Part shown: one piece after another, positions 1-64,000 of the stretch
Numbering within the stretch: position 1 is the stretch's first letter
Layout of the letters: each line of letters starts with the position of its first letter
DNA from: an uncultured Candidatus Saccharibacteria bacterium
GTDB taxonomy: Bacteria; Patescibacteriota; Minisyncoccia; Phycocordibacterales; UBA2100
Direction of reading: 5' to 3'
Assembly: GCA_964586255.1 (NCBI GenBank)
Contig: CAZPGE010000002.1
Location: 42,065-106,064, forward strand
DNA: 64,000 nt
Translations under genes and position numbers: made by a program
The notes under the pieces: generated by a model
The model's database searches: none
The model's input: the letters and a program-made list of their open reading frames with translations, nothing else
What the model was told of the DNA's origin: nothing

Positions 1-1239
1 CCCGACACGGGCGCCGAGGAGACTCGCCCTTCAGTCGACGACGGGCCGTTTGCCGCGCTGGTCTTCAAGCTCCAGACCGACCCATTCGTGGGCGCGCTCA
101 CCTTCTTCCGTGTCTACTCTGGCTCTATCAACACGGGCGATACGGTATACAACTCCGCCAACAACAAGCGCGAGCGCATCGGCCGCATGGTGCGCCTTCA
201 GGCGGACAAGCGCGAGGAAATAAAGTCGGTCTACGCCGGTGAAATCGCTGCTGTCGTCGGTATGAAGGAGGTGAAAATCGGTCACACGCTCTGCGATGCA
301 GACCACCCGATTGCACTCGAATCGATCGTGTTCCCTGAACCGGTTGTCTCGATGCGCGTCGAGCCGAAGACAAAGGCCGACCAAGAGAAGATGGGCATCG
401 CGCTCAGCAAACTTTCCGACGAAGACCCGACATTCCGCGTGCACTCCGACCCCGAGACGATGGAAACTATCATCTCAGGCATGGGCGAGCTCCATCTCGA
501 CATCATCGTCGACCGCATGAAGCGCGAGTTCGCGGTGGAAGCGACGACCGGTAAGCCGCAGGTCGCGTACCGCGAGACGATTCAGGGCACTTCCGATGTG
601 GAATACAAGCACATCAAGCAGACAGGTGGTCGCGGTCAGTACGGTCACGTGAAAATCAAGGTGAAGCCGCTTGAGCCAATCGTGGAAGGCGAAAAGATAA
701 AGAACAATGTTGACCGCGAAGATCACTTCGAGTTCGTCAACAACATCAAGGGTGGCGTCATTCCTCAGGAATACATTCCGGCAGTCAAAAAGGGCCTCAA
801 AGAGGGAATGGAGCGCGGCGTGCTCGCCGGCTTCCCACTCGTCGATGTATCGGTAGACCTCTACGATGGTAGCTACCACGATGTGGACTCTTCGGAAATC
901 GCTTTCAAGCTCGCTGCTCTCTATGCATTCCAGGAGGGTTTACAGAAAGCCAAGCCCGTCATCCTTGAGCCAATCATGAAGCTGGAAGTCGTCATGCCGG
1001 AGAAGTTCATGGGTGATGTGACCGGCATGATCAACTCGAAACGCGGCACCATCGAAGCGATGGGAGAGCGCGGCCAGGCGCGCGTAGTCACCGCAAAGGT
1101 CCCGCTCTCGGAAATGTTCGGATTCACTACGCAGCTCCGCTCTCTCACTGAGGGTCGCGGCGTCCCAAACCTCGAGTTCTCTCACTACGCCGTCGTCCCG
1201 CGCAACGTCCAGGATGAGATCGTCGCTTCCAGAAAGTAA
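1..1239 (+). CDS. fusA: Elongation factor G, C-terminal ~410 aa (5' end lies upstream of the window; frame 1 is open from base 1)
   Basis: Translation [41 protein letters not shown]... matches EF-G domains II-V. Ends TAA at 1237-1239. A GC hairpin follows. Confidence 0.95.
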
Positions 1240-1260
1240 TACCACTCAGCATACGGAGTG

Positions 1261-1285
1261 CGCGACCCCGCTGTGCGGGGTCGCG
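1261..1285 (+). terminator. Perfect GC-rich hairpin CGCGACCCCG-ctgt-GCGGGGTCGCG followed by a T-rich tract; likely fusA terminator
   Basis: Inverted repeat read directly. A TATACT -10-like hexamer (1286-1291) lies just upstream of the next ATG (1299). Confidence 0.5.
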
Positions 1286-1298
1286 CTATACTGTTTTC

Positions 1299-3968
1299 AT
1301 GTTTAAAAAAGCCGCAGGAGCTCTTGCGATGTTCGCTCTCCTCGCTCCATCCTTAGCGTCTGCCGAGTGTCCCACGCTTTCCCTTGGTTCCACCGGCGCA
1401 CACGTAACAGCAGTACAAGCAGTGCTGCAAAGTGCATATACCAACTTCCCGACGCCGACTGGGTACTTTGGTCCTCTTACGCTCGCTGCAGTTAAGCAAT
1501 GGCAAGAAGAGCATGGCATTGAGCCAGTAGGCGCGGTGGGACCAAAGACTGCCACTGCGATGAAGCTCTCGTGCACCACAGAGACACCAGTCACTTCTCC
1601 TACCGCGACTGCACCAAGCAATCCTGCGGCCACCCCTTCGGCAAGCCCAGAACAAGTTCGCACTCTCGTGCGTGGTCTCTCGGGTTCTGACGTCCTTACA
1701 CTCCAACAGTTCCTCATCGCACAGAAGCTCCTTACTGCCGAGAATGCCACGGGCTTCTTCGGCGCACTCACAGAAGCGGCGGTGAAAGCATTCCAATCTC
1801 AAAACAAGCTCGTCTCAATCGGCGCGCCAAGTACGACCGGCTATGGGGCGGTGGGGCCGAGGACACGGGGTGCGATGGCCCTCACAAGCACGGGGAACGG
1901 GGAAAAAGTATCAGGTAATACGACAACGACTGCGTACCTTCTTCCCACGTCGACCACATACGTACCGCCAACACCGCCAATCGTTCCACTAACACCAACC
2001 TCGCCAATCGTCCCGCAGGCTCCATCTTCATGCAGCTTTAACGGTCAATCGATTGCATCCGGAGCCACAGTGAGCGCATATCAATCAGCCTCCGTTGCTT
2101 CCGGGAGTCAGTGCGTCTCGCAAGCGCGTACTTGTACGAACGGGACGCTTAGTGGCTCGTATACAAACGCGGGTTGTACGGTTGCAGGATTACCGGCACC
2201 AAGCTGCACCATTTCCTACACACCGTCTAGTGTGTCGAGCGGCCAGCCCTACGTGATTAACTGGACCTCACAAAACGCCACCTCGCGCCTCTATTCCGTG
2301 AAGAAGCCCGACGGAACATATCTGGTACAAAACGGCGGCGTGAGCGTAGGTACCGGAAGCTATACAGACACGACTGCAAGCGCGCAACTCTCGCCCGGCA
2401 CCTATACTCGTACTGATACTGTGACGGGAGCCGGTGGAACTGCCACGTGTACTGCGACCATCGCCGTCGCTGCCTCCGCGTCCGCAAATTCATGCACGCT
2501 CAACGGTCAAACCGTCGCGCATGGAGCGAGCGTAATTGCATATCAAGCCCCGTCCGTCGCATACGGGAATCAATGCGTGTCCCAAACGCGCACATGCGCA
2601 AACGGTACACTCAGCGGGTCGTATGCCAATGCGGCTTGCACGGTGGCGGCAGCCCCTCAATTGCCAATCGTAGTCCAGACCTCATCATCAGCAACAGGAT
2701 ACCCCGCCAGCAATATGCTCGACGGCTCTGCTTCGACCGCATGGGTCGCATCGCTTCAGCCTATAGGCGTAAATAACTTTGCATGGATCCAACTCGATTT
2801 GGGCTCGCGACGCTATGTAGATAAGGTTGAATGGACGTCAGCATCACAGCCGTACCCCGCGAGCGTTCTCAAAAATTACGTAATTAAAGTATCCGACGAC
2901 GGCGCCGTATGGACACCAATCGTCGCGCATTTCGAACCGCACACTGCGGCGCCTGCGTACGTGCAAAAAAAATCGATAGGCAAAAACGCGCGCTATATCA
3001 GAATCGAGACGACCAAGGTCAACGATGGGACTGGCTGGGCAGCAAGTATCGCCGAACTTTCAATCACGAGTGAGCCACAAAAAGATCTGTCATACACGTG
3101 CGATATTACGATCACACCGTCAGAGGATTACATCACTCGTATCGGTTCTCTTCGTGGGGGTACCGCGGAGCGTTGGACAAACGTGTGTTTGCAACCCGGC
3201 ACGTACACCAGCGCCGTGCGCATCCATGATGCACAATATCTTCGGATCTTGGCACCAAGTGGCGGAGTCACTTTCACTGCCTCTGTTAGGTACGTTGCGG
3301 GCAACTCGGCACCTTTCAATGTATGGGATTCGCACGACATACATATACAGGACATCAAGATAATAAACACCTATGCGTACACCACGACTGCCGATTCAAC
3401 CTCGCAATGGTCGCATGCGCTGAGAATTGCTCGCACCAACAATCTGACCTTGGAGAAGGTTGATTTGGTTTCAAACGGGAAGCAGGCGGTCTATATGGAA
3501 AGCAGCGATAATATACTCTTCAATGGCGGCTCTATTAAAGGCTACTACTTCCTCTTTAGTCCTGCGGATAAGAATTCCATCTACACCTACAACACCACTT
3601 TCACAACCGACGGCAGTGTGCAAATACCTGGCGATGAACATTCGATGCTTTGGATCGACGCCGGGGATGTCGTTTTGGATAGTAGCTATTTCAACATGAT
3701 TACCGGCAAAGGTTTATTTACCGGCGGCGGCGGCACACATAGCCGACTCGTAATAACGGGTGCGACACGAGCATCGGGTCTCAGTCACTGGGCAGATAAC
3801 CATCAAAATTACAGCAACATGCACGTCTACGTGACCGGAGCGTATCCGGCGCTAACTCCTTTCTACAATTATGCCGACGGGGGGAATGCGGCGAATTCCT
3901 TTGTGTGCACGTATTCTGGCGCTTCAGCCCCGCTGAGCGCAATAGGATGTTCGTATCCACTCAGATAA
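1299..3968 (+). CDS. Secreted multidomain protein (889 aa)
   Basis: N-terminal signal peptide MFKKAAGALAMFALLAPSLASA. Two PG_binding_1-like repeats (...GYFGPLTLAAVKQWQEEHGIEPVGAVGPKT...). Thr/Pro-rich linker. Two internal Cys-containing repeats (CSFNGQSIASGATVSAYQ...CTNGTLSGSYTNAGCTV / CTLNGQTVAHGASVIAYQ...CANGTLSGSYANAACTV). An F5/8-type-C (discoidin)-like segment (...SNMLDGSASTAWVAS...NNFAWIQLDLG...). C-terminal beta-helix-like region. Confidence 0.75.
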   Translation: MFKKAAGALAMFALLAPSLASAECPTLSLGSTGAHVTAVQAVLQSAYTNFPTPTGYFGPLTLAAVKQWQEEHGIEPVGAVGPKTATAMKLSCTTETPVTSPTATAPSNPAATPSASPEQVRTLVRGLSGSDVLTLQQFLIAQKLLTAENATGFFGALTEAAVKAFQSQNKLVSIGAPSTTGYGAVGPRTRGAMALTSTGNGEKVSGNTTTTAYLLPTSTTYVPPTPPIVPLTPTSPIVPQAPSSCSFNGQSIASGATVSAYQSASVASGSQCVSQARTCTNGTLSGSYTNAGCTVAGLPAPSCTISYTPSSVSSGQPYVINWTSQNATSRLYSVKKPDGTYLVQNGGVSVGTGSYTDTTASAQLSPGTYTRTDTVTGAGGTATCTATIAVAASASANSCTLNGQTVAHGASVIAYQAPSVAYGNQCVSQTRTCANGTLSGSYANAACTVAAAPQLPIVVQTSSSATGYPASNMLDGSASTAWVASLQPIGVNNFAWIQLDLGSRRYVDKVEWTSASQPYPASVLKNYVIKVSDDGAVWTPIVAHFEPHTAAPAYVQKKSIGKNARYIRIETTKVNDGTGWAASIAELSITSEPQKDLSYTCDITITPSEDYITRIGSLRGGTAERWTNVCLQPGTYTSAVRIHDAQYLRILAPSGGVTFTASVRYVAGNSAPFNVWDSHDIHIQDIKIINTYAYTTTADSTSQWSHALRIARTNNLTLEKVDLVSNGKQAVYMESSDNILFNGGSIKGYYFLFSPADKNSIYTYNTTFTTDGSVQIPGDEHSMLWIDAGDVVLDSSYFNMITGKGLFTGGGGTHSRLVITGATRASGLSHWADNHQNYSNMHVYVTGAYPALTPFYNYADGGNAANSFVCTYSGASAPLSAIGCSYPLR

Positions 3969-4061
3969 TCCACTCAATACGTCATGCGCCCATCGTCGTT
4001 TCATATTGAAATCTATTGCCACGTTTCTTCTGCGCGGCCTTTGCGGTGATACTATAAAAGA

Positions 4062-4649
4062 ATGTCGCTTCGCTCAGTGATTCTCTTGGTGCTCGCAGTC
4101 GCATTTGTTCCGCAGCTCACTTTTGCTGTGCTCAAAATCAACGATGCGGTCACCATCAACGGCGACCTTACGGTGACGGGCGCCCTGAGCAAGAGCTCCG
4201 GCTCATTTGTCATCGACCACCCCCTCGACCCGAAGAATAGACTGCTCTATCACTCGTTTGTCGAATCAGAAGATGTGATGAACACGTATGCCGGTCGCGC
4301 AACGCTCGACGCAGACGGCAGTGCGACGATACGCCTCCCGAGCTACTTTATGTCGCTCAACAAAGATTTTCGCTACTTTGCAACGCCGGTCGGGCAATCG
4401 ATGCCAAATTTGCACCTCTCTATAGGGGTCAAGCCGCAGTTTCTCGGACTCTTCGGCGAGCCGATATTCTCAATCTCAGGCGGGAACGCTGGTGGACAAG
4501 TAAGCTGGATGGTGACCGGTATCCGCCACGATCCGTATATTCTTGCAAACCCAATCATCCCTGAAGTCCAAAAAGGTTTGAGCGCGCCCTACTCACAGGG
4601 GATGTATGTGCACCCCGAGCTCTATGCGCCGTCTGCACAGCAAGAATAG
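4062..4649 (+). CDS. Secreted protein with a conserved ~150-aa domain (paralog 1 of 3)
   Basis: Signal peptide present. Domain ...IDHPLDPKNRLLYHSFVESEDVMNTY...MPNLH...SWMVTGIRHDPYILANPIIPEV... is shared with the next two genes. Confidence 0.7.
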   Translation: MSLRSVILLVLAVAFVPQLTFAVLKINDAVTINGDLTVTGALSKSSGSFVIDHPLDPKNRLLYHSFVESEDVMNTYAGRATLDADGSATIRLPSYFMSLNKDFRYFATPVGQSMPNLHLSIGVKPQFLGLFGEPIFSISGGNAGGQVSWMVTGIRHDPYILANPIIPEVQKGLSAPYSQGMYVHPELYAPSAQQE

Positions 4650-4650
4650 T

Positions 4651-5199
4651 ATGAGGAAATTCTTGGTATTCAGCGTTGTTATCTTCGTCGCGCTCGCAAG
4701 TGCGCCGCTTGCACGCGCGGCGCTCACTATCAACGCAAATTTTCTGGCAAAGAGCACTTTCTCAATCACGGGCTCAGTCTCAAAGGGTGCGGGGACGCTG
4801 GTCATCGACCATCCGCTCGACCCAAAAAACAAACTGCTCTACCACTCATTCGTCGAGTCGCCGGATGCCATGAATCAATACAACGGCATTGCGGCTCTCG
4901 ATGAGAATGGCGAAGCAACCATTCAGCTACCGGATTATTTCGAAGCGCTCAATATGAAATTTACCTATCAATTTTTCCCGATGCATGAGGCAATGCCGAA
5001 CCTGCACATTAAACAAAAGATTCAGGACAACGCGTTTACTATCGGGGGCGGGATCCCTGGTGGTGAGATTTCTTGGATGGTCACCGGTATTCGCCACGAC
5101 CCGTACATCCTCGCGAACCCAATTATTCCCGAGGTAGAGAAGGGCCCGGACCAGCTTGTCGACAAGGGTGAGTGTATTTTTGCTCCACTATGCAAATAA
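4651..5199 (+). CDS. Secreted protein, paralog 2 of the same domain family (likely start MRKFLVFS at 4651; the ORF-track start 4606 overlaps the upstream gene)
   Basis: Signal peptide MRKFLVFSVVIFVALASAPLARA. ...IDHPLDPKNKLLYHSFVESPDAMNQY...EISWMVTGIRHDPYILANPIIPEVEKGPDQLV... Confidence 0.7.
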   Translation: MRKFLVFSVVIFVALASAPLARAALTINANFLAKSTFSITGSVSKGAGTLVIDHPLDPKNKLLYHSFVESPDAMNQYNGIAALDENGEATIQLPDYFEALNMKFTYQFFPMHEAMPNLHIKQKIQDNAFTIGGGIPGGEISWMVTGIRHDPYILANPIIPEVEKGPDQLVDKGECIFAPLCK

Positions 5200-6578
5200 A
5201 ATACTTCAGCACGATCTTCGCGATGTTTTTTCTTGCCATACCGGTATCCGCTTCTGCAACCACTATTTTTCTTACCTCCGGCAGCAGTTGGACTGTCCCT
5301 TCCGATTGGGGCACGCCTAATTCCGTCGAATGTATCGCCGCCGGCGGAGGAGGCGGTCGCGGCGGAGGAGGCGCAGGCGGTGGTTACGCCAAAGCGGTAA
5401 ACATATCTCTTACGGCAGGCAGTAGCGTCAGCATAAGTGTGGGCACTGGCGGCGCAGGCAATCTGGGCGGCACGGGTGGTACGGGTGGAACAACATCATT
5501 CGGCAGTGCATGTAGTGCAGGCGGCGGAACGGGCGGGCTGGACGGTTACAACAACACTGGCGCAGGCGGTACCGGAGGCAGTGGAACCGTCGGTTCAACT
5601 TTGCGCACAGGCGGTAATGGTGGTGCGTACGGTGCAGGTTTACCGGGGACCGGAGGTGGTGGCGGTGGCGCAGCGGGAGCTAGTACTAACGGCACCTCAG
5701 GTAGTGCTGGTGTTGGCTTCGCTACCTCTGGTGGCAATGGTGGCGCTGGCGGAGGAGGATCTGGTGGTAGCGGAGGTGCAGGTGCCACTACTATAGGTGC
5801 CGCTGGTGCTGCTGGCGGTACCGGGACTAACTACGATGCCTCTCATGGCTCAGGTGGCGGCGGGGGCGGGGGTCAGGGAAGCTATTGGAGTCCCGGTTAC
5901 AATGCAGGTAACGGCGGCGCCGGCGGCTCGTATGGCGGCGGGGGCGGAGGCGGAGGTCAGGGTTATACCATTGACGGCACAGGCGGGAATGGAGGTGCGG
6001 GACTTATTATCGTCACCTATACACCAAGGTTGCCCTCAGCAAGTCGCGATCTCACGGTGAATGATTCGGTCTCTGTTGCGGGCAATGTCACGGTGGTCGC
6101 CAATCTTGCGAAGGGCTCTGGCACGTTCCTCATCGACCATCCGGCAGATCCCGCCAACAAACTTCTCTATCACTCTTTTGTAGAATCTCCTGATGCGCTC
6201 AATGAGTACGCAGGCACAGCTGAGGTCGGGAAGAATGGTGACGTGGCCATACGACTTCCGGATTATTTTGAAGCGCTCAATGGCAATCCGCAGTATTTTA
6301 TTCGAGCGCTCGATATGCCGATGCCCAATCTCTTCGTCAAACAAGAAGTAAAAGATAATGAATTTGTAGTTGGAGGCGGAAGTCCTGGCGGCGAGATTTC
6401 TTGGATGGTCACCGGTATTCGCCACGACCCGTACATTCTGGCCAATCCCATCATTCCCGAAGTTGAGAAAGGCCCGGACCAGCTCGTTGGCAAAGGGGAG
6501 TATGTGTTTGCGGGGAATGCGCCGACGTGTTCGACGCTCGCTCGTTGTGTGTGGGATTTCATGAGACGGTTCTTCTAG
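5190..6578 (+). CDS. Glycine-rich secreted protein ending in paralog 3 of the 150-aa domain
   Basis: Signal peptide. ...SGSSWTVPSDWGTPNSVECIAAGGGGGRGGGGAGGGY... Long GGxGG low-complexity region. C-terminal ...IDHPADPANKLLYHSFVESPDALNEY...EISWMVTGIRHDPYILANPIIPEVEKGPDQLV. ATG 5190 overlaps the upstream stop. Confidence 0.7.
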   Translation: MQIKYFSTIFAMFFLAIPVSASATTIFLTSGSSWTVPSDWGTPNSVECIAAGGGGGRGGGGAGGGYAKAVNISLTAGSSVSISVGTGGAGNLGGTGGTGGTTSFGSACSAGGGTGGLDGYNNTGAGGTGGSGTVGSTLRTGGNGGAYGAGLPGTGGGGGGAAGASTNGTSGSAGVGFATSGGNGGAGGGGSGGSGGAGATTIGAAGAAGGTGTNYDASHGSGGGGGGGQGSYWSPGYNAGNGGAGGSYGGGGGGGGQGYTIDGTGGNGGAGLIIVTYTPRLPSASRDLTVNDSVSVAGNVTVVANLAKGSGTFLIDHPADPANKLLYHSFVESPDALNEYAGTAEVGKNGDVAIRLPDYFEALNGNPQYFIRALDMPMPNLFVKQEVKDNEFVVGGGSPGGEISWMVTGIRHDPYILANPIIPEVEKGPDQLVGKGEYVFAGNAPTCSTLARCVWDFMRRFF

Positions 6579-6603
6579 ACGCACCTGTACCCAATCGTGC
6601 GCA

Positions 6604-6625
6604 AAATCCCTCTTGCGAGGGATTT
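6604..6625 (+). terminator. Hairpin AAATCCCTC-ttgc-GAGGGATTT
   Basis: Inverted repeat directly after the 6578 stop. Followed by TATACT and the next start. Confidence 0.45.
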
Positions 6626-6639
6626 GGTGATTTATACTA

Positions 6640-7122
6640 GTGTGTATGGATGATCGACGAGAGCTCCTCATCGGCATGGCTGCAATCGCAATATTTGCGG
6701 TCTGCATATACCTGCTCGCAAACATGGGCAAAGCTCCCGCTTCTCCCGCTGATACGATTCCTGCAGCGACACCGATTCCTCCGTACACTGAAAAGATAGA
6801 AGCCGCGCTCGCAAAGAGTGAGGGCTTCGAGATGTTTGTTTCCTACACCGACCGTGGATTCGAGCCTATGAGTACTACAATAAAAAAGGGGGACACGGTG
6901 CGCTTCACCAACAATTCGCCGCGCAAGCTCTGGATAGCGGCGAGCTCCGAAGGTGGCGTGAAGCTCTATCCGGGTACATCGGAGTGCGGCGCAAGCGCAT
7001 TTGGCACCTGCGAACCACTCGAGCCACAAGAATTCTGGGAATTTACATTTACAGAGACTGGTACGTGGAAGTATCACAACAGTCTCAACAAGAGTGATGC
7101 CGCCTCCATACGGGTCCAATGA
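6640..7122 (+). CDS. Small membrane-anchored protein with a possible cupredoxin-like beta domain
   Basis: N-terminal TM helix. ...KKGDTVRFTNNS...WEFTFTETGTWKYHN... resembles a cupredoxin/EfeO-like fold, but the ligand set is unclear. Stop overlaps the next start (ATGA). Confidence 0.45.
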   Translation: MCMDDRRELLIGMAAIAIFAVCIYLLANMGKAPASPADTIPAATPIPPYTEKIEAALAKSEGFEMFVSYTDRGFEPMSTTIKKGDTVRFTNNSPRKLWIAASSEGGVKLYPGTSECGASAFGTCEPLEPQEFWEFTFTETGTWKYHNSLNKSDAASIRVQ

Positions 7123-9080
7123 GAAAATATCTTTTTGTTTTTTTTCTCATATTTTTCCCGCAAATCGCATTTGCGGGTTCGCAGACGTATTCATCGCAAG
7201 GGTCATACACGTTTACGGTGCCAGCTAGTACGTACAGTGTCACCATGCAGATGTGGGGCGGCGGTGGTGGGGCCGGGGGATATGATGCATTGGACCCAGG
7301 ATCGGGCGGGGGCGGAGCCTATACGACCGGTGCCATCACGGTGGTGCCTGGGCAACAAATAACTGTTGTTGTCGGCGGACCAGGGGGTGGAGGCGTGAGT
7401 TGCGCTGCAGGCGGGCCAGGAGGTGCGGGCGGATACAACGGCGGTGCTTCTGGCGGTGCGTCAGGCCCCTATGGCTGTTCTGGTGCCGGCGGCGGTGGGG
7501 GAGGTGCCAGCAGTGTAATCGTAAATGGCGTCACAACTCTTGTAGCCGGTGGCGGTGGCGGAGGTGGAGGTGGTGGCTGGCATGCAGTCGGCGGAGCTGG
7601 CGGTGTTGGTGGAGCGAGCGGTGCAAGCGGCAATGTCACGACTGGCGGAGCAGGAGAGGCACATTCGTTTGACGGTGGTGGCGGCGGCGGAGGAGGTGGA
7701 GGCATAGCTGCTGGCGGCGGCGGAGGAATTGCGGGATGCGACTGCGGTGGTACCGGTGGTACCGGTGGTTCATCGCTCGGCACCGTGACACAAGGCTCAG
7801 GTATATACCCTGGAAATTATGGCAGCTCAGGTGGTTATGGATATGGGGGGCAGACGTATGGTCAATCCGGAACGTCGGGTAGAATCGACGTCACGTGGAC
7901 AGTGACCGCCCCCACCTGCTCCGTCACTCTCACACCCTCCACCATCGGATACGGTTCTTCCTCCACGCTCACCTACTCTTCTACCAACGCGACCACTCTC
8001 TATATAAACAACATCGGGTACGTGAGCACGAGTGGGGGAAGCACATCAGTCTCGCCATCGTCAACGACAAATTATTCATGCACAGCCACCGGTCCGGGGG
8101 GCACGGGCACGCAAGCGGCATCGCTCACCGTGACAGCACCGTCTGTCCCATCCGCCACCATCACCGCAAGTTCTTCTGCTATATACGTCGGACAATCGAC
8201 AGGTATCCGTGCGACATTTGCTGCCGGTTCCGGTGACACACTCACCGGAGACAACATAGATTCGCCAGTCGGCACCGGTCTCGGTGCGTCGACCAACCCC
8301 GACGCCAACAAGTGGTACACATTCACGCCATCTTCCGCGGGCACGTACACGTTCTACGCTCGCGCAAAGAGTGCGTACTACACGTCGTGGACCACATACG
8401 GCACCGTAGCGGTCACCGTGACGGCGGCACCCGCGTGCACACTCTCGCTCACTCCCTCCACCGTCGCACAGGGAAATTCATCTACACTCGCATACTCGTC
8501 GAGCAACGCGACTACATTCTCTGTGAGTAGCATTGGCTCTCTCACGCCCAACATCTCCGGGAGCACCAGTGTGTCTCCGAGTGTCTCCACCACCTACACG
8601 GGTAGTGCCACCGCCGGGGGAGTCACCAATACCTGCTCCGCCACCCTCTCTGTCTCCTGCACCGCCGCATACTCCTGCTCAAGTCAGACCATCCAGTACA
8701 CTGACGCCGCGTGTGCAGTCTCCGACGTCACCACCTGTGCCTCTCCGGCATTCTGCTCGAGCGGCTCCGCGACCTGTCTCTACGCACCCGTCGAGTACGT
8801 CGCAAGCGGAAGCCTCACTGGTCACCTCCAAGCAGCACCACAAATCGTCACGCAAGGAACAGCCACGAGGCTCTACTGGAATCTCAGCAACGTAGAGAGC
8901 TGTACCGTCACCGGTACCAACGGTGACTCATACTCCGGTGCTGCTTCTCCCACAGGAGGACGACAGACCTCCACGATTGAGCAACAGACCATCTACACCC
9001 TTTCCTGTGCTGGCTCCGACGGCTCCAGTGTGCAGGAGACACAGACCGTGAATATACTGCCGGTGTTTAATGAGCAATGA
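7119..9080 (+). CDS. Glycine-rich surface protein with tandem Ig-like domains (653 aa)
   Basis: Signal peptide MRKYLFVFFLIFFPQIAFAGSQTYSSQGSYTFTVPASTYSVTMQMWGGGGGAGG... C-terminal 389 aa are identical to the next gene. Ig-like repeats (..TLTPSTIGYGSSSTLTYSSTNAT..YSCTATGPGG..). Ends ...NILPVFNEQ. Confidence 0.7.
   Translation: MRKYLFVFFLIFFPQIAFAGSQTYSSQGSYTFTVPASTYSVTMQMWGGGGGAGGYDALDPGSGGGGAYTTGAITVVPGQQITVVVGGPGGGGVSCAAGGPGGAGGYNGGASGGASGPYGCSGAGGGGGGASSVIVNGVTTLVAGGGGGGGGGGWHAVGGAGGVGGASGASGNVTTGGAGEAHSFDGGGGGGGGGGIAAGGGGGIAGCDCGGTGGTGGSSLGTVTQGSGIYPGNYGSSGGYGYGGQTYGQSGTSGRIDVTWTVTAPTCSVTLTPSTIGYGSSSTLTYSSTNATTLYINNIGYVSTSGGSTSVSPSSTTNYSCTATGPGGTGTQAASLTVTAPSVPSATITASSSAIYVGQSTGIRATFAAGSGDTLTGDNIDSPVGTGLGASTNPDANKWYTFTPSSAGTYTFYARAKSAYYTSWTTYGTVAVTVTAAPACTLSLTPSTVAQGNSSTLAYSSSNATTFSVSSIGSLTPNISGSTSVSPSVSTTYTGSATAGGVTNTCSATLSVSCTAAYSCSSQTIQYTDAACAVSDVTTCASPAFCSSGSATCLYAPVEYVASGSLTGHLQAAPQIVTQGTATRLYWNLSNVESCTVTGTNGDSYSGAASPTGGRQTSTIEQQTIYTLSCAGSDGSSVQETQTVNILPVFNEQ
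7911..9077 (+). repeat. Copy 1 of a perfect 1167-bp direct repeat (offset 1808 bp)
   Basis: Nucleotide identity from cccacctgctccgtcactctc... to the last sense codon. All internal six-frame ORFs are duplicated with identical translations. Divergence only at the stop (TGA vs TAG). Confidence 0.9.
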
Positions 9081-10888
9081 AAAAGTATCTCTTCATTCTT
9101 TTGTGCGTGTTTCTTCCGCAGGTTGCACTTGCGGGTTCGCAAACGTATTCGACTCCCGGCAGCTACTCTTTTACCGTGCCGTCGCATGGGACGCTTACAG
9201 TTACGGTGTGGGCCGGTGGTGGAGGAGCCAGCAACTATTATGCCGCCAACTATCCTGGACAAGCCGGTGGAACGTCATCTTTCAATGGAAGTGTAGTGGC
9301 ATACGGAGGCGCAACGAGCGACGTGTGCGGTTTCGGCGCTGGCGCGGGAGGAACCGCCTCGGGAGGAGACAGTAATTATACGGGTGGTGCGGGTGGTGCG
9401 GGCTCCGGGAAATCAGTCGGAGGAGTTGGAGGAAATGGCGCAAACGGTGGTGGAGCCGGGGGAGCTTATGATTACTCTACACTCAATGGTCTCCCTGGAA
9501 GCGCGCCAGGTGGCGGTGGAGCGGGACGCGCGGGCTGTGACGGCGCTGGCGGTGGCGGCGCTTCGGTTAAGACATACACATCTGGCCAACTCACCGTAGG
9601 CGGCTCCGTGTCTGTGGTTGTCGGTGCCGGTGGAGTCGCGGGGGTTGCCCCTATTTCATTGTCGGCTGGTGCCGGAGCGCCTGGTCAGGTCACCATCACC
9701 TGGACTGACCCACCTGTACCCACCTGCTCCGTCACTCTCACACCCTCCACCATCGGATACGGTTCTTCCTCCACGCTCACCTACTCTTCTACCAACGCGA
9801 CCACTCTCTATATAAACAACATCGGGTACGTGAGCACGAGTGGGGGAAGCACATCAGTCTCGCCATCGTCAACGACAAATTATTCATGCACAGCCACCGG
9901 TCCGGGGGGCACGGGCACGCAAGCGGCATCGCTCACCGTGACAGCACCGTCTGTCCCATCCGCCACCATCACCGCAAGTTCTTCTGCTATATACGTCGGA
10001 CAATCGACAGGTATCCGTGCGACATTTGCTGCCGGTTCCGGTGACACACTCACCGGAGACAACATAGATTCGCCAGTCGGCACCGGTCTCGGTGCGTCGA
10101 CCAACCCCGACGCCAACAAGTGGTACACATTCACGCCATCTTCCGCGGGCACGTACACGTTCTACGCTCGCGCAAAGAGTGCGTACTACACGTCGTGGAC
10201 CACATACGGCACCGTAGCGGTCACCGTGACGGCGGCACCCGCGTGCACACTCTCGCTCACTCCCTCCACCGTCGCACAGGGAAATTCATCTACACTCGCA
10301 TACTCGTCGAGCAACGCGACTACATTCTCTGTGAGTAGCATTGGCTCTCTCACGCCCAACATCTCCGGGAGCACCAGTGTGTCTCCGAGTGTCTCCACCA
10401 CCTACACGGGTAGTGCCACCGCCGGGGGAGTCACCAATACCTGCTCCGCCACCCTCTCTGTCTCCTGCACCGCCGCATACTCCTGCTCAAGTCAGACCAT
10501 CCAGTACACTGACGCCGCGTGTGCAGTCTCCGACGTCACCACCTGTGCCTCTCCGGCATTCTGCTCGAGCGGCTCCGCGACCTGTCTCTACGCACCCGTC
10601 GAGTACGTCGCAAGCGGAAGCCTCACTGGTCACCTCCAAGCAGCACCACAAATCGTCACGCAAGGAACAGCCACGAGGCTCTACTGGAATCTCAGCAACG
10701 TAGAGAGCTGTACCGTCACCGGTACCAACGGTGACTCATACTCCGGTGCTGCTTCTCCCACAGGAGGACGACAGACCTCCACGATTGAGCAACAGACCAT
10801 CTACACCCTTTCCTGTGCTGGCTCCGACGGCTCCAGTGTGCAGGAGACACAGACCGTGAATATACTGCCGGTGTTTAATGAGCAGTAG
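9077..10888 (+). CDS. Glycine-rich surface protein, paralog with a different N-terminal domain and identical C-terminal half (603 aa)
   Basis: MKKYLFILLCVFLPQVALAGSQTYSTPGSYSFTVPSHGTLTVTVWAGGGGA... ATGA overlap with the upstream stop. The 3' 1167 bp are identical to 7911..9077. Confidence 0.7.
   Translation: MKKYLFILLCVFLPQVALAGSQTYSTPGSYSFTVPSHGTLTVTVWAGGGGASNYYAANYPGQAGGTSSFNGSVVAYGGATSDVCGFGAGAGGTASGGDSNYTGGAGGAGSGKSVGGVGGNGANGGGAGGAYDYSTLNGLPGSAPGGGGAGRAGCDGAGGGGASVKTYTSGQLTVGGSVSVVVGAGGVAGVAPISLSAGAGAPGQVTITWTDPPVPTCSVTLTPSTIGYGSSSTLTYSSTNATTLYINNIGYVSTSGGSTSVSPSSTTNYSCTATGPGGTGTQAASLTVTAPSVPSATITASSSAIYVGQSTGIRATFAAGSGDTLTGDNIDSPVGTGLGASTNPDANKWYTFTPSSAGTYTFYARAKSAYYTSWTTYGTVAVTVTAAPACTLSLTPSTVAQGNSSTLAYSSSNATTFSVSSIGSLTPNISGSTSVSPSVSTTYTGSATAGGVTNTCSATLSVSCTAAYSCSSQTIQYTDAACAVSDVTTCASPAFCSSGSATCLYAPVEYVASGSLTGHLQAAPQIVTQGTATRLYWNLSNVESCTVTGTNGDSYSGAASPTGGRQTSTIEQQTIYTLSCAGSDGSSVQETQTVNILPVFNEQ
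9719..10885 (+). repeat. Copy 2 of the 1167-bp direct repeat
   Basis: Same as copy 1. Confidence 0.9.
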
Positions 10889-11124
10889 GGTTGGGGCCTC
10901 TGCGGAGAGGTTTTCTTGACGCTCACACCTCGTTTGCTAGTATGTGCCCACGCACGCTCTGTGCGTTTCTTTCTTGTCCTGCGTAGCCTTGCGCGAAGCA
11001 GGATGCCGAAACTTCTTTCGTGCAGACTAGCAAACTGCGCCAAGCGATAGAAGAAGGAGGGGGAGAATACCGGAGCACCCAAACGCGTTGGCATTATAAA
11101 TTACTAGGCTAATACTATATTTGT

Positions 11125-12327
11125 ATGGCAGCAGAAGAATTCAATCGAACAAAGCCGCACGTGAACGTCGGTACGATTGGTCACGTCGACCACGGAAAGA
11201 CCACGCTCACTGCAGCAATCCTCACGGTGCTCTCGAAGGCCGGCCAAGGCTACGGTGCTACGGTGAAGGGCGTCGATGACATCGACAAGGCGCCGGAAGA
11301 AAAGGCGCGCGGTATTACCATCTCGCTCTCGCACTCCGAGTACGAGACGCCGACGAGACACTACGCTCACGTCGACGCTCCTGGTCACGCCGACTACATT
11401 AAGAACATGATCACCGGTGCCGCCCAGATGGACGGCGCAATCCTCGTCATCGCAGCGTCGGACGGCGTCATGCCTCAGACACGCGAACACGTCCTCCTCG
11501 CCAAGCAGGTCGGCGTGCCAAAGATGATCGTCTTCCTCAACAAGGTAGACCAGGTGGACGACAAAGACCTCATCGACCTCGTCGAAGAGGAAGTCCGCGA
11601 CTTGCTCGAGAAGCAGGGCTTCGACGGCAAGAACACTCCGATAATCCGCGGCTCAGGCCTCAAGGCTCTCGAGAATCCGGAGCAGGGCAACGAGTGGTCG
11701 GACAAGGTCATGGAGCTCATCAAGGCGCTCGATGAATACATCCCAACACCGGAGCGCGACACCGCAAAGCCATTCCTCATGGCTATCGAAGACGTCTTCT
11801 CAATCGAAGGCCGCGGCACCGTCGTCACGGGCCGCATCGACCGCGGTATCGTGAAGGTCGGCGAAGAAGTTGAAATCATCGGTATTCACGACACAGCCAA
11901 GACGACTGTGACGGGTGTCGAAATGTTCAACAAGTCTCTCCAGCAGGGGCAGGCCGGCGACAACGCAGGCATCTTGCTCCGCGGTACCAAGAAAGACGAC
12001 GTCCACCGCGGACAGATTCTCGCGAAGCCGGGCTCTGTGAAGCCGCACACTGAATTCGAGGCAGAGGTATACATCCTCTCCAAGGAAGAAGGCGGTCGTC
12101 ACACTCCGTTCTTCTCGGGCTACAAGCCACAGTTCTACGTCCGCACCACGGACGTGACGGGCGAAGTGACCCTCAATGAGGGCGTAGAGATGGTGATGCC
12201 GGGCGACACCGTGACCTTCAAGGTCAAGCTCGTCGCTCCCATCGCCCTCGAAGACCAGATGCGCTTCGCAATCCGCGAAGGCGGCAAGACCGTCGGCGCA
12301 GGCGTCGTGACCAAAATCACCGCCTAA
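11125..12327 (+). CDS. tuf: Elongation factor Tu
   Basis: [18 protein letters not shown] and NKVD motifs. Full-length 400 aa. Confidence 0.97.
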
Positions 12328-12355
12328 GCCAAGCTTCCCCTCTGGGAAACCAAAG

Positions 12356-12383
12356 AAAACCCGCCGCAAGGCGGGTTTTCTTG
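12356..12383 (+). terminator. Rho-independent terminator AAAACCCGCC-gcaa-GGCGGGTTTTCTTG
   Basis: Perfect stem plus U-tract immediately after tuf. Confidence 0.7.
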
Positions 12384-12457
12384 ATTATGCACAATGCGCC
12401 GGACAAATAGGGCTTTCTCAGAGGATATGCACAGCATCGAGTGCACACACTTGCTTA

Positions 12458-12488
12458 TGTGCACAATTCGTGACAATATATGTGCACA
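12458..12488. promoter_or_regulatory. Two copies of palindromic TGTGCACA (12458-12465, 12481-12488) plus related TGCACA motifs upstream of the fic gene; candidate operator
   Basis: Seen directly: tatgtgcacaattcgtgacaatatatgtgcacataa. Confidence 0.35.
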
Positions 12489-13594
12489 TAAGATTTATGG
12501 TATTTAACCCCCAGACACCCTTTCAAGAGCTTCCAAATATTCCACCAGAGGAAGAGCTTTTTAACGATATTTCGATATTGAAGCTAGTGAATAAGGCCAA
12601 CAGTTCATTACACGAACTGAAGGGAGCTGCGCACGTGCTCCCGAATCGTTTTATGCTCATGTCCCCATTTTCGATTCGCGAAAGCGTGGCGAGCAACAGT
12701 ATAGAGAACATTCACACGACAGTAGCTGACGCCTTGAAGGCAGATGCTCTTTACAAAGAGTCAACAGTTAAAGGGGCGAACAAGGAAACGTTGAATTATC
12801 GAGACGCGCTCATGGCAGGCTACCGACGACTAACAGAGAATGGTTTTCTCAATACAAATGACTTCATACATATACAATCGATACTCGAACCCCAGAAACA
12901 GGGAATACGCAACGTTCCAGGCGTTGCTATAAGAAATTCTGTCACGAAAGCAGTGATATATACGCCACCTGAGGGGCCTGAGCTACTCCGATCGAAACTC
13001 AAGAATCTTGAGGATTATTTCAACAGCAAGAATGGTTTTGATGACGTGGATCCGCTTATTCGAGCGGCCATTTTGCATTATCAGTTCGAGGCGATACATC
13101 CATTTCTGGACGGAAATGGAAGAACAGGAAGAATAATCCTTGTGCTGTACCTGATTGCTGTCGGAGGGCTCGATTTGCCCGTGCTCTTCCTCAGTAAATA
13201 CCTTCTAGACCACCGTGAAGATTATTACCGGCTACTTCTGAAGGTCAGCGCGGAGAATGACTGGAAAGAATGGGTCACTTTCATGCTTAAGGCTATTGAC
13301 GAGCAAGCTAAGGAAACAAGACAAAGAATCATGCAAATCAAACGCTTGATGGAGGAGTATAGGCACATTGAAGAAAGGCGAGGGTCGGCGATTATGACGG
13401 CGAAAATGATGAACTACCTCTTCGCAAACCCCTACTACACTGTCAAAACAATGACAGAAACACTGGGTGTGCATCGCAACACAGCTCGACACTATTTCGA
13501 CGAGTTACAGAGGTTGGAAATCGTCAAGAAGTTTAAGGATGGGAGAGAAAACGTTTACTACAATCAGAAATTCCTGGACATACTGAATAGCTAA
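12470..13594 (+). CDS. Fic/Doc family protein (AMPylation-type), C-terminal wHTH-like region; alternative start 12497
   Basis: Canonical Fic motif HPFLDGNGRTGR. Confidence 0.85.
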   Translation: MTIYVHIRFMVFNPQTPFQELPNIPPEEELFNDISILKLVNKANSSLHELKGAAHVLPNRFMLMSPFSIRESVASNSIENIHTTVADALKADALYKESTVKGANKETLNYRDALMAGYRRLTENGFLNTNDFIHIQSILEPQKQGIRNVPGVAIRNSVTKAVIYTPPEGPELLRSKLKNLEDYFNSKNGFDDVDPLIRAAILHYQFEAIHPFLDGNGRTGRIILVLYLIAVGGLDLPVLFLSKYLLDHREDYYRLLLKVSAENDWKEWVTFMLKAIDEQAKETRQRIMQIKRLMEEYRHIEERRGSAIMTAKMMNYLFANPYYTVKTMTETLGVHRNTARHYFDELQRLEIVKKFKDGRENVYYNQKFLDILNS

Positions 13595-13628
13595 GCATTT
13601 TGCACGGCGGATTCGGGCGGTCAAACTT

Positions 13629-13661
13629 AAAAAACGGCTTAAAAACCCCAAGAAATCAAAA
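13629..13661. repeat. Linker repeat aaaaacggcttaaaaaccccaagaaatca (copy 1; also at 16217 and degenerate at 17887)
   Basis: Exact 29-nt match with 16217..16245. Confidence 0.7.
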
Positions 13662-13747
13662 GCCCGCGGAGTTTGACCTTTGCCCTCGGGTGAGGAAAGA
13701 TACCTGCGGAGACATCTCCACAGTGGTCAACAAAAGGGGAGGACCTC

Positions 13748-13975
13748 ATGGCGCCCATTCTTCGTTCCCGACTGCAGAACCCCAAGGCGTGGTCGCACTG
13801 GTTCGCGTGGCACCCGGTGTGGACCGTGAAGTACGATGGCAACCAACGCCCGGGTCGCTGGCGTCTGGCATGGTTTCGCGAGGTGCTGTGCCGCCGGAAG
13901 CATCGCGTGACTATCGGCCCGATTTCGTTCACGCGGTGGGACTACCAGGTTGGCATGCCCGTCGGGGGCACCTGA
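13748..13975 (+). CDS. Small Trp-rich hypothetical protein (75 aa)
   Basis: Strong RBS GGGGAGGA 5 nt upstream of the ATG. Flanked by repeat elements. No recognisable homology. Confidence 0.3.
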   Translation: MAPILRSRLQNPKAWSHWFAWHPVWTVKYDGNQRPGRWRLAWFREVLCRRKHRVTIGPISFTRWDYQVGMPVGGT

Positions 13976-14005
13976 TCCGCATCGTTCTCTGGAAGCCGAC
14001 ATCAG

Positions 14006-14055
14006 CGGCCGCGTTCGCGCGGCCGTTTTGCTTTGTATAAAAAACGGCTAAGAAA
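14006..14055 (+). repeat. Recurring terminator-like element CGGCCGCGTTCGCGCGGCCG+TTTTGCTTTGTATAAAAAACGGCT (copy 1 of 4)
   Basis: GC hairpin plus T-run. Near-identical copies at 16184, 16802 and 17798, each downstream of a small gene. Confidence 0.7.
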
Positions 14056-14142
14056 TTTATCCCGTTAGAGGCGAAAGCTCTCTAATGGGACCCCAAGAAT
14101 TCATGGCGATGGATTTGGTGCCGGGAATGATATCGTAATCCT

Positions 14143-14730
14143 ATGGAATCGATATTAGATTTACCCGGGAGATTCATTATTTACGATACCGAGTACACTA
14201 CGTGGGAAGGGGCTCCGGAAAGAAAATGGAGTGGTCCCGGAGAACATAGGGAGCTCGTACAAATCGGTGCGATTGTCGTAGATGGAATCGAGATGCGCGA
14301 ACTTGAATCCTTTGAAATCTTGATGAGGCCTCGTTTAAATCCCGCGTTATCTGGTTTCTTTGTATCGCTCACTGGTATCACCCAAGAACAAGTCGATAGA
14401 TACGGTGTCGAATTCCCTCAAGCGTGGGATATATTCTCGAAGTGGCTGCATGGTCTTCCCGCATATTCTTATGGCCGTGGTGACCTGGAAGTTTTGAAAG
14501 AAAACTGCGGTATATGGCATCTCGAATTCAGACTTGATGAGAGTTTTTTTAGAGACATCTGCCCTGTCTTTGACGGAAACGGCATCGATACAAGTCAGTA
14601 CCATTCCTCTACCATTGTGACTGCATTCGGAAGCACTCCGAGAAAGGAGTCACACACCGGACTGAGTGATTCCCGGTCTATATTGGATGCGCTGAAGCTC
14701 CTGCGGGCGGTACAGCAGCACAAGTCATAA
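14143..14730 (+). CDS. DEDDh-type 3'-5' exonuclease (DnaQ-like)
   Basis: Exo I IYDTEYT. Exo III H-x4-D (HTGLSDS). Confidence 0.7.
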   Translation: MESILDLPGRFIIYDTEYTTWEGAPERKWSGPGEHRELVQIGAIVVDGIEMRELESFEILMRPRLNPALSGFFVSLTGITQEQVDRYGVEFPQAWDIFSKWLHGLPAYSYGRGDLEVLKENCGIWHLEFRLDESFFRDICPVFDGNGIDTSQYHSSTIVTAFGSTPRKESHTGLSDSRSILDALKLLRAVQQHKS

Positions 14731-14801
14731 ATTCTTGCCGCAGGAAGTGTACTGTGATATCGAGGGGGTAGGCACATTGAAACTCTAGTGAGGAGGATGA
14801 G

Positions 14802-15248
14802 ATGGTGGGAAAAGTCCGTTTTTTACCGCCGCCAAAAGGTTGTCCTGAACATCTCTCGCGTCAAGCGGAGTTGATGCACGCATTAAGGCGTTGGGCCAAT
14901 ATTGTGTACGCGCAGTACGGAGTGCCCGTGTATCTCTGCGGCTCCGTGTTGAAACATGATGTAAATGATCCTCGCGATTGGGACGTGAGGATTCGCTTAC
15001 CGAAGGCTCAGTTTGCGGTACGGTACGGATCACCTGAAGTTTGGTGGGAAGAGGGTCAAACCGGCTTCTGGTCCTCTATTAGATGGCGCTGGGTAGATGA
15101 CTGCAAGAAGCAAGCACGCAGAGGTGCAAAGTACACGGGGCTCAACATAGACTTCGAAGTACATCCGCCGATGTTTTGGGATCGTCACCGAAGCGAACCA
15201 AAGCTTCGCATCGATACTAGGAGGGAAAGATGGAAGAGAAGAACATAG
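14802..15248 (+). CDS. Putative minimal nucleotidyltransferase-fold protein
   Basis: LCGSVLKHDVNDPRDWDVRI resembles the GS...DxD NTase motif. Weak. Confidence 0.35.
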   Translation: MVGKVRFLPPPKGCPEHLSRQAELMHALRRWANIVYAQYGVPVYLCGSVLKHDVNDPRDWDVRIRLPKAQFAVRYGSPEVWWEEGQTGFWSSIRWRWVDDCKKQARRGAKYTGLNIDFEVHPPMFWDRHRSEPKLRIDTRRERWKRRT

Positions 15249-16177
15249 CACTCATCAGCAGCGCGCGTCCATCAATGCTCAGGCTCAGTCTAACTTGCGT
15301 ACTTGAGCAGACATTGCCATTCCATCGAGTTGTCGTAGTGGCATGGGGTCAAGATTTGGAGAGCGTAAGGCGTGAAGCAGAGACGCATAGTCGTGTAGAA
15401 GTGGTCACAGCGGGGAGTGTCGGCTCAGCATCAAAGCACAGAAATCTTGGTCTAGCGTACGCGAGTAAGTTCAAGCCCAAGCACGTAGCCTTCATCGATG
15501 ACGACACCTTTCTCGATAAAGCGTGGCACTTCTCAGTTGCGCGCGCCGCACAGATGTCGAAAGGTCAATGCAGTGTCGGCGGAATCGTGATGTTTGCTTC
15601 AGACTGGTCGAAGATCCAAAGTGGCGGACATGTTTTTACGTCGTATCGACCAAGAGACATTGGGTACGGAGCAGATGCGAGCGAGGACTTGTCTCCTCAG
15701 GTGCAGTACGACGATCCAGATACTTTTACCTGTCCCTGTGCAAACTCAGCATTTGTCTCTTGGACTGCACTCGAGACGATTCGACGTATCGATGGAGCAT
15801 ACTGGGATGAACGTTTCCCTCGACTGACATGCTTTGAACTAGGCTTTAAACTTCATCGCCTCGGCCAAGGATATGTAATTGCTCCAGGTGCTCTTGCAGC
15901 GCATGATGGATACCTCCATCGTAAAGCGCTTCGAAAACATGACGCGGTTGAGCAGCTGTTGTCGCGCATGCTCTTGTACCGCAAGTTCCTCCCCGCTGCA
16001 CGAGCCATAGAGGCACTGCAAGATCTGGATGCGAGGGTTGTTCGTTGGGCAACACACGGGTACCCCAGTTCTCGGCTGAATAGCAGAGAAGTCGTGGATG
16101 CTTACAACGAAGCTTTGGCATTGGCTGAGCAGTGCACATTCGACGAAAAGTGGCGCACCTTAATAGCCACGGAATGA
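15230..16177 (+). CDS. Family 2 glycosyltransferase (GT-A)
   Basis: N-terminal GT2 signature plus DxD (FIDDDTFL). Confidence 0.6.
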   Translation: MEEKNIALISSARPSMLRLSLTCVLEQTLPFHRVVVVAWGQDLESVRREAETHSRVEVVTAGSVGSASKHRNLGLAYASKFKPKHVAFIDDDTFLDKAWHFSVARAAQMSKGQCSVGGIVMFASDWSKIQSGGHVFTSYRPRDIGYGADASEDLSPQVQYDDPDTFTCPCANSAFVSWTALETIRRIDGAYWDERFPRLTCFELGFKLHRLGQGYVIAPGALAAHDGYLHRKALRKHDAVEQLLSRMLLYRKFLPAARAIEALQDLDARVVRWATHGYPSSRLNSREVVDAYNEALALAEQCTFDEKWRTLIATE

Positions 16178-16183
16178 TGGAAA

Positions 16184-16247
16184 CGGTCGCGTTCGCGCGG
16201 CCGTTTTGCTTTGTATAAAAAACGGCTTAAAAACCCCAAGAAATCAG
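16184..16247 (+). repeat. Hairpin/linker repeat copy 2 (cggTcgcgttcgcgcggccg ttttgctttgtataaaaaacggcttaaaaaccccaagaaatca)
   Basis: Direct sequence match to 14006.. and 13629.. Confidence 0.7.
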
Positions 16248-16324
16248 GGCAATAGATTCGGTGCTCGCGTGTGTTGATTTTCCGCGATTGTCGGGGCATA
16301 GTCTGCCGACGTCGGCATTAACCC

Positions 16325-16786
16325 ATGGGGGAGGCGATGATGTTGAACTTCGACGAGTTCCTTGGCATGTTCGATCCCAAGAATCCGTTCACGCCGCGTG
16401 CCGTTCGGCAGATGCGGACCTTCAACGCGGACGACTCGATGCTCTTCAAGAAAAAAAGCAACGATCTCGTAGAGGTCGTGGAGGACTTTTGCTCACGAAA
16501 GGCGTTCCCGATCGTGGACAAGCGTCTCGGTGTCGTGCTCGGTGTTGGCGATGGGTATCATCGGCTCGTGCGTGCGCTGCTGTTCAACTACAACACCAGT
16601 GACCCCAAGGAGCCCGATGTACCGCCCGCGAGTATTGAAAACGCCTCGACATGGTACCTGATGAACGGTAGCGGATACTTCATCTCCGCTATGCGCCCGA
16701 GGGTCATCGTCGCTGGCCATGAATATCGGGAAGATCGGTTCGACAAAGATCTATTCCAGCTCTACGAGGTGGACAGGACTATTTGA
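16325..16786 (+). CDS. Hypothetical protein (153 aa)
   Basis: ORF bounded by repeat elements. No recognisable motif. Confidence 0.35.
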   Translation: MGEAMMLNFDEFLGMFDPKNPFTPRAVRQMRTFNADDSMLFKKKSNDLVEVVEDFCSRKAFPIVDKRLGVVLGVGDGYHRLVRALLFNYNTSDPKEPDVPPASIENASTWYLMNGSGYFISAMRPRVIVAGHEYREDRFDKDLFQLYEVDRTI

Positions 16787-16801
16787 CGTCTCTGTCAGAA
16801 T

Positions 16802-16852
16802 GGCCGCGCGAGCGCGGCCGTTTTGCTATTACATAGAACAGTTCTCTGTAAG
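16802..16852 (+). repeat. Hairpin repeat copy 3 (GGCCGCGCGAGCGCGGCC ttttgctattacatagaacagttctctgtaa)
   Basis: Shares the catagaacNgttctctgtaa motif with 17872..17891. Confidence 0.65.
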
Positions 16853-16858
16853 TGCAAT

Positions 16859-16882
16859 CCTCATATCCTTAAGGATATGAGG
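16859..16882. promoter_or_regulatory. Perfect 24-bp palindrome CCTCATATCCTTAAGGATATGAGG
   Basis: Exact reverse-complement symmetry. Lies upstream of the 17005 small ORF. Confidence 0.5.
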
Positions 16883-17004
16883 ATATCGCATGCCCGTCTG
16901 GCGAGGGTGAAAGCAGGTCTCAATGCGGTAGTCAGGGTTTCTGTTGACAAAGCTTCGGGCAGACCGCATATTCATCGCGGCATTCCGCCGCAAGGAATAG
17001 AGAG

Positions 17005-17268
17005 ATGACTGACTTTCCGTTCGGAATCAACCCGGGGCTCCCTCTCCCGGGGAGTCTCGCACATGCGAGCGTCGAGATCGAAGGAGTAGGCGGCATGAGT
17101 TTCGCGGACCCTCAGGAATCGGTCGGCGGGCTCGTGGCGCAGGTGCTCGCAATGAGCACGGGCGAATCTCGCAACGGCGGTGTGGACTTCTTCGCGGTCA
17201 CCGCGTGGGACGCTGAAGCAGGTCACCTCACCGTCAAGTTGAACGACACCGAGGTGCGCGCCGCGTGA
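17005..17268 (+). CDS. Hypothetical small protein (87 aa)
   Basis: ORF followed by a perfect hairpin terminator. Confidence 0.3.
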   Translation: MTDFPFGINPGLPLPGSLAHASVEIEGVGGMSFADPQESVGGLVAQVLAMSTGESRNGGVDFFAVTAWDAEAGHLTVKLNDTEVRAA

Positions 17269-17300
17269 AGCGAGAATGCGCATGTACGTGCGCGAAGGCC

Positions 17301-17329
17301 GGAGCTCAGCTCCGGTCTTTTGATTTTGT
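17301..17329 (+). terminator. CCGGAGCT-c-AGCTCCGG hairpin plus TCTTTTGATTTTG
   Basis: Direct inspection. Confidence 0.5.
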
Positions 17330-17431
17330 AACACTCTAGAAGTTCGGGAGTTATGCATGTCACCGACACGGTCGTTGTTAAGGGAGTGTAGGTAGTGGGC
17401 AATTCTTGCGTCTGTCGAGCCGCGTGGCATA

Positions 17432-17770
17432 GTGCCGCTCAGGAACAACGTGCGAGGACATTCCATGCCGAAACATTTCGAGGCCGCTAAGGTCACCGAT
17501 GAAGAGTGGTCGCAAATTGAAGCAGCGTTTGCGACCAGTGCACTGGTCCGAGTTGTGAAACAGATGCGCTCTCTGAACAACGCCCCGCAGAAAGCGGGCG
17601 ACATCTTCCCGCCACATCAGGACAATTACGGACACGAGCTCGTGAATACGTTTTTGCGCAAAGGAAAGCTGTCCTTTCGGTTCACCAGGACCGAGCCGCA
17701 AAAGCAGGAGCACCGGTCCGACCGCAAGCTCGCATTTGTCCGTTGGGGCGACGCGGAGCAGGCTCCGTAA
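17432..17770 (+). CDS. Hypothetical small protein (likely start MPKHFEA at 17465)
   Basis: ORF followed by hairpin repeat copy 4. Confidence 0.3.
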   Translation: MPLRNNVRGHSMPKHFEAAKVTDEEWSQIEAAFATSALVRVVKQMRSLNNAPQKAGDIFPPHQDNYGHELVNTFLRKGKLSFRFTRTEPQKQEHRSDRKLAFVRWGDAEQAP

Positions 17771-17797
17771 GCCAAGGCTGTACATGCCTGCCGAAAG

Positions 17798-17936
17798 CGG
17801 CCGCGTTCGCGCGGCCGTTTTGTTTTTTTGCTATAGCGATGCCTCGCTGCCTACGTTTTTTCATAGAACGGTTCTCTGTAAATACCGGAAAAACGGCCTA
17901 ATCCGCCAGGTGGTGGATCCAAGAAATCAAAAGGCC
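17798..17936 (+). repeat. Composite repeat copy 4 (hairpin + catagaacggttctctgtaa + degenerate linker)
   Basis: cggccgcgttcgcgcggccg identical to the copy at 14006. Confidence 0.65.
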
Positions 17937-17984
17937 ACGCAGGTGCGTGGTCTTTCTATTTCGGCGTAAATACTGTACGTTCTT

Positions 17985-19436
17985 GTGATGCCAGGTAAAG
18001 AAACAGTTGTCCGCTTCGAAGATGTCACCTTCGAGCATGGGCCCAAGCGGCCCATTCTTGATGAAGTGAGTTTCGGTGTGAAAAAAGGCGCGAAGCTCAC
18101 GCTCATGGGACAAAACGGCGCGGGGAAGAGCACCATATTCGGTCTCATCACCAAACACCTGCATCCAGAGGAGGGCGTCATCCATGTCTCACATGGGCTC
18201 TCGATAGCCACGGCGCGGCAGGTTATCCCGCGCGCGGAGCTCGCGCTTACCGTGCGCGAATTCTTTGAGAAGATGTTTCCGAAGAAGATATACGACATCG
18301 ACCCGCGTATCGACAAGGTGCTCGAGGTGGTGCATCTCCATGCACCCAAAGAGCGCACGGTGGGCTCTTTTTCGGGCGGGCAGCAGGCAAGGCTCCTGCT
18401 TGCTTCGGCGCTCATCCAGGAGCCCGACCTCCTCCTCCTCGACGAGCCGACCAACAATCTCGACAAAGAGGGAATCGCGCACCTGACTGATTTCCTCGTG
18501 AAGTACGACAAGACCGTCATTGTGATTTCGCACGATGCCGACTTCCTCAACGCATTCACACACGGAGTCCTCTATCTCGATGTGTTTACGCGCAAGGTAG
18601 AGCAATACGTGGGCAACTACTTCGATGTGATGGACCAAATAGCCGACCGCATCGAAAAGGAAAACATGAAGAACGCGCAGTTGGCCAAGACAATTATCGA
18701 AAACAAGGAGAAAGCCAACTTTTTTGCACACAAAGGCGGGCAGATGCGCCTCGTGGCTAAGCGTATGCGCGCAAAGGCCGAGGAAGCGGAGGAAAATATG
18801 GTGGATGTGCGCAAAGAAGACAAGACCATCAAGGATTTCAAGATACCCGTGCAAGACGGTCTCTCGGGCGAGCTCATATCCATCACGTCATTCAAAGTGA
18901 TTCGCGACCACAAGCCGCACATTAAAAAGAAATCAGTCGCACTCCGAAAGAATCAGCACCTTCTGCTCTCCGGTCCCAACGGTATCGGCAAATCGACGCT
19001 GCTTGAATCTCTCGCGAGTGGTACCGCGGAAGGTGCAGTCATCGCGCCGGGCGTCAAAGTGGGCTACTACCGCCAAGATTTCTCAAATCTCGATTTCGAT
19101 GCGACGGTGCACGACATCCTCTGGCACACGATGCCAAAGGGATATGAGGAAGAGCTGCGCGCTACCGCCGCGAGCTTCTTGCTTACCGGTGATCTCGTCC
19201 ACACCAAAATTGGCCATCTCTCGGAGGGGCAGAAGGGGCTGGTCGCATTTGCGCGTCTCGTGCTTCTGAAGCCTGGCCTCCTCATCCTCGACGAGCCGAC
19301 CAACCATATCAACTTCCGCCATCTTCCTGTCATCGCCAAAGCACTCGATGCCTATGAGGGCGCCATGATACTGGTCTCGCACGTACCAGAATTCGTCTCT
19401 CAAATCCGTATCGACGAGAAGCTCGAGCTCGCTTAG
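17985..19436 (+). CDS. ABC-F family ATPase (two ABC domains, no TMD; EttA/Uup-like)
   Basis: Two Walker A motifs (GQNGAGKST, GPNGIGKST). Two signature/Walker B motifs (LSGGQQ...LLLLDEPTNNLD, LSEGQKG...LLILDEPTNHIN). Confidence 0.85.
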   Translation: MMPGKETVVRFEDVTFEHGPKRPILDEVSFGVKKGAKLTLMGQNGAGKSTIFGLITKHLHPEEGVIHVSHGLSIATARQVIPRAELALTVREFFEKMFPKKIYDIDPRIDKVLEVVHLHAPKERTVGSFSGGQQARLLLASALIQEPDLLLLDEPTNNLDKEGIAHLTDFLVKYDKTVIVISHDADFLNAFTHGVLYLDVFTRKVEQYVGNYFDVMDQIADRIEKENMKNAQLAKTIIENKEKANFFAHKGGQMRLVAKRMRAKAEEAEENMVDVRKEDKTIKDFKIPVQDGLSGELISITSFKVIRDHKPHIKKKSVALRKNQHLLLSGPNGIGKSTLLESLASGTAEGAVIAPGVKVGYYRQDFSNLDFDATVHDILWHTMPKGYEEELRATAASFLLTGDLVHTKIGHLSEGQKGLVAFARLVLLKPGLLILDEPTNHINFRHLPVIAKALDAYEGAMILVSHVPEFVSQIRIDEKLELA

Positions 19437-19494
19437 GCGAAAGGGGCGGGGATATTGCCTTTTTTGGGGCTTTAGTGCATACTCTGCGGGTTCT

Positions 19495-19857
19495 ATGACA
19501 GCGGAATCGACAGCGAAAAAGACTCGCTCTAAGGCGAAGAAGGCCGATGGAGCAAGTCGCCTGCGCATCAAAGTGCGTGCTTATGAGCACGGTGTCCTCG
19601 ATGGTGCGGTCAAGCAGATAATCGATGTCGCCGCTCGTCACAATGCCGAAGTTATCGGCCCTGTCCCGCTCCCCATCGACATCAAGAAATACACCGTCAA
19701 CCGCGCCTCTTTCATCGACAAGGATTCGCGCGAACAGTTTGAAATGCGCATCCACAAGCGCATGATTGATATCCTCAATCCTGCTGCGAAAGTGATCGAG
19801 GCTCTCACCAATATCGACCTGCCATCCGGCGTCTCGATAGACGTGAAGATGATGTAA
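19495..19857 (+). CDS. rpsJ: 30S ribosomal protein S10 with N-terminal Lys-rich extension
   Basis: ...RLRIKVRAYEH...KQIIDVAARHNAEVIGPVPLP...EMRIHKRMIDI... Confidence 0.93.
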   Translation: MTAESTAKKTRSKAKKADGASRLRIKVRAYEHGVLDGAVKQIIDVAARHNAEVIGPVPLPIDIKKYTVNRASFIDKDSREQFEMRIHKRMIDILNPAAKVIEALTNIDLPSGVSIDVKMM

Positions 19858-19866
19858 ATCCAAAAT

Positions 19867-19910
19867 CAAAAGGCCCGCGTCCGTCGACTGACGGAGCGGG
19901 CCTTTTGATT
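19867..19910. terminator. Bidirectional terminator hairpin between rpsJ (+) and the convergent methyltransferase (-)
   Basis: AAAAGGCCCGC...GCGGGCCTTTTGATTT. Confidence 0.6.
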
Positions 19911-19919
19911 TGCGTGGCC

Positions 19920-20600
19920 CTATCGTTGCTCGCGCTTGGTGCGACAGAGGATTGTCGTGAATCCGCATGATGTGTCGAGTATCTCAGGCTGGAAATCAAG
20001 TTTCTTGAGTGTCTCCGTATACCACTCGAGTGGTCGCGTGGTAAGGACGCCCACAAGTGCGGCTGCTTTTGCCGCGATTGCTTCTTCAGACAGGCCTTGT
20101 GCGCGTTTAAAATCGACATACTGCGCTTCGATATCCGGCGGGGAGGTCATTTTGTCGGTGAGGATGAATATGCCGCCAGGCTTGAGCGCGCTCCGGATGT
20201 CGCGCATATAGCTTTCGCGCTCCTCGACAAAATGCAGCGTCCAGTTAGCGAGCACGAGGTCAAAGGGTCCGAGGTGAGAAGGGAAGACGTCCGATTCAAT
20301 CAGATTCTCCTTCACACGCGAGTGCGCGAGCATGGCACGTGAGCTGTCCACACCCCACACATCGGTGAATCCTGCCATGCGGAGCTTCTCGAGTGTGTAG
20401 CCGGTGGCTGAGCCCACGTCGATAATGCGCGCATCTTTCGGCAGTGTACGCGCGACCTCTATACACTTCTCAATCACTTCCTCGTAGTGAGGAATATGTA
20501 TATGCGCCTCTTCGTCAAAGCGTGCCGCCACTTCCTCACCAAACTGCCACGTGCCTGCATTCATGGGTAGCATAGTGGCATACAGCAGACGCGTGTCCAT
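19920..20600 (-). CDS. Class I SAM-dependent methyltransferase
   Basis: Motif I IIDVGSATGY. Post-I ...VWGVDSS. Motif ...LKPGGIFILTD. Confidence 0.75.
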   Translation of the reverse strand: MDTRLLYATMLPMNAGTWQFGEEVAARFDEEAHIHIPHYEEVIEKCIEVARTLPKDARIIDVGSATGYTLEKLRMAGFTDVWGVDSSRAMLAHSRVKENLIESDVFPSHLGPFDLVLANWTLHFVEERESYMRDIRSALKPGGIFILTDKMTSPPDIEAQYVDFKRAQGLSEEAIAAKAAALVGVLTTRPLEWYTETLKKLDFQPEILDTSCGFTTILCRTKREQR

Positions 20601-20694
20601 GCACCGCTCTTGTCTTGCACAAGGGTACCGTACTCAAAAAATACACCCCGCCGATTTCTCGGCGGGGTTCTTTGTTGAGAGCGAGTTCGTCAGC

Positions 20695-22242
20695 TCACAC
20701 GACCATCGCGCTCTTCACGCGTTGCCGCGTAAGAGCAGTCGAGATCAGGACGATGACGCCGGAAGCAGCCATGGTCGTGACCGCTCCGACGATGGGCAAA
20801 TAGAGCGCCATCTGCCCGAGCGTTACCGCACCAAAGGACTGGCTGAGCGCCATCGTGATTGGCGCCATCCATTCCGTCGGATTGGCGAGGAAGTATCCGA
20901 CGACAGCCATCGGCCACCCCACAGTGAGGGAAATGACGATACCCCAGAACATTCCGCTTTCGCTAATCGTAGTTGTTCGACGTGCGAAAAGCGTGATGAC
21001 AGTCGGTAGGAACGTTGCCGCACCCAAAGAGCCGTAGATCAGAAAGAGGTGAATGATCTTCAGCCCAGGGATGACAGCGATGAGCACGCCGATGACGGGA
21101 ACCGCGAACATCGCGATACGTCCCGCACGAATCTGGTGCGCTTCGGAGTCGTGTGGTCGGAAGCGACGGAAGATGTCGCTTCCGAAGAGTGTTGCGACCG
21201 AGACGACGTGTGAATCAAGCGTCGAAATCAGTCCGAGCACCAAGCACATGGTGAACGCGACCGCCACAGGCCAGGGCAGAAGTTGCTGCACCAGCTCGAT
21301 GCCGACGTACTGCGGATTCGTAATCACGAACCCGCTTATCGTGTGGATTGCCCCAGCGGCGATGATGCCGAGGAGGGAGAGGGCCAGCACGACAACGGCG
21401 AAGATAGGTGCCGCGAGGAGAAACTGATTCCGCCTCGCTTTGCGCTCGCCCGCGTAGGCAAGCTGCCAGAAGCTCTGGTCTCGCCAGGGTCCCGCGAGCC
21501 AATTGAGCGACGCGGGAATGCCGAACGTGAGCATCAGGATATACGCTTTCTCGCCGACAAAGGGATTCACATAGTCCGCGTTCTTGCCGTAGAGACCTGC
21601 CGCGAGATTCTCCCAGCCACCCGCTTTCACGAATACCCACGGCAAGACGATTGCGAGCATCGTGATGAGCATCCAGCCCTTCGCGTTGTCGCTCAAGATG
21701 GAGGCCCGCATTCCGCCGAAGGCTGTGTAGATCATCGGTGCGAATGCGATTCCGATAGCTGCGTAGAGTTTTGGTATCGGGGTCAGATACGCAACCACCT
21801 CGGCGCCGGCAAGTACCTGCACCGCGAACGCCGACACCCCGAGAGCGCCGAGAGCGAGAAGGTAGAGACTCTCTACGCGCTTTGAATAGCGTCGCCCCAT
21901 GTATTCAGGGAGCGTGATTCCGAGCGGATAGAGTGAGGTGATGCGGTACGCTGCAAACGCGAAGAGCGCGAGACACAGCGCATTGATTGGCGTGTACCAA
22001 AACGGGCCAATCCAACCGTATTGGTACCCGAACATCGAAGAGATGAAGTAGGCCGGAGCCCAGGTCCACGCCGCGAAGCTGGCGACAGCTCCCATCAATG
22101 TCGAGGTTGCGCGATTGTTGAGGTAGTAGCTCGCCTTGGTCGTTTGCACGGCCGCAGAGCCGTACATGCTGATCCCGGTAATCATAGCGAGAAAAAGCAC
22201 CGCAAGACCAATGAATTGCGGTCCGGTCAGAAGATGTTCCAT
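20695..22242 (-). CDS. Sodium:solute symporter family-like transporter (about 13 TM)
   Basis: Polytopic membrane protein with SSS-like topology. Family assignment from general sequence resemblance only. Confidence 0.55.
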   Translation of the reverse strand: MEHLLTGPQFIGLAVLFLAMITGISMYGSAAVQTTKASYYLNNRATSTLMGAVASFAAWTWAPAYFISSMFGYQYGWIGPFWYTPINALCLALFAFAAYRITSLYPLGITLPEYMGRRYSKRVESLYLLALGALGVSAFAVQVLAGAEVVAYLTPIPKLYAAIGIAFAPMIYTAFGGMRASILSDNAKGWMLITMLAIVLPWVFVKAGGWENLAAGLYGKNADYVNPFVGEKAYILMLTFGIPASLNWLAGPWRDQSFWQLAYAGERKARRNQFLLAAPIFAVVVLALSLLGIIAAGAIHTISGFVITNPQYVGIELVQQLLPWPVAVAFTMCLVLGLISTLDSHVVSVATLFGSDIFRRFRPHDSEAHQIRAGRIAMFAVPVIGVLIAVIPGLKIIHLFLIYGSLGAATFLPTVITLFARRTTTISESGMFWGIVISLTVGWPMAVVGYFLANPTEWMAPITMALSQSFGAVTLGQMALYLPIVGAVTTMAASGVIVLISTALTRQRVKSAMVV

Positions 22243-22387
22243 CGTCTGAGTCCTTTGTGTTAGTCAGAGAACAGGTGTACAGATGCGACCGAGCGTCGCA
22301 TTCGCGCTCATCTTACATCACCAGTCTTTTCCCGCGTATTGACAGTGCGCCCCCCTCAGGGTTTGCGTACGTGGGGGGAGACGGGGT

Positions 22388-23494
22388 CTAAGAGAGTCCG
22401 ATGAAGTCGTTCTGCGGGTCGTAACAGACGCTCGGGTCGAGGTCCTTGTAGTAGTGGAAGTCCTCATCAATAAAATCGTACGATGCCTGCTGCATGATGA
22501 CATTGTGCAGAGAGCCGCGCTTCATCTTGTTGTCGCGATAATCCGCATCTTTCGTGAAATTGTATATTGCCTCCTTGCACACCCACTTGTACGTGCGCCA
22601 CTCATCTTTGATTCTTTTGTCCATATTATTCAGACTCCAGAGTTGGAATTCTTCCGTCCCGTAAAAAGATGCGTTGCGCGTGCGCACGTACTCAGGAGTT
22701 ATTTTATCGACATTGCGTGCTGCCACGGTCGTGAGCGTACGTAGGTAGGTGTTCTGCCATTTTTGCGAGAAGTTAATCCACCAGAGGTAATCGAAGTGCG
22801 TCTCGATGGGGACGGGCGCTTTTTCTATAGTGCGCTCGAAGAGGTCGAGAAAGAGATTGGTCGCTGCATCGTTCTGGATTGTCTCGTTCCAGAAGGTAAA
22901 GAAAGTCTCGCGCTTGCGCGGCGTATGAATGATTGCGGGCCCAAAGCGAGACATGAGTCTTCCGACTGAATCGAAGCCAAACAGCTGGTCGTTCTGCTCT
23001 CCGTTGGTCACGATGGAGTTACCGCCGAGAAGATAGGGATACATCATCGACGACCCCGCGCGAAGTTTTCCGCGCACGTATGTCTCGTAGAACAGCGGGT
23101 ATTCTGCGATAGATTCTTCTGTCATAAGTACGACGATGCGCTTCCTCTGCTCCGCAGTCGCGTTTTTTAGAAGTGAGGTGAGCACGAGTGTGGAATCGAT
23201 ACCGCCGGACCACAAGGTGTGGATGTCAGCGTCAAAAGAATCCGCGCGCGCGAGAAGCTCCAGCGCTCTCTCGTCGCACAGCTGTTCAAACGTCTTCTTC
23301 ATCGGTCGCATGGCGGGGATAGGGGTGATGAGCCTGGTCTTAATCGGCCAGCGAATGGAGCCGGTACGGTCAGTGGGAGCGAGTCCGACGGAAAACATCT
23401 TTCCTAGCAAGCGAAACGAGTTCACGCCGGGCAGTTCTGCATAGGGTGAGCGCGCGAGTACCAACGTGTTGTATTGGATGATTTCTTTTGCCAT
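22388..23494 (-). CDS. PP-loop ATP pyrophosphatase superfamily protein (AsnB C-terminal/QueC/TilS-like)
   Basis: SGGIDST PP-loop motif (..IHTLWSGGIDSTLVLTS..). Confidence 0.6.
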   Translation of the reverse strand: MAKEIIQYNTLVLARSPYAELPGVNSFRLLGKMFSVGLAPTDRTGSIRWPIKTRLITPIPAMRPMKKTFEQLCDERALELLARADSFDADIHTLWSGGIDSTLVLTSLLKNATAEQRKRIVVLMTEESIAEYPLFYETYVRGKLRAGSSMMYPYLLGGNSIVTNGEQNDQLFGFDSVGRLMSRFGPAIIHTPRKRETFFTFWNETIQNDAATNLFLDLFERTIEKAPVPIETHFDYLWWINFSQKWQNTYLRTLTTVAARNVDKITPEYVRTRNASFYGTEEFQLWSLNNMDKRIKDEWRTYKWVCKEAIYNFTKDADYRDNKMKRGSLHNVIMQQASYDFIDEDFHYYKDLDPSVCYDPQNDFIGLS

Positions 23495-23499
23495 AGAGA

Positions 23500-24204
23500 C
23501 TAGACGAGTTGTTTCGAATGACAGTCCAACATGAATTGTCGGACTATCTCAGGTATCTTATCGGATTCCGTTTCTCGTTTGATACGGTCAAAGTACCTAA
23601 GCCTCAGCGTCTCTGTCTTGGAGAGAAATGCATCATCCAACTCCGCATTAAAAAGAATACTGTCAGCTGCTTCGCGCAGCGAGACATTCGTGAGGTCTGC
23701 GTACTGCACCACGTAGGGGATGCTCATGAGCATGGACTCATCGTACCCGGACAGTTTGAATTTCTCGGCCTGCATCTTTTTCGTGAGGTAAATCGTCTCT
23801 TGAAAGGCCAGCCCTGTCCCTATCTTCGTGCGCAACCAATTGATTTCTGCGATAACTTGGGTCACGGCTTCGATGCGAGCTACAGCGAGCTTGGCCCGAG
23901 CGGGCAGACTTGGATCGACATCGTGTGGTTGTAGTCTCACGAACGCATGAAACTTTTGCTTGTACCCCCACTCGGGAAGTCGCACCGGATCCATAGAAGC
24001 AAGCGAAAGGCCTGTGTTATCGATAGCTGAGGTGCGAGGGGTAAATTGTGCGTCGGGTATGGAATCCGCGACAACCGCTACGGCTGCGACGTGGGGATGC
24101 AGCGCGAGAAGCGCAAATGTAGGTGGACCGACGAACAGTGCCCCGTAATTCACCGCCGCGCCCCTTGATTCTGTGCCACCGAACACCTTCTTTATGAGAG
24201 ACAT
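23500..24204 (-). CDS. Hypothetical protein (start trimmed to Met133 of the long ORF to remove the 330-bp overlap with the upstream gene)
   Basis: ORF in operon context. No motif recognised. Confidence 0.35.
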   Translation of the reverse strand: MSLIKKVFGGTESRGAAVNYGALFVGPPTFALLALHPHVAAVAVVADSIPDAQFTPRTSAIDNTGLSLASMDPVRLPEWGYKQKFHAFVRLQPHDVDPSLPARAKLAVARIEAVTQVIAEINWLRTKIGTGLAFQETIYLTKKMQAEKFKLSGYDESMLMSIPYVVQYADLTNVSLREAADSILFNAELDDAFLSKTETLRLRYFDRIKRETESDKIPEIVRQFMLDCHSKQLV

Positions 24205-24266
24205 CGAATCGATTATATCGGATGCGCCATCGATTGCGAACGGATGGGCATTTTCTGACGTATCGC

Positions 24267-25148
24267 TTACACGCGTGGAGTGAGTTGAGCTGTAAATTCT
24301 GGAATCGAAAGTGTATACCTCAGCACATGCTCGTCGGCTCTTTTTTTCAGCGCGTCTTTCAGCGCAGTCAAATCTGGAGAGATATTTTTCAAGCCGCGTG
24401 ATTTCGGACGATGCGCAAGGGTAGGCCAATATTGCTGAGACACGAGTCGTCTGAGCAGGGAAGCGTTTGCCGGATGATTGAATACATCCGGATGGTCGAG
24501 CGCGAAATCTATAAGCGGTATGCGTAGGTACGATAGACAAAGCTCGGGGGTGCTGTACAGAAAGTACGGTTCGTGTGAGGTGTTGTTTCTCTGGAGCCAT
24601 TCGAGTGGGACACCAAGTCCCGAGTTACATTCGAGGAATACGTCACTCCGAGACGGGTGCGCGCGCCCTGAATCAATTTTGTAGAGCTGTTTTCCCGCCG
24701 CTATGACTGCGTAGCCCTCCATCGCATCGACGGTCTCCATAAGTGCAATCTGCATATATCGTAGAAGATCAGAAGAGATGTAGTCTTGTTCCGTGTAGAG
24801 CAGCACCTGTTTTTCCAAGAAGCCACGCATGTCTAGGCGGACGATTTTTTGGTGCACTCCGTGTTTTTGACACCAGGTGCGGGCATGCTCGACCTCGTGC
24901 TCATTTGTTCCGTCGCCATACGCAATCGTCAGGACAGAGAAATTAATGCCCTGGTCAAAAAAAGAGTGGCACATTATCTCACTGTCGAGACCTCCGGAGG
25001 AGCAGAGCCAGAGGGGCTTCTGAGCTTTTGAAGCGATAGAGCGTGCCGCAGCGTAGAGTTCTTCTTTCCAGGTCAGTGGCTCTCGTGTACATGCGTGGAA
25101 CGTCACGGAGAATTTTCCAGCTTTGGTCTCACAGTGCATCGCGCTCAT
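24267..25148 (-). CDS. Second PP-loop ATP pyrophosphatase superfamily protein (start trimmed; the Arg-rich N-terminal extension of the ORF is probably not translated)
   Basis: CSSGGLDSEIMC PP-loop motif. Confidence 0.55.
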   Translation of the reverse strand: MSAMHCETKAGKFSVTFHACTREPLTWKEELYAAARSIASKAQKPLWLCSSGGLDSEIMCHSFFDQGINFSVLTIAYGDGTNEHEVEHARTWCQKHGVHQKIVRLDMRGFLEKQVLLYTEQDYISSDLLRYMQIALMETVDAMEGYAVIAAGKQLYKIDSGRAHPSRSDVFLECNSGLGVPLEWLQRNNTSHEPYFLYSTPELCLSYLRIPLIDFALDHPDVFNHPANASLLRRLVSQQYWPTLAHRPKSRGLKNISPDLTALKDALKKRADEHVLRYTLSIPEFTAQLTPRV

Positions 25149-25314
25149 GGAGGTACTATACGACAGAATCATCGGCCTACATGCGGTGACTTTATGCCAG
25201 GCAGGCAACCCGCGACGCTTGACAAGGTGCATGGAGCGATGGATAGTAGAGGTCGGAAGGAGCCGCGCATGCGCTTGGCATGTGTTCGGTGCGCCTGTCC
25301 CCATGGAGATAGCT

Positions 25315-25593
25315 ATGAGAAAGACTTTCTGGGGTCTTACTGGCCTCGCTCTTGCATTCGTCGTGGCACCGTCGCTGGTGCCGCTGCCGACAATGACCGC
25401 GGCCGGCCTCGAAATGAGGATCGACACGGCCGAAGCTCGTTGCGGCGACGAATGCCAGCGGCGTTGCCGCGTCTCGATTGCACAGGGCGAGTACAAGAAC
25501 ATGCGCGCCTGCATCGCGGTCTGGGGACCGCGCAATGATGAGCGGCATCGGCAGATCCGCGCCAACAGGCGCGCGTTCGGTCAGGCTCGCTGA
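25315..25593 (+). CDS. Small secreted Cys-containing protein (92 aa)
   Basis: GGAG RBS. Signal peptide MRKTFWGLTGLALAFVVAPSLVPL... Four Cys in the mature part. Followed by a hairpin. Confidence 0.4.
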   Translation: MRKTFWGLTGLALAFVVAPSLVPLPTMTAAGLEMRIDTAEARCGDECQRRCRVSIAQGEYKNMRACIAVWGPRNDERHRQIRANRRAFGQAR

Positions 25594-25617
25594 TTCGCCA
25601 GCCGCGCAGATATACAA

Positions 25618-25640
25618 CCCCTCGGTTCTCGGACCGAGGG
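25618..25640. terminator. CCCCTCGGT-tctcgg-ACCGAGGGG hairpin between convergent genes
   Basis: Direct inspection. Confidence 0.5.
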
Positions 25641-25648
25641 GTGCAATT

Positions 25649-27295
25649 TTATGATTTCCGTTTTAGACAGTACATCTCATTAGCAACGGTTCGGGCGAAA
25701 AGATGTTTCGTAGTCTCATTGCACGCAATTTTACTCATCATACGCTCGCTTGCCTGGAAATGGCCGCGATGTGTTCCTCGTTCTCTATCCAATTCGTACA
25801 AGCGTCCGTCGTTGGATCCAATAAAAAGTGAGTCGCCAATTGCGATAGGGGAGCCAAACACGCGGCCGTTGGTCTCAAACGCCCAGCGACGTTTCTTGGT
25901 GTCGATGTCTATCGCATAGACGGATTTGTCGAGCGACGCGACATATACCGTATCCCCCTGGACAAGAGGAATCGAATAGATGGCGCCGCCGGTTTCGTAT
26001 GCAAATACGGGTTCGCCAGTATCAGCGGCGAGAGCGTACAACTTTCCGTCCATCGAAGCAACAAACACGAGTCTTCTCTTTGCATCATACGCGGGTGCGG
26101 TCTTTATATCTCCGTCAGTCTTGTATCGCCACATGAGCGCGCCCGTATTTGCTTCGTAGGCGTAGCAGATGCCATCGTTGCTCCCAATCACCACCATCCC
26201 TTCTTCTTTTATATAGAGAGGAGTCCCGTGTGTGAGTGAGGAGGTGATGTCTTGCCAGCGTTTTTCGCCTGTATGCATATCGAGCGCGACAATACCGCCG
26301 CGCTTACCGAATAGCCCAAACTCAAGTCCGATGTAGAGAAGCCCAAGATCCGGCGCAATAGAAGGAGACGAGCCAACCCAATCAGCATCGTCGTATCCCC
26401 ATTTCTTCACCCCCGTCTTTGTATCAAGTGCGTACACGACTCCATCGTACGCACCAAAATAGAGCACTCCCTTGTGGAGTGCAGGTGTAGAGAGAATCCC
26501 CTTACCTTCAGGGTGCTTGCCGACCGTGAATTCCCAGATGATTGCACCAGTCCTCTGGTCGAGCGCCCGCATAGTGCCATCGTCGCATCCGAGAAAGACG
26601 AGCGTATCATCGAGCACCGGCGCAGATTTCTGTACGACAAGGTGGAGGCTGGGGTGCGGCCCCGTATAGCGCCACACAGTCTCAAACTCAGAGTTCTTAT
26701 TCGGCTGCACTTTCTTCAGAAGAGGTATCCCAAAATCTTCGAGGGTAAAAAGATGATTCACCGCGATGCTTCTGTCCTCGAGTGATTTGTATGCATCGCG
26801 CGCCCTGAAGGCGAGCATGGCAAATACATCCGTGACTTTTCTCCCCGTGTCGGCGAGTACTGCGAGCTGTTTCTCAAATGTCGAACCGGTGTTGATAAGA
26901 TCGTCGACGAGAATGACGGGGTGCTCGTCGAGCGTGCCCTCAATCTGGCGCATGAGCCCCTGACGTTTGCGTGACTTTCTTATATAGAAACCATTCACCG
27001 GTGTGCCACGCTCTATGCCCTTCATCACGATGGCGGCTACTAATGCTATGGCGGCCGTTTCCATCGCACCGACCTGGAAAGGGTATTTCGGTGCGTATCG
27101 TTCCCAAAATATCTCGGCGTAGCGATTGAGCCAGTATGGCTGGAGCATGAGAGCGCGAAAATCAAAGAGCCACGACTCGCGCCTCCCCGTACTTTCCGAC
27201 GCGACGATGACCGCACCCGATGATCGTCGCGCAAGGGCGACAGACTCTATTGTTCGGTGTAGGTCGCTATATTTATTGTCCATGCGAATCGTCAT
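25649..27295 (-). CDS. Fusion protein: type I phosphoribosyltransferase domain + PQQ-like beta-propeller repeats
   Basis: PRPP-binding motif VILVDDLINTGSTF. At least six repeats of xDGxxYAxDxxTGxxxW type in the C-terminal 350 aa. Confidence 0.7.
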   Translation of the reverse strand: MTIRMDNKYSDLHRTIESVALARRSSGAVIVASESTGRRESWLFDFRALMLQPYWLNRYAEIFWERYAPKYPFQVGAMETAAIALVAAIVMKGIERGTPVNGFYIRKSRKRQGLMRQIEGTLDEHPVILVDDLINTGSTFEKQLAVLADTGRKVTDVFAMLAFRARDAYKSLEDRSIAVNHLFTLEDFGIPLLKKVQPNKNSEFETVWRYTGPHPSLHLVVQKSAPVLDDTLVFLGCDDGTMRALDQRTGAIIWEFTVGKHPEGKGILSTPALHKGVLYFGAYDGVVYALDTKTGVKKWGYDDADWVGSSPSIAPDLGLLYIGLEFGLFGKRGGIVALDMHTGEKRWQDITSSLTHGTPLYIKEEGMVVIGSNDGICYAYEANTGALMWRYKTDGDIKTAPAYDAKRRLVFVASMDGKLYALAADTGEPVFAYETGGAIYSIPLVQGDTVYVASLDKSVYAIDIDTKKRRWAFETNGRVFGSPIAIGDSLFIGSNDGRLYELDRERGTHRGHFQASERMMSKIACNETTKHLFARTVANEMYCLKRKS

Positions 27296-27304
27296 TCGAC
27301 TGAC

Positions 27305-28018
27305 CTATCCTTTACACACGGTAATCGCAAGCACCGTCTGTTCCTGCTCCTCGTCGAGGTCGAGGAGCTCGGAGATACGTTCGTCGTTGAATCCTGCGTA
27401 CGGTCTGACGTTAAGATCGAGTGCGCATCCAACAAGCAAGATATTCTCACTCATGTGTCCCGCCTCGAGGAGTCCGTGCGTGTATGAGATGTCTCCATAT
27501 TTTGCGGAGGAGCGAGCCCATACGCTCGTGAAGACGATAAGAGTCGAGAGCGGGAGCGGCTCAGGGTACTTTGCCAGACTCTTCATATCGAAATCTTGGG
27601 GCAGATTCCAGAGCTGTTCCAGTGAATGTTCAGTCGGATTGTAGTGAAATACTGCTGGGGCCTGTGACTCGAGCGCCGTTGAGATGACGTATGTCTCTAT
27701 TGGATAGAGCCCGCCTCCGGAGGGGTAGTTTCGATAGTGTGCTCCGGGTCGCTTCTGAAGGGCGAGACCGAGGAGGGTGCCACACTCCTGAAGTGTAAGG
27801 TCGATACTTGGATTACCACTCAAAGCCGAATGACGCTTCTTGATTGCATCGGGCAGGGTGATACTGAGACCTTCTGGCTGCGGGAGAGGCACCTTCTGCA
27901 TCCGCGAATACACCTTGTGTACTCCTCGAGGCACGTCCTCCGGGCGGTGCGTGGCGCCCCTCTTTGTAAGCAGAGCACGGCGCAGTTCGGTATGTAAATG
28001 CGATATAAATGATGTCAT
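27305..28018 (-). CDS. SagB-type dehydrogenase (nitroreductase superfamily; TOMM azoline oxidase-like)
   Basis: YPSGGGLYPIETYV matches the PSAGGLYP signature of McbC/SagB dehydrogenases. Start overlaps the YcaO stop (ATGA). Confidence 0.75.
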   Translation of the reverse strand: MTSFISHLHTELRRALLTKRGATHRPEDVPRGVHKVYSRMQKVPLPQPEGLSITLPDAIKKRHSALSGNPSIDLTLQECGTLLGLALQKRPGAHYRNYPSGGGLYPIETYVISTALESQAPAVFHYNPTEHSLEQLWNLPQDFDMKSLAKYPEPLPLSTLIVFTSVWARSSAKYGDISYTHGLLEAGHMSENILLVGCALDLNVRPYAGFNDERISELLDLDEEQEQTVLAITVCKG

Positions 28019-29508
28019 GAAAATGGATGGGGCCTATCAGCAAACGGCTTGCTCAAGGGAGTATATCCGAGTGCTTTAGGGATGTCGTGCCATCTCGTGC
28101 CGCCAAATTGTTGGACCCACTCGTTGAGGTACGTCGGCTGCAGCTTCGGCATGATGACCATCTCAATGTGCAGAGATGAGGGATTTTTTGCCGATGAGGT
28201 GAGAGGGACCGAGATGCATTCAAGATGTGAGTCTTTGCACCACTGCACCACTCTCTCATAGTGTTCCTCCACAGTATCGATGTCCCACGCTTTGTCACCA
28301 ATCTCGATTTCAGGACCGCGAATCATAAACTCAAGATGCTTCGCGTTTTCAGGTACGCCCCAATAGTACAGGCGCTCGCGGTGGCCGATTTTTTCCGAGG
28401 GGGTGCGCATATCCCAGACGTTTCCCGCGCCAGTCCACAGGCTGTGCGCGCGATATGCCCGGAGCGCCTCAGTCATGGCTTTCTCGATGGCGTAGGGAAG
28501 TGACTGATGTGCCTTGAGGCCGACCACAAAGCGTGGCGCATTGCCACCAATGTCTTCGATGACCACCGCCACGGCGTGTGTCGGCGCGTCAGTGGGAAGC
28601 TGCAGTACGTGCGTTTTGAATTGGTACCTTTCGCACTGTGCGATAGCCCTGGCAAGCGATGGGTATTTCGCGCAGAGAGGGTCGAGTGCAAGGCGGGGAA
28701 GCGTCAATTGGTTAAACCACATCATCATATAGGCATCTCGCTCGATGACTTCAAGCGCTCCTGCAAGTCGTGCGCCGTTCTGTGTTGGCCATGTGGCGAG
28801 TCCGTTCGTGTTTTGTTGTCGTATGATCGGCTCTTCCGTACCACCTGTCATAGCGCGAGGTCGAACACCGCTCACCGTTTGCGCCGGTACGTATATGCGC
28901 TCTCCACTCACGAGAGAAGTGCCCTGAATCCAGAGGTACTCAGCATCTGGGCGGAGTTGCCGCTGAGGATGGCGTGTCCGTTGCTCATCGGAAAATCCGA
29001 CGAAATCCTCCGGGGCCACACGCGGGCCGATTGCACTGATCGCTTCCGAGGTAGCTCTTTTGGGGCTCATGAAATAGTCGTCCTGCGTCATCCAGATGTA
29101 TCGCTCAAGGGCCTCTGCGAGCGCGGCGTAGAGGGCACTCTCGTCATCTTCCCACGAAGTTCCTCCTACGTTGTGACTTGTGGGGTCGTTGCAGATAGCG
29201 TACCAACCTTTGGTTCGCGGTAAATCCGGCCAGAGATTTTTCACTGGTCCGAATGATTGTATGACCCCGTGCTTTTTCAGTAGTGCAGCCAGTGTGAGCG
29301 GTTCGAGTATATCAAGACGAGAAAAGGGTATGCTCCGCAAGTCCTTCACGACTTTGACACCAAGGCTTTTTTCGAGATACTCCGAGAGAGCCCCGAGCGC
29401 TCTCGCTTTAATATCGGAGCTGGAGAGTGTCTCACGGAACGGCACGGCGTCAAAAATCATGCGCCAATCATAGCAGTACCCATACCTCCCAGAAAGCATT
29501 CGCTCCAT
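28015..29508 (-). CDS. YcaO domain protein, paralog 1 (start set at MERMLSG with GGAG RBS; the longer ORF to 29952 carries a Pro/Gln low-complexity antisense artefact)
   Basis: GGTSWEDDESALYAALAEALERYIW and GALEVIERDAYMMMW motifs typical of the YcaO ATP-binding region. 60% identity to the 33278 paralog. Confidence 0.75.
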   Translation of the reverse strand: MERMLSGRYGYCYDWRMIFDAVPFRETLSSSDIKARALGALSEYLEKSLGVKVVKDLRSIPFSRLDILEPLTLAALLKKHGVIQSFGPVKNLWPDLPRTKGWYAICNDPTSHNVGGTSWEDDESALYAALAEALERYIWMTQDDYFMSPKRATSEAISAIGPRVAPEDFVGFSDEQRTRHPQRQLRPDAEYLWIQGTSLVSGERIYVPAQTVSGVRPRAMTGGTEEPIIRQQNTNGLATWPTQNGARLAGALEVIERDAYMMMWFNQLTLPRLALDPLCAKYPSLARAIAQCERYQFKTHVLQLPTDAPTHAVAVVIEDIGGNAPRFVVGLKAHQSLPYAIEKAMTEALRAYRAHSLWTGAGNVWDMRTPSEKIGHRERLYYWGVPENAKHLEFMIRGPEIEIGDKAWDIDTVEEHYERVVQWCKDSHLECISVPLTSSAKNPSSLHIEMVIMPKLQPTYLNEWVQQFGGTRWHDIPKALGYTPLSKPFADRPHPFS

Positions 29509-29524
29509 ACTCCACTCCAGAGCA

Positions 29525-29920
29525 TTGAACATCGTCGGCATTGTTGCGATAATGACTGGTATGGCGATGTTTGAAAAGATGAGTCGTGGCGTGCAAGGCA
29601 TTGTTGGGAAAATCGGGAGTGTAGCGCTCATCATGTTCGGATTTTTGCTGGTGTTTTCTTCCACGCATTCGAAAGCGGGGACTGCCCAGTCGCAGGATGG
29701 AATATTTGGCGCCGACGTCGCCCACGCAGATGCTCCGTATGACCCCAACAGCTGCACTACGGGCGACTGCGTCGCGTGTGCAGCCTGCACGAGTGACGGA
29801 GGGGCGGGTTGCGGCACCGGCGGTTGCACGGGCGGCGCCGATGGAAGTGGTGCTGGAGGAAGCTGTGCCGGCGATTGCGACAGCGGCGACGGCGGCTGCG
29901 GCTGCGGTGCCAGCGGCTGA
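29525..29920 (+). CDS. Candidate RiPP precursor-like peptide 1: hydrophobic N-terminal segment + Cys/Gly/Ser/Thr-rich C-terminus (alternative start 29579)
   Basis: ...DVAHADAPYDPNSCTTGDCVACAACTSDGGAGCGTGGCTGGADGSGAGGSCAGDCDSGDGGCGCGASG*. Divergent from YcaO-1. Confidence 0.5.
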   Translation: MNIVGIVAIMTGMAMFEKMSRGVQGIVGKIGSVALIMFGFLLVFSSTHSKAGTAQSQDGIFGADVAHADAPYDPNSCTTGDCVACAACTSDGGAGCGTGGCTGGADGSGAGGSCAGDCDSGDGGCGCGASG

Positions 29921-29943
29921 TTGCTGCGCATGGCAATGAATAC

Positions 29944-31044
29944 ATGTCTCATTCACTAAAACTCGTTGGTTGGCTCATTGCTTTGCTTGTCATTCCCGCG
30001 GGGTTGTATGCTCTGTATACATATATTTTCTATGACCCGAATCCTAGTCAGTTGACGCGGGATTTGGAGCAGCTCGTCGATGCAAAAGTACGTGGCGATG
30101 ATGCTGCAGCTCTCGCGCAGTACCAGCAGATTCTGAGCGACCCCACATCGACGGCAGAAGAGCGGGCCATAGCCGATGTCTATATAGCCGGTACCGAATT
30201 CAGTCTTTCCGGAGACATGAGCTCGCGACTCAGCGATGTGCGGAAAATGAAGAGGATTGTCGCTGACAGCACACTCTCCGCGACAGTGCGTGCCGCAGCG
30301 ATGAGCGTTCTGGGTAATGCATATGCGGTCTCGGGGGGAGATCCCGCGGTGTTCGCCGAGATCTACAAGGGCGCACCATTTGACTCCTACCTTGTCCCGG
30401 ATAGACCTCAGCTCTCTGCCATCAATCTACTGAAAGAGTCATACGCCATGCAGCCATCGTCGTTTGCGGCGAGCAAAGTGGCCGAGCTTGCTTCAGGTCG
30501 GTATTTTGCGAATCCGCAGCAGGACGCAACTACGACAGCGGCCTACGTCGCACTGGCGGAAGAGTACTTGAACAAGGCGGACATCGCGGCTCTTAGTGAG
30601 GCGCAGCAAAGACCTGCCACATACGCCAGTAGCGATCGATATATTTTGTATAGACTATCGAGAGCGATAACCGTCGGTCGTCTGGCAATACAAAAAGGAG
30701 AGCCATACAAAAATTCCTACCGTAAGGAATTCAATAACTTCATTGCACTTGCGCAATCAATACAGAGCACTCTCGCACACAATGTGGTGTTCAATGCGCG
30801 CTTCCAATACGCGAGGATTCTCGAGGCAGATGGGGATACGACAGCCGAGAAAACACAGCTCGACATACTTGCGCGAGAGTTGGATAGACTCTCCAATCCA
30901 AACACCATTCCGTTCGTGCTCTCCTTGAGAAATGCACGCGCACAGCCGACCGAAGCGATGTGGCTCTCAGTGCAAAGAATGTCGTCGACTTCGCCGGAGT
31001 TTAAGACCGCAATCGACAAGCTCACGGCCGCTTCATCGAGCTAA
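29944..31044 (+). CDS. TM-anchored alpha-helical protein, paralog A (366 aa)
   Basis: N-terminal TM LVGWLIALLVIPAGLYALYTYIF. Homologous to 35098..36231 (KGAPFDSYLV vs KDPPYSTFFV). Confidence 0.55.
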   Translation: MSHSLKLVGWLIALLVIPAGLYALYTYIFYDPNPSQLTRDLEQLVDAKVRGDDAAALAQYQQILSDPTSTAEERAIADVYIAGTEFSLSGDMSSRLSDVRKMKRIVADSTLSATVRAAAMSVLGNAYAVSGGDPAVFAEIYKGAPFDSYLVPDRPQLSAINLLKESYAMQPSSFAASKVAELASGRYFANPQQDATTTAAYVALAEEYLNKADIAALSEAQQRPATYASSDRYILYRLSRAITVGRLAIQKGEPYKNSYRKEFNNFIALAQSIQSTLAHNVVFNARFQYARILEADGDTTAEKTQLDILARELDRLSNPNTIPFVLSLRNARAQPTEAMWLSVQRMSSTSPEFKTAIDKLTAASSS

Positions 31045-31083
31045 AAGGAGAAAGATTCGTCGGCGTACGATACAAAAAAGAAT

Positions 31084-31104
31084 GGGCGGCACAACGTGCC
31101 GCCC
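31084..31104. terminator. GGGCGGCAC-aac-GTGCCGCCC hairpin between convergent genes
   Basis: Direct inspection. Confidence 0.5.
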
Positions 31105-31131
31105 TGTATTCGTGAGCGGCGCAGGCCGCTG

Positions 31132-31728
31132 TTATTTCGGAACCTTGTCGTTCGGGACAATGTCTCCGATCCTGGTCGCGAAGTCGACCCGCATCTGCGC
31201 GATCTGCAGCCGGGTAAACATATCCTTCTTGAACATCGGCCACCACTTCTCGGCCGAATGCAGAACCAGCATCGGCCCCAGATCACCTTGGATGACGCGA
31301 GCGCTCCTCGGATCGCCGGGAGCCTGGAGCCGACCCCACGATGCGCCGAGGGCGCATCTTCCGCCGGCGAACGGCAGATAGGAGTTTTCGCCATCCTTGT
31401 CGGTCTCGGCGAGAAACTTCTTCAGGTTTGCCGCTGACTTGAAACACCAGGTGACGCCCTTCAGCCTCGTCTGGTATTTGTCGCAGTCGGCGACGTCGGG
31501 CTGCCCGCCCTTCTCGGCGTTCAGCCAGGCCGATACGACGTCGTAATCGACCCGCGCACCCTTCTCGTGTTTTTTCCACGAGAATGCCACGCCGTCGTTG
31601 ACGACGATTTCGGTCAGAGGCTTCTTGTCCTCCTTCGCGACTGCGGGCTTCGCCACCTCCTGCGCGAGGCCAGCGCGGGAAAAACATGCCGCGAGGATGC
31701 CCGCGGCAACCAACAAAAGCTTTCTCAT
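31132..31728 (-). CDS. Putative lipoprotein (lipobox LAAC)
   Basis: MRKLLLVAAGILAACFS. No domain recognised. Confidence 0.5.
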   Translation of the reverse strand: MRKLLLVAAGILAACFSRAGLAQEVAKPAVAKEDKKPLTEIVVNDGVAFSWKKHEKGARVDYDVVSAWLNAEKGGQPDVADCDKYQTRLKGVTWCFKSAANLKKFLAETDKDGENSYLPFAGGRCALGASWGRLQAPGDPRSARVIQGDLGPMLVLHSAEKWWPMFKKDMFTRLQIAQMRVDFATRIGDIVPNDKVPK

Positions 31729-31843
31729 TGAGTCAATTCCTCTGGGTTCGAGGGGGCACTGGTACCCACCTGTGCGTATTGGAGACTATTTTCCCGACTT
31801 ATGCAAACGAATGTCACATTGGCCCGATATACAAAAAGGAAGA

Positions 31844-31889
31844 GGCGGTCACTGGAGACTCGAGAGTCAGTGCCGCCTTTTCTTTTTTT
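31844..31889 (+). terminator. Strong rho-independent terminator GGCGGTCACTGGAGACTCGAGAGTCAGTGCCGCC+TTTTCTTTTTTT with no confident upstream CDS
   Basis: Long hairpin plus 12-nt T-run. Possible 3' end of a small RNA. Confidence 0.5.
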
Positions 31890-32429
31890 GCGCCTGAGCG
31901 CAAAGGAGCATGGTCATTGCAGCGACCCGCTACCTGTAAAAAACATACTATGCTTCGCATGAAGGAGCAAGGAAGTCGGCGGGCGGTCACCCGCCCGCCG
32001 CCCCGGATGCTGCTTACGAGCTACTACACCCTAGTCGTACACGTGCCTACCGTGTGGTCACAAACACTGACCGGTGGTGGGGCACCTGTTGCACTTTGGT
32101 GCTTCCGACTTGCTGGCCGAAGCCACTTTCGTCGGATGGCTTGCACGAGTGCCTGCGAGGGCGCTCGTTGATGCAAACACGACTGCAATCGTGCCTGCAA
32201 GCAGCATCATCACTGCGTTTCGCATATGAGTCTCCGATATGCGATGAAGACGGAGGTTTACACGGGAATGTCCGCCAGTCTCCTAGGAGCTCGTCTACGC
32301 AATACTTGAAGAACGATCCCGCGCAGACCTTAGCGCGGTGGAGTGAGTGAGTCAATTTTTGATACTGCTGGTACGATCGCGTGGAGGAATTCCTTGATGT
32401 ATCCCAATAAATATGTACTAGTTCCGGTA

Positions 32430-32481
32430 GTCGGGATGAAATCCAGATGCCTCTGGGTACCCGTCGGCATGGGAGAGAAAC
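32430..32481 (+). promoter_or_regulatory. Conserved 5' leader (GTCGGGATGAAAyC-hairpin-GGTACCCGyC) upstream of small secreted Cys-rich peptide gene, copy 1
   Basis: Aligns with 32888..32928. The internal hairpins covary (CCAGAtgccTCTGG vs CCGGGagCCCGG). Confidence 0.4.
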
Positions 32482-32730
32482 ATGCACAAGAATATCGTGA
32501 TTGCGGCACTCGTAGTGTTCGGAGTCGCCGCCTCGTCGCCCTCGCAGGCGGGGAAGGCATCGGCTCGCACCTGCAGTGGGCAGCACAGCATCTGCCTCAA
32601 CTTCTGCAGCACATCGGGGCGGGGCGGGGACTGTACCAGTGATTGCGCCGGTCGTCAGGCCACGTGCCTGCAGACTGGAACCTACATGTGGATCAACAGT
32701 CCCACGATTAGGGGACTGGTTCGCAAGTAA
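32482..32730 (+). CDS. Small secreted Cys-rich peptide (82 aa, 6 Cys)
   Basis: Signal peptide MHKNIVIAALVVFGVAASSPSQA. Mature part GKASARTCSGQHSICLNFCSTSGRGGDCTSDCAGRQATCLQTG... Confidence 0.45.
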   Translation: MHKNIVIAALVVFGVAASSPSQAGKASARTCSGQHSICLNFCSTSGRGGDCTSDCAGRQATCLQTGTYMWINSPTIRGLVRK

Positions 32731-32887
32731 GGCGACTTGTGCGCCAAAGGGTACGAGACGTGCCAGGCAAACGCCCGCGATGCAGTAGCGTCCGGGCGTT
32801 TTTTTGCGCTACCCCTTTTTGGTTTCAGCGAGACGGTTGCTGAGAGCACCTTGACTCATGGCAATAAAAGTGTAGTAATACAGTCAG

Positions 32888-32928
32888 TCGGGATGAAACC
32901 GGGAGCCCGGGTACCCGCCTTGGAGGCA
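32888..32928 (+). promoter_or_regulatory. Conserved 5' leader, copy 2
   Basis: gtcgggatgaaaccgggagcccgggtacccgccttggaggcaatg. Confidence 0.4.
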
Positions 32929-33174
32929 ATGATGAAAAAGATCCTTCTCGGTACCGTCGTGGGTACCGCCCTGCTTGCGATGTTCGCGCTTACGCCGGCG
33001 TCGGCGCAGGGAACGAACTATGCCGGTCAGTGCTCGAGTTACTCGGCACCGGCGGACTGTCTGAAATGCTGCGGAACATTTCACAAGAGCTCGTACCTGA
33101 GCGCGGAATGCACGAACTCGTGCAAGATCAGCAACTTCCGCGATTCGAGGAACATGTCGCCGAAGCGCAAGTAG
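32929..33174 (+). CDS. Small secreted Cys-rich peptide (81 aa, 6 Cys)
   Basis: GGAGG RBS. Signal peptide MMKKILLGTVVGTALLAMFALTPASA. Mature part ...GQCSSYSAPADCLKCCGTFHKSSYLSAECTNSCKIS... Confidence 0.45.
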   Translation: MMKKILLGTVVGTALLAMFALTPASAQGTNYAGQCSSYSAPADCLKCCGTFHKSSYLSAECTNSCKISNFRDSRNMSPKRK

Positions 33175-33277
33175 TCGCGCGTATCAAGGCGCGCGTCGGA
33201 TGCGTCGGAGAGAAGTCTCCGACGCATTTTTTATTTTCGACGCTTTTTCGCGTAGATGCTTGAGAGGAGGAGAGGTA

Positions 33278-34783
33278 TTAGGCGAATGGGTGTGGCTCGT
33301 CCGTAAACGGCTTCTCACGAGGGGTGATGTCGAAGTGCTGCGGTACGCTTTTCCAGCGCTCTCCGCCCAGTTGCTGGAATTTCTCACTGAGATGCATCGG
33401 TTGAAGCTCCGGTATGACCACCATCTCTATCGACCATGGGGTGGGATTCTTTTTGGAGGTGCCAAGAGAGACCGACACACATTCGTATCCCGAATCTCGA
33501 CACCAGCTCACGATGCGTTGGAGGTGCTCATCCGGCGTGTCGTTTTCCCATTCGGCAAGCGGCACCTCGATTTCTTTTCCCTGCAGAAGCACTTCAAGCT
33601 TTTTTGCATTCTCCGGTGCGCCCCAATACAGAATACGGTCGTAGTGTCCGACCTCGCTTTTCGAGACAGAGGGGTCCCATCGTTTTCCTGCGAGGTCCTG
33701 TCGTCGACACGAAAAGCGCGCGCGGAGTGCTTCTGTCGTTGCTCTCTCTACAGCATGTGTCAATGATCGATGCGCTTTCATACCGAAAGAAAATCGTGGC
33801 ACGTGTCCACTTTCGTCTTCGAGGATGACACACACGGCGTGTGCGGGTGCATCGGTCAGGAGCTGCAGAGCATGCACCTTGAGGCGATAGCGCGCACATG
33901 TACCCACGAATTCCGAGAGCGTCGTGCTGCGTGCGCAAAGACCCTCAAGTGATATCCGGGGCAAGGCGAGTTGATTGAGCCACATAATCATGTACGCATC
34001 GCGCTCGACTACCTCGAGAGCACCGGCAAGTCGTGCGCCGCTTTGCGTGGGCCATGTGGCGAGCCCGGTGGTATTGCGATGCCGAATAAGTGGTTCTTCA
34101 GAATTCCCCAGATCTTGAACGGCGGTTATCGTCTGAGCGGGCACATACGTCGGGTTTCCCGAGACAAGCGAGATTCCTCGCGTCCAGAGAAACGTACTCG
34201 AGGAGTCGAGTCTCCATCCCGGATTCTTTTCGCGTTGCTCCGGGGAGAATGCGACGAAGCGCTCGGGCGCAATCGATGCGCCGTATTTTTGTATAACGTT
34301 ATGCGTCGCCTGCACTGGCGCTACAAAATAGTCTCGCTCCTCAAGCCAAATATACCGCTCAAGCGCTTCTGCAAGAGCGGCTGTAAGGGCGTTCGCATCG
34401 CTCTTCCACGCACTTCCACCGACAGGATTGTTTCTCTTGTCGCCACACACCGCATTCCACTGCGCAATTCGGGGCTCATCAGCAAGATGCGGAGCTCGTA
34501 CAATGGACGCTATCACCCCGCTCTGTTTTAGTTTCTTTGCCAACTCAAATGAATCCAAAAGCTCCGGACGATTAAATGGAATCTGATTCGCATCGAATGC
34601 GATGGTGACGCGCAATTTTCTTTCCAATATATTGAGAATCGAATAGATCGCTCTTTCTTGGAATCCTCCGCGGATTGGGGAGTAGAAATGAGCGAAGGGA
34701 ATGCCTTCAAATATCATGTGGGGATGATAGCAGTCATGCTCAAGGCGAGGAAGCTTCAAGATGCGCGGACTATTATTATCCAC
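33278..34783 (-). CDS. YcaO domain protein, paralog 2 (501 aa)
   Basis: GGSAWKSDANALTAALAEALERYIW and GALEVVERDAYMIMW motifs. Shares the distinctive C-terminal region with YcaO-1 (...YWGAPENAKKLE...PHPFA). Confidence 0.75.
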   Translation of the reverse strand: MDNNSPRILKLPRLEHDCYHPHMIFEGIPFAHFYSPIRGGFQERAIYSILNILERKLRVTIAFDANQIPFNRPELLDSFELAKKLKQSGVIASIVRAPHLADEPRIAQWNAVCGDKRNNPVGGSAWKSDANALTAALAEALERYIWLEERDYFVAPVQATHNVIQKYGASIAPERFVAFSPEQREKNPGWRLDSSSTFLWTRGISLVSGNPTYVPAQTITAVQDLGNSEEPLIRHRNTTGLATWPTQSGARLAGALEVVERDAYMIMWLNQLALPRISLEGLCARSTTLSEFVGTCARYRLKVHALQLLTDAPAHAVCVILEDESGHVPRFSFGMKAHRSLTHAVERATTEALRARFSCRRQDLAGKRWDPSVSKSEVGHYDRILYWGAPENAKKLEVLLQGKEIEVPLAEWENDTPDEHLQRIVSWCRDSGYECVSVSLGTSKKNPTPWSIEMVVIPELQPMHLSEKFQQLGGERWKSVPQHFDITPREKPFTDEPHPFA

Positions 34784-34830
34784 ACATTTCGTTTTTATAT
34801 GACACCCGCAGGGTGAATAATGGGGGAATC

Positions 34831-35091
34831 ATGGTCGCCGTACATATTGCGTATTCGCGAACGCGCGCCATATTTCGCGGAATATCGACCGTATTCCTCA
34901 TGGTATCGGGCTTTTTCTTGATTTTCTTTAGCGCACCTCGCGTCCCGGGCATGTCGGATATTTCTGATGTCGGAGTAGCACATGCCGATGCTCCTGTGGA
35001 TCCTAACGCCTGTACCGACGGCACCGTCCCTGTCGATTATTTTGTCTATGTCGACCCTGGCTGTGGCTGTGGCTGTGGCTGTGGCATCTAA
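34831..35091 (+). CDS. Candidate RiPP precursor-like peptide 2 (86 aa from MVAVHIAY; a possible internal start MSDISDVG would give a 46-aa peptide)
   Basis: GGGGG RBS. ...FLMVSGFFLIFFSAPRVPGMSDISDVGVAHADAPVDPNACTDGTVPVDYFVYVDPGCGCGCGCGI*. Divergent from YcaO-2, 48 bp between starts. Confidence 0.5.
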   Translation: MVAVHIAYSRTRAIFRGISTVFLMVSGFFLIFFSAPRVPGMSDISDVGVAHADAPVDPNACTDGTVPVDYFVYVDPGCGCGCGCGI

Positions 35092-35097
35092 CATAGT

Positions 35098-36231
35098 ATG
35101 GAGCCAGAAAACAACGGACCGCAGAGCCACTTTGCTGGCATAGTGCTTGTCGTACTCGGCGTCCTGGTCGCAGCTCTCATTGGAGGATTCTTCTATATCT
35201 ACGACCGAGTTAAAAACCAGGAGAACGTGACCGACTATACCGTGACAAACACACCCTTCACCGTACTAACTCGAGATAATCAATACTTCGCACAGGCCAG
35301 CGCGGCGGCTCGCGCCGGGAATTATGAGCAGGCAATACAGCTGTACGAGCAAGCGCTCACGCTCGCAGAGGATTCCGCTCAAGCAAGCCAGATACAATTT
35401 ACAATCGCATTGCTTGAAGATCGATACGGGAGCGCGCCTCGAGCAATCGACCTTTACAAGCAGATTGTCATCAGCTCTACCAACGACAACCATCCGCTTC
35501 TGAAAGCGAATGCCATAGCGAATATGGTCGAGCTCTACTATAGAAATGGTGACTCAGCGGTGACGGAACAGATATTTAAAGACCCTCCATATTCGACCTT
35601 TTTTGTTTCCAATGATTTGAGTCTTTCATACCGACGCCTCGCAGAATATGCGGTATCTTTTTACCCGCTCGCTCTTCCTGAGCTGCGCATCGCGAGCTGG
35701 TATGCATATCGCTTGACGGATGTAAGTCGAATCGCAACAGGAGAGGCCACAAGTACCTATCCGGGCATAATCCAGAATGCAATTCTGCGTGCGGACCAAG
35801 ACATAGACCGCATGCGGGCGAACACCGACGACGCGCAGCTCATCCCGAACATCCTCACGCGCAAAAGTGCACTCTATCTCAATATGCATGACGCGGGTCT
35901 CGCGACCGCGCAGGAAACCGAAGAAGTCAACAAAGCTGCGCTCACGATTTACTCCGCGATTGGTGCGCCAGATGCTATCGACGGCTTTGCGAGATACTAC
36001 TACGCGGTGTTTCTCGCAGAACAGGGGTCCTCACGCGCGACCGATTTGCAGGCGGTTGTCTCACCGTTCTATGACAATCCTGGCTACAAAGGTTCGCTCG
36101 CCCTCGCTTTCTTTGCGAGCGAGAAAACCAACGCTCTCAGCCAGAAGTCACGTTTGGTGAAAATCGCTAATGCCGATCCCAAATTCAAGGCGCTCCTGAT
36201 ATCGCTCGGTTGGAATGAAAAAGATCTCTAG
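35098..36231 (+). CDS. TM-anchored alpha-helical/TPR-like protein, paralog B (377 aa)
   Basis: N-terminal TM HFAGIVLVVLGVLVAALIGGFFYIY. Homologous to 29944..31044. Confidence 0.55.
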   Translation: MEPENNGPQSHFAGIVLVVLGVLVAALIGGFFYIYDRVKNQENVTDYTVTNTPFTVLTRDNQYFAQASAAARAGNYEQAIQLYEQALTLAEDSAQASQIQFTIALLEDRYGSAPRAIDLYKQIVISSTNDNHPLLKANAIANMVELYYRNGDSAVTEQIFKDPPYSTFFVSNDLSLSYRRLAEYAVSFYPLALPELRIASWYAYRLTDVSRIATGEATSTYPGIIQNAILRADQDIDRMRANTDDAQLIPNILTRKSALYLNMHDAGLATAQETEEVNKAALTIYSAIGAPDAIDGFARYYYAVFLAEQGSSRATDLQAVVSPFYDNPGYKGSLALAFFASEKTNALSQKSRLVKIANADPKFKALLISLGWNEKDL

Positions 36232-36928
36232 TGTGTCTGATGCCTTTTGGCATCGTTCGGCTACATTTTACCTGTGGCTCTGTCTCGGTGTCTTGTTGGT
36301 GATAGGGCTATCGGTGATTGCACTTGAGAAACACGTCGCGTCGAAAGGGAGCGCCAAGACAGATAGTGAGTCGCTCATCGTGCGCCGCATTACAGAAGAC
36401 GACCATGTCTTGGGCGCAGTCTCAGCTCCAGTACAGGTGATCGTGTACGCGGATTTATCATGCCCGTACTGCAAAAGCTTTTTTCAATCTACGCTCCCAA
36501 AGCTCCGCGCAGCATACGGGGACAAGATTGTTGTGGCGTATAGGCATTTGCCGCTTGCGCAGCATCCCGCGAGCCGTCTTGAAGCGAACGCAGCCGAATG
36601 CGTGGCGCAAGCGGCAGGCAACGATGCATTCTGGCGATTTGTGCAAAAGGTGTATGAACACCCTAAATTTAGGGACGGACTTGCTCTGTCAGATCTCGTC
36701 TCTCTTGCGCAGGGCGATGGCATATCACGGGTACGCATGTCTGCGTGCATAGAGTCTGAAGAATATGGTGACCGAGTACGTACCGATGCGCTTGAAGCAT
36801 CGGTCGCGGGTATTTCCGTGACTCCCGGCGTCGTGCTCAAGTCATCTACACGCGCTCTGATTGTGCAGGGCGATTACCACCGTGAGATTGACGCAGGAAT
36901 TGAATACCTGCTTCAGAGCGGCATTTGA
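36215..36928 (+). CDS. Membrane-anchored DsbA-like thiol:disulfide oxidoreductase (thioredoxin fold)
   Basis: CPYC active-site motif (..VYADLSCPYCKSFF..). N-terminal TM. Confidence 0.65.
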   Translation: MKKISSVSDAFWHRSATFYLWLCLGVLLVIGLSVIALEKHVASKGSAKTDSESLIVRRITEDDHVLGAVSAPVQVIVYADLSCPYCKSFFQSTLPKLRAAYGDKIVVAYRHLPLAQHPASRLEANAAECVAQAAGNDAFWRFVQKVYEHPKFRDGLALSDLVSLAQGDGISRVRMSACIESEEYGDRVRTDALEASVAGISVTPGVVLKSSTRALIVQGDYHREIDAGIEYLLQSGI

Positions 36929-37004
36929 TTTTCGATACTTTTCTGTCCCCAAGTCGGAAGAGAGAACGAGAAATCGAGAAAACACGACCTGTATACTGTC
37001 TTGC

Positions 37005-37478
37005 ATGGAAATGCGCCCTACCTTCATTCTCTCAATCGCGGTGGCGATTGTCGCGACGGCGCTCTTGATTTATTTGACCCCCTTGAGGCACGTTACGCTT
37101 GTGCCGCCAGGTATGCATGAGATGGACCCAAAGGAGTTTTACGATGATTTCAAAGCGAATCCCGACAAATATCTTCTCGTAGACGTCCGTTCGCCGAGTA
37201 TTTTCACATCTGCGCACGCGCAGGGGGCTATCAGCATCCCAATAGAGAATCTCTACGATGAGAAGAACTCGTTGCCGAGAAGCGGAAAGAGGATAGCACT
37301 CATATGTACGACAGGGCGACTCGCAGCAATCGGGTACGGATACTTAGAGAGTCAGGGATTTACGAACCTTATACATATAGAAGGGGGGATGGTGAATTGG
37401 GTGGTCGAGGGGCTCCCGGTCGAAGGTAAGAATGTCGAGCTCGCCGCCTCTACGACCATCCCAGATGAGCATCAGTGA
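37005..37478 (+). CDS. Membrane-anchored single-domain rhodanese (sulfurtransferase)
   Basis: N-terminal TM. Rhodanese fold ...LLVDVRSPSIFTSAHAQGAISIP... with catalytic loop ICTTGRLA. Confidence 0.65.
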   Translation: MEMRPTFILSIAVAIVATALLIYLTPLRHVTLVPPGMHEMDPKEFYDDFKANPDKYLLVDVRSPSIFTSAHAQGAISIPIENLYDEKNSLPRSGKRIALICTTGRLAAIGYGYLESQGFTNLIHIEGGMVNWVVEGLPVEGKNVELAASTTIPDEHQ

Positions 37479-37485
37479 GAAAAGT

Positions 37486-38298
37486 ATGAGTCCTCACGTG
37501 AGGTTCGTGCGCTCAAGAATGGGCATCGGTGCTGTGAGTGCGTCGGTGGTCCTCGTCTCCCTCGCGCTGTTTTTCCTGCGTACTCCGATAGGGAATATAC
37601 AAGAGGACATGGCCTACGCATTATCGCCATCGGCGGAGCGCGCTTTTCAGTACGGTGCGCGACATTTCAGTTCGGATAGGCCCAAGCAGTATGACGTTGA
37701 CCGCGCAGAGTACTTTTTCAATCTTGCCGTGCTCAAAGACCCCACGATTCCATACCTCTACCACCAGCTTGCACGCATCTCTTTCTTGCGCGGCAACTTT
37801 CCGCGTGCGATGACACAGATTAACTACCAAATATCTACGCACGGGGACGCGACGCCAAACTCGTACTACATTCGCGGACTCATCGAAGGGTATATGGGAG
37901 ATTACGAGGACTCTGCGCGCGATTATGAATATTTTCTGCAGTTTGACCCGCGCAACTGGGCGGCGCTCAACGATTATGCGTGGGTGCTCTTGAAAGCAGA
38001 GCGTTTCCGAGACGCTGCCGAAATCACCGCGAGGGGACTTATCGACTTTCCCGACAATCCGTGGCTCCTCAACTCTCACGCCATCGCACTCTTCGAGTTG
38101 AAACAATACGAGGACGCACTCTTGTATGCACAGAAAGCTTCCACGGAAGTCGCAACGTTGAGCGACGCGGAGTGGCTCCATGCATACCCGGGCAATGACC
38201 CTAAGATTGGCGATGAGGGGCTCGCCACCTTCAAGAAGGCCGTCGCGGACAATATGCACACCATCGAACTCGCAATCGCTTCGAGCACGGTACAATAA
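37486..38298 (+). CDS. TM-anchored TPR-repeat protein
   Basis: TM GIGAVSASVVLVSLALFFL then TPR-like helical repeats. Start uncertain (ORF opens at 37432). Confidence 0.5.
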   Translation: MSPHVRFVRSRMGIGAVSASVVLVSLALFFLRTPIGNIQEDMAYALSPSAERAFQYGARHFSSDRPKQYDVDRAEYFFNLAVLKDPTIPYLYHQLARISFLRGNFPRAMTQINYQISTHGDATPNSYYIRGLIEGYMGDYEDSARDYEYFLQFDPRNWAALNDYAWVLLKAERFRDAAEITARGLIDFPDNPWLLNSHAIALFELKQYEDALLYAQKASTEVATLSDAEWLHAYPGNDPKIGDEGLATFKKAVADNMHTIELAIASSTVQ

Positions 38299-38300
38299 GA

Positions 38301-39335
38301 TTGTTTATGACGTATTCGTCTTTCTCTCAGATTGTTCGTCCACATATCCGCGCGCGCCTGTATCTCGTCGTGCTCCTCGCGCTCACCGCAATGCTTGTTG
38401 CGGGTCTCAGTGCTCACAATACAAGCGAGACGTTTGCATCTGCCGAAGTCGAATTCACCGACATTTCTGCACGCGGCATGCACATAGTCCCGGCGTCGTG
38501 CCCTTCGGACCAGCACTACGTGGGGGAGTGCGGCCCGGCTACATGCACGCCGCCCTACACTGGCACCTATCCCAACTGTGTCTACGTACCTCCGGGTACG
38601 GGCGGTCCTGGCGGTGGCGGTGGTGGAATCCCGGGTGTCTCTGGAAATGCGTGCGTTATCGTGCTGAGTCCATCCACGATTACCCTCGGAGGGAGTTCTG
38701 CGATGTCGTGGAATTCAAGTTATTCAGTATTCGGCATTCCGTTTGCCATGAGCGGTACCATCTCTCCCACTCCTGGCGCTGTGGCCGCGTCGGGCGCGAC
38801 GACCGTGAGCCCATCGGTGTCTACCACATACATCGGAACGTTTACCTCAACCGGCGAAGGCCGCCTTCTGGGGGACAAGGGTTCGGGTTGGTTTTCGCCC
38901 GTTACATGCAGTGCTCGCCTCACGGTAATTCCTGCGAATGAAGTGCCTGGAAGTTGCAGTGTGTACAACTTTTGTAGAGGATCGGATGTCTACCAACGGA
39001 CAGCTAGCTGCACAGACCAATTTGTCCGAAGCTGTGCATTTGGATGTGCAAACGGCGTGTGTCTTGGCGCCCCTGCGCCCACCGGATTCTTGCGCGCGCA
39101 GCCCTCGCTTGTGCGACAGGGCGACACAACGACAGTGGAGTGGGGTGCAACGCAGGTGAGCTCGTGTACCGTGACTGGTACCAACGGAGACTCATGGAGT
39201 GGTAAAAGCGGGACGCAGACATCGAGGGATATTACTTCGAGGACCACATACACACTTTCGTGCATTGGACTCGATGAATCTGTGCTTGAGATGACCGCGG
39301 TGGTCAATGTTACGCCAATATTCGATGAGCAGTAG
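38301..39335 (+). CDS. Secreted protein with Gly-rich stretch, 6-Cys module and C-terminal Ig-like domain
   Basis: C-terminal ...CTVTGTNGDSWSGKSGTQTSRDITSRTTYTLSCIGLDESVLEMTAVVNVTPIFDEQ* parallels the ...NILPVFNEQ* ends of the 7119 and 9077 proteins. Confidence 0.6.
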   Translation: MFMTYSSFSQIVRPHIRARLYLVVLLALTAMLVAGLSAHNTSETFASAEVEFTDISARGMHIVPASCPSDQHYVGECGPATCTPPYTGTYPNCVYVPPGTGGPGGGGGGIPGVSGNACVIVLSPSTITLGGSSAMSWNSSYSVFGIPFAMSGTISPTPGAVAASGATTVSPSVSTTYIGTFTSTGEGRLLGDKGSGWFSPVTCSARLTVIPANEVPGSCSVYNFCRGSDVYQRTASCTDQFVRSCAFGCANGVCLGAPAPTGFLRAQPSLVRQGDTTTVEWGATQVSSCTVTGTNGDSWSGKSGTQTSRDITSRTTYTLSCIGLDESVLEMTAVVNVTPIFDEQ

Positions 39336-39360
39336 AAGCGAACGGTGATATAATTCTCAT

Positions 39361-39855
39361 ATGAACGTCTCTCTCAAAAGTATCAAAGTAAGCTTCATCA
39401 TAGGTGCGCTTGCCCTGATGTTCTTGAGTGCCACGTTGGGCAGCGTGTTTGCCCAGACACAAGACGATGCACTCAAAAGCACCATACGCGCAGCGATACA
39501 GGCCGATCCACGTTCCCAAGGCATGACGGAGGCAGAAGTCGACGCCATGGTACAAGCACTTTCTCACCAGGCAGAGTCAGTCGGCATGACATCGGAGGAC
39601 ATCGTATGGCGGCCGACTGGAGAAGGGGCAGTAGGTGGAGATGCACCCCTCTGCGATGGGGTGCTCTGCGGACTCAACTACGCCTTCGGTCTCGACGGCT
39701 CAAACTACACGATTCCGATATGGCTCGGCGCTTGCGCGCTCATGCTCATGTTTATCATTGCGGGTATTCTCGAGTACCGACACCTCCACCACAAGAAAGC
39801 CGAAGAAGGGCAGGGGGCAATGTCGCAGGGTACAAACGACGGCGCGCAGCTCTAG
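39361..39855 (+). CDS. Hypothetical membrane protein (signal peptide + C-terminal TM)
   Basis: Hydrophobicity pattern only. Confidence 0.4.
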   Translation: MNVSLKSIKVSFIIGALALMFLSATLGSVFAQTQDDALKSTIRAAIQADPRSQGMTEAEVDAMVQALSHQAESVGMTSEDIVWRPTGEGAVGGDAPLCDGVLCGLNYAFGLDGSNYTIPIWLGACALMLMFIIAGILEYRHLHHKKAEEGQGAMSQGTNDGAQL

Positions 39856-39964
39856 AGTTGCAAAATAATACCTGAGTGTGTATAGTGCCTCGACCCATGT
39901 CCCCATAGGGACCACTGGCGAGGCACGAGGTGTGTCCCGCTAGCGCGGGATTTTTTCTTACAAT

Positions 39965-40588
39965 ATGAAATTCAGCAATAAGTTTATCTTGGGCACCAAG
40001 GGTCGCATGACCCAGGTCTTCGACGAGAAAGGCGTCGTCTCCGCAGCCACACTTATCTCTGCTGCGCCGATGACGGTGACCCAGGTAAAGACTAAGGAGA
40101 AGGATGGGTACGAAGCTGTGCAGATCGGTATGGGTACCCGTGCTCCAAAGAATATCAATGCACCTCAAAAGGGTCACCTCAAGGACCTCCCGAACGCTCG
40201 CACTATGCGCGAATTCCCGCTTACCGGTGAAGCAAAGCGCGGAGACACCATGGATATTTCGGTGTTCGTCCCAGGCGATATCGTCACCGTCTCGGCCATT
40301 TCGAAAGGTAAGGGCTTCCAGGGTGTCGTAAAGCGCCATGGCTTTGCTGGCGGGCCTCGTTCGCACGGTCAGAAGAACAAAGAGCGCGCTCCAGGCTCCA
40401 TCGGTGGAGGTGGTCGTGCGGGTGGTCGCGTGGTAAAGGGTATGCGCATGGCCGGCCGTATGGGCGGTGAGCGCATCACGGTGGAGAACCTCCGCGTCTT
40501 GCAGGTTGATGTCGAGAACAACGCGATGCTTATCTCCGGTGCCATCCCTGGTCGCCCTGGTACACTCGTCGAAATCCGAGCAAAATAA
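39965..40588 (+). CDS. rplC: 50S ribosomal protein L3
   Basis: Family-typical sequence. Position at the head of the S10-type operon. Confidence 0.95.
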   Translation: MKFSNKFILGTKGRMTQVFDEKGVVSAATLISAAPMTVTQVKTKEKDGYEAVQIGMGTRAPKNINAPQKGHLKDLPNARTMREFPLTGEAKRGDTMDISVFVPGDIVTVSAISKGKGFQGVVKRHGFAGGPRSHGQKNKERAPGSIGGGGRAGGRVVKGMRMAGRMGGERITVENLRVLQVDVENNAMLISGAIPGRPGTLVEIRAK

Positions 40589-40589
40589 T

Positions 40590-41273
40590 ATGAAAACAGA
40601 CATTTACAACATCCAGGGTAAGAAGGCAGGCTCCATCGAGCTTCCGGAGAACATCTTCGGGGTCGCGTGGAACAACTCGCTCATGTACCAGGTCGTGACT
40701 GTCATGCAGGCCAACGCCCGCACGCCAGTCGCGCACACGAAAGATCGCGGCGACGTTCGCGGCGGCGGTAAGAAGCCGTGGCAGCAGAAGGGAACAGGCC
40801 GCGCTCGTCATGGCTCCATACGCTCTCCTATATGGAAAGGTGGAGGTGTCACTCATGGTCCGCGCGCTGAGAAGGTCTACGCTCGCGAGCTTCCGAAGAA
40901 GATGCGTGCAAAGGCACTCTTCATTGCGCTCTCAAAGAAGTTCAAAGACGGTGAGCTTATTTTCGTCGATACGTTCGGACTCAATGCTCCGAAGACCTCA
41001 GATGCTAAGAAAGCACTCGCCGCACTTTCAAAGGTAGACGCGTTTAAGCGCCTCGGTGCTCGGCACAATGCGGCACTCGTCGCGGTCACCGAGAAGACAG
41101 ATGCGACAGAGAAGAGCTTCCGCAACATTGGATCGGTCGGATTCGAGACGGTCGCCAATCTCAACCCTGCGCTCGTTCTCAAATACAAGTTCATCATTAT
41201 CGAGAACCCTGAGGAGGCCATCAAGATTGTCGCGAAAAGGGCAGAAAAGAAATCTAAGAAGCTCGCTAAATAA
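40590..41273 (+). CDS. rplD: 50S ribosomal protein L4 (start MKTDIYNIQGKK; the upstream part of the ORF overlaps rplC)
   Basis: L4 sequence and synteny. Confidence 0.92.
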   Translation: MKTDIYNIQGKKAGSIELPENIFGVAWNNSLMYQVVTVMQANARTPVAHTKDRGDVRGGGKKPWQQKGTGRARHGSIRSPIWKGGGVTHGPRAEKVYARELPKKMRAKALFIALSKKFKDGELIFVDTFGLNAPKTSDAKKALAALSKVDAFKRLGARHNAALVAVTEKTDATEKSFRNIGSVGFETVANLNPALVLKYKFIIIENPEEAIKIVAKRAEKKSKKLAK

Positions 41274-41279
41274 CCTCGT

Positions 41280-41660
41280 ATGGCACTCTTCGGCAAAAAA
41301 AAGAATACAGAAAAGACTGAGAAGGTCGTTGAAGCGAAGGCTTCGGCAGCGCCTATCTCTCGCAGCACCGGCGGAGGGAGGGATCTTTCCTATGTTCTCA
41401 AGCACGCCCGGATCACGGAAAAGGCGACGATGAGCCAGGGTGCGGGCGTGTATGTATTCGACATCAACGTCGATGCGAGCAAGCGCGACATCATGCAGGC
41501 TATGAAAGCGCTCTACAATGTGATTCCGAGCAAGATTGCAGTGGTCAACGTACCGAGAAAGAACGTCCGCAATGCGCGCACGGGTCGCACTGGTGTGAAG
41601 GGAGGGGGAAAGAAAGCATACGTATACCTCAAGAAGGGCGAAACCATCAACATCGCCTAA
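41280..41660 (+). CDS. rplW: 50S ribosomal protein L23 (with N-terminal extension)
   Basis: Synteny and sequence. Confidence 0.88.
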   Translation: MALFGKKKNTEKTEKVVEAKASAAPISRSTGGGRDLSYVLKHARITEKATMSQGAGVYVFDINVDASKRDIMQAMKALYNVIPSKIAVVNVPRKNVRNARTGRTGVKGGGKKAYVYLKKGETINIA

Positions 41661-41679
41661 AGGCATAATTTATAGATAT

Positions 41680-42528
41680 ATGGCTATCAAAACCTACAAA
41701 CCAACATCAAAGTCGCAGCGTCAGCATACGTCTATCGACTACCGTAAGGCGCTCTCCGGTCACAAGCCGCTCAAGAGTCTCCTCAAGGGAAAGAAGCGCA
41801 TGGGCGGACGCAACAGCTTCGGCCGCATCACCGTGCGTCACCAGGGTGGCGGGCACAAAAAGCGCCTCCGCGATGTCGACTTCACGTTTGAGAAGAAGAA
41901 CATTCCTGCAAAGATAACCTCTATCGAGTACGACCCATTCCGCTCAGCATTCATCGGTCTTGCAGTCTATGCAGACGGTGCAAAGACCTACATCGTGCTC
42001 CCGCAGAAGGTCAAAGTCGGAGATACGTTTATCGTGAGCGAGACCGCACCGATAAAACTTGCCAATCGTTTGCCGCTCGCAAACATGCCGGTCGGTACAT
42101 TCGTATACAACATTGAGCTCAAGCCAGGCGCGGGAGGCCGTATCGCACGATCTGCCGGCAACTACGCGGAAGTCGTCGCACAGGATGCCGGATACACGCA
42201 CCTCAAGATGCCTTCAACAGAAATTCGCCGCGTCATCGGTACCTCATGGGCGTCCGTCGGGGAAGTCTCCAACGAAGAACACCGCCTCGAGAATTGGGGT
42301 AAGGCAGGCCGCACGCGCTGGAAGGGTATCCGCCCGACTGTCCGCGGTACTGCGATGAACCCTGTCGACCACCCGCACGGCGGAGGTGAAGGTAAGCAGG
42401 GTCGCGGTCACCGCAGGCAGCGCACCATGTGGGGCAAGCCATCCGGTAAGGGCCAAAAGACGCGCCGTCCAAAGAAGTACAGCAATGTCTTCATTGTCAC
42501 GCGTCGAAAAGTGGGTAAACGAAAATAA
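41680..42528 (+). CDS. rplB: 50S ribosomal protein L2
   Basis: ...HQGGGHKKRLR...GTAMNPVDHPHGGGEG... Confidence 0.96.
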   Translation: MAIKTYKPTSKSQRQHTSIDYRKALSGHKPLKSLLKGKKRMGGRNSFGRITVRHQGGGHKKRLRDVDFTFEKKNIPAKITSIEYDPFRSAFIGLAVYADGAKTYIVLPQKVKVGDTFIVSETAPIKLANRLPLANMPVGTFVYNIELKPGAGGRIARSAGNYAEVVAQDAGYTHLKMPSTEIRRVIGTSWASVGEVSNEEHRLENWGKAGRTRWKGIRPTVRGTAMNPVDHPHGGGEGKQGRGHRRQRTMWGKPSGKGQKTRRPKKYSNVFIVTRRKVGKRK

Positions 42529-42680
42529 CATAATAAAAGGCCCGGTCTGCCAGTTGGCAGACCGGGCCTTTTTGTTGTCTGTGGCGTGGTGCTATATGCA
42601 AAAAATTGACAGAAAGGGCGCGTTCGTATACATTGTGCCCACTCCCGCAGAAGCGGGTTTTCAATTGCAAAGCAAGAATT

Positions 42681-43022
42681 ATGGCACGATCACTTAAAAA
42701 GGGCCCATACGTCGACGAAAAGTTGATGAAGAAAGTTCAGTCCCGCAAGTCGGGAGCTGGCTCTATTAAGACGTGGGCACGTCGCTCGCAGATTGCCCCG
42801 GAATTCGTGGGCTACACGTTTGCGGTCCACACCGGCAAGAATTTCGATGACGTCCTCGTGACCGAAGACATGGTAGGTCACCGTCTCGGTGAATTTGCTC
42901 CTACGACCAAGTTCGTACGTCACGGAGGTAAGATGCAAAAGGAAATAGAGCAGGCCAAGGCTCAGTCTGAGATTGCAGCCGCACAGGCCGCTAAGGCTAC
43001 GACGGCAGCCGCCAAGAAATAA
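42681..43022 (+). CDS. rpsS: 30S ribosomal protein S19 (with C-terminal Ala/Lys-rich tail)
   Basis: [15 protein letters not shown]... Confidence 0.92.
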
Positions 43023-43025
43023 TCT

Positions 43026-43454
43026 ATGAAAGCGTTGCTCACCAACTATCACCAGTCTCCGCAAAAAGTCCGCCTGATTGCGAATCTCATTCGCGGCAAG
43101 TCGGTGCTCGCTGCGCACTCAGCGCTCTCGTACGCTCCTCAGAAATCTTCGGAAGCCATCCGCAAACTTCTCGAATCTGCTGTCGCAAATGCGCGCGAGA
43201 AGGGAGCAGAGCCGGAGGAACTCATCGTGAAGACGATTACGGTCAACAAGGGCTCGGTCCTTCGTCGTTTTATGCCGAAGGCCCGCGGTCGCGCGGCCAA
43301 GTACGCCAAGACCATGAGCATCATCGCCCTTGAGCTTGGCGTCAACCCTGCTACCCCGAAGGCTGCGAAGAATCCGCCAGCTGGCGGAGCAAAGAAAGCG
43401 GTGAAGAAGGCTGCTAAGAAAGCCGCGAAGCCTGCGGAAGCAAAGACCGAGTAA
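43026..43454 (+). CDS. rplV: 50S ribosomal protein L22 (C-terminal Lys/Ala tail)
   Basis: Sequence and synteny. Confidence 0.92.
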   Translation: MKALLTNYHQSPQKVRLIANLIRGKSVLAAHSALSYAPQKSSEAIRKLLESAVANAREKGAEPEELIVKTITVNKGSVLRRFMPKARGRAAKYAKTMSIIALELGVNPATPKAAKNPPAGGAKKAVKKAAKKAAKPAEAKTE

Positions 43455-43462
43455 ATATATAT

Positions 43463-44155
43463 ATGACACACACCGTACATCCATACGCACATCGTCTCGG
43501 TATCATCCGTGATTGGAAGAGCCGCTGGTTTGCCAAGACACCTGCGGAATACCGCATGAACGTCATGATTGACTCTGCGATTCGTCGTTTCCTCAAGAAG
43601 CGCCTCCGCGGCATGTTCATCACATCGACTGAGATTGAGCGCAGTCAGAACACCATCCGCATCCTCCTCAAGACTTCGCGCCCTGGTCTCGTCATCGGTC
43701 GCGGTGGGGAAGGCAGCACCAAGCTCTCAAAGGAAATCGAAAAGATTGTAAGCGGGGTAAAGGGCGCACCGAAGATGGCGATTCGTCTCGATATCGAGGA
43801 AGTCCGTTCTCCTGAGAGCCAGGCGCCAGTCGTCGCGTACATGGTCGCTGAGGGTCTCGAGAAGCGCCAGACGTTCCGACGCGTACTCAAGCAGACAGTG
43901 GAGAAAGTGATGGCCAACCGCGACGTGCAGGGTGTGCGTATCGGTATCGCAGGTCGCCTCGGTGGCGCAGAAATGTCACGCACCGAAGAAATCAAGCGCG
44001 GTCGCGTGCCTCTGCAGACGCTTCGCGCCGATATCGACTTCGCTCGTGAGCAGGCGTACCTTCCGTACGGTGTGATTGGCATCAAGGTCTGGATATACCG
44101 CGGCGATGTTTTCGATAAGAAAGAGGAGAAGCGCACCTCCAGTCAAAACGCATAA
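43463..44155 (+). CDS. rpsC: 30S ribosomal protein S3
   Basis: KH domain plus S3 C-terminal domain. Confidence 0.95.
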   Translation: MTHTVHPYAHRLGIIRDWKSRWFAKTPAEYRMNVMIDSAIRRFLKKRLRGMFITSTEIERSQNTIRILLKTSRPGLVIGRGGEGSTKLSKEIEKIVSGVKGAPKMAIRLDIEEVRSPESQAPVVAYMVAEGLEKRQTFRRVLKQTVEKVMANRDVQGVRIGIAGRLGGAEMSRTEEIKRGRVPLQTLRADIDFAREQAYLPYGVIGIKVWIYRGDVFDKKEEKRTSSQNA

Positions 44156-44160
44156 TCTCT

Positions 44161-44580
44161 ATGTTGGCACCAAAGAAAACAAAATATCGAAAGTGGCAGA
44201 ACGATCGCCAGAGTGGCGCAAGGCGCACACGTCCGGAGACCCGCGGCATTACGGTCGCTTTCGGAAGCTTCGGTCTGAAGGCGATGACACAGGCTCGCAT
44301 CACGTCGAATCAGATAGAATCCGCTCGCCGCGCACTCTCTCGCGCAGCAGGTAAGAGCGCCAAGATTTGGATCCGTATCTTCCCGGATAGACCATTCACC
44401 CGTAAGCCTTCTGAAGTACGCATGGGTTCTGGTAAGGGAGATCTCGCAGGCTACGTGATGGACGTGCGTCCGGGCCGCATTCTCTTTGAAGTCGACGGCG
44501 CTCCCGAAGCTATGGCACGTGAGGCACTGCGCAAGGCGGGCACCAAGCTTCCGGTAAAGGTCCGCGTCATCGCACGATAA
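44161..44580 (+). CDS. rplP: 50S ribosomal protein L16
   Basis: Sequence and synteny. Confidence 0.95.
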   Translation: MLAPKKTKYRKWQNDRQSGARRTRPETRGITVAFGSFGLKAMTQARITSNQIESARRALSRAAGKSAKIWIRIFPDRPFTRKPSEVRMGSGKGDLAGYVMDVRPGRILFEVDGAPEAMAREALRKAGTKLPVKVRVIAR

Positions 44581-44584
44581 TTGT

Positions 44585-44788
44585 ATGGCTGACTTAAAGA
44601 AACTCGATACCACGGAACTCGTAAAGAATGTCGCAGACAAGCGCGAGGCTCTTCGCAGCATGCGCTTCAACGCAGCAGGCAGCCGCTCCCGCAACGTGCG
44701 AGAGGGCAGGATGCTTCGCAAGGAGATCGCACAGATGCTCACCGAGCTCCGCGAGCGAGAGATTGCGGTAGAGCCAAAAAAAGCGTAG
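44585..44788 (+). CDS. rpmC: 50S ribosomal protein L29
   Basis: Size and synteny. Confidence 0.85.
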   Translation: MADLKKLDTTELVKNVADKREALRSMRFNAAGSRSRNVREGRMLRKEIAQMLTELREREIAVEPKKA

Positions 44789-44806
44789 AGTGGCGCATCT
44801 AAGTAT

Positions 44807-45049
44807 ATGGAAAAAGAAATCAACACAGGAAAGACTTTCGAGGGCGTCGTCGTGAAATCGGCGATGAAAGATACTGCTACCGTATCCGTGGAGCGCTACG
44901 TGAAGCATCCGAAGTACAAGAAGTACATGAAGCTTTCCAAGAAATTCCTCGTGCACGATGTGGGTAACACCGCGGAAGTCGGCAGCAAGGTCACCATCAA
45001 AGAAACCCGTCCTATATCGAAGCGAAAGCGCTTCATCATCGTGAAATAA
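44807..45049 (+). CDS. rpsQ: 30S ribosomal protein S17
   Basis: Sequence and synteny. Confidence 0.9.
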   Translation: MEKEINTGKTFEGVVVKSAMKDTATVSVERYVKHPKYKKYMKLSKKFLVHDVGNTAEVGSKVTIKETRPISKRKRFIIVK

Positions 45050-45053
45050 CTAT

Positions 45054-45425
45054 ATGTTGCAAGATAGAAGCATAGTCAAAATAGCGGATAACTCGGGCGG
45101 CCAGATTGGACGCGTGTTCAAAATTCTCGGCGGTTCGAAAAAGCGCTACGCAGAAATAGGCGACGAGGTCGTCCTCTCTATCCAGACCGCTCAGCCTCGC
45201 AAGTCCGTAAAGAAGAAGGATGTGCACCGCGCCGTGGTCGTGCGTCAGAGAAAGCCTTTCCGCCGCAAGGATGGCAGCTACATTCGCTTCGATGAGAATG
45301 CAGTTGTGCTCGTAGAGAAGGACAAGAAGGAGCCAAAGGCAAATCGTGTGTTCGGCCCTATCCCACGCGAAGTCATCGAACGCGGCTATCAGAAAATCGG
45401 CTCGCTTGCGCCGGAAGTCGTGTAG
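45054..45425 (+). CDS. rplN: 50S ribosomal protein L14
   Basis: Sequence and synteny. Confidence 0.95.
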   Translation: MLQDRSIVKIADNSGGQIGRVFKILGGSKKRYAEIGDEVVLSIQTAQPRKSVKKKDVHRAVVVRQRKPFRRKDGSYIRFDENAVVLVEKDKKEPKANRVFGPIPREVIERGYQKIGSLAPEVV

Positions 45426-45438
45426 GTATTTTTTCTAT

Positions 45439-45750
45439 ATGAAACTCAAAAAAGGAGACAAAGTAGTGGTGATAGCGGGTAAGTCCAAAGGTGAGACGGG
45501 CACTATCGCGCGCGTCCTCATCAAGGAAAACCAGGTTCTCATCGACGGCGTAAACCTCGTCAAAAAGCATATGCGCAGGACTCAGCAGAATCGAAAGGGT
45601 CAGATAGTAGAAAAGCCGATGCCGCTCCACGCTTCCAATGTGATGCTCGCTGACCCCAAGGGTGGCAAGCCGACCCGCATCAAGATAGTGCGCGGTAAGG
45701 ACGGCGAGAGGCAGCGCGTAGCGGTAAAGAGCGGAGAGACCCTCAAATAA
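45439..45750 (+). CDS. rplX: 50S ribosomal protein L24 (start MKLKKGDKVVVIAGKSKG)
   Basis: KOW motif. Confidence 0.9.
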   Translation: MKLKKGDKVVVIAGKSKGETGTIARVLIKENQVLIDGVNLVKKHMRRTQQNRKGQIVEKPMPLHASNVMLADPKGGKPTRIKIVRGKDGERQRVAVKSGETLK

Positions 45751-45755
45751 ATCGT

Positions 45756-46289
45756 ATGAACGCAACAGCAACAAAGAAAAACGCAGCATTCGAAGCCCTC
45801 AAAGGTGAGTTTGGCTACACGAGCGACATGCAGACCCCAAAGGTGCAGAAAGTCGTCGTCTCGGTAGGTGTCGGCTCACTCAAAGATAAGAAAAAGGCTG
45901 AGCTCATCGTGGAGCGCCTCAAGCGTATCACCGGTCAGGCTCCCGCAGCGCGTCCTACAAAGAAATCTATCGCCAACTTCAAGACTCGTGTCGGCGACCT
46001 GTCTGGATACCAGGTCACGCTCCGCGGTGCTCGCATGCAGTCTTTCCTCGAAAAGCTCGTGCATGTCGTATTCCCGCGTGTAAAGGACTTCCGTGGAATC
46101 CGCACAACCTCTATCGATGAAATGGGCAACATCTCAATCGGTATCAAGGAGCACACGGTCTTCCCAGAGACCACCGACGAAGACGCAAAGGACGTCTTCG
46201 GGCTCGGTATCAACATCACCACCACCGCAAAGAACAAGAAAGAAGCTGAAGCATTCCTCAAACACATCGGCCTCCCTTTCAAAGCCTAG
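45756..46289 (+). CDS. rplE: 50S ribosomal protein L5
   Basis: Sequence and synteny. Confidence 0.95.
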   Translation: MNATATKKNAAFEALKGEFGYTSDMQTPKVQKVVVSVGVGSLKDKKKAELIVERLKRITGQAPAARPTKKSIANFKTRVGDLSGYQVTLRGARMQSFLEKLVHVVFPRVKDFRGIRTTSIDEMGNISIGIKEHTVFPETTDEDAKDVFGLGINITTTAKNKKEAEAFLKHIGLPFKA

Positions 46290-46425
46290 CTCAAAATACA
46301 CCCCATCTGCTTCGTTGCGGAGCCTCTGCGTCCTCCTCATCGTACGAAAGTACGTCTCGGAGTCCGCTTTCTCCGCGCCTCGCATCTGGGGCATCTTTTG
46401 AAGCCAGGCACGGTAGAATTGCAAT

Positions 46426-47127
46426 ATGGATCAAAAAGAATTTTGGAATAGAGAATACAAGACGAGCGAGCACCTCGCGCTCTCTACCGAATCCTCGGAA
46501 GACTTGGAGAAATTCACTCGCTGGCTTGAGCGGCAGTACAAGAGAGAATTCCTCAATCCGCTCGCCAAAGCGCTCGACCTCGGCTGCGGCAACGGTCGCA
46601 ATCTCATCTACCTCGCCGAGCACTATGGTATCCGGGGCATCGGCTACGACATCTCCGAAGCGGCGATAGACCACGCCGAGGCGGCATCGAAAGACCTCCC
46701 CATCACGTACGAAGCCCGCTCCATCGCGGAGCCGCTCCCGCTTCCCGACAATTCGCAGACAATTGTCCTCGATATGATGACTTCGCATTTCCTCAAGAAG
46801 GCGGAGCGTGAGGCACTTCGCGCAGAAATACTCCGTGTGTTGAAGCCGGGTGGCTGGCTCTTCTTCAAATCATTCCTCGCCGACGAAGACCTCCACACCA
46901 AGCGACTGCTCAAAGAGCACCCGGCCGATGAAGAGGGCGCCTACCTGCACCCCAAGCTCGGTTTCTACGAGTACACATGGACGGAAGAGGGGGTGTACGA
47001 ATTCTTCAAAGAGGATTTCGAGCTGCACAAATTCAACAAATCGCACCGCCACATCAATAGGGGAAAGATAGGCGAAGCCCGCGCCGGCAAACGTCGCACC
47101 TTCTCGGCGTACATCCAGAAGTTTTAG
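46426..47127 (+). CDS. Class I SAM-dependent methyltransferase inserted in the r-protein operon
   Basis: LDLGCGNGRNLIYLAE motif I. ...LKPGGWLFF. Confidence 0.7.
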   Translation: MDQKEFWNREYKTSEHLALSTESSEDLEKFTRWLERQYKREFLNPLAKALDLGCGNGRNLIYLAEHYGIRGIGYDISEAAIDHAEAASKDLPITYEARSIAEPLPLPDNSQTIVLDMMTSHFLKKAEREALRAEILRVLKPGGWLFFKSFLADEDLHTKRLLKEHPADEEGAYLHPKLGFYEYTWTEEGVYEFFKEDFELHKFNKSHRHINRGKIGEARAGKRRTFSAYIQKF

Positions 47128-47130
47128 CGT

Positions 47131-47565
47131 ATGAAGGTGCTTTTTGTCTGTGAAGGAAACGTGGGACGCAGCCAAATGGCGGAAGGTATCTTTCGCGAAC
47201 TTTCGGATGGGGAGTATAAGGCATTCTCTGCTGGGACGCTCGTAATACAGGGTGACGACCACAGTCGCGTGGGCAAGAAGCTTGGCGATACCGTCGGAGC
47301 TGAGAATGTGCTCGCTGTTTTGAAAGAAATTGGAATTGACGCGTCGGAATACGTGCGAAAACCTGTCACGCAAGAACTCGTCGAGACTGCCGATAAGGTG
47401 GTGGTCATGGCTACGGAAGCAACGGTCCCTGAATATTTGAAAGAGAGTCAGAAGGCAATCTTCTGGGATGTGGCGGACCCCTTTGAGCAATCGGTCGAAT
47501 GTACACGCGACATCCGCAACCAAATCCTGGTTCAAATAGAAGAGCTTGTCACGTCGATGAAATAA
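47131..47565 (+). CDS. Low-molecular-weight protein-tyrosine phosphatase/ArsC-like
   Basis: P-loop VCEGNVGRSQMAE (CX5R). Confidence 0.7.
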   Translation: MKVLFVCEGNVGRSQMAEGIFRELSDGEYKAFSAGTLVIQGDDHSRVGKKLGDTVGAENVLAVLKEIGIDASEYVRKPVTQELVETADKVVVMATEATVPEYLKESQKAIFWDVADPFEQSVECTRDIRNQILVQIEELVTSMK

Positions 47566-47569
47566 TTGA

Positions 47570-47592
47570 ACGACCGCCATGAAGGCGGTCGT
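47570..47592. terminator. Perfect hairpin CGACCGCC-atgaa-GGCGGTCG between convergent genes
   Basis: Direct inspection. Confidence 0.5.
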
Positions 47593-47616
47593 CGAGTAGT
47601 GGCGCTGGCGATATCG

Positions 47617-47928
47617 TCAGCCGATGTAGGTCTGCGGAGCTCGTGATTTCTTCACTGAGGCGTAGATTTTCCGATAGAGCGTCGAGCGGCTAATGCCGAG
47701 AGATCGGGAAGAAGCCGACAGACATCCATTGTGGTGCTCGACGTGGAAGCGAATCACATCGTCCACGACCTCCTCGATGGACTTCAGTTCGCCCTCGTCG
47801 TCGAGAAGGTGGACAGTCGGCGGAAGTGCGGGCAACTCAATGCACTCAAATGCATCGGGAAGGGGATGGTGCTGGTAGCGCATGGGCAGTCCTCCTGGCT
47901 GCCGACATCCTAATACGGATGGGACCAT
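47617..47928 (-). CDS. Small Fis-type HTH DNA-binding protein
   Basis: C-terminal ...LGISRSTLYRKI resembles the Fis/NtrC-type HTH. Confidence 0.45.
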   Translation of the reverse strand: MVPSVLGCRQPGGLPMRYQHHPLPDAFECIELPALPPTVHLLDDEGELKSIEEVVDDVIRFHVEHHNGCLSASSRSLGISRSTLYRKIYASVKKSRAPQTYIG

Positions 47929-48150
47929 GAAGCCATCGATGTTTGACTTTGGGGAGTATCTCGCCTATATTGTGCAGGCCTCGCAGGGGGCCTTGTTTTT
48001 TAGAGTGATTCCGACCTATGGGTAGGAATATCGCAAGAACAGAGGCCACGCCCGCCGTCGCTAAAGCTAAGGCGGGCAAGCAGGGAAACGATAACCAGGA
48101 TCGAAAGGTCAGGTGCACGTTCCCAGCTACTCCTTTCCGGGCATTCATTC

Positions 48151-48336
48151 ATGGCAAAGAAATCAATGATAGTGAAGGCAAACCGCACCCCGAAGTTCAA
48201 ATCTCGGGTTGTTCGTCGTTGCTTCAAGTGCGGCCGCCCACGTGGCTTCATGCGTGATTTCAACCTGTGCCGCATTTGCTTCCGCGAGGAGGCTCTTGAG
48301 GGCAACATCCCGGGTATTAAGAAGTCATCTTGGTAA
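48151..48336 (+). CDS. rpsZ: 30S ribosomal protein S14 type Z (zinc-binding)
   Basis: 61 aa. CFKCG...CRIC. Confidence 0.9.
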
Positions 48337-48340
48337 TTCT

Positions 48341-48736
48341 ATGGTAAATGACCCTGTCGGTGACCTCATAAATCGTCTCAAGAACGCTGGTGCAGTGAAG
48401 CACGCGAGCGTGTCTGTTCCGTTTTCCAACTTCAAGCTCGCCATCGCAGAGAAGCTCAAGGAGGCTGGCTATGTGACGGCGGTGGAGAAGAAGGGCAAGA
48501 AGGTCAAGAAGACTCTCGATATCGTCATCAAGTACACGGAAGCAGGGAAGCCTGTTATCCAAGGCGTGAAGCGCATCTCGAAGCCTGGTCGCCGACTCTA
48601 CAAGAGCGTGCACGACATCACTTCGGTCAAATACGGTCACGGCGCACTCATGCTCTCGACACCGAGCGGCATCAAAACAGATAAAGAAGCTCGCAAAGAG
48701 CGCCTCGGAGGGGAAGCCCTCTTTGAGATTTGGTAA
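48341..48736 (+). CDS. rpsH: 30S ribosomal protein S8
   Basis: Start MVNDPVGDLINRLKNA. Confidence 0.92.
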   Translation: MVNDPVGDLINRLKNAGAVKHASVSVPFSNFKLAIAEKLKEAGYVTAVEKKGKKVKKTLDIVIKYTEAGKPVIQGVKRISKPGRRLYKSVHDITSVKYGHGALMLSTPSGIKTDKEARKERLGGEALFEIW

Positions 48737-48741
48737 TTCAT

Positions 48742-49278
48742 ATGTCACGCACTGGAAAAAGAGACATACAGGTACCCGCTGGCACAGAGATTAAGATCTC
48801 GGGCGGTGAGCTTACCGTAAAGGGTAAGAACGCTACGCTCGTGCGCGCGATGCATCCTGCAGTCGAGATTACCGTCGATGGCACTGTTGCGAAGGTCTCA
48901 CCAAAGAACAACACGCGACTCGCGAAAGCTCTCTGGGGCACGTACGCAGCACACCTCCGCAACATGATTTCCGGTGTGAATACTCCGTTTGTGAAGAAGC
49001 TCCAGGTAGAAGGTATCGGCTACAAGGCTGAAATGGCCGGCAAGCAGGTAAAGCTCATCGTCGGCTACTCGCACCCGGTCTTCGTGGATATCCCGGAGGG
49101 ACTCACCGTTGTTATCGAGAAGAACATCATCACGATTTCTGGTGCAGACAAAGAAGTTCTCGGAGAATTTGCAGCGACAGTCCGCGCCGTGAGGAAGCCT
49201 GAGCCGTACAAGGGCAAAGGTATCCGCTACGAGGGCGAGGTCGTCCGCATGAAGCAGGGTAAGAAGGTCGCCGCATAA
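48742..49278 (+). CDS. rplF: 50S ribosomal protein L6
   Basis: Sequence and synteny. Confidence 0.92.
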
Positions 49279-49283
49279 AGCGT

Positions 49284-49631
49284 ATGAATACACCAAACAA
49301 ACAAGCAGCACGTCAGGTTCGCCATCGCCGCGTTCGCGCGAAGGTCGTCGGCACAGAAGCGCGTCCGCGTCTCTGCATCTACCGCTCCAACACCCGCATC
49401 ACCGCGCAGATAATCGACGACGGCAAGGGTGTGACGCTCGCCGCAGTCTCTTCGTCTGAGGAAAAGGGAAAGACGCCGCGCGAGAGGGCAGAGCAGGCAG
49501 CAGGCACGCTCGCAAAGCGCGCCGGTGAGAAAGGAGTCAAGGCCGTGGTCTTCGATCGAGGAGGCTTCCAGTACATTGGTACGGTAAAGGCTTTTGCCGA
49601 TGCCGCACGCGCTGCAGGACTCGAATTTTAA
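49284..49631 (+). CDS. rplR: 50S ribosomal protein L18
   Basis: Sequence and synteny. Confidence 0.9.
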
Positions 49632-49635
49632 TTAT

Positions 49636-50262
49636 ATGACTGATACTAACGAAACGAATATGGAGCAGGTCATCGCTACAGACGCACCGGCCGCCCTCGC
49701 TGTTGCGGCACCCGCAGAAGCAGCACGCCCTCAGCGCCGTGCTTCCGACAGAGACCGTCGCGGAGGTGGTGGTCAGCGCGGTGGCCAAAGGGGCCGCGGT
49801 CCGCAGCGCGACGAACGCCGCTCCGAATTTGATTCAAAGATGATTGGTATCCGCCGCGTCGCCCGTGTCATGGCAGGAGGCCGTCGCTTCAATTTCTCGG
49901 CAGCACTCGTGCTTGGCGACAAAAAGGGTCGTGTCGGTGTGGGAGTAGGGAAAGCTGCAGACACCGCGCTCGCTATCGAGAAGGCGACACGTCACGCAAA
50001 GCGTCACATGATACAGCTCAATCTCACCAAAAATCGCTCAATCGCACACAACGTCGAAGCCAAATACTGCGCGTCCGTCGTCGAGATTCGCCCTTCACCG
50101 GGTCGCGGTCTCGTCGCAGGTTCCTCTGTGCGCACCGTGCTTGAGCTCGCAGGCGTCTCCGACGTCACGGCCAAGCTCCTCTCTCGCAGCAAGAATCCGA
50201 TAAACAACGCACGCGCTGCAATCGCAGCATTGCAAAGTGTTTCCGGCTCAAAGAAGAAATAA
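49636..50262 (+). CDS. rpsE: 30S ribosomal protein S5 with Arg/Gly-rich N-terminal extension
   Basis: ...MIGIRRVARVMAGGRRFNFSALVLGDKKG... Confidence 0.92.
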   Translation: MTDTNETNMEQVIATDAPAALAVAAPAEAARPQRRASDRDRRGGGGQRGGQRGRGPQRDERRSEFDSKMIGIRRVARVMAGGRRFNFSAALVLGDKKGRVGVGVGKAADTALAIEKATRHAKRHMIQLNLTKNRSIAHNVEAKYCASVVEIRPSPGRGLVAGSSVRTVLELAGVSDVTAKLLSRSKNPINNARAAIAALQSVSGSKKK

Positions 50263-50263
50263 T

Positions 50264-50770
50264 ATGGCTACTCTCAACATACTCAAGCGAACAGGGAAGC
50301 GTCCGTATCGCCGCGTAGGCAGGGGTCAGTCTTCGACACGCGGCAAGCAGTCGGGTCGCGGAGGCAAGGGCCAGACAGCGCGCGCCGGTAACAAGCGCCG
50401 CCCTGAAATGCGCGACATCATCAAGAAGCTCCCGAAGCGCCGCGGATACGGCAAGAACCGTGCGCACACGGTCAAATCCATGCAGCGCGTAATCGTCGCG
50501 GTATCACTCACGAAGCTCGACAAATACTTTGATAGCGGAGCCGAGGTATCTCGCACGGCACTCATTGCTTCCGGTCTCATCGGACGCCGCGACGGCGCCA
50601 AGATAGTGGGAGGAGAGAGCTCGAAGAAGTTCACCATCAAGGACTGCGCCGTTACCGCATCCGCGAAATCCGCGATAGAGAAATCTGGCGGAAGCATTGT
50701 CGCATCTGCACCTAAGGAGAAGAAAGCTCCAAAGCCGAAGAAAGAGGCCAAAAAGGCCAAGAAAGCCTAA
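50264..50770 (+). CDS. rplO: 50S ribosomal protein L15 (directly follows rpsE; no L30 gene)
   Basis: MATLNILKRTGKRPYRRVGRGQSS... Confidence 0.9.
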   Translation: MATLNILKRTGKRPYRRVGRGQSSTRGKQSGRGGKGQTARAGNKRRPEMRDIIKKLPKRRGYGKNRAHTVKSMQRVIVAVSLTKLDKYFDSGAEVSRTALIASGLIGRRDGAKIVGGESSKKFTIKDCAVTASAKSAIEKSGGSIVASAPKEKKAPKPKKEAKKAKKA

Positions 50771-50779
50771 CAAACCCGT

Positions 50780-52054
50780 ATGTTTGAAACATTCTTGAGG
50801 AAAACAAAGCTCGTCTTCGGAGACGAGACGTTGCGCAAGCGCATTCTATTTGTACTCGGCGCGCTCGTCGTCTTCCGACTCCTTGCAGCTATTCCTATAC
50901 CGGGTGTTAGCATCGCGTCTCTTGAGGCGCTTCTCGCCAACAATCAATTCCTCGGTCTTCTCAACATCTTCTCGGGAGGTGGTTTCTCAAATCTCTCGAT
51001 AGTGATGCTCGGCGTCGGTCCGTACATCACTGCATCCATTGTGATGCAACTCATGACCGTGCTTATCCCGAAGCTCAAAGAGATGTACCAGGAAGAGGGA
51101 GACGCGGGTCGTCAGCGCTTTGCGATGTACTCTCGCTACCTCACCATACCGCTCGCATTCATTCAGGCGTTCGGTTTCTTGCTTCTCCTCCAGCAAAATG
51201 GCATCGTCCCTGCGCTCACGCCGCTCGGATTTGCGACCAACATGGTCGTCATTGCTGCTGGCTCGATACTCCTCATGTGGATAGGCGAGCTCATCACGGA
51301 ATTCGGTGTTGGCAACGGTGTGTCGCTCATCATCTTTGCGGGTATCGTGTCCGCCATTCCCTCGCAGATTGCGCAGGCGCTCTTCGCCTTCGACATCTCA
51401 CAGCTCCCGACCTACATCGGCTTCATCGCCGCAGCCCTCGTCATCATGGCCGGCGTGGTATTTATCACTGAGTCTGAGCGTCCGATACCTGTGACCTATG
51501 CGCGCCGTGTCCGCGGCAACAAAGTCCTCGGTGGTATCTCCACGTACTTGCCGCTCCGCGTAAACCAGGCGGGTGTCATGCCAATCATCTTCGCGCTCTC
51601 GTTCCTGCTCTTCCCGCAGATGATTGCCACATTCCTCGCTCAGTCGAGTGTTGCGTGGCTCTCCAGCGGCGCGACCGCAGTCGTCAATGGACTCGCGAAT
51701 CAGTGGGTGTACGGCTCGCTCTACTTCTTCCTCGTCGTCATCTTCACGTACTTCTACACCGCGATTACGTTTGAGCCGCACCAGATTGCGAAGAACCTGC
51801 AGAAGAACGGCGCGTTTATCCCTGGTGTCCGACCGGGAGGCACGACCTCTGAGTACTTGGGCAACATCATCACGCGCATCACACTCGTCGGCGCACTTTT
51901 CCTCGGCTTCCTTGCGGTGCTTCCGATAATCCTCCAGGGAATCACAGGCATCACTGCGCTCACCATAGGTGGCACCGCGCTCCTCATCGTCGTCTCAGTC
52001 GTGCTCGACTTGGTTAAGAAAGTCGACGCGCAAACGTCCATCCGCGAGTACTAA
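50780..52054 (+). CDS. secY: Preprotein translocase SecY
   Basis: 10-TM protein. Synteny. Confidence 0.95.
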   Translation: MFETFLRKTKLVFGDETLRKRILFVLGALVVFRLLAAIPIPGVSIASLEALLANNQFLGLLNIFSGGGFSNLSIVMLGVGPYITASIVMQLMTVLIPKLKEMYQEEGDAGRQRFAMYSRYLTIPLAFIQAFGFLLLLQQNGIVPALTPLGFATNMVVIAAGSILLMWIGELITEFGVGNGVSLIIFAGIVSAIPSQIAQALFAFDISQLPTYIGFIAAALVIMAGVVFITESERPIPVTYARRVRGNKVLGGISTYLPLRVNQAGVMPIIFALSFLLFPQMIATFLAQSSVAWLSSGATAVVNGLANQWVYGSLYFFLVVIFTYFYTAITFEPHQIAKNLQKNGAFIPGVRPGGTTSEYLGNIITRITLVGALFLGFLAVLPIILQGITGITALTIGGTALLIVVSVVLDLVKKVDAQTSIREY

Positions 52055-52112
52055 ACAAAGAAGCCTCTCTAGGGGCTTCTTTGTTTAGCAGGGAAGTGAT
52101 ACATTTCGCACA

Positions 52113-52694
52113 ATGTCTAAACAAGTAATCGTAATCGCAGGTCCAAGTGGAAGCGGCAAGAATGCAATCATCAGCAAGATTCTCGAGCGCTACCATAACG
52201 GCGTGCGACTCGTGACGGCGACCACGCGCGTGATGCGTCCGGGCGAAGTCGACGGTGTCGATTACCATTTCTTTACGCAGGAGCGGTTCGACCAAGAGCT
52301 CTCAGCGGGACACATCCCAGAGCACCGCTTCGTGCCAGCGCTTGGTACGTATTACGGCATCTACACACCCGATCTCGATAAACACATCAAGGCGGGGAAA
52401 ATAGTGTACGCCCAGGTCGACATCGAAGGTGCCCGCTTGCTCAAGGAGCGGTACAGTGCGACGACGATATTCATCATGCCTGAATCCATCGAGCAATTTC
52501 GTGGTCGGTTGCGCTCCAGAAATCCAGAGTGGTCTCAAAAAGAGCTCGATGCGCGCATGAAAATCACCGAAAACGAACTCCGTGTGCATGCGCCGGAGTA
52601 CGACTACCGCGTTGTGAATGCGGACGGTAAGCTCAGTGAGACCATCGACGATGTCATAGAAATAATGCGCAAGGAGGGCTATACTCTCTCGTAA
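52113..52694 (+). CDS. gmk: Guanylate kinase
   Basis: GPSGSGK P-loop plus TTRVMRPGEVDGVDYHF signature. Confidence 0.7.
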   Translation: MSKQVIVIAGPSGSGKNAIISKILERYHNGVRLVTATTRVMRPGEVDGVDYHFFTQERFDQELSAGHIPEHRFVPALGTYYGIYTPDLDKHIKAGKIVYAQVDIEGARLLKERYSATTIFIMPESIEQFRGRLRSRNPEWSQKELDARMKITENELRVHAPEYDYRVVNADGKLSETIDDVIEIMRKEGYTLS

Positions 52695-52697
52695 TAT

Positions 52698-53291
52698 ATG
52701 GAGCCCCTTACTGTTGCATTCTTTGGTATATCCGGCTCAGGCAAAGGCACACAAGCCGAGCTTTTGGAGAAATATTTGAAAGAGAGCGATGCCGCGCACG
52801 GCGTCGTCCGCCCCGAGATGGGGAATCTGCTTCGCGGGTTTATGCAGAGCGGTACGTCGCTCGCACAAAAGACTGGGGAGATAGTGTCTTCAGGTGGGCT
52901 CGTACCATCGTTCATGCCGATATATTTGCTCACGGGCATGCTCAACGAATCTTTCGACGGTGGCCAGCATGTGATCCTCGACGGCACCTGCCGCAGACCC
53001 GATCAGTCGCGTGCAGCCGATGACATGATGCGTCTGTGGGGCCGCACAAATCTTCACGTACTCTCTCTTGAGCTCACGCCGGCAAGTGCCAAAGAGCGCC
53101 TTATTGCCCGAGGACGCGCCGACGATGCAAAAGACGAAGCCATCGCCAATAGATTTGCATGGTACGAAGAGTACGTGGTCCCCGCTATGAAGACGCTCGA
53201 AGAGTGCGGATGGGCAATTCACCGTATCGACGGTGAGCCAGATGTAGAGACCATTCATCAAAATATTCTCACCACACTTAAGCTCACATGA
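52698..53291 (+). CDS. adk: Adenylate kinase (short form, no lid zinc motif)
   Basis: GISGSGKGTQA. Position after secY. Confidence 0.72.
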   Translation: MEPLTVAFFGISGSGKGTQAELLEKYLKESDAAHGVVRPEMGNLLRGFMQSGTSLAQKTGEIVSSGGLVPSFMPIYLLTGMLNESFDGGQHVILDGTCRRPDQSRAADDMMRLWGRTNLHVLSLELTPASAKERLIARGRADDAKDEAIANRFAWYEEYVVPAMKTLEECGWAIHRIDGEPDVETIHQNILTTLKLT

Positions 53292-54040
53292 TTGCACGCA
53301 CGCAGGAAGAGATAGAGATACTGCGCGAAGGTGGCAGGCGGCTCGCACGCCATGTGCGCATACTCTCAGAGATGGTGAAGCCTGGAGTAACGGGCGAGGA
53401 GCTTGAGGCAAAAGCGAGAGAGATGGTAGAGGCAGACGGCGACATCATGGCATTTCACGGCTACGGGAAATTTCCTTCGGGCCTCTGCCTCTCGGTCAAC
53501 GATGTCATCGTACATTCTCCTGCTGGCCAAAATGGTTCGGTCATACAAGACGGCGACGTGGTCTGCCTCGATTTTGGTATTAAACACAGAGGTCTCTACA
53601 CAGACCATGCGGTCACGGTGATTGCGGGAGAAGCGCAGAGCAAAGACGACAAACGGCTGGTGCACGGGGTTTTTGAAGCGCTCGCACTCGGTATCGCGCA
53701 GGCGCGCGTAGGTAACACTACGGGCGATATCGGCTATGCGGTGGAGCGTTATGCGAAAAAAGAAGGCTTCGGCTATCCGAAGAATCTCTCCGGACACGGC
53801 GTCGGCAAGAAGGTTCACGAAGAACCGCATGTACCCAATTTCGGCGCGCCGAAAAGCGGCGAGAAGCTTGTAGAGGGTCTCGTTATCGCAATTGAGCCGA
53901 TGTTCACGCTCGGAAGCGGGGAGCTCTATGTCGACAAAGATGGTCACTCATACCGGACAAAAGACGGCTCAAGAAGCGCGCATGCTGAGCACACAGTCAT
54001 CGTCACAAAGGACGGTCCGGAAATAATCACCAAAGAGTAA
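53288..54040 (+). CDS. map: Methionine aminopeptidase type I
   Basis: Pita-bread fold residues. Synteny. Confidence 0.93.
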   Translation: MIARTQEEIEILREGGRRLARHVRILSEMVKPGVTGEELEAKAREMVEADGDIMAFHGYGKFPSGLCLSVNDVIVHSPAGQNGSVIQDGDVVCLDFGIKHRGLYTDHAVTVIAGEAQSKDDKRLVHGVFEALALGIAQARVGNTTGDIGYAVERYAKKEGFGYPKNLSGHGVGKKVHEEPHVPNFGAPKSGEKLVEGLVIAIEPMFTLGSGELYVDKDGHSYRTKDGSRSAHAEHTVIVTKDGPEIITKE

Positions 54041-54041
54041 T

Positions 54042-55307
54042 ATGGACGTACTCCTCATCGGTGGTGGGGGAAGAGAGCATGCGCTCGCGTGGAAACTCAA
54101 GCAATCACCGAACCTGGGAAAGCTTTTTATCGCGCCGGGAAATGCCGGCACGCGAGAGCTCGGTGAGAACATCGCGATTGCGGCGACCGACATCCCTGCG
54201 CTCATACAATTTGCCCAGAAAAACGCGGTAGGGCTCACTATCGTCGGGCCTGATGACCCGCTGGCACTCGGTATTGTCGATGAATTTCGTAAGCGCGGCC
54301 TGCGCATCTTCGGGCCAACCAAGGCTTCCGCTCAGATAGAGTCCTCGAAAGCATATGCCAAGGCTCTCATGAAAGAAGCCAAAATTCCCACTGCGGATTT
54401 TGAGACATTTACCGACTATGAAGCGGCGCTCGCCTATGTGCGGCGCAAGGGTGCGCCCATCGTCGTGAAAGCTAGCGGGCTCGCGCTGGGTAAGGGCGTG
54501 TCTGTGTGCACCACGCTCGAAGAAGCTGAAGCTGCGCTCAATGAAATCATGGTGCAGCACATCCATAAAGATGCGGGCAACGAGGTGGTCATTGAGGAGT
54601 TTCTTGTGGGCCAAGAGATATCCATTCATGTACTCAGCGACGGTATCGACTTCAAAATGTTCCCGCCCGCCCAGGACCACAAACGCGCACTCGACGACGA
54701 TCAAGGAAAGAATACAGGCGGGATGGGTACTATAGCGCCAGTGCCGTGGGTGACACCGGAGATGATGTACTCAATAGAGAGAACCATTGTGCGCCCCACG
54801 CTTGAGGCGCTCGCATTTAAATCAGGACCGTTTTCCGGCATGCTGTTTCCCGGCATCATCATGACTATGAATGGGCCAAAGGTTCTCGAATTCAACGCGC
54901 GATTTGGTGACCCGGAGACGCAGGTGTACATGCGACTCATGAGAAACGACCTCCTCGATGTTTTGAATGCCGTCGTAGATAAGTCACTCGGCCACATCAA
55001 CATGGAGTGGCTCCCTATGCACGCGGCCAATGTCGTACTTGCTTCGGGCGGATACCCCGACGCGTATGAGAAAGGATTTGAAATAACGGGGCTTGCAGAG
55101 GCGGGGAAGATGGAGGAAATCGTAGTTTTTCATGCGGGCACGACGCAAGAGGGCGGCACGATAAAGACTGCGGGTGGGAGAGTGCTCGGTGTCTCATCGC
55201 TCGGTAGTCCTCTTAAGAGTGCGCTCGCTCGCGCGTACGCTGCCGCAGACAAGATTCAATTCCAGGGCAAGCACATGCGTCGTGACATCGGTGCAAAATC
55301 TATATAG
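54042..55307 (+). CDS. purD: Phosphoribosylamine--glycine ligase
   Basis: MDVLLIGGGGREHALAWKL... ATP-grasp. Confidence 0.9.
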   Translation: MDVLLIGGGGREHALAWKLKQSPNLGKLFIAPGNAGTRELGENIAIAATDIPALIQFAQKNAVGLTIVGPDDPLALGIVDEFRKRGLRIFGPTKASAQIESSKAYAKALMKEAKIPTADFETFTDYEAALAYVRRKGAPIVVKASGLALGKGVSVCTTLEEAEAALNEIMVQHIHKDAGNEVVIEEFLVGQEISIHVLSDGIDFKMFPPAQDHKRALDDDQGKNTGGMGTIAPVPWVTPEMMYSIERTIVRPTLEALAFKSGPFSGMLFPGIIMTMNGPKVLEFNARFGDPETQVYMRLMRNDLLDVLNAVVDKSLGHINMEWLPMHAANVVLASGGYPDAYEKGFEITGLAEAGKMEEIVVFHAGTTQEGGTIKTAGGRVLGVSSLGSPLKSALARAYAAADKIQFQGKHMRRDIGAKSI

Positions 55308-55321
55308 GGGAGTGATATACT

Positions 55322-58135
55322 TTGCCCATGCAACCGCGCATTGAGAGGCCGCGCGCACCTGGGCCCGAAAAATTCAAATCCGCAGAGGAGGAGCTCGCGT
55401 ATTTGCGCGAGATGGTAAAAGAGAAAGAGCGTGAGCTTGATGCGCCGGCAAATGCGTTTGAGACCGAGCGTATCGCCAAACGCGAGATAGCGGCGTACTC
55501 CGATGTACCCGCTGCACGAGTGCTGCACGAGACTATCGTCATGCCGGAGCACGAGACCGTGCGTCACATCCTCAACCTCGAGCCGGAGGCTCACGACAAA
55601 CAGCTCGACGGCCTCCTGGAGATAGTGGCGCAAAGAGGTATTCGCAATGCGCTTTCGGTCGCGGCACGCATGAAGAATCCGCATCTAGAAGACGACCTTC
55701 ATCGCGCACTTGTGCGATACATCGCCGAAGGTCTCCCGCAAAAGGGGCTTCCATTGCCTGAAAAAGTAAAACACGCGCTCGAGCTCGTGCTCTTCGAGAT
55801 ACAGCCCCAGGCTCATGGAGAAGGCACCAAGGAAGAGTCGAGACAAGTCAAACTCGAGCAGCTTCTCGCCTCATCGGAGCAGCTCTACGCAGGGCTCTCG
55901 GCACTCGTGAGACATGGTGAGGGCTTTGCGCTCGAGATTGCCGTCTCCGATGGTACGGAATCGGCAGCGCTCTTCCTCGCGGTGCCTCGCAGCAAAAAGA
56001 CGCTTGCGGAGCGGCTCATATCTTCGGTCTTCCCAAATTCAAGAATCACCGAGAGTCGGGGTGACTACAACATATTCAACTACGAGGGTGCTCATGCGGG
56101 GGCATACGCCACACTCGCCGACCATCCGGCATTTCCCTTGAAGACGCCGGATATGTTTGAGCACGATCCGATGAACGTTGCGCTCGCAGCGTTTGCAAAG
56201 ATTGCCAAGCACGGCGAGGGGGCAGCAATGCAGATCATGGTCTCCAATGAAGGCGACCGCTACAATCATCATTACAAAAAGATGCTTCGTGAACTCGAGA
56301 AGGGAAAAAACTTGCACCAAGCACTCAAGGTGTCGGAGACGGCTCTAGGCGAAGCGCTTCACGCGGCGGCAAAGCAGATATTTATGCCAGAGCAGCATCA
56401 AAAGGAGCTCGACAACGAGTTTCGTCGCAATTCCGACCAGGTCGCCACTGAAGAGATAAGCAGAAAGATAAAATCGCGCATTGTACCCGCAAGCATCCGT
56501 CTCGTGACATCTGCAAAAGATGAGCGGCGCGCAAAAGAGCTGCTCGAGAATCTTATCGCATCGTTTAGCCAATACGAAAATCCGCGCGGCAACTCACTGC
56601 ACTTCAAACACGTAGGAAGTTGGAGCATCTCAAACTTCTTGCGTGATTTTACCTACCGCACGTTTGACGCATCAATAGCGATGCCGCTCTCGTTAGGGGA
56701 GATAACCGCCATGTTTCACCTCACTGCTGAGCGTGTTACCACATCGCGTGAACTCAAGCGCTCGATGGCCAAGCAGGCGGCTGCGCCGGTCGAGATGGCA
56801 GGTGAGGGTATCACAATTGGCATCAATCGATATGGTGCCGATGAGACTCCGGTACACTTCGCACCCGCCGACCGCTTGCGCCACTGCTACGTCATCGGTC
56901 AGACCGGCACCGGTAAGACAGGCCTCATCAAGAACATGATTATCCAAGACATCAAAAACGGGGAAGGCATCGCATTCATAGATCCGCACGGCAACGATAT
57001 CGAAGACGTGCTCGCATCTATCCCGCCGGAGAGGATGAAAGACGTCATCTACTTCGACCCTGCGTACACGGCTCGACCGATGGGCCTCAACATGCTCGAG
57101 TATGACCGCTCGAAGCCCGAGATGAAGACATTTGTCGTCGACGAAGTGTATGGCATCTTCCGCAAGCTCTATGCCGATGTGCCCGAAGCATTTGGTCCGA
57201 TGTTCGAGCAGTACTACCGCAACGCGGTGCAGCTTGTCGTCGAAGACCCGGATTCCGGCTCCACATTCGTCGAGATACCGCGTGTGTTTGCCGACAAAGC
57301 ATTTCGCGATCTCAAGCTCTCTCGATGCCCCAACCCCATCATCGTGCAGTTTTGGCGCAAGATTGCAGAGCAGGCACAAGGCGACGCATCGCTCGGCGAC
57401 ATCGCGCCGTATATCACGAGCAAATTCGATGTCTTCTTGGCCAACGACATCATGCGTCCCATCGTGTCGCAGGAGAAATCGGCGTTTGATTTCCGAGAAA
57501 TCATGGATTCAAAGAAAATATTCCTTGCCAATCTCTCGAAAGGGCGCCTCGGCGAGCGCAACACTTCACTCCTTGGCCTCATCCTCGTATCGAAATTCTT
57601 GCAGGCTGCATTCTCTCGCGTCGACACACGGGGCGATTTGCCGGTCTTTTACATGTACATCGACGAATTCCAGAACTTTGCGACGCCATCTATCGCCACG
57701 ATTCTCTCCGAGGCGCGTAAATACAAACTCTCACTCACGATTGCGCACCAATTCATCGCGCAACTCGAGGAGAATATTCGCGACGCGGTCATCGGCAACG
57801 TGGGCACCAAGATATCGATGCGCATTGGTACGACCGATGCGGAGTTCCTGGAGAAGCAGTTTGCGCCCACATTTACCGCGCAGGATTTGGAGAATCTTCC
57901 CAACAGAAACGCCGTCGCGGCTCTGCTTGTCGGAGGCACCCCGGCGCGCCCGTTTACCATCGAGACGCAGAATCTCCCGCACTTCGACTTCTCGCATATC
58001 GACGAGCTGAAGGCGCTTTCGTATCAGCGGTACGGCAAAAACCGCGAAGAGGTAGAAGCGGAGATACGACGAAAGTTTGGACAGGGGGCGGCGAAGCCTC
58101 TCGAAGCGGGTCTCCCGTCGCCGTACTTCCAATAA
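55322..58135 (+). CDS. Large P-loop NTPase of the VirD4/TraG-HerA/FtsK (DUF87-like) type (937 aa)
   Basis: Walker A GQTGTGKTG. Walker B ...FYMYIDEFQNF. About 500-aa helical N-terminal region. Confidence 0.5.
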   Translation: MPMQPRIERPRAPGPEKFKSAEEELAYLREMVKEKERELDAPANAFETERIAKREIAAYSDVPAARVLHETIVMPEHETVRHILNLEPEAHDKQLDGLLEIVAQRGIRNALSVAARMKNPHLEDDLHRALVRYIAEGLPQKGLPLPEKVKHALELVLFEIQPQAHGEGTKEESRQVKLEQLLASSEQLYAGLSALVRHGEGFALEIAVSDGTESAALFLAVPRSKKTLAERLISSVFPNSRITESRGDYNIFNYEGAHAGAYATLADHPAFPLKTPDMFEHDPMNVALAAFAKIAKHGEGAAMQIMVSNEGDRYNHHYKKMLRELEKGKNLHQALKVSETALGEALHAAAKQIFMPEQHQKELDNEFRRNSDQVATEEISRKIKSRIVPASIRLVTSAKDERRAKELLENLIASFSQYENPRGNSLHFKHVGSWSISNFLRDFTYRTFDASIAMPLSLGEITAMFHLTAERVTTSRELKRSMAKQAAAPVEMAGEGITIGINRYGADETPVHFAPADRLRHCYVIGQTGTGKTGLIKNMIIQDIKNGEGIAFIDPHGNDIEDVLASIPPERMKDVIYFDPAYTARPMGLNMLEYDRSKPEMKTFVVDEVYGIFRKLYADVPEAFGPMFEQYYRNAVQLVVEDPDSGSTFVEIPRVFADKAFRDLKLSRCPNPIIVQFWRKIAEQAQGDASLGDIAPYITSKFDVFLANDIMRPIVSQEKSAFDFREIMDSKKIFLANLSKGRLGERNTSLLGLILVSKFLQAAFSRVDTRGDLPVFYMYIDEFQNFATPSIATILSEARKYKLSLTIAHQFIAQLEENIRDAVIGNVGTKISMRIGTTDAEFLEKQFAPTFTAQDLENLPNRNAVAALLVGGTPARPFTIETQNLPHFDFSHIDELKALSYQRYGKNREEVEAEIRRKFGQGAAKPLEAGLPSPYFQ

Positions 58136-58172
58136 GTACCGCTCGCGCGCGGATTGTGTTACACTCGCGCGC

Positions 58173-58793
58173 ATGACACACACAGAGAAGTCGCATCCAA
58201 GCAAGGAGCGCACACTCATCATTATTAAGCCGGACGGCGTCCAACGCGGCCTCGTCGGTGAGATTATCAAGCGATACGAGAATGTCGGTCTTAAGATGGT
58301 CGGCATGAAAATGCTCGTCCCAGACCCAGCGCACGTTGAGGCGCACTACACGCTCGACCCAGAGTGGCGCCGCGTCACAGGAGAGAAGACTATCAAGGGA
58401 TACAAAGACAAGGGTCTCACGCCGCCATCGGAAGACCCGATGGAAATTACCGCCAAAATCCTCGGCAACCTGAAGAAATATCTCAGCAGCGGACCGGTCA
58501 TAGCGATGGTCTGGCAGGGAGCTCATGCGGTCAAGATTGTCCGCAAGATTACCGGTGGCACGGAACCGCTTACATCAGACGTCGGCACCATCCGCGGCGA
58601 CTTTGTGCTCGATTCCTATCAGATGTCCGACCCCGACAATCGCGCGGTGCGCAATCTCATCCACGCATCGGGCTCAGTCGATGAGGCTAACGCCGAAATC
58701 AAGCACTGGTTCAAGCCGGAAGAAATGACGAACTACCGCATGATTCACGAGGAGATACTATACGACGTCAACCTCGACGGCATCCTTGAGTAG
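58173..58793 (+). CDS. ndk: Nucleoside diphosphate kinase (long form with insertion)
   Basis: ERTLIIIKPDGVQRGLVGEIIKRYE...NLIHASGS. Confidence 0.85.
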   Translation: MTHTEKSHPSKERTLIIIKPDGVQRGLVGEIIKRYENVGLKMVGMKMLVPDPAHVEAHYTLDPEWRRVTGEKTIKGYKDKGLTPPSEDPMEITAKILGNLKKYLSSGPVIAMVWQGAHAVKIVRKITGGTEPLTSDVGTIRGDFVLDSYQMSDPDNRAVRNLIHASGSVDEANAEIKHWFKPEEMTNYRMIHEEILYDVNLDGILE

Positions 58794-59058
58794 CCATTAA
58801 AATCGCGCATTGCATCGTTGTGGGTCCCAAAGAAATCACTCACCGTATAGTTCATACGGCTCGTGATTTCTTCCTCCCGCGCCTTGCACTGCGCGATTTT
58901 AACCGTCTACTCATCTTATTTGGTATACTCTAATGTAGCGGCTGGTACTAATACCTGCTTGGCTCAATTAGGGCATGCTTACATCGTCGCGAGTTTTGGC
59001 TTGCGTACTGCGGCAACCCACCTGGCGTCAAACCCAGGCTTGCCGTACCTGCCGCAAC

Positions 59059-59087
59059 TAAAAACACCTCGCAAGAGGTGTTTTTAG
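59059..59087. terminator. Symmetric terminator AAAAACACCTC-gcaag-GAGGTGTTTTT
   Basis: Direct inspection. Confidence 0.6.
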
Positions 59088-59133
59088 TTATGCGAATCGC
59101 GGGGAATCCGGACGGAAATGGTAGAATCGTGCA

Positions 59134-59484
59134 ATGCATCGGCGACGTATTCTTTTGGCGCTTGTTGTCGCCGCAGCTGTACTCTACGCAGCGCAGCTTA
59201 TCGGTATTTCTTTCTTTGAACAGAAGGAAGCTAATTGGTATTTCACTCCTGCACACATTATCGGCGGTGTGTGCGCAGCGCTTGCATACATGTACGCAGT
59301 CGAGAGTCTCGCGTTGCGCCCGGCACTGCTCCACTGTCTCGCGGCGGTGCTCTTCGTGGGTGTCTCGTGGGAGATATGGGAGTACGCGACAGTGCCGGGG
59401 CTTCAAAGTCTCGATACGGCGAGCGATATCGTAGCCGATTTGGTGGGCGGATACGTCACTTTCAAGGTAGTGTATAGAGCATGA
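59134..59484 (+). CDS. Small integral membrane protein (3-4 TM)
   Basis: Hydrophobicity only. Overlaps the next start. Confidence 0.4.
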   Translation: MHRRRILLALVVAAAVLYAAQLIGISFFEQKEANWYFTPAHIIGGVCAALAYMYAVESLALRPALLHCLAAVLFVGVSWEIWEYATVPGLQSLDTASDIVADLVGGYVTFKVVYRA

Positions 59485-60842
59485 TGAAGAGCACTGTTAC
59501 ATTTCACGGCGGGGTAGGGACGGTGACGGGTGCGAATTTCCTTTTGGATACCGGCTCGCAGAAGATACTCGTGGATTGCGGTATCCTGCAGCAGGAAAAT
59601 GCGTGCAGTGAGGAGAATTTTGCGCCCTTTTCATATGATGTAAGCGCTGTCGATGCGCTCCTTGTCACTCACGCGCACGCAGACCACATTGGTCGCATCC
59701 CAAAGCTCGTACACGATGGATACAAAGGTCCCATCTACTCTACGCCGGCTACGAAGGACCTCGCGGCCCTTATGTTCGACGACGCGCTCCGTGTCATGAA
59801 AGAGCGCGATGAGAAACAAGGTTGTGGGATGCTCTATGAGAAAGAAGATGCGGAGCGCGCACTCGCCGTATGGCAGGTACATGAATACCGTGCGCCATTC
59901 TCGCTCGGCGACATGTCTGTCGAGTTTACGGACGCAGGTCACATCTTAGGCGCTGCAATCGTGCGTATATCGCGCGCGGGGAGAAGTATCGTCTTTAGCG
60001 GCGACGTCGGCAATTCGCCGGAGCCGCTGCTCAACGACACCGAGATGCCTCGCGACGCCGACTATATGGTAGTGGAGAGCGTATACGGTGACCGCGTGCA
60101 CGAAGGCAAAGAGGGGAGGAAGGAAATGCTTCGCGCTGCAGTGGAGGAGACGAGAAAAAACGTGGGGACGCTACTCATCCCTTCTTTCTCTATAGAGCGT
60201 ACACAGATACTTCTCTATGAGCTCAACGAAATGGTCGAGGGTGGCTCGATGGCTCCAATACCCGTCTTTCTCGACTCTCCGCTCGCGATACGCGTGACCG
60301 ATGTATTCCGGCGGTACAAAGAGCTCCTCAATCCTGCTCTTCGGGCACACTTTGAAGGCGGTGACGACCCGTTTAGCTTCCCGGGCCTCAAGGTGACGCC
60401 CAACATCGGCCAGTCTCGCGATATACACAAAGAGTCCGACCCGAAAATCATCATCGCTGGTGCTGGCATGTCTGGCGGCGGGCGTATACGCGAGCACGAG
60501 CGAGAGTATTTGCCAATGAAAAATGCGACGCTCCTCTTTGTGGGATACCAAGCGCCGGGAAGTCTTGGAAGACGGATCCAAGACGGGGAGAAACACGTCG
60601 TAATCGATGGAGAACACATCCGCATCAAGGCCACGGTCTCCGCTCTTACAGGCTATTCAGGTCACGCAGACCGCGACCAGCTTCTTTCTTTCGTGGAGAG
60701 TGGTGGAGAGAAGCTCAAAAAAGTGTTTGTCACCATGGGAGAGCCAAAGTCTTCTCTCTTTCTTGCGCAGCGCATCAAAGATTTTCTTGGCGTAGAAGCA
60801 ATCGTGCCGGAAAAAGGGGATTCGATTGAGATTGAACTCTAA
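59481..60842 (+). CDS. MBL-fold beta-CASP family hydrolase (RNase J/CPSF73-like RNA-metabolising)
   Basis: HxHxDH (LVTHAHADHIGRIP). Downstream Asp/His motifs. ...GYSGHADRDQLL beta-CASP motif. Confidence 0.8.
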   Translation: MMKSTVTFHGGVGTVTGANFLLDTGSQKILVDCGILQQENACSEENFAPFSYDVSAVDALLVTHAHADHIGRIPKLVHDGYKGPIYSTPATKDLAALMFDDALRVMKERDEKQGCGMLYEKEDAERALAVWQVHEYRAPFSLGDMSVEFTDAGHILGAAIVRISRAGRSIVFSGDVGNSPEPLLNDTEMPRDADYMVVESVYGDRVHEGKEGRKEMLRAAVEETRKNVGTLLIPSFSIERTQILLYELNEMVEGGSMAPIPVFLDSPLAIRVTDVFRRYKELLNPALRAHFEGGDDPFSFPGLKVTPNIGQSRDIHKESDPKIIIAGAGMSGGGRIREHEREYLPMKNATLLFVGYQAPGSLGRRIQDGEKHVVIDGEHIRIKATVSALTGYSGHADRDQLLSFVESGGEKLKKVFVTMGEPKSSLFLAQRIKDFLGVEAIVPEKGDSIEIEL

Positions 60843-60864
60843 GTTGGTGATATACTAATTTCAA

Positions 60865-61548
60865 ATGGGCAAAAGAGTACTCCATCCAAATCACACGGCG
60901 GTGCCGCGCAATTTTTGCAGACTCCCTGATGGATATGGCGTCGTGAAAATCGGCGTCTCGGGTGCTGCGGATACCAAGCACGTCGGACTCGATGCATTCG
61001 AAAAAGGTAAAGAACTCGGACGCGAAATAGCAAAGCAGGGTGGCATCATTACGTCGGGTGCGACCACAGGGTTCCCTATGTACGCGGCTATGGGCGCAAA
61101 AGACGAGTGCGGCTTCTCGATAGGCTTTTCGCCTGCGGCGACGGAACGCGAACACATCGAGACATATAAACTGCCGCTCGATTATATGGATGTCGTAGTC
61201 TACACGGGTTTTGGCTATTCCGGCCGCGATTTACTCTTCGTCCGCTCAAGCGATGCGATGATAATCGGTCCTGGAAGAATAGGCACCATCAACGAATTTG
61301 CTGTCGCGTTTGAAGATAAGCGCCCGCTTGGCATCCTCCAGGGCGAATCGGACACCGACGAACTCCTCTCGCTCCTCATCGATGCGGCACATCGCCCGAA
61401 CCCCAATATCGTATTTGATACCGACCCGAAGAGACTTGTCGAGAAACTCATTGAAATGGTCCACAAACAGAAGTCAGAGGCGATGCTCGTATACAACAAT
61501 CACGATGGGTGGAGTGGGACGGGGAAGGGGGCTGAAGTTATCCTGTAG
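60865..61548 (+). CDS. LOG/TIGR00725-like Rossmann-fold nucleotide-binding protein
   Basis: ...IIGPGRIGTINEF... resembles the PGGxGTxxE motif. Confidence 0.55.
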   Translation: MGKRVLHPNHTAVPRNFCRLPDGYGVVKIGVSGAADTKHVGLDAFEKGKELGREIAKQGGIITSGATTGFPMYAAMGAKDECGFSIGFSPAATEREHIETYKLPLDYMDVVVYTGFGYSGRDLLFVRSSDAMIIGPGRIGTINEFAVAFEDKRPLGILQGESDTDELLSLLIDAAHRPNPNIVFDTDPKRLVEKLIEMVHKQKSEAMLVYNNHDGWSGTGKGAEVIL

Positions 61549-61670
61549 ATCGGGCAAGACTTTTTGGGTCGCTGTCTGGCGCTGCTGCGCCAGCGCTCCC
61601 TCTCGGCCCGTCGGCCTGCGCAACACTCCAAAAGAGAATTAAAAAATCGGGATGAGAGTGATAGGAAAGG

Positions 61671-61700
61671 AAAAAGTCCCGCTTGTGGCGGGACTTTTTC
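61671..61700. terminator. AAAAAGTCCCGC-ttgtg-GCGGGACTTTTTC bidirectional terminator after rplT
   Basis: Direct inspection. Confidence 0.6.
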
Positions 61701-61712
61701 TTGGGAAGACTC

Positions 61713-62057
61713 TTATTTGAGAGTTTCGGCGAGGCGCTTGAATGCCTCTGGGTAGTCTTTGGCGAGTGCCGAGAGGACTTTGCGGTCGATGACATTGCCG
61801 GACTTCTTGAGAGCACTTATGAGCTTCGAGTATGAGAAGCCATTTTCGCGCGCAGCCGCATTGATGCGGATAGTCCAGAGATTGCGGAAGACACGCTTCT
61901 TCTTGCGTCGGTCGCGGAACGCATGAGCACCTGCGTGGTGGATTGCTTCCTTTGCGACGCGCTCTTTGTTCTTACGACCGAAGCGATACCCCTTGGTCTG
62001 GGCCAGAATATTCTTACGGCGCTTATTTTTCGTTGTACCTCGTTTTACGCGTGCCAT
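61713..62057 (-). CDS. rplT: 50S ribosomal protein L20
   Basis: MARVKRGTTKNKRRKNIL... Confidence 0.93.
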   Translation of the reverse strand: MARVKRGTTKNKRRKNILAQTKGYRFGRKNKERVAKEAIHHAGAHAFRDRRKKKRVFRNLWTIRINAAARENGFSYSKLISALKKSGNVIDRKVLSALAKDYPEAFKRLAETLK

Positions 62058-62063
62058 ACAGTA

Positions 62064-62252
62064 TTAGTTGGGGAGAAAGCGGCTGCGGAGCTGTGCAGTC
62101 ATAGTAATAGAACCGGCGCGGCGCTTCTGCTGTCTCTGGGTTCCGGAGTCCTTTGTGTTGAAATGGTTCTGGCCCGGAGCGCGGGAGACAATCTTGCCCT
62201 TTTTGGTTACGCGAAGGCGCTTGCTGAATGATTTGTTGGTTTTCATATTCAA
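62064..62252 (-). CDS. rpmI: 50S ribosomal protein L35
   Basis: MKTNKSFSKRLRVTKKGK... Confidence 0.85.
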   Translation of the reverse strand: MNMKTNKSFSKRLRVTKKGKIVSRAPGQNHFNTKDSGTQRQQKRRAGSITMTAQLRSRFLPN

Positions 62253-62303
62253 ACGATAAGGCCCGCATGAGGCCTTGGCGGCACTATACTTTAAACCCCT
62301 GTT

Positions 62304-62933
62304 TTAATCAAGGTTTTCGGCCTCCGGGGCGTCTTCGGCGGTTCCCGAGGGGGTATCGTGCCGCGAGGTGGCCTTAGCCTGGGCTTTCTTGGAGATGTCG
62401 CGTTCGATGCTCACCGAGAGGCCCTTGGGGCTCTTTTTGATGTCTTCTGCAATCTTGAAGGCTTCCGGGATGATGGCCAAGAAGCGCTCGAGGCGATCTT
62501 TGAGGAATTCAAACTCCATGTACTTGTAGCGGCCCCAGAGGAAGAGGTCGATTTTGACGCGATGACCCTCCCTGAGCCACTCGGCAATCTTGCTTGCCTT
62601 GATGTTCATGTCGTTGGAGCTCGTGCCAATCTTTACCTGGGCCTCTTTCGTCTCGGTGACTTTGGCCTTCGACTTGATGTCCTTGTCCTTCTTCTTCTGT
62701 TCGTAATTAAACTTTCCGTAGTCGGTTATTTTGCATACCGGCGGGGTGGCGTTGGGGGATATCTCGATGAGGTCGAGGCCGAGCTCCTGCGCCTTCGCGA
62801 GAGCGTCGCGTATAGAGAGGACACCGAAGTTCTCGGCGTCGGGTCCTATCACGCGCACTTCCTTGGCGCGGATGCTTTCGTTCATGCGGACGTGTTCCTT
62901 TTCCGCTTGCGACGTGTACTTCGTGAATCCCAT
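62304..62933 (-). CDS. infC: Translation initiation factor IF-3 (true start probably internal or non-ATG)
   Basis: ...IRAKEVRVIGPDAENFGVLSIRDALAKAQELGLDLIEISPNATPPVCKI... Confidence 0.9.
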   Translation of the reverse strand: MGFTKYTSQAEKEHVRMNESIRAKEVRVIGPDAENFGVLSIRDALAKAQELGLDLIEISPNATPPVCKITDYGKFNYEQKKKDKDIKSKAKVTETKEAQVKIGTSSNDMNIKASKIAEWLREGHRVKIDLFLWGRYKYMEFEFLKDRLERFLAIIPEAFKIAEDIKKSPKGLSVSIERDISKKAQAKATSRHDTPSGTAEDAPEAENLD

Positions 62934-62975
62934 TTGTCGCGAAACTATACCACAATCGGGTGTGTATACAATGAG

Positions 62976-64000
62976 CTACTCGATGTATTCAGGATTTCCT
63001 TCTCCAGCGCGGATGCGGGAAACCTGGAATGGCTTGAGGTATTCGAGTACCCACAGGAGCACTTTTTTCATGTTTTCGAGCAGGGCAAAGAGCGTCGAGC
63101 TGTTTCGGGTGGTGGAAACCGGCTGGCCGACCTCGTTGAGGTTGGGAGACGTAAATGTTTGCTGTGCGCCGACGAGCTGCAAGCTGGCGACACTGCCAGT
63201 CGCAAGGAGTGCCACCGTTCGGCTCGTGCCCTGACTTGTGGTGGAAGCCTGATTTTGCGAGAGACCTAGAATAAGCTGCAAAGGTGTGGAGGTACCCACC
63301 GATGTCGAGGTGGCGCTCACGCCACCGAGCTCACCAATGATATCGATAGTAGATGTGGCATTCGTGTTGGTATTTGTACTCTCGCTCGATGTGGCAGCTA
63401 TGCATGCACCATTCCGGCATCCTGCGGAGCACATCTGCGAGACTTGTGTTGCGCAGAAAGAGTTTTGATAGAGCAGCGTGTTGCCGGAGCATTTGTACTC
63501 GGGCATGCAGAACTGCGATTGTGTCGGCAGCGGGAGTTCGGATGTGGTGGGGGAAGGTGCGGGCGTGACATTGGAAGTAGGAATCGACGGTTGCTGCGGT
63601 TGTTGCGGCTGCATGCCAAGCGCTTGACGCACCTGGTTCGCAAGACCTCCCGTAGGTGTGCCGGGCCCGGGAATGTTTGATGTGTCAGGTGTAATGCTGA
63701 AATCCCCACCACAGCCCCTTGTCTCCTGGGTGCAGTTCGCTTTCAGATTTTCCACGCACTGGAGGTGCCGGTATCCTGCATGTTCCGCATACGCGGAGTG
63801 GATACCGAAAGGAGAGTTGGCGTTTTGTCTACCGAGTGTTGCGAGTATCCAGTTGAGGCACTGCGTACTTCCGCCCACATCGACCGCGAGACCATACTGG
63901 TGACACGATCTTCCCTGCGCGGCACATGCGCCCCCGTTGGGATTGCACTTCTGAACCGGACGCATGGCACTATTGATGGTGAGGCGACAGCCTTTTGTCT
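62976..64000 (-). CDS. Secreted protein with M15-like HxxGxAxD motif, Gln/Pro linker and 6-Cys module; 5' end probably beyond the window
   Basis: HQYGLAVDV. ...CMPEYKCSGNTLLYQNSFCATQVSQMCSAGCRNGACIA parallels the Cys module in the 38301 protein. Confidence 0.45.
   Translation of the reverse strand, partial: TKGCRLTINSAMRPVQKCNPNGGACAAQGRSCHQYGLAVDVGGSTQCLNWILATLGRQNANSPFGIHSAYAEHAGYRHLQCVENLKANCTQETRGCGGDFSITPDTSNIPGPGTPTGGLANQVRQALGMQPQQPQQPSIPTSNVTPAPSPTTSELPLPTQSQFCMPEYKCSGNTLLYQNSFCATQVSQMCSAGCRNGACIAATSSESTNTNTNATSTIDIIGELGGVSATSTSVGTSTPLQLILGLSQNQASTTSQGTSRTVALLATGSVASLQLVGAQQTFTSPNLNEVGQPVSTTRNSSTLFALLENMKKVLLWVLEYLKPFQVSRIRAGEGNPEYIE

Follow-up and report, generated by a model that had tools for sequence, protein, structure and literature searches.

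A probable linear azol(in)e-peptide gene cluster of a Candidatus Saccharibacteria bacterium with a membrane-anchor-like precursor leader and two conserved accessory proteins

On what peptide does the YcaO/SagB enzyme pair of an uncultured Candidatus Saccharibacteria bacterium act, and how does it find this substrate without an RRE or E1-like partner? The 64,000-nucleotide stretch of DNA analysed here (contig CAZPGE010000002.1; hereafter designated the window) had received an initial annotation, which proposed a minimal thiazole/oxazole (TOMM/LAP) RiPP system, and an ORF check located all of its genes where they had been placed. On the minus strand, the stop of YcaO1, a bare-domain YcaO cyclodehydratase (28015..29460; 481 aa), overlaps as ATGA with the start of a SagB-type FMN dehydrogenase containing YPSGGGLYP, a predicted azoline-to-azole oxidase (27305..28018; 237 aa), both as first described, and downstream lies a 548-aa protein (25649..27295), in which an orotate-PRTase-like domain (residues ~1–195) is fused to a PQQ/BamB-like beta-propeller (hereafter PRTase-propeller). 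On the plus strand, precursor peptide 1 (29561..29920; 119 aa), whose C-terminus is exactly DCVACAACTSDGGAGCGTGGCTGGADGSGAGGSCAGDCDSGDGGCGCGASG, is followed, 23 bp after its stop, by a co-transcribed gene for a membrane-anchored TPR-like solenoid protein (29944..31044; 366 aa). As described below, this cluster probably represents a RiPP system of the linear azol(in)e-peptide (LAP/TOMM) type, whose precursor would be targeted to the membrane.

The start of YcaO1 is likely at 29460, judging from a conserved M-I-F start and the length of ~475–485 aa of most of the 120 matches listed. The metagenome gene calls place it at 29541 (508 aa), and a 645-aa ORF extending to 29952 was rejected, its Pro/Ala/Gln-rich N-terminus being an antisense reading of the peptide gene. 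Peptide 1 most likely starts at 29561 (MAMFEK...), the TTG at 29525 being disfavoured. With the starts thus revised, the divergent spacer (29461..29560) measures about 100 bp instead of the 16 to 70 bp estimated initially; under the database gene calls it would be 10 bp. The sequence TTGAAC-17-TG-GATAAT at 29525–29553 (+) is a sigma-70-like consensus match alone and no evidence of function; in a relative with a 90%-identical YcaO, the –10 hexamer and the extended –10 TG are kept, and the –35 hexamer is one base off (TTGAAC vs TTGAAT).

Profile searches bore out both enzyme assignments. YcaO1 matched PF02624 (E=4.3e-46) and retains the ATP/Mg site, as do the YcaO-superfamily cyclodehydratases of LAP/TOMM clusters; E116, E119, R120, E237, E240, R241, and a C-terminal PHP are conserved across 56 YcaOs. 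SagB matched PF00881 (Nitroreductase; 48 bits) and, like LAP/TOMM dehydrogenases, exceeded the cutoff of TIGR03605 (107.6 bits; cutoff, 78.4). Its sequence matches in the PDB are McbC, BmdC, and CyaGox; YPSGG, K-Y-G (the Lys-Tyr motif), and LLEAGH are invariant among 12 orthologues, and the gene is the sole copy within the window. TIGR03604 (SagD family) was the best-scoring YcaO model, although both YcaO1 (176.7 bits) and its paralogue YcaO2 (174.9 bits; see below) fell short of the trusted cutoff of 219.25 for SagD-type proteins; on these scores, the two belong to a divergent clade. Pfam and TIGRFAM/NCBIfam-type profile searches gave no RRE or E1/ThiF-like match in any cluster protein, and the predicted YcaO1 structure resembled YcaO domains only. 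Thus, the suspected absence of an E1-like (C protein) partner holds, as does that of an ocin-ThiF-like (F protein) one, although such RRE-carrying proteins count among the defining parts of LAP/TOMM clusters. LynD and TruD (~775–780 aa) contain leader-binding N-terminal RRE and E1-like domains, which are missing from the present YcaO.

The small ORF, judged from sequence comparisons, is a real gene well beyond a chance ORF, having 30 database relatives (lowest E value, 4e-24) and, in keeping with the expectation that it would be conserved, orthologues in 7/7 related genome loci. Moreover, comparison with a close relative (L065), which revealed 37 synonymous as against 29 non-synonymous codon changes and an in-frame 3-codon indel, indicates purifying selection on its frame. 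Peptide 1 consists of a basic N-terminus, a TM helix, a ~21-aa linker, VAHADAP, and a 60-aa C/G/S/T/D/A tail with 10 Cys residues. The long hydrophobic N-terminus noted initially is therefore real, and it is conserved; the tail is indeed Cys/Gly-rich, although not confined to C/G/S/T/D, as Ala and one Val are also present. The same architecture recurs in more than 30 relatives, where one TM helix is separated by a linker of 13–24 aa from the near-invariant VAHADAP, followed by a G/S/D/C tail of 26–88 aa. An adjoining small precursor gene encoding a conserved leader and a Cys/Ser/Thr-rich core, here hypervariable, is what is expected of a LAP/TOMM cluster. The family tails are strongly acidic and devoid of basic residues; Gly precedes Cys in 63 of 149 cases and follows it in 74 of 146, and 6 of 29 tails contain no Cys. 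Lys and Arg are more abundant on the N-flank of the TM helix than on its C-flank in 24 of 30 peptides (positive-inside bias), and the VAHA site, 13–24 residues past the helix, is too distant for a textbook signal-peptidase-I site.

Two further proteins accompany the enzymes and the peptide. The 366-aa TM-anchored helical protein of the initial annotation is real and conserved; its model resembles peptide-binding TPRs, and its topology is ambiguous on flanking-charge analysis. The PRTase-propeller matches PQQ_2 and Beta-prop_ACSF4 in Pfam (8-bladed-type propeller) and, in its PRTase domain, OPRT 5hkf (E=2e-7). Because the PRPP loop VILVDDLINTGST and a basic flexible RK.RK loop are conserved, while the scores against the PyrE equivalogs lie below the cutoffs (TIGR00336, 46.7 vs 106.8 bits; NF001729, 33.6 vs 245), the domain is PRTase-like rather than PyrE. 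Reading of its N-terminus by eye gave no sign of a signal peptide or TM segment. The gene occurs within a few kb of YcaO, mostly directly after SagB, in 10/10 related loci (L006–L015), and members of its family also occur beside radical SAM/SPASM enzymes, which are RiPP-type maturases of another kind.

A paralogous YcaO/peptide/TPR locus was found 4 kb from the first, at 33278–36231. It comprises YcaO2 (33278..34717, minus strand; 49% identity to YcaO1), which has no SagB of its own, peptide 2 (34831..35091, plus strand; 86 aa), with a TM helix, VAHADAPVDPNAC..., and a tail ending in GCGCGCGCGI, and a 377-aa membrane-anchored TPR protein with Pfam TPR matches (35098..36231, plus strand). Peptide 2 is nearly identical to a 121-aa database protein (P0003), and the two TPR proteins, paralogues of 24% identity, match one and the same orthologue in L009. 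The TOMM/LAP logic stands, but with this second locus and the PRTase-propeller in every related locus, the system is not minimal. The next gene (36215..36928, plus strand) encodes an N-terminally anchored DsbA/thioredoxin-like protein (PF13462, E=3e-20; NF041057), a possible accessory of the cluster; tblastn gave no match in L006–L012. Three minus-strand genes downstream of the PRTase-propeller (22388..25172) are possibly optional accessories: a QueC-like PP-loop protein (24267–25172; PF06508, E=2e-6), a 234-aa protein (23500–24204), and a second PP-loop-motif protein (22388–23494), the PP-loop proteins containing SGGLDS and SGGIDS motifs. Homologues of these genes accompany the cluster in L014, L016, and L041 but not in L006–L012. 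Many of the proteins encoded nearby are N-terminally anchored and extracytoplasmic (DsbA-like, TPRs, Ig-like secreted proteins).

All cluster relatives found are Patescibacteria (CPR), and grouping of the YcaOs at 90% identity gives at least 203 clusters. Synteny of the peptide, TM-TPR, YcaO, SagB, and PRTase-propeller genes extends over 7 genome loci, the loci of 3 peptide homologues that were retrieved independently, and 3 metagenome loci. In every locus retrieved via the AHADAP peptide or the YcaO clade, YcaO adjoins the peptide gene, divergently in 9/10 (L012 and L015 are arranged differently), and SagB accompanies YcaO in 9/10 related loci. Thus, HMM matches, structure comparison, and conserved synteny together support the TOMM/LAP reading of YcaO, SagB, and the adjoining Cys/Gly-rich precursor.

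On this basis, the following pathway may be proposed. The ~100-bp divergent region would drive two operons, one for the peptide and the membrane-anchored TPR protein and the other for YcaO, SagB, and the PRTase-propeller. The precursor would be laid out, in order, as a positive N-terminus, one TM helix, a linker of 18–21 residues, VAHADAP, and an acidic tail with mostly Gly-flanked Cys/Ser/Thr residues. In the cytoplasm, the stand-alone YcaO would use ATP to cyclodehydrate the tail Cys, and probably also Ser/Thr, to azolines, which the translationally coupled SagB flavoprotein would oxidize to thiazoles and oxazoles; YcaO2 and peptide 2 would presumably rely on this one SagB and on the one PRTase-propeller. 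Since no RRE or E1-like docking protein is present, substrate recruitment may depend on VAHADAP, read either by the presumably cytoplasmic OPRT-like/beta-propeller fusion or by the TPR solenoid. The signal-anchor-like N-terminus would place the modified tail at the outer face of the membrane, where it might stay tethered or be cut at or near AHA|DAP. Co-translational export of the tail, if it occurs, would keep the cytoplasmic enzymes from it, a point against this mechanism. A bolder version, which we put forward tentatively and hold to be rather doubtful, is that the PRTase-propeller and the TPR protein replace RRE/E1 docking by reading VAHADAP, perhaps with PRPP-dependent phosphoribosylation (e.g., of the invariant His), and that the product is a tethered acidic polyazole that serves the outer envelope in a housekeeping capacity, for example in metal capture or host attachment, and is not a diffusible antibiotic. 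For the biological role, metal binding or a cell-surface function as against an antibiotic is our guess.

Microcin B17 (McbBCD and McbA), in which McbB is the E1-like/RRE scaffold, McbEFG provide export and immunity, and a soluble 26-aa leader is removed by TldD/E, resembles the present cluster in its enzyme pair and in its core composition with G-C-G contexts. The cluster differs in that its leader is a membrane anchor, its core is Asp-rich, and McbB and McbEFG are missing, no homologues having been found in the window by profile searches, which places it outside the microcin B17 family; the annotated likeness to the microcin B17 core thus extends to G-C-G composition and no further, given the strongly acidic and partly Cys-free tails. 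A diffusible antibiotic of the LAP class, comparable to microcin B17 or phazolicin and formed by cutting the leader at AHA|DAP to give an acidic polyazole toxin against neighbour or host cells, with the TPR protein as immunity or export factor, would agree with the shared enzyme pair and G-C-G-rich core and with the conserved leader and hypervariable core. Moreover, the LAP class is already known from CPR, because an antiSMASH survey (Sharrar et al. 2020, mBio; PMC7298704) reported that 93 CPR genomes contain 110 LAP clusters, 89 of which include a nitroreductase, and read these clusters as potential antibiotics. They (Parcubacteria/Microgenomates) likewise contain YcaO beside a nitroreductase-family gene, together with a putative precursor of small size, and the present cluster very probably belongs to the same population. 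The survey names YcaO, nitroreductase, and peptidase and shows one 84-aa precursor, whereas a conserved peptidase is absent here and the TM leader, VAHADAP, the TPR partner, and the PRTase-propeller are not mentioned in its text; these features were not found in the literature searched. We consider the antibiotic unlikely, as the cluster includes no conserved protease, ABC exporter, or known immunity gene and the tails are acidic, free of basic residues, and sometimes of Cys. Furthermore, the cluster is sometimes duplicated within one small genome and adjoins ribosomal-protein operons in at least two lineages, which would better suit a housekeeping or envelope role.

Still less likely, in our estimate, is that the core of the system is an anchored acidic peptide with the TPR protein and PRTase-propeller, a CPR envelope/metal module with free Cys/Asp (metallothionein-like) or a PRTase-dependent modification, to which YcaO/SagB are optional or act elsewhere. 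This would account for L019, where similar peptides, TM-TPR, and PRTase-propeller occur with no YcaO/SagB within 8 kb, suggesting that the heterocycles may be an add-on; however, no second such locus is known here, and the YcaO of L019 could be located elsewhere in that genome. The Cys-free tails and the many anchored extracytoplasmic proteins nearby point the same way, as does the L010 peptide, whose low-complexity tail runs on into a further folded-looking C-terminal region, which agrees better with a membrane-protein linker than with the core of a RiPP. Against it, YcaO adjoins the peptide gene in all the loci retrieved by peptide or YcaO clade, and SagB accompanies it in nearly all. A further parallel is given by the MNIO-modified, Sec-exported bufferins/oxazolins, in which an export signal in place of a classical leader was called 'highly unusual' and whose Sec-targeted Cys-rich members are metal chelators (PMC12452194); by analogy, a metal-binding role is plausible here. 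They resemble the present peptides in the N-terminal export/membrane signal and in the conversion of Cys to heterocycles, and differ in using MNIO and a DUF2063 partner instead of YcaO and SagB and in having cleavable Sec signal peptides and folded domains; profile searches revealed neither an MNIO nor a DUF2063 domain in the cluster, which is therefore not of the bufferin type.

The best solved relatives of YcaO1 are azoline or thioamide YcaOs (TruD, LynD, MusD, McbD, and MJ1094, the last being the top structural match of its model). That YcaO performs other backbone chemistry (thioamide or amidine), the nitroreductase-fold protein having another role, is highly improbable: BotC/BotCD (bottromycin) and the archaeal McrA-thioamidation YcaO also work without a fused or separate E1-like/RRE partner, and the TIGR03604 score is under its cutoff, but those enzymes make a single azoline, amidine, or thioamide without SagB, whereas here a poly-Cys/Ser core is combined with a bona fide SagB with its conserved Lys-Tyr motif, the C-terminal Pro-rich motif of YcaO is conserved, TIGR03604 far outscores the McrA-thioamidation model (176 vs 56 bits), and profile searches found no TfuA or sulfur-donor gene in the cluster.

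The cluster, a probable LAP-type system with a membrane-targeted precursor, is widespread in CPR/Patescibacteria, bacteria of very small genome size for which hardly any specialised metabolism has been characterised. Within the literature searched, a signal-anchor-like leader appears not to have been described before on a YcaO-type precursor, and experiments have so far documented one only for MNIO-modified bufferins. Of the two uncharacterised conserved partners, one joins a PRPP-motif enzyme to a beta-propeller and is also found alongside radical-SAM RiPP maturases. Knowledge of how these parts work would add to the rules by which RiPP substrates are recognised, and an envelope or metal-handling function important to episymbiotic bacteria could emerge from their study.

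The best-supported reading of locus 1 is a RiPP system of the azol(in)e-modified (LAP) type, in which a membrane-targeted precursor is combined with a YcaO enzyme lacking a canonical docking protein and with two conserved partners, a membrane-anchored TPR protein (TM-TPR) and a fusion of an orotate phosphoribosyltransferase (OPRT)-like domain with a beta-propeller (PRT-propeller). HMM scans bore out the minus-strand YcaO-SagB pair of the initial annotation. Thus, YcaO1 (28015-29460) matched PF02624 with E=4.3e-46, and the 237-aa SagB-family dehydrogenase (27305-28018), whose ATG start codon forms an ATGA overlap with the stop of YcaO1, matched TIGR03605 with 107.6 bits (cutoff 78.4) as well as Pfam Nitroreductase. 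The top NCBIfam model for YcaO1 was TIGR03604 (SagD-type TOMM cyclodehydratase) at 176.7 bits, below the trusted cutoff of 219.25, which places YcaO1 in a divergent clade. The YPSGG motif, a K-Y pair and LLEAGH are kept in SagB orthologues, and the acidic/Arg motifs and a C-terminal P-H-P-F in YcaO homologues. A 645-aa reading of YcaO was rejected on homologue lengths, which were mostly about 475-485 aa among the 120 matches listed of 203 at E<=1e-20; its Pro/Ala/Gln-rich N-terminus is an artefact of reading the GC-rich peptide gene in antisense. In the database (metagenome gene-caller) calls, YcaO has 508 aa and the peptide 122 aa. The conserved M-I-F start common to YcaO1 and its paralogue in the window, YcaO2, makes 29460 the likely start.

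The plus-strand ORF of peptide 1 (29561-29920) ends, in the ORF listing, in exactly the Cys/Gly-rich sequence quoted for it in the initial annotation. Its start, MAM[FL]EKM at 29561, is kept in the close relative L065 (YcaO 90% identical), and a promoter-like TTGAAC-17-TG-GATAAT upstream has there an identical extended -10 and a -35 hexamer differing by 1 base. With the YcaO1 start at 29460, the divergent spacer becomes about 100 bp, replacing the 16-70 bp first estimated; it is 113 bp at locus 2. Between the peptide frame and that of L065, 37 codons differ synonymously only and 29 non-synonymously, and there is an in-frame 3-codon indel; this pattern indicates purifying selection on the reading frame. 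Moreover, a search of GTDB genomes with the YcaO alignment yielded seven related loci, each from a Patescibacteria MAG labelled Saccharibacteria, Paceibacterota or Parcubacteria, and in all of them a small ORF of the same build lies close upstream of YcaO, divergently in six; a profile search retrieved 30 unnamed proteins (E down to 4e-24). Judged by this conservation, on which the initial annotation had made its proposal depend, the small ORF is a real gene.

The gene order is conserved as well. In the seven loci, tblastn placed the TM-helical protein and the peptide on one strand and YcaO, SagB and a protein of about 550 aa on the other. The peptide, a protein of about 370 aa, YcaO, nitroreductase and PRT-propeller were found together again in the contexts of three distant homologues of the peptide, including one without Cys, with an extra polytopic membrane protein in two of the three. 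In L013 (4155-5769) and L014 (4120-5701), this polytopic protein (461-471 aa, with a Cys-containing C-terminal domain) is encoded together with a 64-65-aa TM protein between SagB and PRT-propeller; both are without a Pfam match and absent from the window.

Peptides of this family have a net positive N-terminus followed by one 19-residue hydrophobic helix, so that the hydrophobic N-terminus first noticed in peptide 1 proved to be a family-wide feature. A linker of 13-24 residues (median 18) leads to the almost invariant motif [VI]-A-H-A-D-A-P (VAHADAP), behind which follows a strongly acidic tail of 26-88 residues (38% Gly, 18% Ser, 11% Asp, 10% Cys and 7% Ala, with Lys/Arg essentially absent). 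Lys/Arg residues are more frequent in the N-terminal than in the C-terminal flank of the helix in 24 of 30 peptides (means 2.9 versus 1.5), which together with the acidic tail predicts an N-in/C-out topology with the tail ending outside. VAHADAP is the obvious candidate site for recognition and/or processing; cleavage between AHA and DAP as at a textbook signal-peptidase-I site is unlikely at that distance beyond the TM helix. The peptides had no match in Pfam or NCBIfam.

TM-TPR protein 1 (29944-31044, +; 366 aa), noted in the initial annotation as a TM-anchored helical protein, starts 23 bp after the peptide 1 stop, and its counterpart is syntenic in the related loci. In its model (pLDDT 88, although from a shallow alignment, since the word-index search gave only 6 relatives), an N-terminal TM helix leads into a TPR-like solenoid. 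The model is closest to peptide- or degron-binding TPRs, namely, APPBP2, MalT domain III, APC subunits and the Rap/PlcR/AimR receptors. Pfam and NCBIfam searches were without match, and positive-inside analysis of the TPR proteins gave no clear topology prediction.

The syntenic protein of about 550 aa is the second partner, PRT-propeller (25649-27295, -), which the initial annotation had not included. Over its first 195 residues it is similar to orotate phosphoribosyltransferase (PDB 5hkf, E=2e-7; TIGR00336 below cutoff); the PRPP loop, VILVDDLINTGST, is intact there, a basic loop (R106, K107, R109 and K110) is conserved, and the rest of the protein is a PQQ/BamB-type beta-propeller. The domain is not the organism's ordinary PyrE, being below equivalog cutoffs, almost always propeller-fused and syntenic with SagB. 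Indeed, the 99 representatives found at E<1e-30 in an exhaustive search with the PRTase domain were almost all 530-575 aa long, and the fusion is thus the normal form of the family. In a metagenome scan with the fusion protein, the flanking sequence fetched contained YcaO for 15 of 27 loci; of the nine with full 8-kb flanks on both sides, only five had it within 8 kb, and the association is therefore not obligatory. Elsewhere, radical SAM/SPASM enzymes adjoin the fusion genes (L028 4267-5421; L036 4155-5447 and 6569-7954), a hint that PRT-propeller generally accompanies RiPP-type maturases in these lineages.

A second copy of the system, locus 2 (33278-36928), lies 4 kb from locus 1 and comprises YcaO2 (33278-34717, -; 49% identical to YcaO1), peptide 2 (34831-35091, +), TM-TPR protein 2 (35098-36231, +) and then a DsbA/thioredoxin-like gene. 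Peptide 2, found by a motif search of the window, shares VAHADAPxDPNxCT with peptide 1 and has the tail ...VDPGCGCGCGCGI. SagB and PRT-propeller occur once each in the window, locus 2 having neither of its own, and are presumably shared by both loci. Between the loci are three small ORFs (32058-32225, -; 32482-32730, +; 32902-33174, +) with signal-peptide-like N-termini and Cys-rich mature parts, of which the two on the plus strand had no Pfam match.

The genes that follow PRT-propeller on the same strand (22388-25172) encode PP-loop proteins with SGGLDS (QueC-like) and SGGIDS motifs and a 234-aa protein. The SGGIDS protein (368 aa) and the 234-aa protein had no family match in Pfam and NCBIfam searches. 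L014, L016 and L041 have homologues close to the cluster and the other loci have none there; the three genes may serve in optional tailoring or belong to an unrelated module. An N-terminally anchored secreted family with a common C-terminal domain ending in P(I/S)FDEQ is encoded at 38301-39335, 7119-9080 and 9077-10888, and has relatives within five related clusters (L006, L007, L009, L013 and L014); in the one from L014 there are YSQASY-type Tyr repeats, also seen in some peptide tails, such as those of P0010, P0019 and the L012 peptide. The cluster is situated between EF-G/EF-Tu upstream (88-1239 and 11125-12327) and the S10/spc ribosomal-protein operon with SecY downstream (41680-52054), and the orthologous L014 cluster is directly upstream of the L3-L4-L23-L2 operon. 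A Fic/DOC-family gene (12470-13594) immediately follows EF-Tu, and a 937-aa protein (55322-58135) shows weak TraG/VirD4-type coupling-protein signatures. Six contigs, obtained from several metagenome samples, carry the identical genes; the length of one of these contigs is 0.2-1 Mb.

The cluster type is already known at survey level. In a Microgenomates genome, Sharrar et al. (2020) described an antiSMASH-detected LAP cluster that combines YcaO with a nitroreductase, a peptidase and a precursor of 84 aa, and they counted 110 such clusters in 93 CPR (Patescibacteria) genomes, with a nitroreductase beside YcaO in 89 (PMC7298704); a TM segment and the VAHADAP motif are both absent from their text. 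Literature searches on YcaO in Patescibacteria/Saccharibacteria and on YcaO with phosphoribosyltransferase gave only survey-level mentions. The system has the functional components of a LAP cluster, that is, YcaO, SagB and an adjacent Cys/Ser-rich precursor; its YcaO falls short of the TIGR03604 cutoff and an E1/RRE partner is missing, in agreement with the absence of an E1/ThiF-like protein reported initially. The likeness to microcin B17 suggested there holds for the tail, whose Cys residues are mostly within G-C-G contexts, and not for the system, which is no member of the microcin B17 family.

At L019, two tandem small ORFs (7288-7817, -) with a TM helix, G/D/S-rich tails and the variant motifs TVHGDTSHAC and FASHICS adjoin a TM-TPR protein and PRT-propeller, and neither YcaO nor SagB is encoded within 8 kb. 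At L010 (1-570, -), the G/S/C/D tail of an AHADAP peptide runs into at least 86 aa that are not of low complexity (SFICTELYRQGRLSIAWYEADSRF...), off the contig end and without a Pfam/NCBIfam match. Together with the Cys-free tails of 6 of 29 family members, these loci give reason not to assume that the predicted azole formation is the whole story. In front of a second YcaO-SagB-PRT-propeller set on the L015 contig (6266-10841) lies a gene of the Asp/Arg beta-hydroxylase family (PF05118), which suggests additional tailoring in some lineages.

YcaO, SagB and PRT-propeller depend on ATP, FMN and PRPP, and no hydrophobic N-terminus was noticed in them; presumably, they are cytoplasmic. With the tail predicted to end outside, its modification would have to precede membrane insertion, which would be feasible for a protein of roughly 100 residues targeted post-translationally. 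Export signals on RiPP precursors have been called 'highly unusual', with bufferins as the only case shown by experiment (PMC12452194). The main hypotheses for the product are a surface-tethered or released acidic polyazole, which by analogy with the bufferins and from the neighbourhood of anchored extracytoplasmic proteins may have a metal-binding or envelope role, and a classical antibiotic.

What the first reader, a model, noticed from the sequence alone, without database searches (positions are those of the whole stretch)
32430..33174. Two small secreted Cys-rich peptide genes preceded by a conserved leader with a covarying hairpin
Genes 32482..32730 and 32929..33174 each encode a signal peptide plus an approximately 55-aa mature peptide with 6 Cys.

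Both are preceded by GTCGGGATGAAAyC, a short hairpin, GGTACCCGyC, and then RBS and ATG. The hairpin stems differ in sequence but keep their pairing (CCAGA/TCTGG vs CCGGG/CCCGG). That argues for a conserved RNA structure such as a riboregulator, a processing site or a transcription-factor site with a dyad.

These peptides could be substrates or partners of the neighbouring YcaO/PP-loop enzymes, or bacteriocin-like products.
Basis: seen in the sequence. Interest (0 to 1): 0.55.

Follow-up and report, generated by a model that had tools for sequence, protein, structure and literature searches.

The report
Conserved mRNA leader before secreted peptides
Two small genes for exported, cysteine-rich peptides in an uncultured ultra-small (CPR/Patescibacteria) bacterium each begin with the same about 37-base folded RNA leader, which stays almost unchanged across related species while the peptides diverge fast, so it is probably a previously undescribed control element whose function is still untested.

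Summary
Genes 32482..32730 and 32932(32929)..33174 are separate single-gene units. Each has a sigma-70-like promoter, a conserved leader, a Shine-Dalgarno (SD) site, a Sec signal peptide, a cationic mature peptide with 6 Cys, and its own terminator.

I found the leader in five more organisms, which gives 5 distinct variants. All are Paceibacteria-like CPR bacteria, and in all the leader precedes the same peptide family.

The proposed fold is 5'-A-G-N-CGGG-wUGAA-[A-P2-U]-A-CCCG-y-C.
- P2 is paired in 100% of cells, and 4 of its 7 pairs show changes on both sides.
- P1 and the internal loop never vary, while the promoter spacer, the P2 loop and the peptides vary freely.
- The conserved block starts at the predicted transcription start.

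The leader matches no Rfam family. It is not a coding N-terminal extension: one variant has UUG plus an in-frame stop, and pep1 is out of frame.

My best reading is a lineage-specific structured 5' leader, probably recognised by a trans-acting factor, that controls translation or mRNA stability. The function is inferred, not shown.

The peptides are unlikely to be YcaO substrates. They carry Sec signals, and better precursor candidates lie beside each YcaO gene.

The parts
32394..32428 (+). Promoter of pep1. It has a -35 TTGATG and a -10 region TGTACTAGT, in a fixed 35-nt block that ends just before the conserved A.
   Evidence: The same 35-nt geometry occurs in all 7 units and is aligned. The strict consensus scan did not flag it. 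The transcription start is predicted, not mapped.
32429..32465 (+). Leader copy 1 (37 nt). P1 pairs 32430 with 32465 and 32432-32435 with 32460-32463. The internal loop is AUGAA (32436-32440) opposite A32459. P2 pairs 32441-32447 with 32452-32458, with loop UGCC.
   Evidence: Minimum-free-energy fold. Covariance-model hit of 55.3 bits. Pair counts.
32466..32481 (+). Linker with the SD site GGGAGAG (32471-32477). A predicted GCAUG/CAUGC hairpin spans the SD site and the start codon.
32482..32730 (+). pep1, 82 aa. The signal peptide is residues 1-23 (ends ...SQA). The mature peptide is 59 aa, net charge +5, with Cys spacing 6-3-8-3-6. It is predicted to form a helical hairpin.
   Evidence: A partial orthologue lies at L020 3-125.
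32771..32806 (+). Intrinsic terminator of pep1 (ACGCCCG...CGGGCGT followed by a T run).
   Evidence: Sequence read. Partly flagged.
32851..32885 (+). Promoter of pep2. It has a -35 TTGACT and a -10 region TGTAGTAAT.
32886..32919 (+). Leader copy 2 (34 nt). It has the same P1 and internal loop as copy 1. P2 is A-CCGG/CCGG-(G)-U with loop GAGC.
   Evidence: The leader is identical in L051.
32920..32931 (+). Linker with the SD site GGAGG (32922-32926). The preceding GCCU pairs with AGGC, giving a weak hairpin between an anti-SD sequence and the SD site.
32932..33174 (+). pep2, 80 aa (81 aa if translation starts at 32929). The signal peptide ends ...ASA. The mature peptide is 55 aa, net charge +5, with Cys spacing 8-2-0-12-3.
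   Evidence: Five orthologues keep all 6 Cys.
33198..33239 (+). Intrinsic terminator of pep2 (14-pair stem followed by a T run).

Best explanation
**What it is.** Each peptide gene is a separate single-gene transcription unit. Its mRNA starts, by prediction, at the A of AGUCGGG. Its first 34-37 nt fold into a two-helix element.
- P1 is invariant: G2-C37 plus CGGG/CCCG, with an unpaired 3/36 position.
- The internal loop is invariant and asymmetric: wUGAA opposite a single A.
- P2 is distal, closed by an A-U pair, 5-7 bp long with a 4-nt loop. Its sequence is free to change as long as pairing is kept.

**What follows it.**
- In pep2-type leaders, CCU(C) comes directly after P1 and pairs with the Shine-Dalgarno (G)AGG. 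C36 and C37 are shared between P1 and this weak hairpin.
- In pep1, a different small hairpin covers the SD site and the AUG.

**How I think it works.** The leader is a lineage-specific cis-regulatory RNA that co-regulates this family of Sec-exported peptides. The peptides are cationic, have 6 Cys, and are predicted to form helical hairpins with probable disulfides.
- The invariant P1 and internal loop are the recognition site for a trans-acting factor, more likely a protein than a small ligand.
- Binding would shift the balance between the full P1 and the hairpin that occludes the SD site, and so set translation.
- The 5'-terminal helix would also protect the short mRNA from decay that starts at the 5' end.

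**Shown versus inferred.**
- Shown: nucleotide-level conservation, P2 covariation, and the exclusive link to this peptide family.
- Inferred: the transcription start, P1 formation, SD occlusion, the existence of a trans-acting factor, and the direction of regulation.
For: **The leader recurs.** Besides the two window copies, it occurs in 5 further organisms, always in front of this peptide family. They are L020 and L045 (one organism), L046, L042, L051 and L052.

**Fixed geometry.** The -35 box is 35 nt from the conserved A in all 7 units. Conservation switches on sharply at that A, while the 6 nt before it vary.

**P2 covaries.**
- 100% of cells form standard pairs.
- 4 of 7 pairs are changed on both sides, and 2 more change on one side through wobble pairs.
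- Sliding the 3' partners drops pairing to 24-54%.
- RNAalifold on an independent MAFFT alignment gives the same P1, P2 and anti-SD architecture, as do single-sequence folds.

**P1 and the internal loop are constrained at the nucleotide level.**
- Outside P2, the only variable leader positions are the three unpaired ones: 3, 8 and 36.
- The P1 and loop part is 86-100% identical in every pair, while mature peptides are 20-91% identical.
- L020 and L046 have identical leaders but mature peptides only 35% identical.
- The window and L051 have flanks 84-87% identical, leaders 100% identical, and mature-peptide DNA 62% identical.

**It is not coding.**
- L052 has UUG in place of AUG and an in-frame UGA.
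- The leader AUG of pep1 is out of frame with the gene.
- Every unit has GGAGG or GGGAG 5-6 nt before the downstream AUG.

**No other copies.** The covariance model finds no other copy in the window or in 90 kb of related loci.
Against: - No transcript data exist, so the transcription start is only predicted.
- P1 never varies, so nothing shows that it actually pairs.
- There are only 5 distinct sequences from one narrow clade. The structural alignment of the 34-nt variants was made by hand, which biases counts toward the structure.
- In the shuffle control, 10 of 500 shuffles reached the observed values.
- Folding energies are no better than shuffled sequence.
- The SD-occluding hairpin has only 3-4 bp and is not the same in pep1.
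- No candidate binding protein or ligand is identified.
- Length differences in pep2-type leaders are multiples of 3, and 4 of 5 pep2-type leaders are in frame with the gene. This leaves a small residual case for translation of the leader.
Confidence: 0.5

Rival explanations
1. The leader is a generic 5'-terminal stabiliser hairpin, of the ompA, aprE or ermC kind. It only shields the mRNA 5' end from RNases. No specific factor recognises it, and it has no regulatory switch.
For: The helix would begin 1 nt from the predicted 5' end. The units are short single-gene transcripts with strong terminators, which suits stable mRNAs. Only the pairing of P2 is constrained, not its sequence.
Against: A pure stabiliser should let P1 and the internal loop drift and covary as P2 does. 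Instead, 18 positions are invariant while 11 of the 12 P2 stem positions outside the closing A-U pair, and the whole loop, change. The hairpins are not unusually stable.
Confidence: 0.2
2. The leader is a small-molecule riboswitch. P1, the internal loop and P2 form a minimal aptamer, and the adjacent hairpin between the anti-SD sequence and the SD site is its expression platform.
For: The conservation pattern looks like an aptamer: an invariant junction and adjacent pairs, with a covarying distal stem and a variable loop. The SD pairing shares C36 and C37 with P1.
Against: The element is very small, with a single 5+1-nt internal loop. It matches no Rfam family, even at E up to 10. It precedes only hypervariable secreted peptides, not metabolic or transport genes, so no ligand suggests itself. 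The linker in pep1 lacks the same platform.
Confidence: 0.12
3. The element works at the DNA level. The inverted CGGGWT ... TACCCG half-sites, or the GGGTACCC palindrome, would be the operator of a transcription factor sitting on +2 to +37.
For: The conserved parts form an inverted repeat. GGGTACCC is a perfect palindrome in 4 of 5 variants. The site overlaps the predicted start, a classic repressor position.
Against: The spacing between half-sites differs by 3 bp, with elements of 31 and 34 nt. The intervening DNA changes only in ways that keep pairing, including G-U wobbles, which have no meaning in duplex DNA. The palindrome is broken in L042 (GGATACCC) by a change that restores an RNA pair, U-G to U-A.
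Confidence: 0.1
4. The conserved block is coding. The AUG in GGGAUGAAA would be the true start, and the leader would encode an N-terminal extension (MKPGLWVPAS...) or a regulatory upstream ORF.
For: Gene callers start there in P0002, P0123, P0125 and the L046 gene. The frame is open and in phase with the gene in 4 of 5 pep2-type variants, and the indels are multiples of 3.
Against: L052 has UUG and an in-frame UGA after 6 codons. The leader AUG of pep1 is out of frame. No SD site precedes it, whereas a consensus SD site sits 5 nt before the downstream AUG in every unit. L020 and L046 show no synonymous change across the leader although their mature peptides are 35% identical. The change at the would-be Trp codon (W to R, UGG to CGG) is exactly the one that restores a base pair.
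Confidence: 0.03

Closest known systems
5'-terminal mRNA stabiliser stem-loops (E. coli ompA hp1, B. subtilis aprE and ermC leaders); compared from general knowledge
   Same: The helix is predicted to start within 1-2 nt of the transcript 5' end, on a short, well-terminated mRNA. The distal stem is constrained for pairing only.
   Different: Here 18 nt of P1 and the internal loop are sequence-invariant across species. The element is tied to one peptide family and abuts an SD-pairing segment. Its stabilising activity is untested.
Protein-bound 5'-UTR operators such as the iron-responsive element or ribosomal-protein leaders; compared from general knowledge
   Same: It is a small hairpin near the 5' end. 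It has an invariant bulge or internal loop with flanking pairs, a freely covarying distal stem, and a position that could block translation initiation.
   Different: There is no sequence or Rfam relationship. No binding protein is known. The organism is a CPR bacterium, and the cargo is secreted peptides.
Hammerhead ribozyme core (3' half)
   Same: The string GAA-A[stem]U-A followed by a helix strand matches G12-A13-A14, the 15.1-16.1 A-U pair that closes stem III, and H17 (read from the sequence).
   Different: The CUGANGA box and stem II are absent, with only 'wU' in their place. There is no Rfam hammerhead hit. It is not a ribozyme of this family.
Twin-CX3C helical-hairpin peptides (Cs-alpha/alpha kappa-KTx scorpion toxins, plant alpha-hairpinins, small Tim proteins)
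   Same: CX3C...CX3C motifs sit on two predicted antiparallel helices (pep1 helices 28-45 and 48-65; pep2 helices 41-51 and 59-74). The peptides are small, cationic and secreted.
   Different: There is no significant homology (best PDB profile hit is kappa-KTx 2.9 at E = 0.12; Foldseek E above 3). These peptides have a third Cys pair and are bacterial.
Sec-dependent class II bacteriocins (for example enterocin P); compared from general knowledge
   Same: Both have a Sec signal peptide, a small cationic mature peptide containing Cys, and fast divergence between close relatives.
   Different: I identified no adjacent immunity or transporter gene and no homology. Activity is untested.

Membership tests
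Any Rfam 15 family (riboswitches, RNA thermometers, ribozymes, leaders) | Covariance-model score at or above the family's gathering threshold. | tested here: not met
   The whole window gave no hit at gathering thresholds. At E up to 10 on 32300-33300, only noise appeared, and none of it lay on the leader.
Hammerhead ribozyme | CUGANGA box and stem II between stem I and GAAA. | tested here: not met
   Only 2 nt (A/U then U) lie between CGGG and GAAA in all 5 variants.
Loop E / sarcin-ricin (bulged-G) motif | Conserved GUA opposite GAA, with an invariant bulged G. | tested here: not met
   The 3' strand reads GGUA, GAUA or AGUA. These changes covary as Watson-Crick or wobble partners of columns 14 and 15.
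Structured cis-regulatory 5' leader (generic kind) | Position between the promoter and the SD site of the regulated gene, conserved across species. | tested here: met
   All 7 units in 6 organisms share the same geometry.
Structured cis-regulatory 5' leader (generic kind) | Base pairing supported by compensatory changes. | tested here: met
   This holds for P2: 4 of 7 pairs changed on both sides, 100% paired. P1 is invariant, so it gives no information either way.
Structured cis-regulatory 5' leader (generic kind) | A demonstrated effect on expression. | not testable with these tools
   This needs reporter assays, structure probing or transcriptomics.
5'-terminal stabiliser stem-loop | The helix begins within a few nt of the mapped 5' end. 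| tested here: inconclusive
   The start is only predicted, from the -10 position and the sharp onset of conservation.
RiPP/TOMM precursor of the neighbouring YcaO | A cytoplasmic precursor with a leader peptide rather than a Sec signal, and a Cys/Ser/Thr-rich core, conserved next to the YcaO gene. | tested here: not met
   pep1 and pep2 carry Sec signals with AXA-type sites. A different conserved ORF family with a Cys/Gly-rich C-terminus flanks every YcaO gene. More distant relatives that keep the YcaO module lack these peptides.
Sec-dependent class II bacteriocin | Sec signal plus a small cationic mature peptide. | tested here: met
   Net charge is +4 to +6, pI is about 9, and the mature peptides are 54-69 aa.
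Sec-dependent class II bacteriocin | An adjacent immunity gene, and antimicrobial activity. | tested here: inconclusive
   I recognised no immunity-like gene among the neighbours. Activity cannot be tested here.
Twin-CX3C helical-hairpin peptides | Two CX3C motifs on antiparallel helices. | tested here: met
   Cys spacing is 6-3-8-3-6 and 8-2-0-(9/12)-3. Both peptides are predicted as helix-turn-helix, with pLDDT 71 and 59.5. This is a structural class only, with no homology.

The most novel reading that the evidence does not exclude
The leader is a factor-sensing riboregulator specific to a Paceibacteria (CPR) clade. It binds a protein or small ligand and switches on a set of hypervariable, secreted, disulfide-stapled effector or antimicrobial peptides. 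The invariant promoter-leader block, together with the conserved terminator, also acts as a homology handle that lets peptide 'cassettes' be duplicated, deleted and swapped between strains. L051 suggests this, because its junction lies inside the repeat, and so do the discordant leader and peptide similarities.
Probability: 0.25. Interest if true: 0.6.

Novelty: new member of a known kind. Interest (0 to 1): 0.4.

Why it matters
I found no described regulatory RNA matching this element in Rfam or in the papers searched, and CPR/Patescibacteria are uncultured, largely episymbiotic bacteria with tiny genomes. A leader that is strictly conserved in front of fast-evolving exported peptides marks those peptides as a co-regulated set. 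They are probably used outside the cell, in competition or in host contact. It also gives a compact 37-nt RNA that can be tested in vitro.

The finding also corrects an annotation error. Gene callers start these genes at an AUG inside the leader, or miss them altogether.

The family is small and confined to a narrow clade, and its function is unproven, so the general impact is moderate.

Tried and rejected
- **Rfam.** Gathering thresholds on the whole window and E up to 10 on the region gave nothing on the leader.
- **Exact-motif scans.**
  - The scan of 185,579 GTDB species genomes gave 19 hits, about what 20 specified bases should give by chance. All lie in unrelated, mostly coding contexts.
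  - The JGI metagenome scan gave 17 hits, also unrelated.
  - The viral contig scan gave none.
  - These negative results are weak. The JGI contig L045 and the NCBI metagenome-assembled genome (MAG) contig L046 both carry the exact motif, and neither scan returned them.
- **Peptide searches.** Word-indexed searches with pep1 and pep2 found only pep1 itself and one pep2 homologue. A full HMMER profile search of 1.84 billion representatives found 3 true relatives and 2 spurious repeat proteins.
- **Rejected RNA motifs.** I rejected loop E, the K-turn and the hammerhead core on sequence and covariation grounds. I also rejected a CsrA site, because the GGA lies inside P1 rather than in a loop.
- **Pseudoknot.** Pairing of the P2 loop with downstream sequence fits pep1 (UGCC with GGCA) and L020, but not L046, L042 or copy 2.
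- **N-terminal extension or upstream ORF.** Rejected because of L052 and the pep1 frame.
- **Protein family and fold searches.** Pfam and NCBIfam gave no significant hit for the peptides. Foldseek against the PDB for the pep1 model gave nothing below E = 3.
- **Literature.** Searches on CPR cysteine-rich secreted peptides, on YcaO in Patescibacteria, and on the motif string itself gave nothing relevant.
- **Weak covariance-model hit at 61645.** This is an unrelated terminator region.

Full report
**1. The observation**

Region 32394-33239 holds two back-to-back units on the + strand. Each unit consists of:
- a promoter-like block, CTTGA(c/t)-N14-TGTAsTAnT;
- the string AGTCGGGATGAAA, then a short hairpin, then GGGTACCCGyC;
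- a Shine-Dalgarno (SD) site and an ATG;
- an ORF of about 80 aa and its own intrinsic terminator (32771-32806 and 33198-33239).

The exact 12-mer occurs only at 32430 and 32887 in the 64 kb window. A pairwise alignment shows about 72 nt of conserved sequence upstream of each gene, while the coding DNA is essentially unalignable. The two proteins are barely similar (BLASTP E = 0.04).

Both proteins have a Sec-type signal peptide, ending SQA before G and ASA before Q. Each mature part is cationic (net +5, pI about 9) and has six Cys.

For gene 2, the ATG at 32932 is the likelier start. It gives the same 5-nt spacing from GGAGG to ATG as every orthologue.

**2. Finding relatives**

Direct motif scans failed.
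- GTDB species genomes gave 19 hits, which is chance level.
- JGI metagenomes gave 17 unrelated hits.
- Viral contigs gave none.
- Later results show these collections miss known positives (L045 and L046), so the negatives carry little weight.

Protein-guided retrieval worked.
- pep2 has a 71% identical homologue on L020. That contig also holds the 3' end of a pep1 orthologue.
- Homologues of the neighbouring YcaO gene place the organism in CPR/Patescibacteria. Source names include Minisyncoccota, Parcubacteria, Kaiserbacteria and Paceibacterota.
- Their contigs gave three more loci with the leader: L042, L045 (the same organism as L020) and L046.
- A full HMMER search of 1.84 billion representatives found only three other pep2-type clusters. 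Their contigs gave L051 and L052.
- More distant relatives (YcaO 55-67% identical) keep the YcaO module. At the equivalent position they carry unrelated small secreted genes with unrelated 5' UTRs.

**3. Anatomy of the leader**

In all 7 units, the -35 box lies exactly 35 nt upstream of the conserved A. The -10 region (TATAAT in L042, TACAAT in L052, (TG)TAsTAAT elsewhere) ends 6-7 nt before that A. The six nt just before the A differ in every variant. The conserved block therefore begins at the predicted transcription start. This start is inferred, not mapped.

There are five distinct leader sequences. They fit one structure, `.(.((((.....(((((((....))))))).)))).)`.
- P1 is G2-C37 plus CGGG/CCCG.
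- The internal loop is (A/U)UGAA opposite a single A.
- P2 is closed by an A-U pair and carries a tetraloop.
- The 34-nt variants lack one P2 pair and have a bulged G where the 37-nt variants pair it with an inserted U.

Several independent approaches support this fold.
- Single-sequence minimum-free-energy folds give this structure.
- RNAalifold on an independent MAFFT alignment gives the same P1 and P2, plus a third short helix between CCU and the SD site.
- On a structural alignment (hand-made for the short variants), all 56 cells form standard pairs. Four of 7 P2 pairs change on both sides: U-A/C-G, C-G/U-A, A-U/G-C and A-U/G-C. Two more change through wobble pairs.
- With the 3' partners slid by 1-3 columns, pairing drops to 24-54% and at most one pair is compensated. 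Ten of 500 shuffles reach the observed values.
- All four loop nucleotides vary.

In contrast, P1 and the internal loop are invariant. The only variable positions outside P2 are 3, 8 and 36, which are the unpaired ones.

A covariance model built from three variants recovers the other variants at E around 1e-6. It finds nothing else in the window or in about 90 kb of related loci.

Thermodynamic z-scores are unremarkable.

**4. Selection acts on nucleotides, not on a protein**

| Comparison | Leader identity | Mature peptide identity |
|---|---|---|
| L020 vs L046 | 100% | 35% (aa) |
| Window pep2 vs L051 | 100% | 62% (DNA), 42% (aa) |
| L046 vs L052 | 81%, with P2 rewritten but still fully paired | 91% (aa) |

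For the window and L051, the flanking intergenic and YcaO DNA is 84-87% identical.

Gene callers often start these genes at the AUG inside GGGAUGAAA, which creates 'MKPGLWVPAS...' extensions. That reading fails for four reasons.
- L052 has UUG and an in-frame UGA.
- The leader AUG of pep1 is out of frame with the gene.
- No SD site precedes it.
- The would-be Trp-to-Arg change (UGG to CGG) is exactly the base that compensates the A-to-G change on the other arm of P2.

A small residual point in favour of translation remains. The indels among pep2-type leaders are multiples of three.

**5. Mechanism**

Three facts are established.
- The leader is under strong nucleotide-level constraint.
- P2 is constrained for pairing only.
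- In the sequence examined, the element occurs only in front of this peptide family. It precedes both window paralogues, although the peptides themselves have diverged beyond recognition.

The rest is inference. The pattern of an invariant internal loop and adjacent helix, with a freely covarying distal stem and a variable loop, is what a sequence-specific binding site looks like. A generic stabiliser hairpin would not show it.

Directly 3' of P1, CCU(C) pairs with the SD (G)AGG in pep2-type leaders and shares C36 and C37 with P1. In pep1, a GCAUG/CAUGC hairpin spans the SD site and the AUG.

My preferred model has a trans-acting factor bind P1 and the internal loop and so set SD accessibility. 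The 5'-terminal helix would additionally protect the mRNA.

| Explanation | Confidence |
|---|---|
| Preferred model (factor-bound 5' leader) | 0.5 |
| Generic 5' stabiliser | 0.2 |
| Small-molecule riboswitch | 0.12 |
| DNA operator | 0.1 |
| Coding extension or upstream ORF | 0.03 |

The DNA operator is disfavoured because the half-site spacing differs by 3 bp. G-U wobble compensation is also meaningless in duplex DNA.

**6. The peptides and the YcaO neighbourhood**

- The pep2 family keeps the framework C-x8-C-x2-CC-x(9/12)-C-x3-C. pep1 has the symmetric C-x6-C-x3-C-x8-C-x3-C-x6-C.
- AlphaFold predicts helix-turn-helix hairpins: pep1 with pLDDT 71 and helices 28-45 and 48-65; pep2 with pLDDT 59.5. 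They look like twin-CX3C hairpins stapled by disulfides.
- A DsbA-like gene lies at 36215..36928.
- No homology to known families was found.
- The peptides are unlikely to be YcaO substrates. They have Sec signals. Every YcaO gene here and in relatives has a divergently oriented ORF with a conserved 'YSRxR', a transmembrane helix, '(V/I)AHADAP' and a Cys/Gly/Ser-rich variable C-terminus. In the window these are 29525..29920 and 34675..35091. These are the more plausible TOMM-type precursors.
- Hypervariability against conserved flanks fits an extracellular arms-race role, either antimicrobial or host-interaction. That role is speculation.

**7. Verdict**

The RNA-structure interpretation is supported by cross-species covariation and by sharp nucleotide-level conservation. 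The element is a previously undescribed 5' leader motif confined to one narrow clade. It is a new member of a known kind (structured cis-regulatory leaders), and its function is unproven. Interest is moderate.

Noticed in passing
window 29525..29920 (+) and 34675..35091 (+); also L042, L043, L047, L048, L049 upstream of YcaO: A conserved family of ORFs lies divergently beside every YcaO gene. Each has an N-terminal 'YSRxR', a transmembrane helix, '(V/I)AHADAP' and a variable Cys/Gly/Ser/Asp-rich C-terminus (for example ...VDPGCGCGCGCGI). These are likely the real YcaO/dehydrogenase (TOMM-like) precursors. In several assemblies, gene callers call the antisense ORF instead.
   Followed up: partly
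L043 and L049 (relatives); window 25649..29952 and 33278..34783, L3 at 39965..40588: In relatives, the module of YcaO, nitroreductase-like dehydrogenase and PRTase/PQQ-propeller sits between the ribosomal protein genes S10 and L3. The window carries two YcaO paralogues, the second without its own dehydrogenase.
   Followed up: partly
L051 4-367 = window 32101-32463; L051 289-1106 = window 32842-33662: A close relative (84-87% nt identity in the flanks) has one peptide gene where the window has two. The junction falls inside the repeated promoter-leader block. This implies deletion or duplication by recombination between the two leader repeats.
   Followed up: yes
window 32058..32225 (-): A third small ORF (55 aa) has a signal-peptide-like N-terminus and a short mature part with 3 Cys (CNRCPTTGQC). 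It is divergent from pep1, is partly called as a gene in L051 (3..128), and lacks the leader motif.
   Followed up: partly
P0002, P0123, P0125; L046 2285..2617: Database proteins of this family carry spurious N-terminal extensions (MKPGLWVPAS..., and even promoter read-through in P0123) because gene callers start at the AUG inside the leader. In the window organism's own assemblies, pep2 was not called at all, and an antisense 48-aa ORF was called instead.
   Followed up: yes
L020, L046, L052, L051 vs window 32886-33174: Leader variant and peptide similarity are discordant. L046 and L052 have mature peptides 91% identical, but P2 is rewritten. L020 and L046 have identical leaders but peptides only 35% identical. 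This suggests shuffling of leader and peptide modules, or very uneven rates.
   Followed up: partly
L045 (JGI Ga0376277_0277542) and L046 (NCBI JBTSDM010000071.1): Both contigs contain the exact search pattern. Neither was returned by the metagenome-contig scan or the genome-contig scan. Negative results from those scans therefore have limited power.
   Followed up: yes
window 31132..31728 (-): A 198-aa secreted protein upstream of the peptide genes gives a weak, sub-threshold hit to a YHS-domain (metal-binding) family (E = 1e-7, 32 bits against a cutoff of 70). This is a possible hint of metal handling near the Cys-rich peptides.
   Followed up: no
window 31845-31890 and 31978-32000; 32319-32338 (conserved in L051 224-243): Three strong GC-rich hairpins lie in the 750-bp 'empty' intergenic region between the 198-aa gene and pep1. 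One has T runs on both sides (a bidirectional terminator?). Their functions were not examined.
   Followed up: no

Follow-up and report, generated by a model that had tools for sequence, protein, structure and literature searches.

A putative linear azol(in)e peptide cluster with a signal-anchor leader and an extracytoplasmic TPR/DsbA/rhodanese module in Patescibacteria

Locus 2 of the window, the 64,000-nucleotide stretch of DNA analyzed here, probably encodes a linear azol(in)e peptide cluster of Paceibacteria-class Patescibacteria, with a signal-anchor leader and an extracytoplasmic TPR/DsbA/rhodanese module (Table 1). Its 86-residue precursor, pep2, would be made with a leader that acts as a signal-anchor, in which a basic N-terminus and one TM helix are followed by a linker of 11 to 26 residues and the junction G-V-A-H-A/D-A-P. 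To our knowledge, a TM helix as leader is without precedent for this peptide class, which counts against this reading. In the cytoplasm, YcaO-2 and ATP would cyclodehydrate Gly-flanked cysteines of the tail to thiazolines, as its family membership suggests, with the conserved GCGCGCGCG block as the main target. The SagB dehydrogenase of locus 1, 5.3 kb away, would then oxidize the thiazolines to thiazoles in trans; otherwise, azolines would remain. The precursor's own N-terminal helix would insert it into, or take it across, the membrane, and type I signal peptidase may cut after A-H-A, judging by the -3/-1 rule only. Outside the cell, pep2 would meet its cognate anchored TPR solenoid together with the DsbA-like protein, the rhodanese, TPR3, p344, and p164. 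There, the CPYC oxidoreductase and the single-Cys rhodanese would form a thiol-oxidation or thiol-handling pair, whose targets may be leftover pep2 cysteines or co-encoded exported Cys-containing proteins, with no sulfur donated to YcaO.

Table 1. Features of loci 1 and 2 (window coordinates)
Feature	Position	Strand	Basis or remark
SagB-type FMN dehydrogenase, locus 1	27305..28018	-	TIGR03605 107.6 bits, above the 78.4 cut-off
YcaO-1, locus-1 paralogue	28015..29460	-	Homology to YcaO-2
pep1, locus-1 precursor, same leader family as pep2	29561..29920	+	63-aa Gly/Cys/Ser/Asp core
TM1, membrane-anchored helical partner of pep1, type 1 subfamily	29953..31044	+	hhalign against TPR-TM2
Strong hairpin, 14 pairs	33198..33229		Terminator-like scan; between the convergent stops of YcaO-2 and a Cys-rich ORF
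YcaO-2, SagD-like cyclodehydratase	33278..34717	-	479 aa from homology-supported ATG at 34717
Divergent intergenic spacer, YcaO-2/pep2	34718..34830		Weak promoter-like match 34794-34821(+), GGGGGAA run
pep2 leader, residues 1-52	34831..34986	+	Hydropathy, 27-member alignment, motif statistics
pep2 core DAPVDPNACTDGTVPVDYFVYVDPGCGCGCGCGI and stop codon	34987..35091	+	ORF translation
TPR-TM2, one N-terminal TM helix, then about 8 repeats in a TPR-like solenoid	35098..36231	+	Pfam, AF2, hhalign
DsbA/BdbD-like thiol-disulfide oxidoreductase, membrane-anchored	36215..36928	+	Thioredoxin_4 73.7 bits, DSBA 37 bits
Rhodanese, membrane-anchored, single-domain	37005..37478	+	Pfam Rhodanese 45.8 bits
TPR3, second membrane-anchored TPR protein	37432..38298 (start codon uncertain)	+	Pfam TPR_17, TPR_2, TPR_19
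p344, Cys-containing, anchored or secreted	38301..39335	+	Syntenic in most loci
p164, small, N-terminal signal or anchor and C-terminal TM helix	39361..39855	+	Last arm gene

YcaO-2 and the pep2 precursor

YcaO-2 scores 142 bits against the Pfam YcaO model and 174.9 bits against TIGR03604 (SagD family), covering the full model at a score under its 219 cut-off, versus only 44 bits against the McrA-thioamidation model (cut-off 365). By sequence it is thus a SagD-type YcaO. The sequence-only reading gave a protein of 501 residues with an unusual C-terminal region. The length is right for the ORF opened by a GTG at 34783 (33278..34783, minus strand), but the protein itself is likely 479 residues long, because almost all of its homologues, among 120 matches listed, are about 479 residues and begin at the ATG. 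The C-terminus aligns to the very end of TIGR03604 and is, hence, ordinary. In an alignment of 26 homologues, two ExxER runs (E117, E120, R121 and E235, E238, R239) and a C-terminal P-H-P-F show little or no variation, and YcaO-2 conforms at every invariant column of the family; these runs and the proline-rich end are presumably the YcaO ATP/Mg site. The AF2 model (pLDDT 92.7) finds LynD, MusD, and TruD as its top PDB folds, with McbD, 6ci7, and 6pe3 also among the matches, and so the top solved folds of the modeled protein are azoline-forming heterocyclases. The E. coli-type S12-accessory model has no match to YcaO-2 and gives YcaO-1 19 bits against a cut-off of 700. JGI labels these YcaO proteins 'ribosomal protein S12 methylthiotransferase accessory factor'.

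The small divergent ORF reported beside YcaO-2 is indeed present (34831..35091, plus strand, 86 aa) and ends, as quoted, in GCGCGCGCGI. The 48-bp gap assigned to the pair corresponds to 47 nt when measured from the GTG; from the supported ATG, however, the gap is 113 nt. A Shine-Dalgarno-like GGGGGAA run lies 2 nt upstream of the pep2 start codon. Shuffled sequence yields promoter-like matches at least as often.

Within the leader, a basic N-terminus precedes a TM helix (hydropathy 2.04, flank charges +3 and -2) with an invariant G27 followed by F-F, and then come the linker and the G-V-A-H-A junction. Across 42 non-redundant peptides, this junction has A at -1 and D or E at +1 in all 42, H or Y at -2, and A, V, or T at -3. 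The A-H-A site falls 11 to 26 residues past the hydrophobic core in the leader family, a spacing that is long for a signal-peptidase site and counts against the main reading.

Family cores are hypervariable and rich in Gly, Ser, Asp, and Cys; some (L011, L008, L014) have 0 or 1 Cys. Among the relatives of pep2, the block DPGCGCGCGCG(F/I) is kept in L035, P0121, and P0122, with the variant DPGCGCGCCCGCGGF in P0123, while the remaining core varies; the GC block is retained down to 60-88% peptide identity. It is encoded in pep2 by a perfect hexanucleotide repeat (35058-35085, TGGCTG x4.7, 100% match), and its conservation among close relatives thus occurs despite a slippage-prone coding sequence.

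The peptide-side arm and its conservation

The cassette layout is found in about 40 non-redundant Patescibacteria loci. A divergent peptide that matches the leader profile, with a TM helix and G-V-A-H-A-D-A-P, lies within 450 nt of YcaO in 36 of 40 family members. Wherever both genes can be located in these loci, the gene directly 3' of the peptide is a TPR-TM2 family member; TPR-TM2 is the cognate partner of pep2. Every Pfam TPR match of TPR-TM2 falls under its cut-off. Its AF2 model (pLDDT 81) is all-alpha, with the peptide-binding TPR domains of LGN/Pins as top folds, and the partner therefore models as a peptide-binding-type solenoid.

The DsbA-like CPYC protein and the rhodanese with an active-site Cys that had been proposed downstream on the same strand are both found, and both are membrane-anchored. 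The former has an N-terminal TM helix and the motif C83-P-Y-C86 (36461-36472), and its closest solved relatives (4n30, 3f4r, BdbD 3eu3, 4pwo, and 4xvw) are presumably, in part by their depositors' naming, extracytoplasmic oxidoreductases. The rhodanese matches PspE models. Its sole cysteine, C101 (37305-37307), lies in the loop CTTGRL, and C101, G104, and R105 vary little or not at all among 10 orthologues. As had been anticipated, these neighbors are conserved together elsewhere: of 21 informative rhodanese-centered loci, 18 have the DsbA-rhodanese pair behind the TPR gene, and the other 3 have the rhodanese directly after it; the pair also occurs in 8 further YcaO-bearing loci, 7 from a YcaO-centered scan plus L035.

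Each peptide-side arm protein has one N-terminal TM helix, whereas none is present in YcaO or SagB, and flank charges favor an N-in/C-out orientation. For the rhodanese, they do so by 19 to 3 among 22 informative homologues; for TPR3, which is syntenic in most loci, by 29 to 5; and for p344, N-in by 13 to 0. A Pfam search of p344 returned no matches, but its domain is shared with the window ORFs 7119-9080 and 9077-10888. Most likely, then, the DsbA-like protein and the rhodanese act outside the cell and do not supply sulfur to the peptide. Disulfide management of a Cys-rich product, which the sequence-only reading also proposed, fits the data only loosely, as whether a locus has DsbA is unrelated to how many cysteines the core has or to whether that number is odd or even. 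Neither DsbB nor VKOR was found within the window.

Some loci depart from the common layout. L022, L006, and L028 have peptide and TPR cassettes with no YcaO of their own, and in L046 and L052 a 2OG oxygenase takes its place, indicating that the peptide is not strictly YcaO-dependent. The DsbA-rhodanese pair, too, is present in clusters with the 2OG oxygenase instead of YcaO, and the rhodanese module thus persists in clusters devoid of any YcaO.

Locus 1 and the dehydrogenase

The proposed paralogy of the two cassettes holds at the protein level. The YcaOs share 49% identity across 488 aa (E 2e-165), and the leaders of pep1 and pep2 are 42% identical (E 2e-11); TM1 and TPR-TM2 are barely similar in pairwise comparison (E 0.004) but clearly homologous by profile-profile alignment (hhalign, 99.7%, E 1.3e-26, 300 columns). 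The extra length of a 645-aa YcaO-1 ORF is antisense reading through pep1. YcaO clades co-vary with the subtype of the TPR partner. By these sequence comparisons, loci 1 and 2 are old paralogues representing two long-diverged subtypes, rather than a recent duplication.

As had been noted, locus 2 has no dehydrogenase of its own: neither SagB nor a remnant of it turned up there, and the locus-1 copy is the only one found in the window. SagB lies immediately downstream of YcaO in 39 of 41 relatives. The closest relative, L035, is colinear with window positions 37490-33268 at 69% DNA identity and with no frameshifts. Compared with L035, locus 2 lacks precisely SagB, a clean one-gene deletion in which the gene beyond SagB is kept. 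The hairpin in Table 1 occupies the position of SagB in relatives, and colinearity with L035 stops at 33268. The layout is not an assembly artefact, since it recurs in contigs of two further sequencing runs and in one ENA assembly. Given the position of SagB in relatives and the one-gene deletion, the earlier suggestion that locus 2 borrows the locus-1 enzyme is the simplest reading, and locus 2 probably uses this SagB in trans.

Alternative readings and known systems

Loss of SagB could also mean that locus 2 is a decaying, non-functional duplicate that has lost SagB, a PRTase-propeller, and a CxxC membrane protein, leaving only locus 1, which is complete, active. The CxxC protein, common in relatives, is indeed absent from the window. 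Nevertheless, decay is very unlikely: every locus-2 ORF is intact, YcaO-2 retains each invariant family residue, the GC block is kept among relatives, the DNA is colinear with L035 and frameshift-free, and the layout is stable in the contigs of other runs. Thioamidation, raised by the sequence-only reading, would have YcaO-2 activate backbone amides and the rhodanese deliver persulfide sulfur, yielding thioamides instead of, or besides, azolines. The missing dehydrogenase, the active-site-Cys rhodanese encoded 2.3 kb from YcaO-2 and kept with YcaO in many loci, and the existence of thioamide-forming YcaOs, with 6ci7 and 6pe3 among the fold matches, speak for it. However, the rhodanese has an N-terminal anchor and flank charges that, in 19 of 22 informative homologues, put the domain on the outer side, and so it cannot easily feed an ATP-dependent cytoplasmic enzyme; indeed, all of the peptide-side proteins are anchored in this way, which makes rhodanese-fed thioamidation unlikely. 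Moreover, the rhodanese always has an extracytoplasmic-type DsbA or the TPR gene as its partner and survives in YcaO-less clusters, TfuA was not found in the window ORFs scanned, the SagD model far outscores the thioamidation model (175 versus 44 bits), and SagB partners this YcaO in all close relatives. Thioamidation is, consequently, highly improbable.

Less easily set aside, though still unlikely, is that pep2 is not a YcaO substrate at all but an anchored, low-complexity protein of the envelope on which the TPR/DsbA/rhodanese arm acts. The cluster sits inside a split S10 operon, between rpsJ and rplC, with rplC (39965) directly after p164; from this position, YcaO and SagB could modify something else, such as a ribosomal or other cellular protein, as the JGI name might imply. 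YcaO-less peptide and TPR modules and family cores with no Cys are compatible with this idea. In addition, no E1-like, Ocin-ThiF, or RRE partner turned up in the scanned ORFs or within YcaO itself, and most characterized azoline-forming YcaOs require one, which also counts against the azol(in)e reading. On the other hand, 36 of 40 loci have the divergent YcaO-peptide pair, YcaO clades follow the subtype of the partner, the S12-accessory model misses YcaO-2 and barely registers YcaO-1, and pairing with SagB is specific to azoline oxidation. Gly-flanked, Cys/Ser-rich tails are, furthermore, the classic substrate type of this enzyme class, as in microcin B17 and the Balh system.

The azol(in)e reading places the cluster near streptolysin S SagBCD and microcin B17 McbBCD, with which it shares a SagD-family YcaO and a SagB-type FMN dehydrogenase (here in locus 1). 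As with McbA, the precursor is encoded beside YcaO and has a Gly/Ser/Cys-rich core, and McbD is among the YcaO-2 structural matches. Unlike those systems, a C protein (SagC, McbB, or another E1-like/RRE protein), a dedicated protease, and an ABC exporter were not found here; the leader is a TM signal-anchor with an AHADAP junction, an extracytoplasmic TPR/DsbA/rhodanese arm is present, and YcaO falls below the trusted cut-off of the SagD model (175 versus 219 bits).

CPR azole-peptide clusters have been known since the genome mining of Sharrar et al. 2020 (mBio, PMC7298704), which reports 110 YcaO-based LAP clusters across 93 CPR genomes, of which 51 are Parcubacteria. A nitroreductase adjoins YcaO in 89 clusters, and the example described, from Microgenomates, combines an 84-aa precursor with a peptidase. 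The cluster analyzed here is very probably a member of this set. The text consulted makes no mention of a signal-anchor leader family, a one-to-one TPR partner, a DsbA-rhodanese module, a SagB-less second cassette, or YcaO-less variants.

Bufferins, RiPP metallophores exported via Sec signal peptides (PMC11626156), offer a partial parallel: an N-terminal export signal replaces the classical leader, cytoplasmic conversion of Cys to heterocycles precedes export, a disulfide forms after export, and the cluster's conservation is that of a physiological locus, not of an antibiotic one. They differ in having standard signal peptides and folded cores, and in making 5-thiooxazoles with an MNIO iron enzyme and a DUF2063 partner, versus YcaO/SagB here. 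PspE, a periplasmic single-Cys rhodanese, can drive disulfide formation with DsbC (Chng 2012, as cited in PMC5403849). Similarly, a single-Cys, single-domain extracytoplasmic rhodanese is paired here with a thioredoxin-fold CxxC oxidoreductase but, unlike PspE-DsbC, both carry membrane anchors, and their genes are fused into a RiPP-like cluster. Their conserved adjacency suggests that the DsbA-like protein and the rhodanese may cooperate.

YcaO-2 and its putative precursor peptide

The placement of YcaO-2 among azoline-, thioamide-, and amidine-forming enzymes was made from model scores and fold matches. The protein matches the Pfam YcaO model with 142 bits and the SagD family model TIGR03604 with 174.9 bits (model positions 5-377 of 377), a score below the trusted cut-off of 219. 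The McrA-thioamidation model, TIGR03266, gives 44 bits against a cut-off of 365. In an alignment of 26 homologues, the residues of two ExxER runs and of a terminal P-H-P-F are invariant. The solved folds nearest to an AF2 model of YcaO-2 (pLDDT 92.7) are those of the azoline-forming heterocyclases LynD, MusD, and TruD, followed by archaeal thioamide YcaOs and McbD. Together, these matches indicate that YcaO-2 is probably a cyclodehydratase of the azoline-forming (SagD) type with an intact ATP/Mg site. Azoline-forming YcaOs carry a proline-rich C-terminal motif, PxPxP (PMC12338566). YcaO-2 ends in PF.D.PHPF(A/S), in which P475, H476, and P477 are invariant or nearly so, with just a P-x-P at the extreme end; this appears to be a variant of the motif.

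Of the two starts in the Table, the ATG is preferred, because nearly all of the homologues listed have the length that it gives. The Foldseek alignment with the YcaO portion of LynD covers 461 columns of 479 residues, and thus YcaO-2 is a bare YcaO domain. Residues 1 to 105 of the model form a beta-alpha-beta-alpha-beta3 arrangement that was judged not to be a winged helix, and the model and the Foldseek alignment together rule out an RRE or E1 domain hidden in the N-terminus. Neither Pfam nor NCBIfam detects an E1-like or Ocin-ThiF-like (C or F) partner, or a fused RRE, among the window ORFs scanned. A ribosome-modifying YcaO, suggested by the position within the S10 operon, was also considered and rejected: the equivalog model for E. 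coli-type YcaO (NF040716, RimO/S12 accessory) does not match YcaO-2, and it gives YcaO-1 only 19 bits against a cut-off of 700. The name that the YcaO homologues carry at JGI is an automatic transfer.

Features of locus 2 and its surroundings (window positions)
Feature	Position	Strand	Description
YcaO-2	33278 to ATG 34717; ORF to GTG 34783	-	501 aa from GTG; ~479 aa in nearly all of 120 homologues listed
pep2	34831-35091	+	86 aa; C-terminus ...VAHADAPVDPNACTDGTVPVDYFVYVDPGCGCGCGCGI
TPR-TM2	35098-36231	+	377 aa; one N-terminal TM helix, TPR repeats
DsbA-like	36215-36928	+	237 aa; Thioredoxin_4 73.7 bits, DSBA 37.1 bits; CPYC at residues 83-86
Rhodanese	37005-37478	+	157 aa; Pfam 45.8 bits; sole Cys in loop CTTGRL
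TPR3	37432-38298	+	second anchored TPR protein; followed by p344, p164 (anchored), and rplC at 39965
fusA, 3' part	88-1239		EF-G
ORFs of EF-G/EF-Tu insert	7119-9080; 9077-10888		C-terminal halves 36% identical to p344
tuf	11125-12327		EF-Tu
Fic/DOC	12470-13594	+	family protein just past tuf
rpsJ	19495-19854		S10 operon
QueC-like PP-loop ATPase and ~230-aa protein	24267-25565; 23500-24600	-; -	recur near PRTase-propeller in several loci
PRTase-propeller	25649-27295	-	PyrE-like phosphoribosyltransferase fused to PQQ-type beta-propeller; no signal peptide
Antisense ORFs over precursor genes	34795-35130; 28015-29952	-; -	longer than the precursor genes that they mask
Inter-cassette ORFs	32482-32730; 32866-33174; 32058-32225; 31132-31728	+; +; -; -	small secreted Cys-rich ORFs and a 198-aa signal-bearing protein
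TraG/TraD	55322-58135	+	937 aa; TraG/TraD C-terminal domain

The pep2 gene is divergent from YcaO-2, separated from it by 113 nt when measured from the supported start (47 nt from the GTG), and a GGGGGAA run lies just 5' of its ATG. A promoter scan of this spacer was uninformative, its matches being no commoner than in shuffled sequence. The 34-residue core contains 5 Cys, 4 of them in GCGCGCGCG, and its Cys/Ser/Thr-rich composition next to a YcaO marks pep2 as a putative precursor. A database search with pep2 returned 3 matches only, probably owing to the word index and to genes left uncalled; a six-frame profile search of fetched loci recovered the family instead. An alignment was made of 27 peptides, and 42 non-redundant members were scored. 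Their leaders begin with a basic N-terminus, followed by a strongly hydrophobic helix that contains an invariant Gly and then Phe; a linker of 11 to 26 residues leads to the junction G-(V/I)-A-H-A-(D/E)-(A/V)-P. All 42 members have Ala at -1 and Asp or Glu at +1, and 38 have His at -2; position -3 is Ala, Val, or Thr. The tails beyond are hypervariable, Gly/Ser/Asp/Cys-rich, and 23 to 71 residues long, with 0 to 14 Cys. In the YcaO-2 sub-lineage, the core drifts except for its terminal block, DPGCGCGCGCG(F/I), which is conserved (in variant form in the related peptide P0123) despite being encoded by a perfect hexanucleotide repeat.

The charges flanking the pep2 helix (+3 before, -2 after) predict an N-in, tail-out orientation. 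The A-x-A junction would fit the -3/-1 rule of type I signal peptidase, lying unusually far from the helix at 11 to 26 residues. The invariant G-F raised the idea of a type IV prepilin-like signal; this was rejected, since the Gly is mid-helix with only 8 hydrophobic residues after it and there is no Glu at +5.

Both precursor genes in the window are masked by longer antisense ORFs. For pep1, the mask is the YcaO-1 ORF, extended antisense through the gene by ~160 Pro/Ala-rich residues and called as 638 aa in L060. Contigs from other runs of the same organism have a 99-aa antisense ORF called in place of pep2 (L060 7318-7617), so the family may be under-reported by standard annotation and genome-mining pipelines.

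Paralogy, loss of SagB, and the conserved neighborhood

The sequence-only reading had taken locus 2 for a paralogous copy of the locus-1 cassette, and protein-level alignment bears this out. YcaO-2 and YcaO-1 share 49% identity from end to end (E 2e-165), and the leaders of pep2 and pep1 are 42% identical (E 2e-11). The helical partners, TPR-TM2 and TM1, are nearly unrecognizable pairwise (E 0.004) yet match when their orthologue alignments are compared (hhalign 99.7%, E 1.3e-26, 300 columns). The paralogy is ancient. A neighbor-joining tree puts YcaO-1 in a clade whose partners are all of TM1 type and YcaO-2 with the relatives in L035 and L033, which have TPR-TM2-type partners. The 49% identity and the separate clades exclude a recent tandem duplication.

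A pattern scan of species-representative genomes yielded 32 loci, and look-ups of close homologues added more. Of the scan loci, 31 carry Patescibacteria-type titles (Kaiserbacteria, Nomurabacteria, Adlerbacteria, Paceibacterota, and others); the exception is titled as a Methanosarcinales archaeon (L018). The recurring layout is p164 < p344 < TPR3 < (rhodanese < DsbA) < TM/TPR < peptide <> YcaO > SagB > PRTase-beta-propeller. A divergent peptide matching the leader profile lies within 450 nt of YcaO in 36 of 40 non-redundant loci. SagB directly follows YcaO in 39 of 41, the only exceptions being YcaO-2 itself and a second copy in L028.

The absence of a dehydrogenase from locus 2, also remarked in the sequence-only reading, is confirmed: neither SagB nor a remnant is present, and the only SagB in the 64 kb is the locus-1 copy (TIGR03605, 107.6 bits), 5.3 kb away. 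A search for a pseudogene 3' of YcaO-2 (tblastn, E<0.5) gave only a 20-aa chance match at 31292-31351 (E 0.26), and a hairpin of 14 pairs occupies the gap. In L035, whose YcaO is 74% identical to YcaO-2, the DNA is colinear with window positions 37490-33268 at 69% identity and continues into SagB where the window has none; the gene that lies beyond SagB, a secreted ORF rich in Cys, is still present in the window. The same SagB-less layout is found in contigs from two other runs and in one ENA assembly of the same organism. Since exactly SagB is missing from an otherwise colinear region, and the other contigs agree, locus 2 appears to have lost its dehydrogenase recently. Several cassettes per genome are common in the group (L001 and L029 each have two full YcaO-SagB cassettes), and thus the two-cassette state of the window is typical.

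The neighbors on the peptide side are conserved as well. Metagenomes scanned with a rhodanese alignment yielded 23 loci, 21 of them informative; the order is TPR-TM2, DsbA, rhodanese in 18, and the rhodanese directly follows TPR-TM2 in the other 3. Where enough upstream sequence is available, YcaO is present in 8 loci, accompanied by SagB where the contig reaches. Two distinct loci (L045/L046 and L052) keep the leader peptide, TPR-TM2, DsbA, and rhodanese and have no YcaO (clusters at L046 666-2931 and L052 2007-5042). Their peptide cores are Pro/Gly-rich with 2 Cys, and the place of YcaO is taken by a polytopic CxxC membrane protein, a 2OG-Fe(II) oxygenase, and an SDR-like protein, with a Stf0 sulfotransferase in addition in L052. 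This looks like a swap of tailoring modules on a constant chassis. Extra pairs of a peptide and a TM/TPR protein, with no YcaO of their own, also occur in L006, L014, L022, and L028. Because such pairs and clusters occur without YcaO, the constant unit would seem to be the peptide and its TPR partner. The persistence of the AHADAP junction without YcaO in L046 argues that the export or processing side reads it, rather than YcaO alone.

Seven proteins of this arm (pep2, TPR-TM2, DsbA, rhodanese, TPR3, p344, and p164) each have one N-terminal TM or signal segment; none was found in YcaO or SagB. Flank charges across orthologues favor an N-in/C-out orientation by 19:3 for rhodanese, 29:5 for TPR3, 13:0 for p344, 12:5 for DsbA, and 15:6 for TPR-TM2, placing the C-terminal parts outside, and the arm is predicted to be extracytoplasmic. 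The model of TPR-TM2 shows a TM helix and an 8-repeat solenoid, best matched by the peptide-binding TPR domains of LGN/Pins. The solved proteins nearest to the DsbA-like protein are exported oxidoreductases such as BdbD (3eu3), 3f4r, 4pwo, and 4xvw, and the combination of thioredoxin fold, CxxC, and export signal or anchor points to a DsbA-type enzyme. The rhodanese resembles single-domain enzymes, periplasmic PspE among them, and is matched by the PspE and GlpE models below their cut-offs; C101 and G104 of its C101-T-T-G-R-L loop, of CxxGxR type, are invariant, and C101 is the putative catalytic Cys.

No DsbB, BdbC, or VKOR that might re-oxidize the DsbA-like protein was found in the window. 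In 14 other loci the cluster comes with a polytopic membrane protein of ~175 aa (L004 12787-13311, L006 14410-14937, L035 5581-6045, L046 2075-2656, and 10 others). It has no Pfam match, and contains a conserved GFGCA(A/S)CG(T/S)LF in a TM segment and a C-terminal P-x-V-C-P. This CxxC protein could be a DsbB-like partner or a transporter; a profile search of the 64-kb window found no homologue. No relation was seen between the presence of DsbA and the number or parity of core Cys; the median is 3 Cys in loci that have DsbA and likewise in the type-2 loci that lack it.

A model for the pathway and its alternatives

The model with the best support is an unusual form of the linear azol(in)e peptide pathway. 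In the cytoplasm, YcaO-2 would cyclodehydrate Gly-flanked Cys of pep2 in an ATP-dependent reaction, and the locus-1 SagB would oxidize the product in trans. The signal-anchor of the precursor itself would then drive membrane insertion or export, with a possible cut after A-H-A, and outside the cell the cognate TPR protein and the DsbA/rhodanese pair would handle the peptide. The analyses show the family memberships, the synteny counts, the deletion of SagB, and the predicted anchors, whereas the chemistry, the use of SagB in trans, the site of cleavage, and the part played by DsbA/rhodanese are inferred.

The rhodanese and DsbA beside a YcaO had earlier suggested thioamidation, with the rhodanese as sulfur donor. 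This is disfavored: the rhodanese is predicted by topology to be extracytoplasmic, TfuA was not found among the window ORFs scanned, the McrA and SagD models score 44 against 175 bits, and the rhodanese module persists in clusters without YcaO. Those same YcaO-less modules, together with Cys-free cores in the family and the missing RRE, lend some weight to the idea that pep2 is not the substrate of YcaO-2, which is nevertheless considered improbable. That locus 2 is simply a decaying duplicate is unlikely, given that its ORFs are intact, the invariant residues are retained, and the core blocks are conserved.

A broader and tentative reading, thought possible though doubtful, is that the azol(in)e pathway belongs to a modular, Sec-routed, non-antibiotic system for modified membrane-anchored or surface peptides in Paceibacteria. 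The signal-anchor leader (TM helix plus AHADAP), together with a TPR receptor matched to it one-to-one, would be the constant chassis for export and processing. The cytoplasmic tailoring modules would be exchanged on it: most loci have YcaO/SagB, and L046 and L052 have a 2OG oxygenase, with or without a sulfotransferase. Disulfides would be formed without DsbB by the pair of anchored CPYC oxidoreductase and single-Cys rhodanese, which the novel CxxC membrane protein may join elsewhere. The organisms bearing the cluster are not known to have quinones or respiratory chains. If this reading is true, it would be the first YcaO-type RiPP family to use the general secretion pathway and to need no RRE.

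Locus 2 resembles known LAP/TOMM clusters in its SagD-type YcaO and adjoining Cys-rich precursor, and differs from them in lacking its own SagB and in that no E1-like/RRE partner was found among the window ORFs scanned. At the level of genome mining the kind is already known: Sharrar et al. reported 110 YcaO-based LAP clusters in 93 CPR genomes (51 Parcubacteria), mostly adjoined by a nitroreductase, and described biosynthetic clusters as rarely reported from CPR bacteria (PMC7298704). In the literature searched, no description was found of the signal-anchor leader family, the TPR partner, the DsbA-rhodanese module, the tailoring-module swap, or a SagB-less second cassette. Bufferins, Sec-exported RiPPs bearing heterocycles, are a precedent for export of a modified precursor (PMC11626156). 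Pep2 may carry a comparable cleavable Sec signal: it has a TM helix, a positive N-flank, and the invariant A-x-A junction with D/E at +1, at a spacing that is atypical for such a signal. It differs in that neither their MNIO (DUF692) enzyme nor their DUF2063 partner has a Pfam match among the ORFs scanned here. PspE, a periplasmic single-Cys rhodanese, is described as supporting disulfide formation in work cited in PMC5403849. For redox biology, the conserved DsbA-rhodanese pair is a candidate for a DsbB-free route to extracytoplasmic disulfides. For RiPP enzymology, the YcaO/SagB system apparently reads its substrate without an RRE partner, and the leader doubles as a membrane anchor. Despite the minimal genomes of CPR bacteria, this locus is retained by many Paceibacteria, frequently as two copies and inserted within the S10 ribosomal operon, which argues for an important role at the cell surface.

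Genomic surroundings

The S10 operon is split by ~20 kb, carrying both YcaO cassettes, between rpsJ and rplC; the genes of the peptide-side arm lead into rplC and share its direction. The same two genes are separated in L033 (5221-20353) by an insert of 14 kb that holds the same cluster. The PRTase-propeller follows SagB in most loci; it is 45-78% identical in the L001-L029 set and more conserved than YcaO. Near it recur the QueC-like ATPase (in L003, L008, L013, and L029) and the ~230-aa protein (in L009, L012, L013, L016, and L021).

The small ORFs between the cassettes and the 198-aa protein have no Pfam match. L022 encodes a homologue of the 198-aa protein with 78% identity, and the ORF that ends at 33174 has a conserved counterpart after SagB in L035; all are candidate DsbA substrates. 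The TraG/TraD protein lies downstream of the spc operon genes (secY, adk, and map), and it and the Fic/DOC protein may be mobile or conflict-related insertions in this core region. A further ~10 kb is inserted between EF-G and EF-Tu and encodes, besides the p344-like ORFs, an 889-aa protein with PG_binding and F5/8 type C domains.
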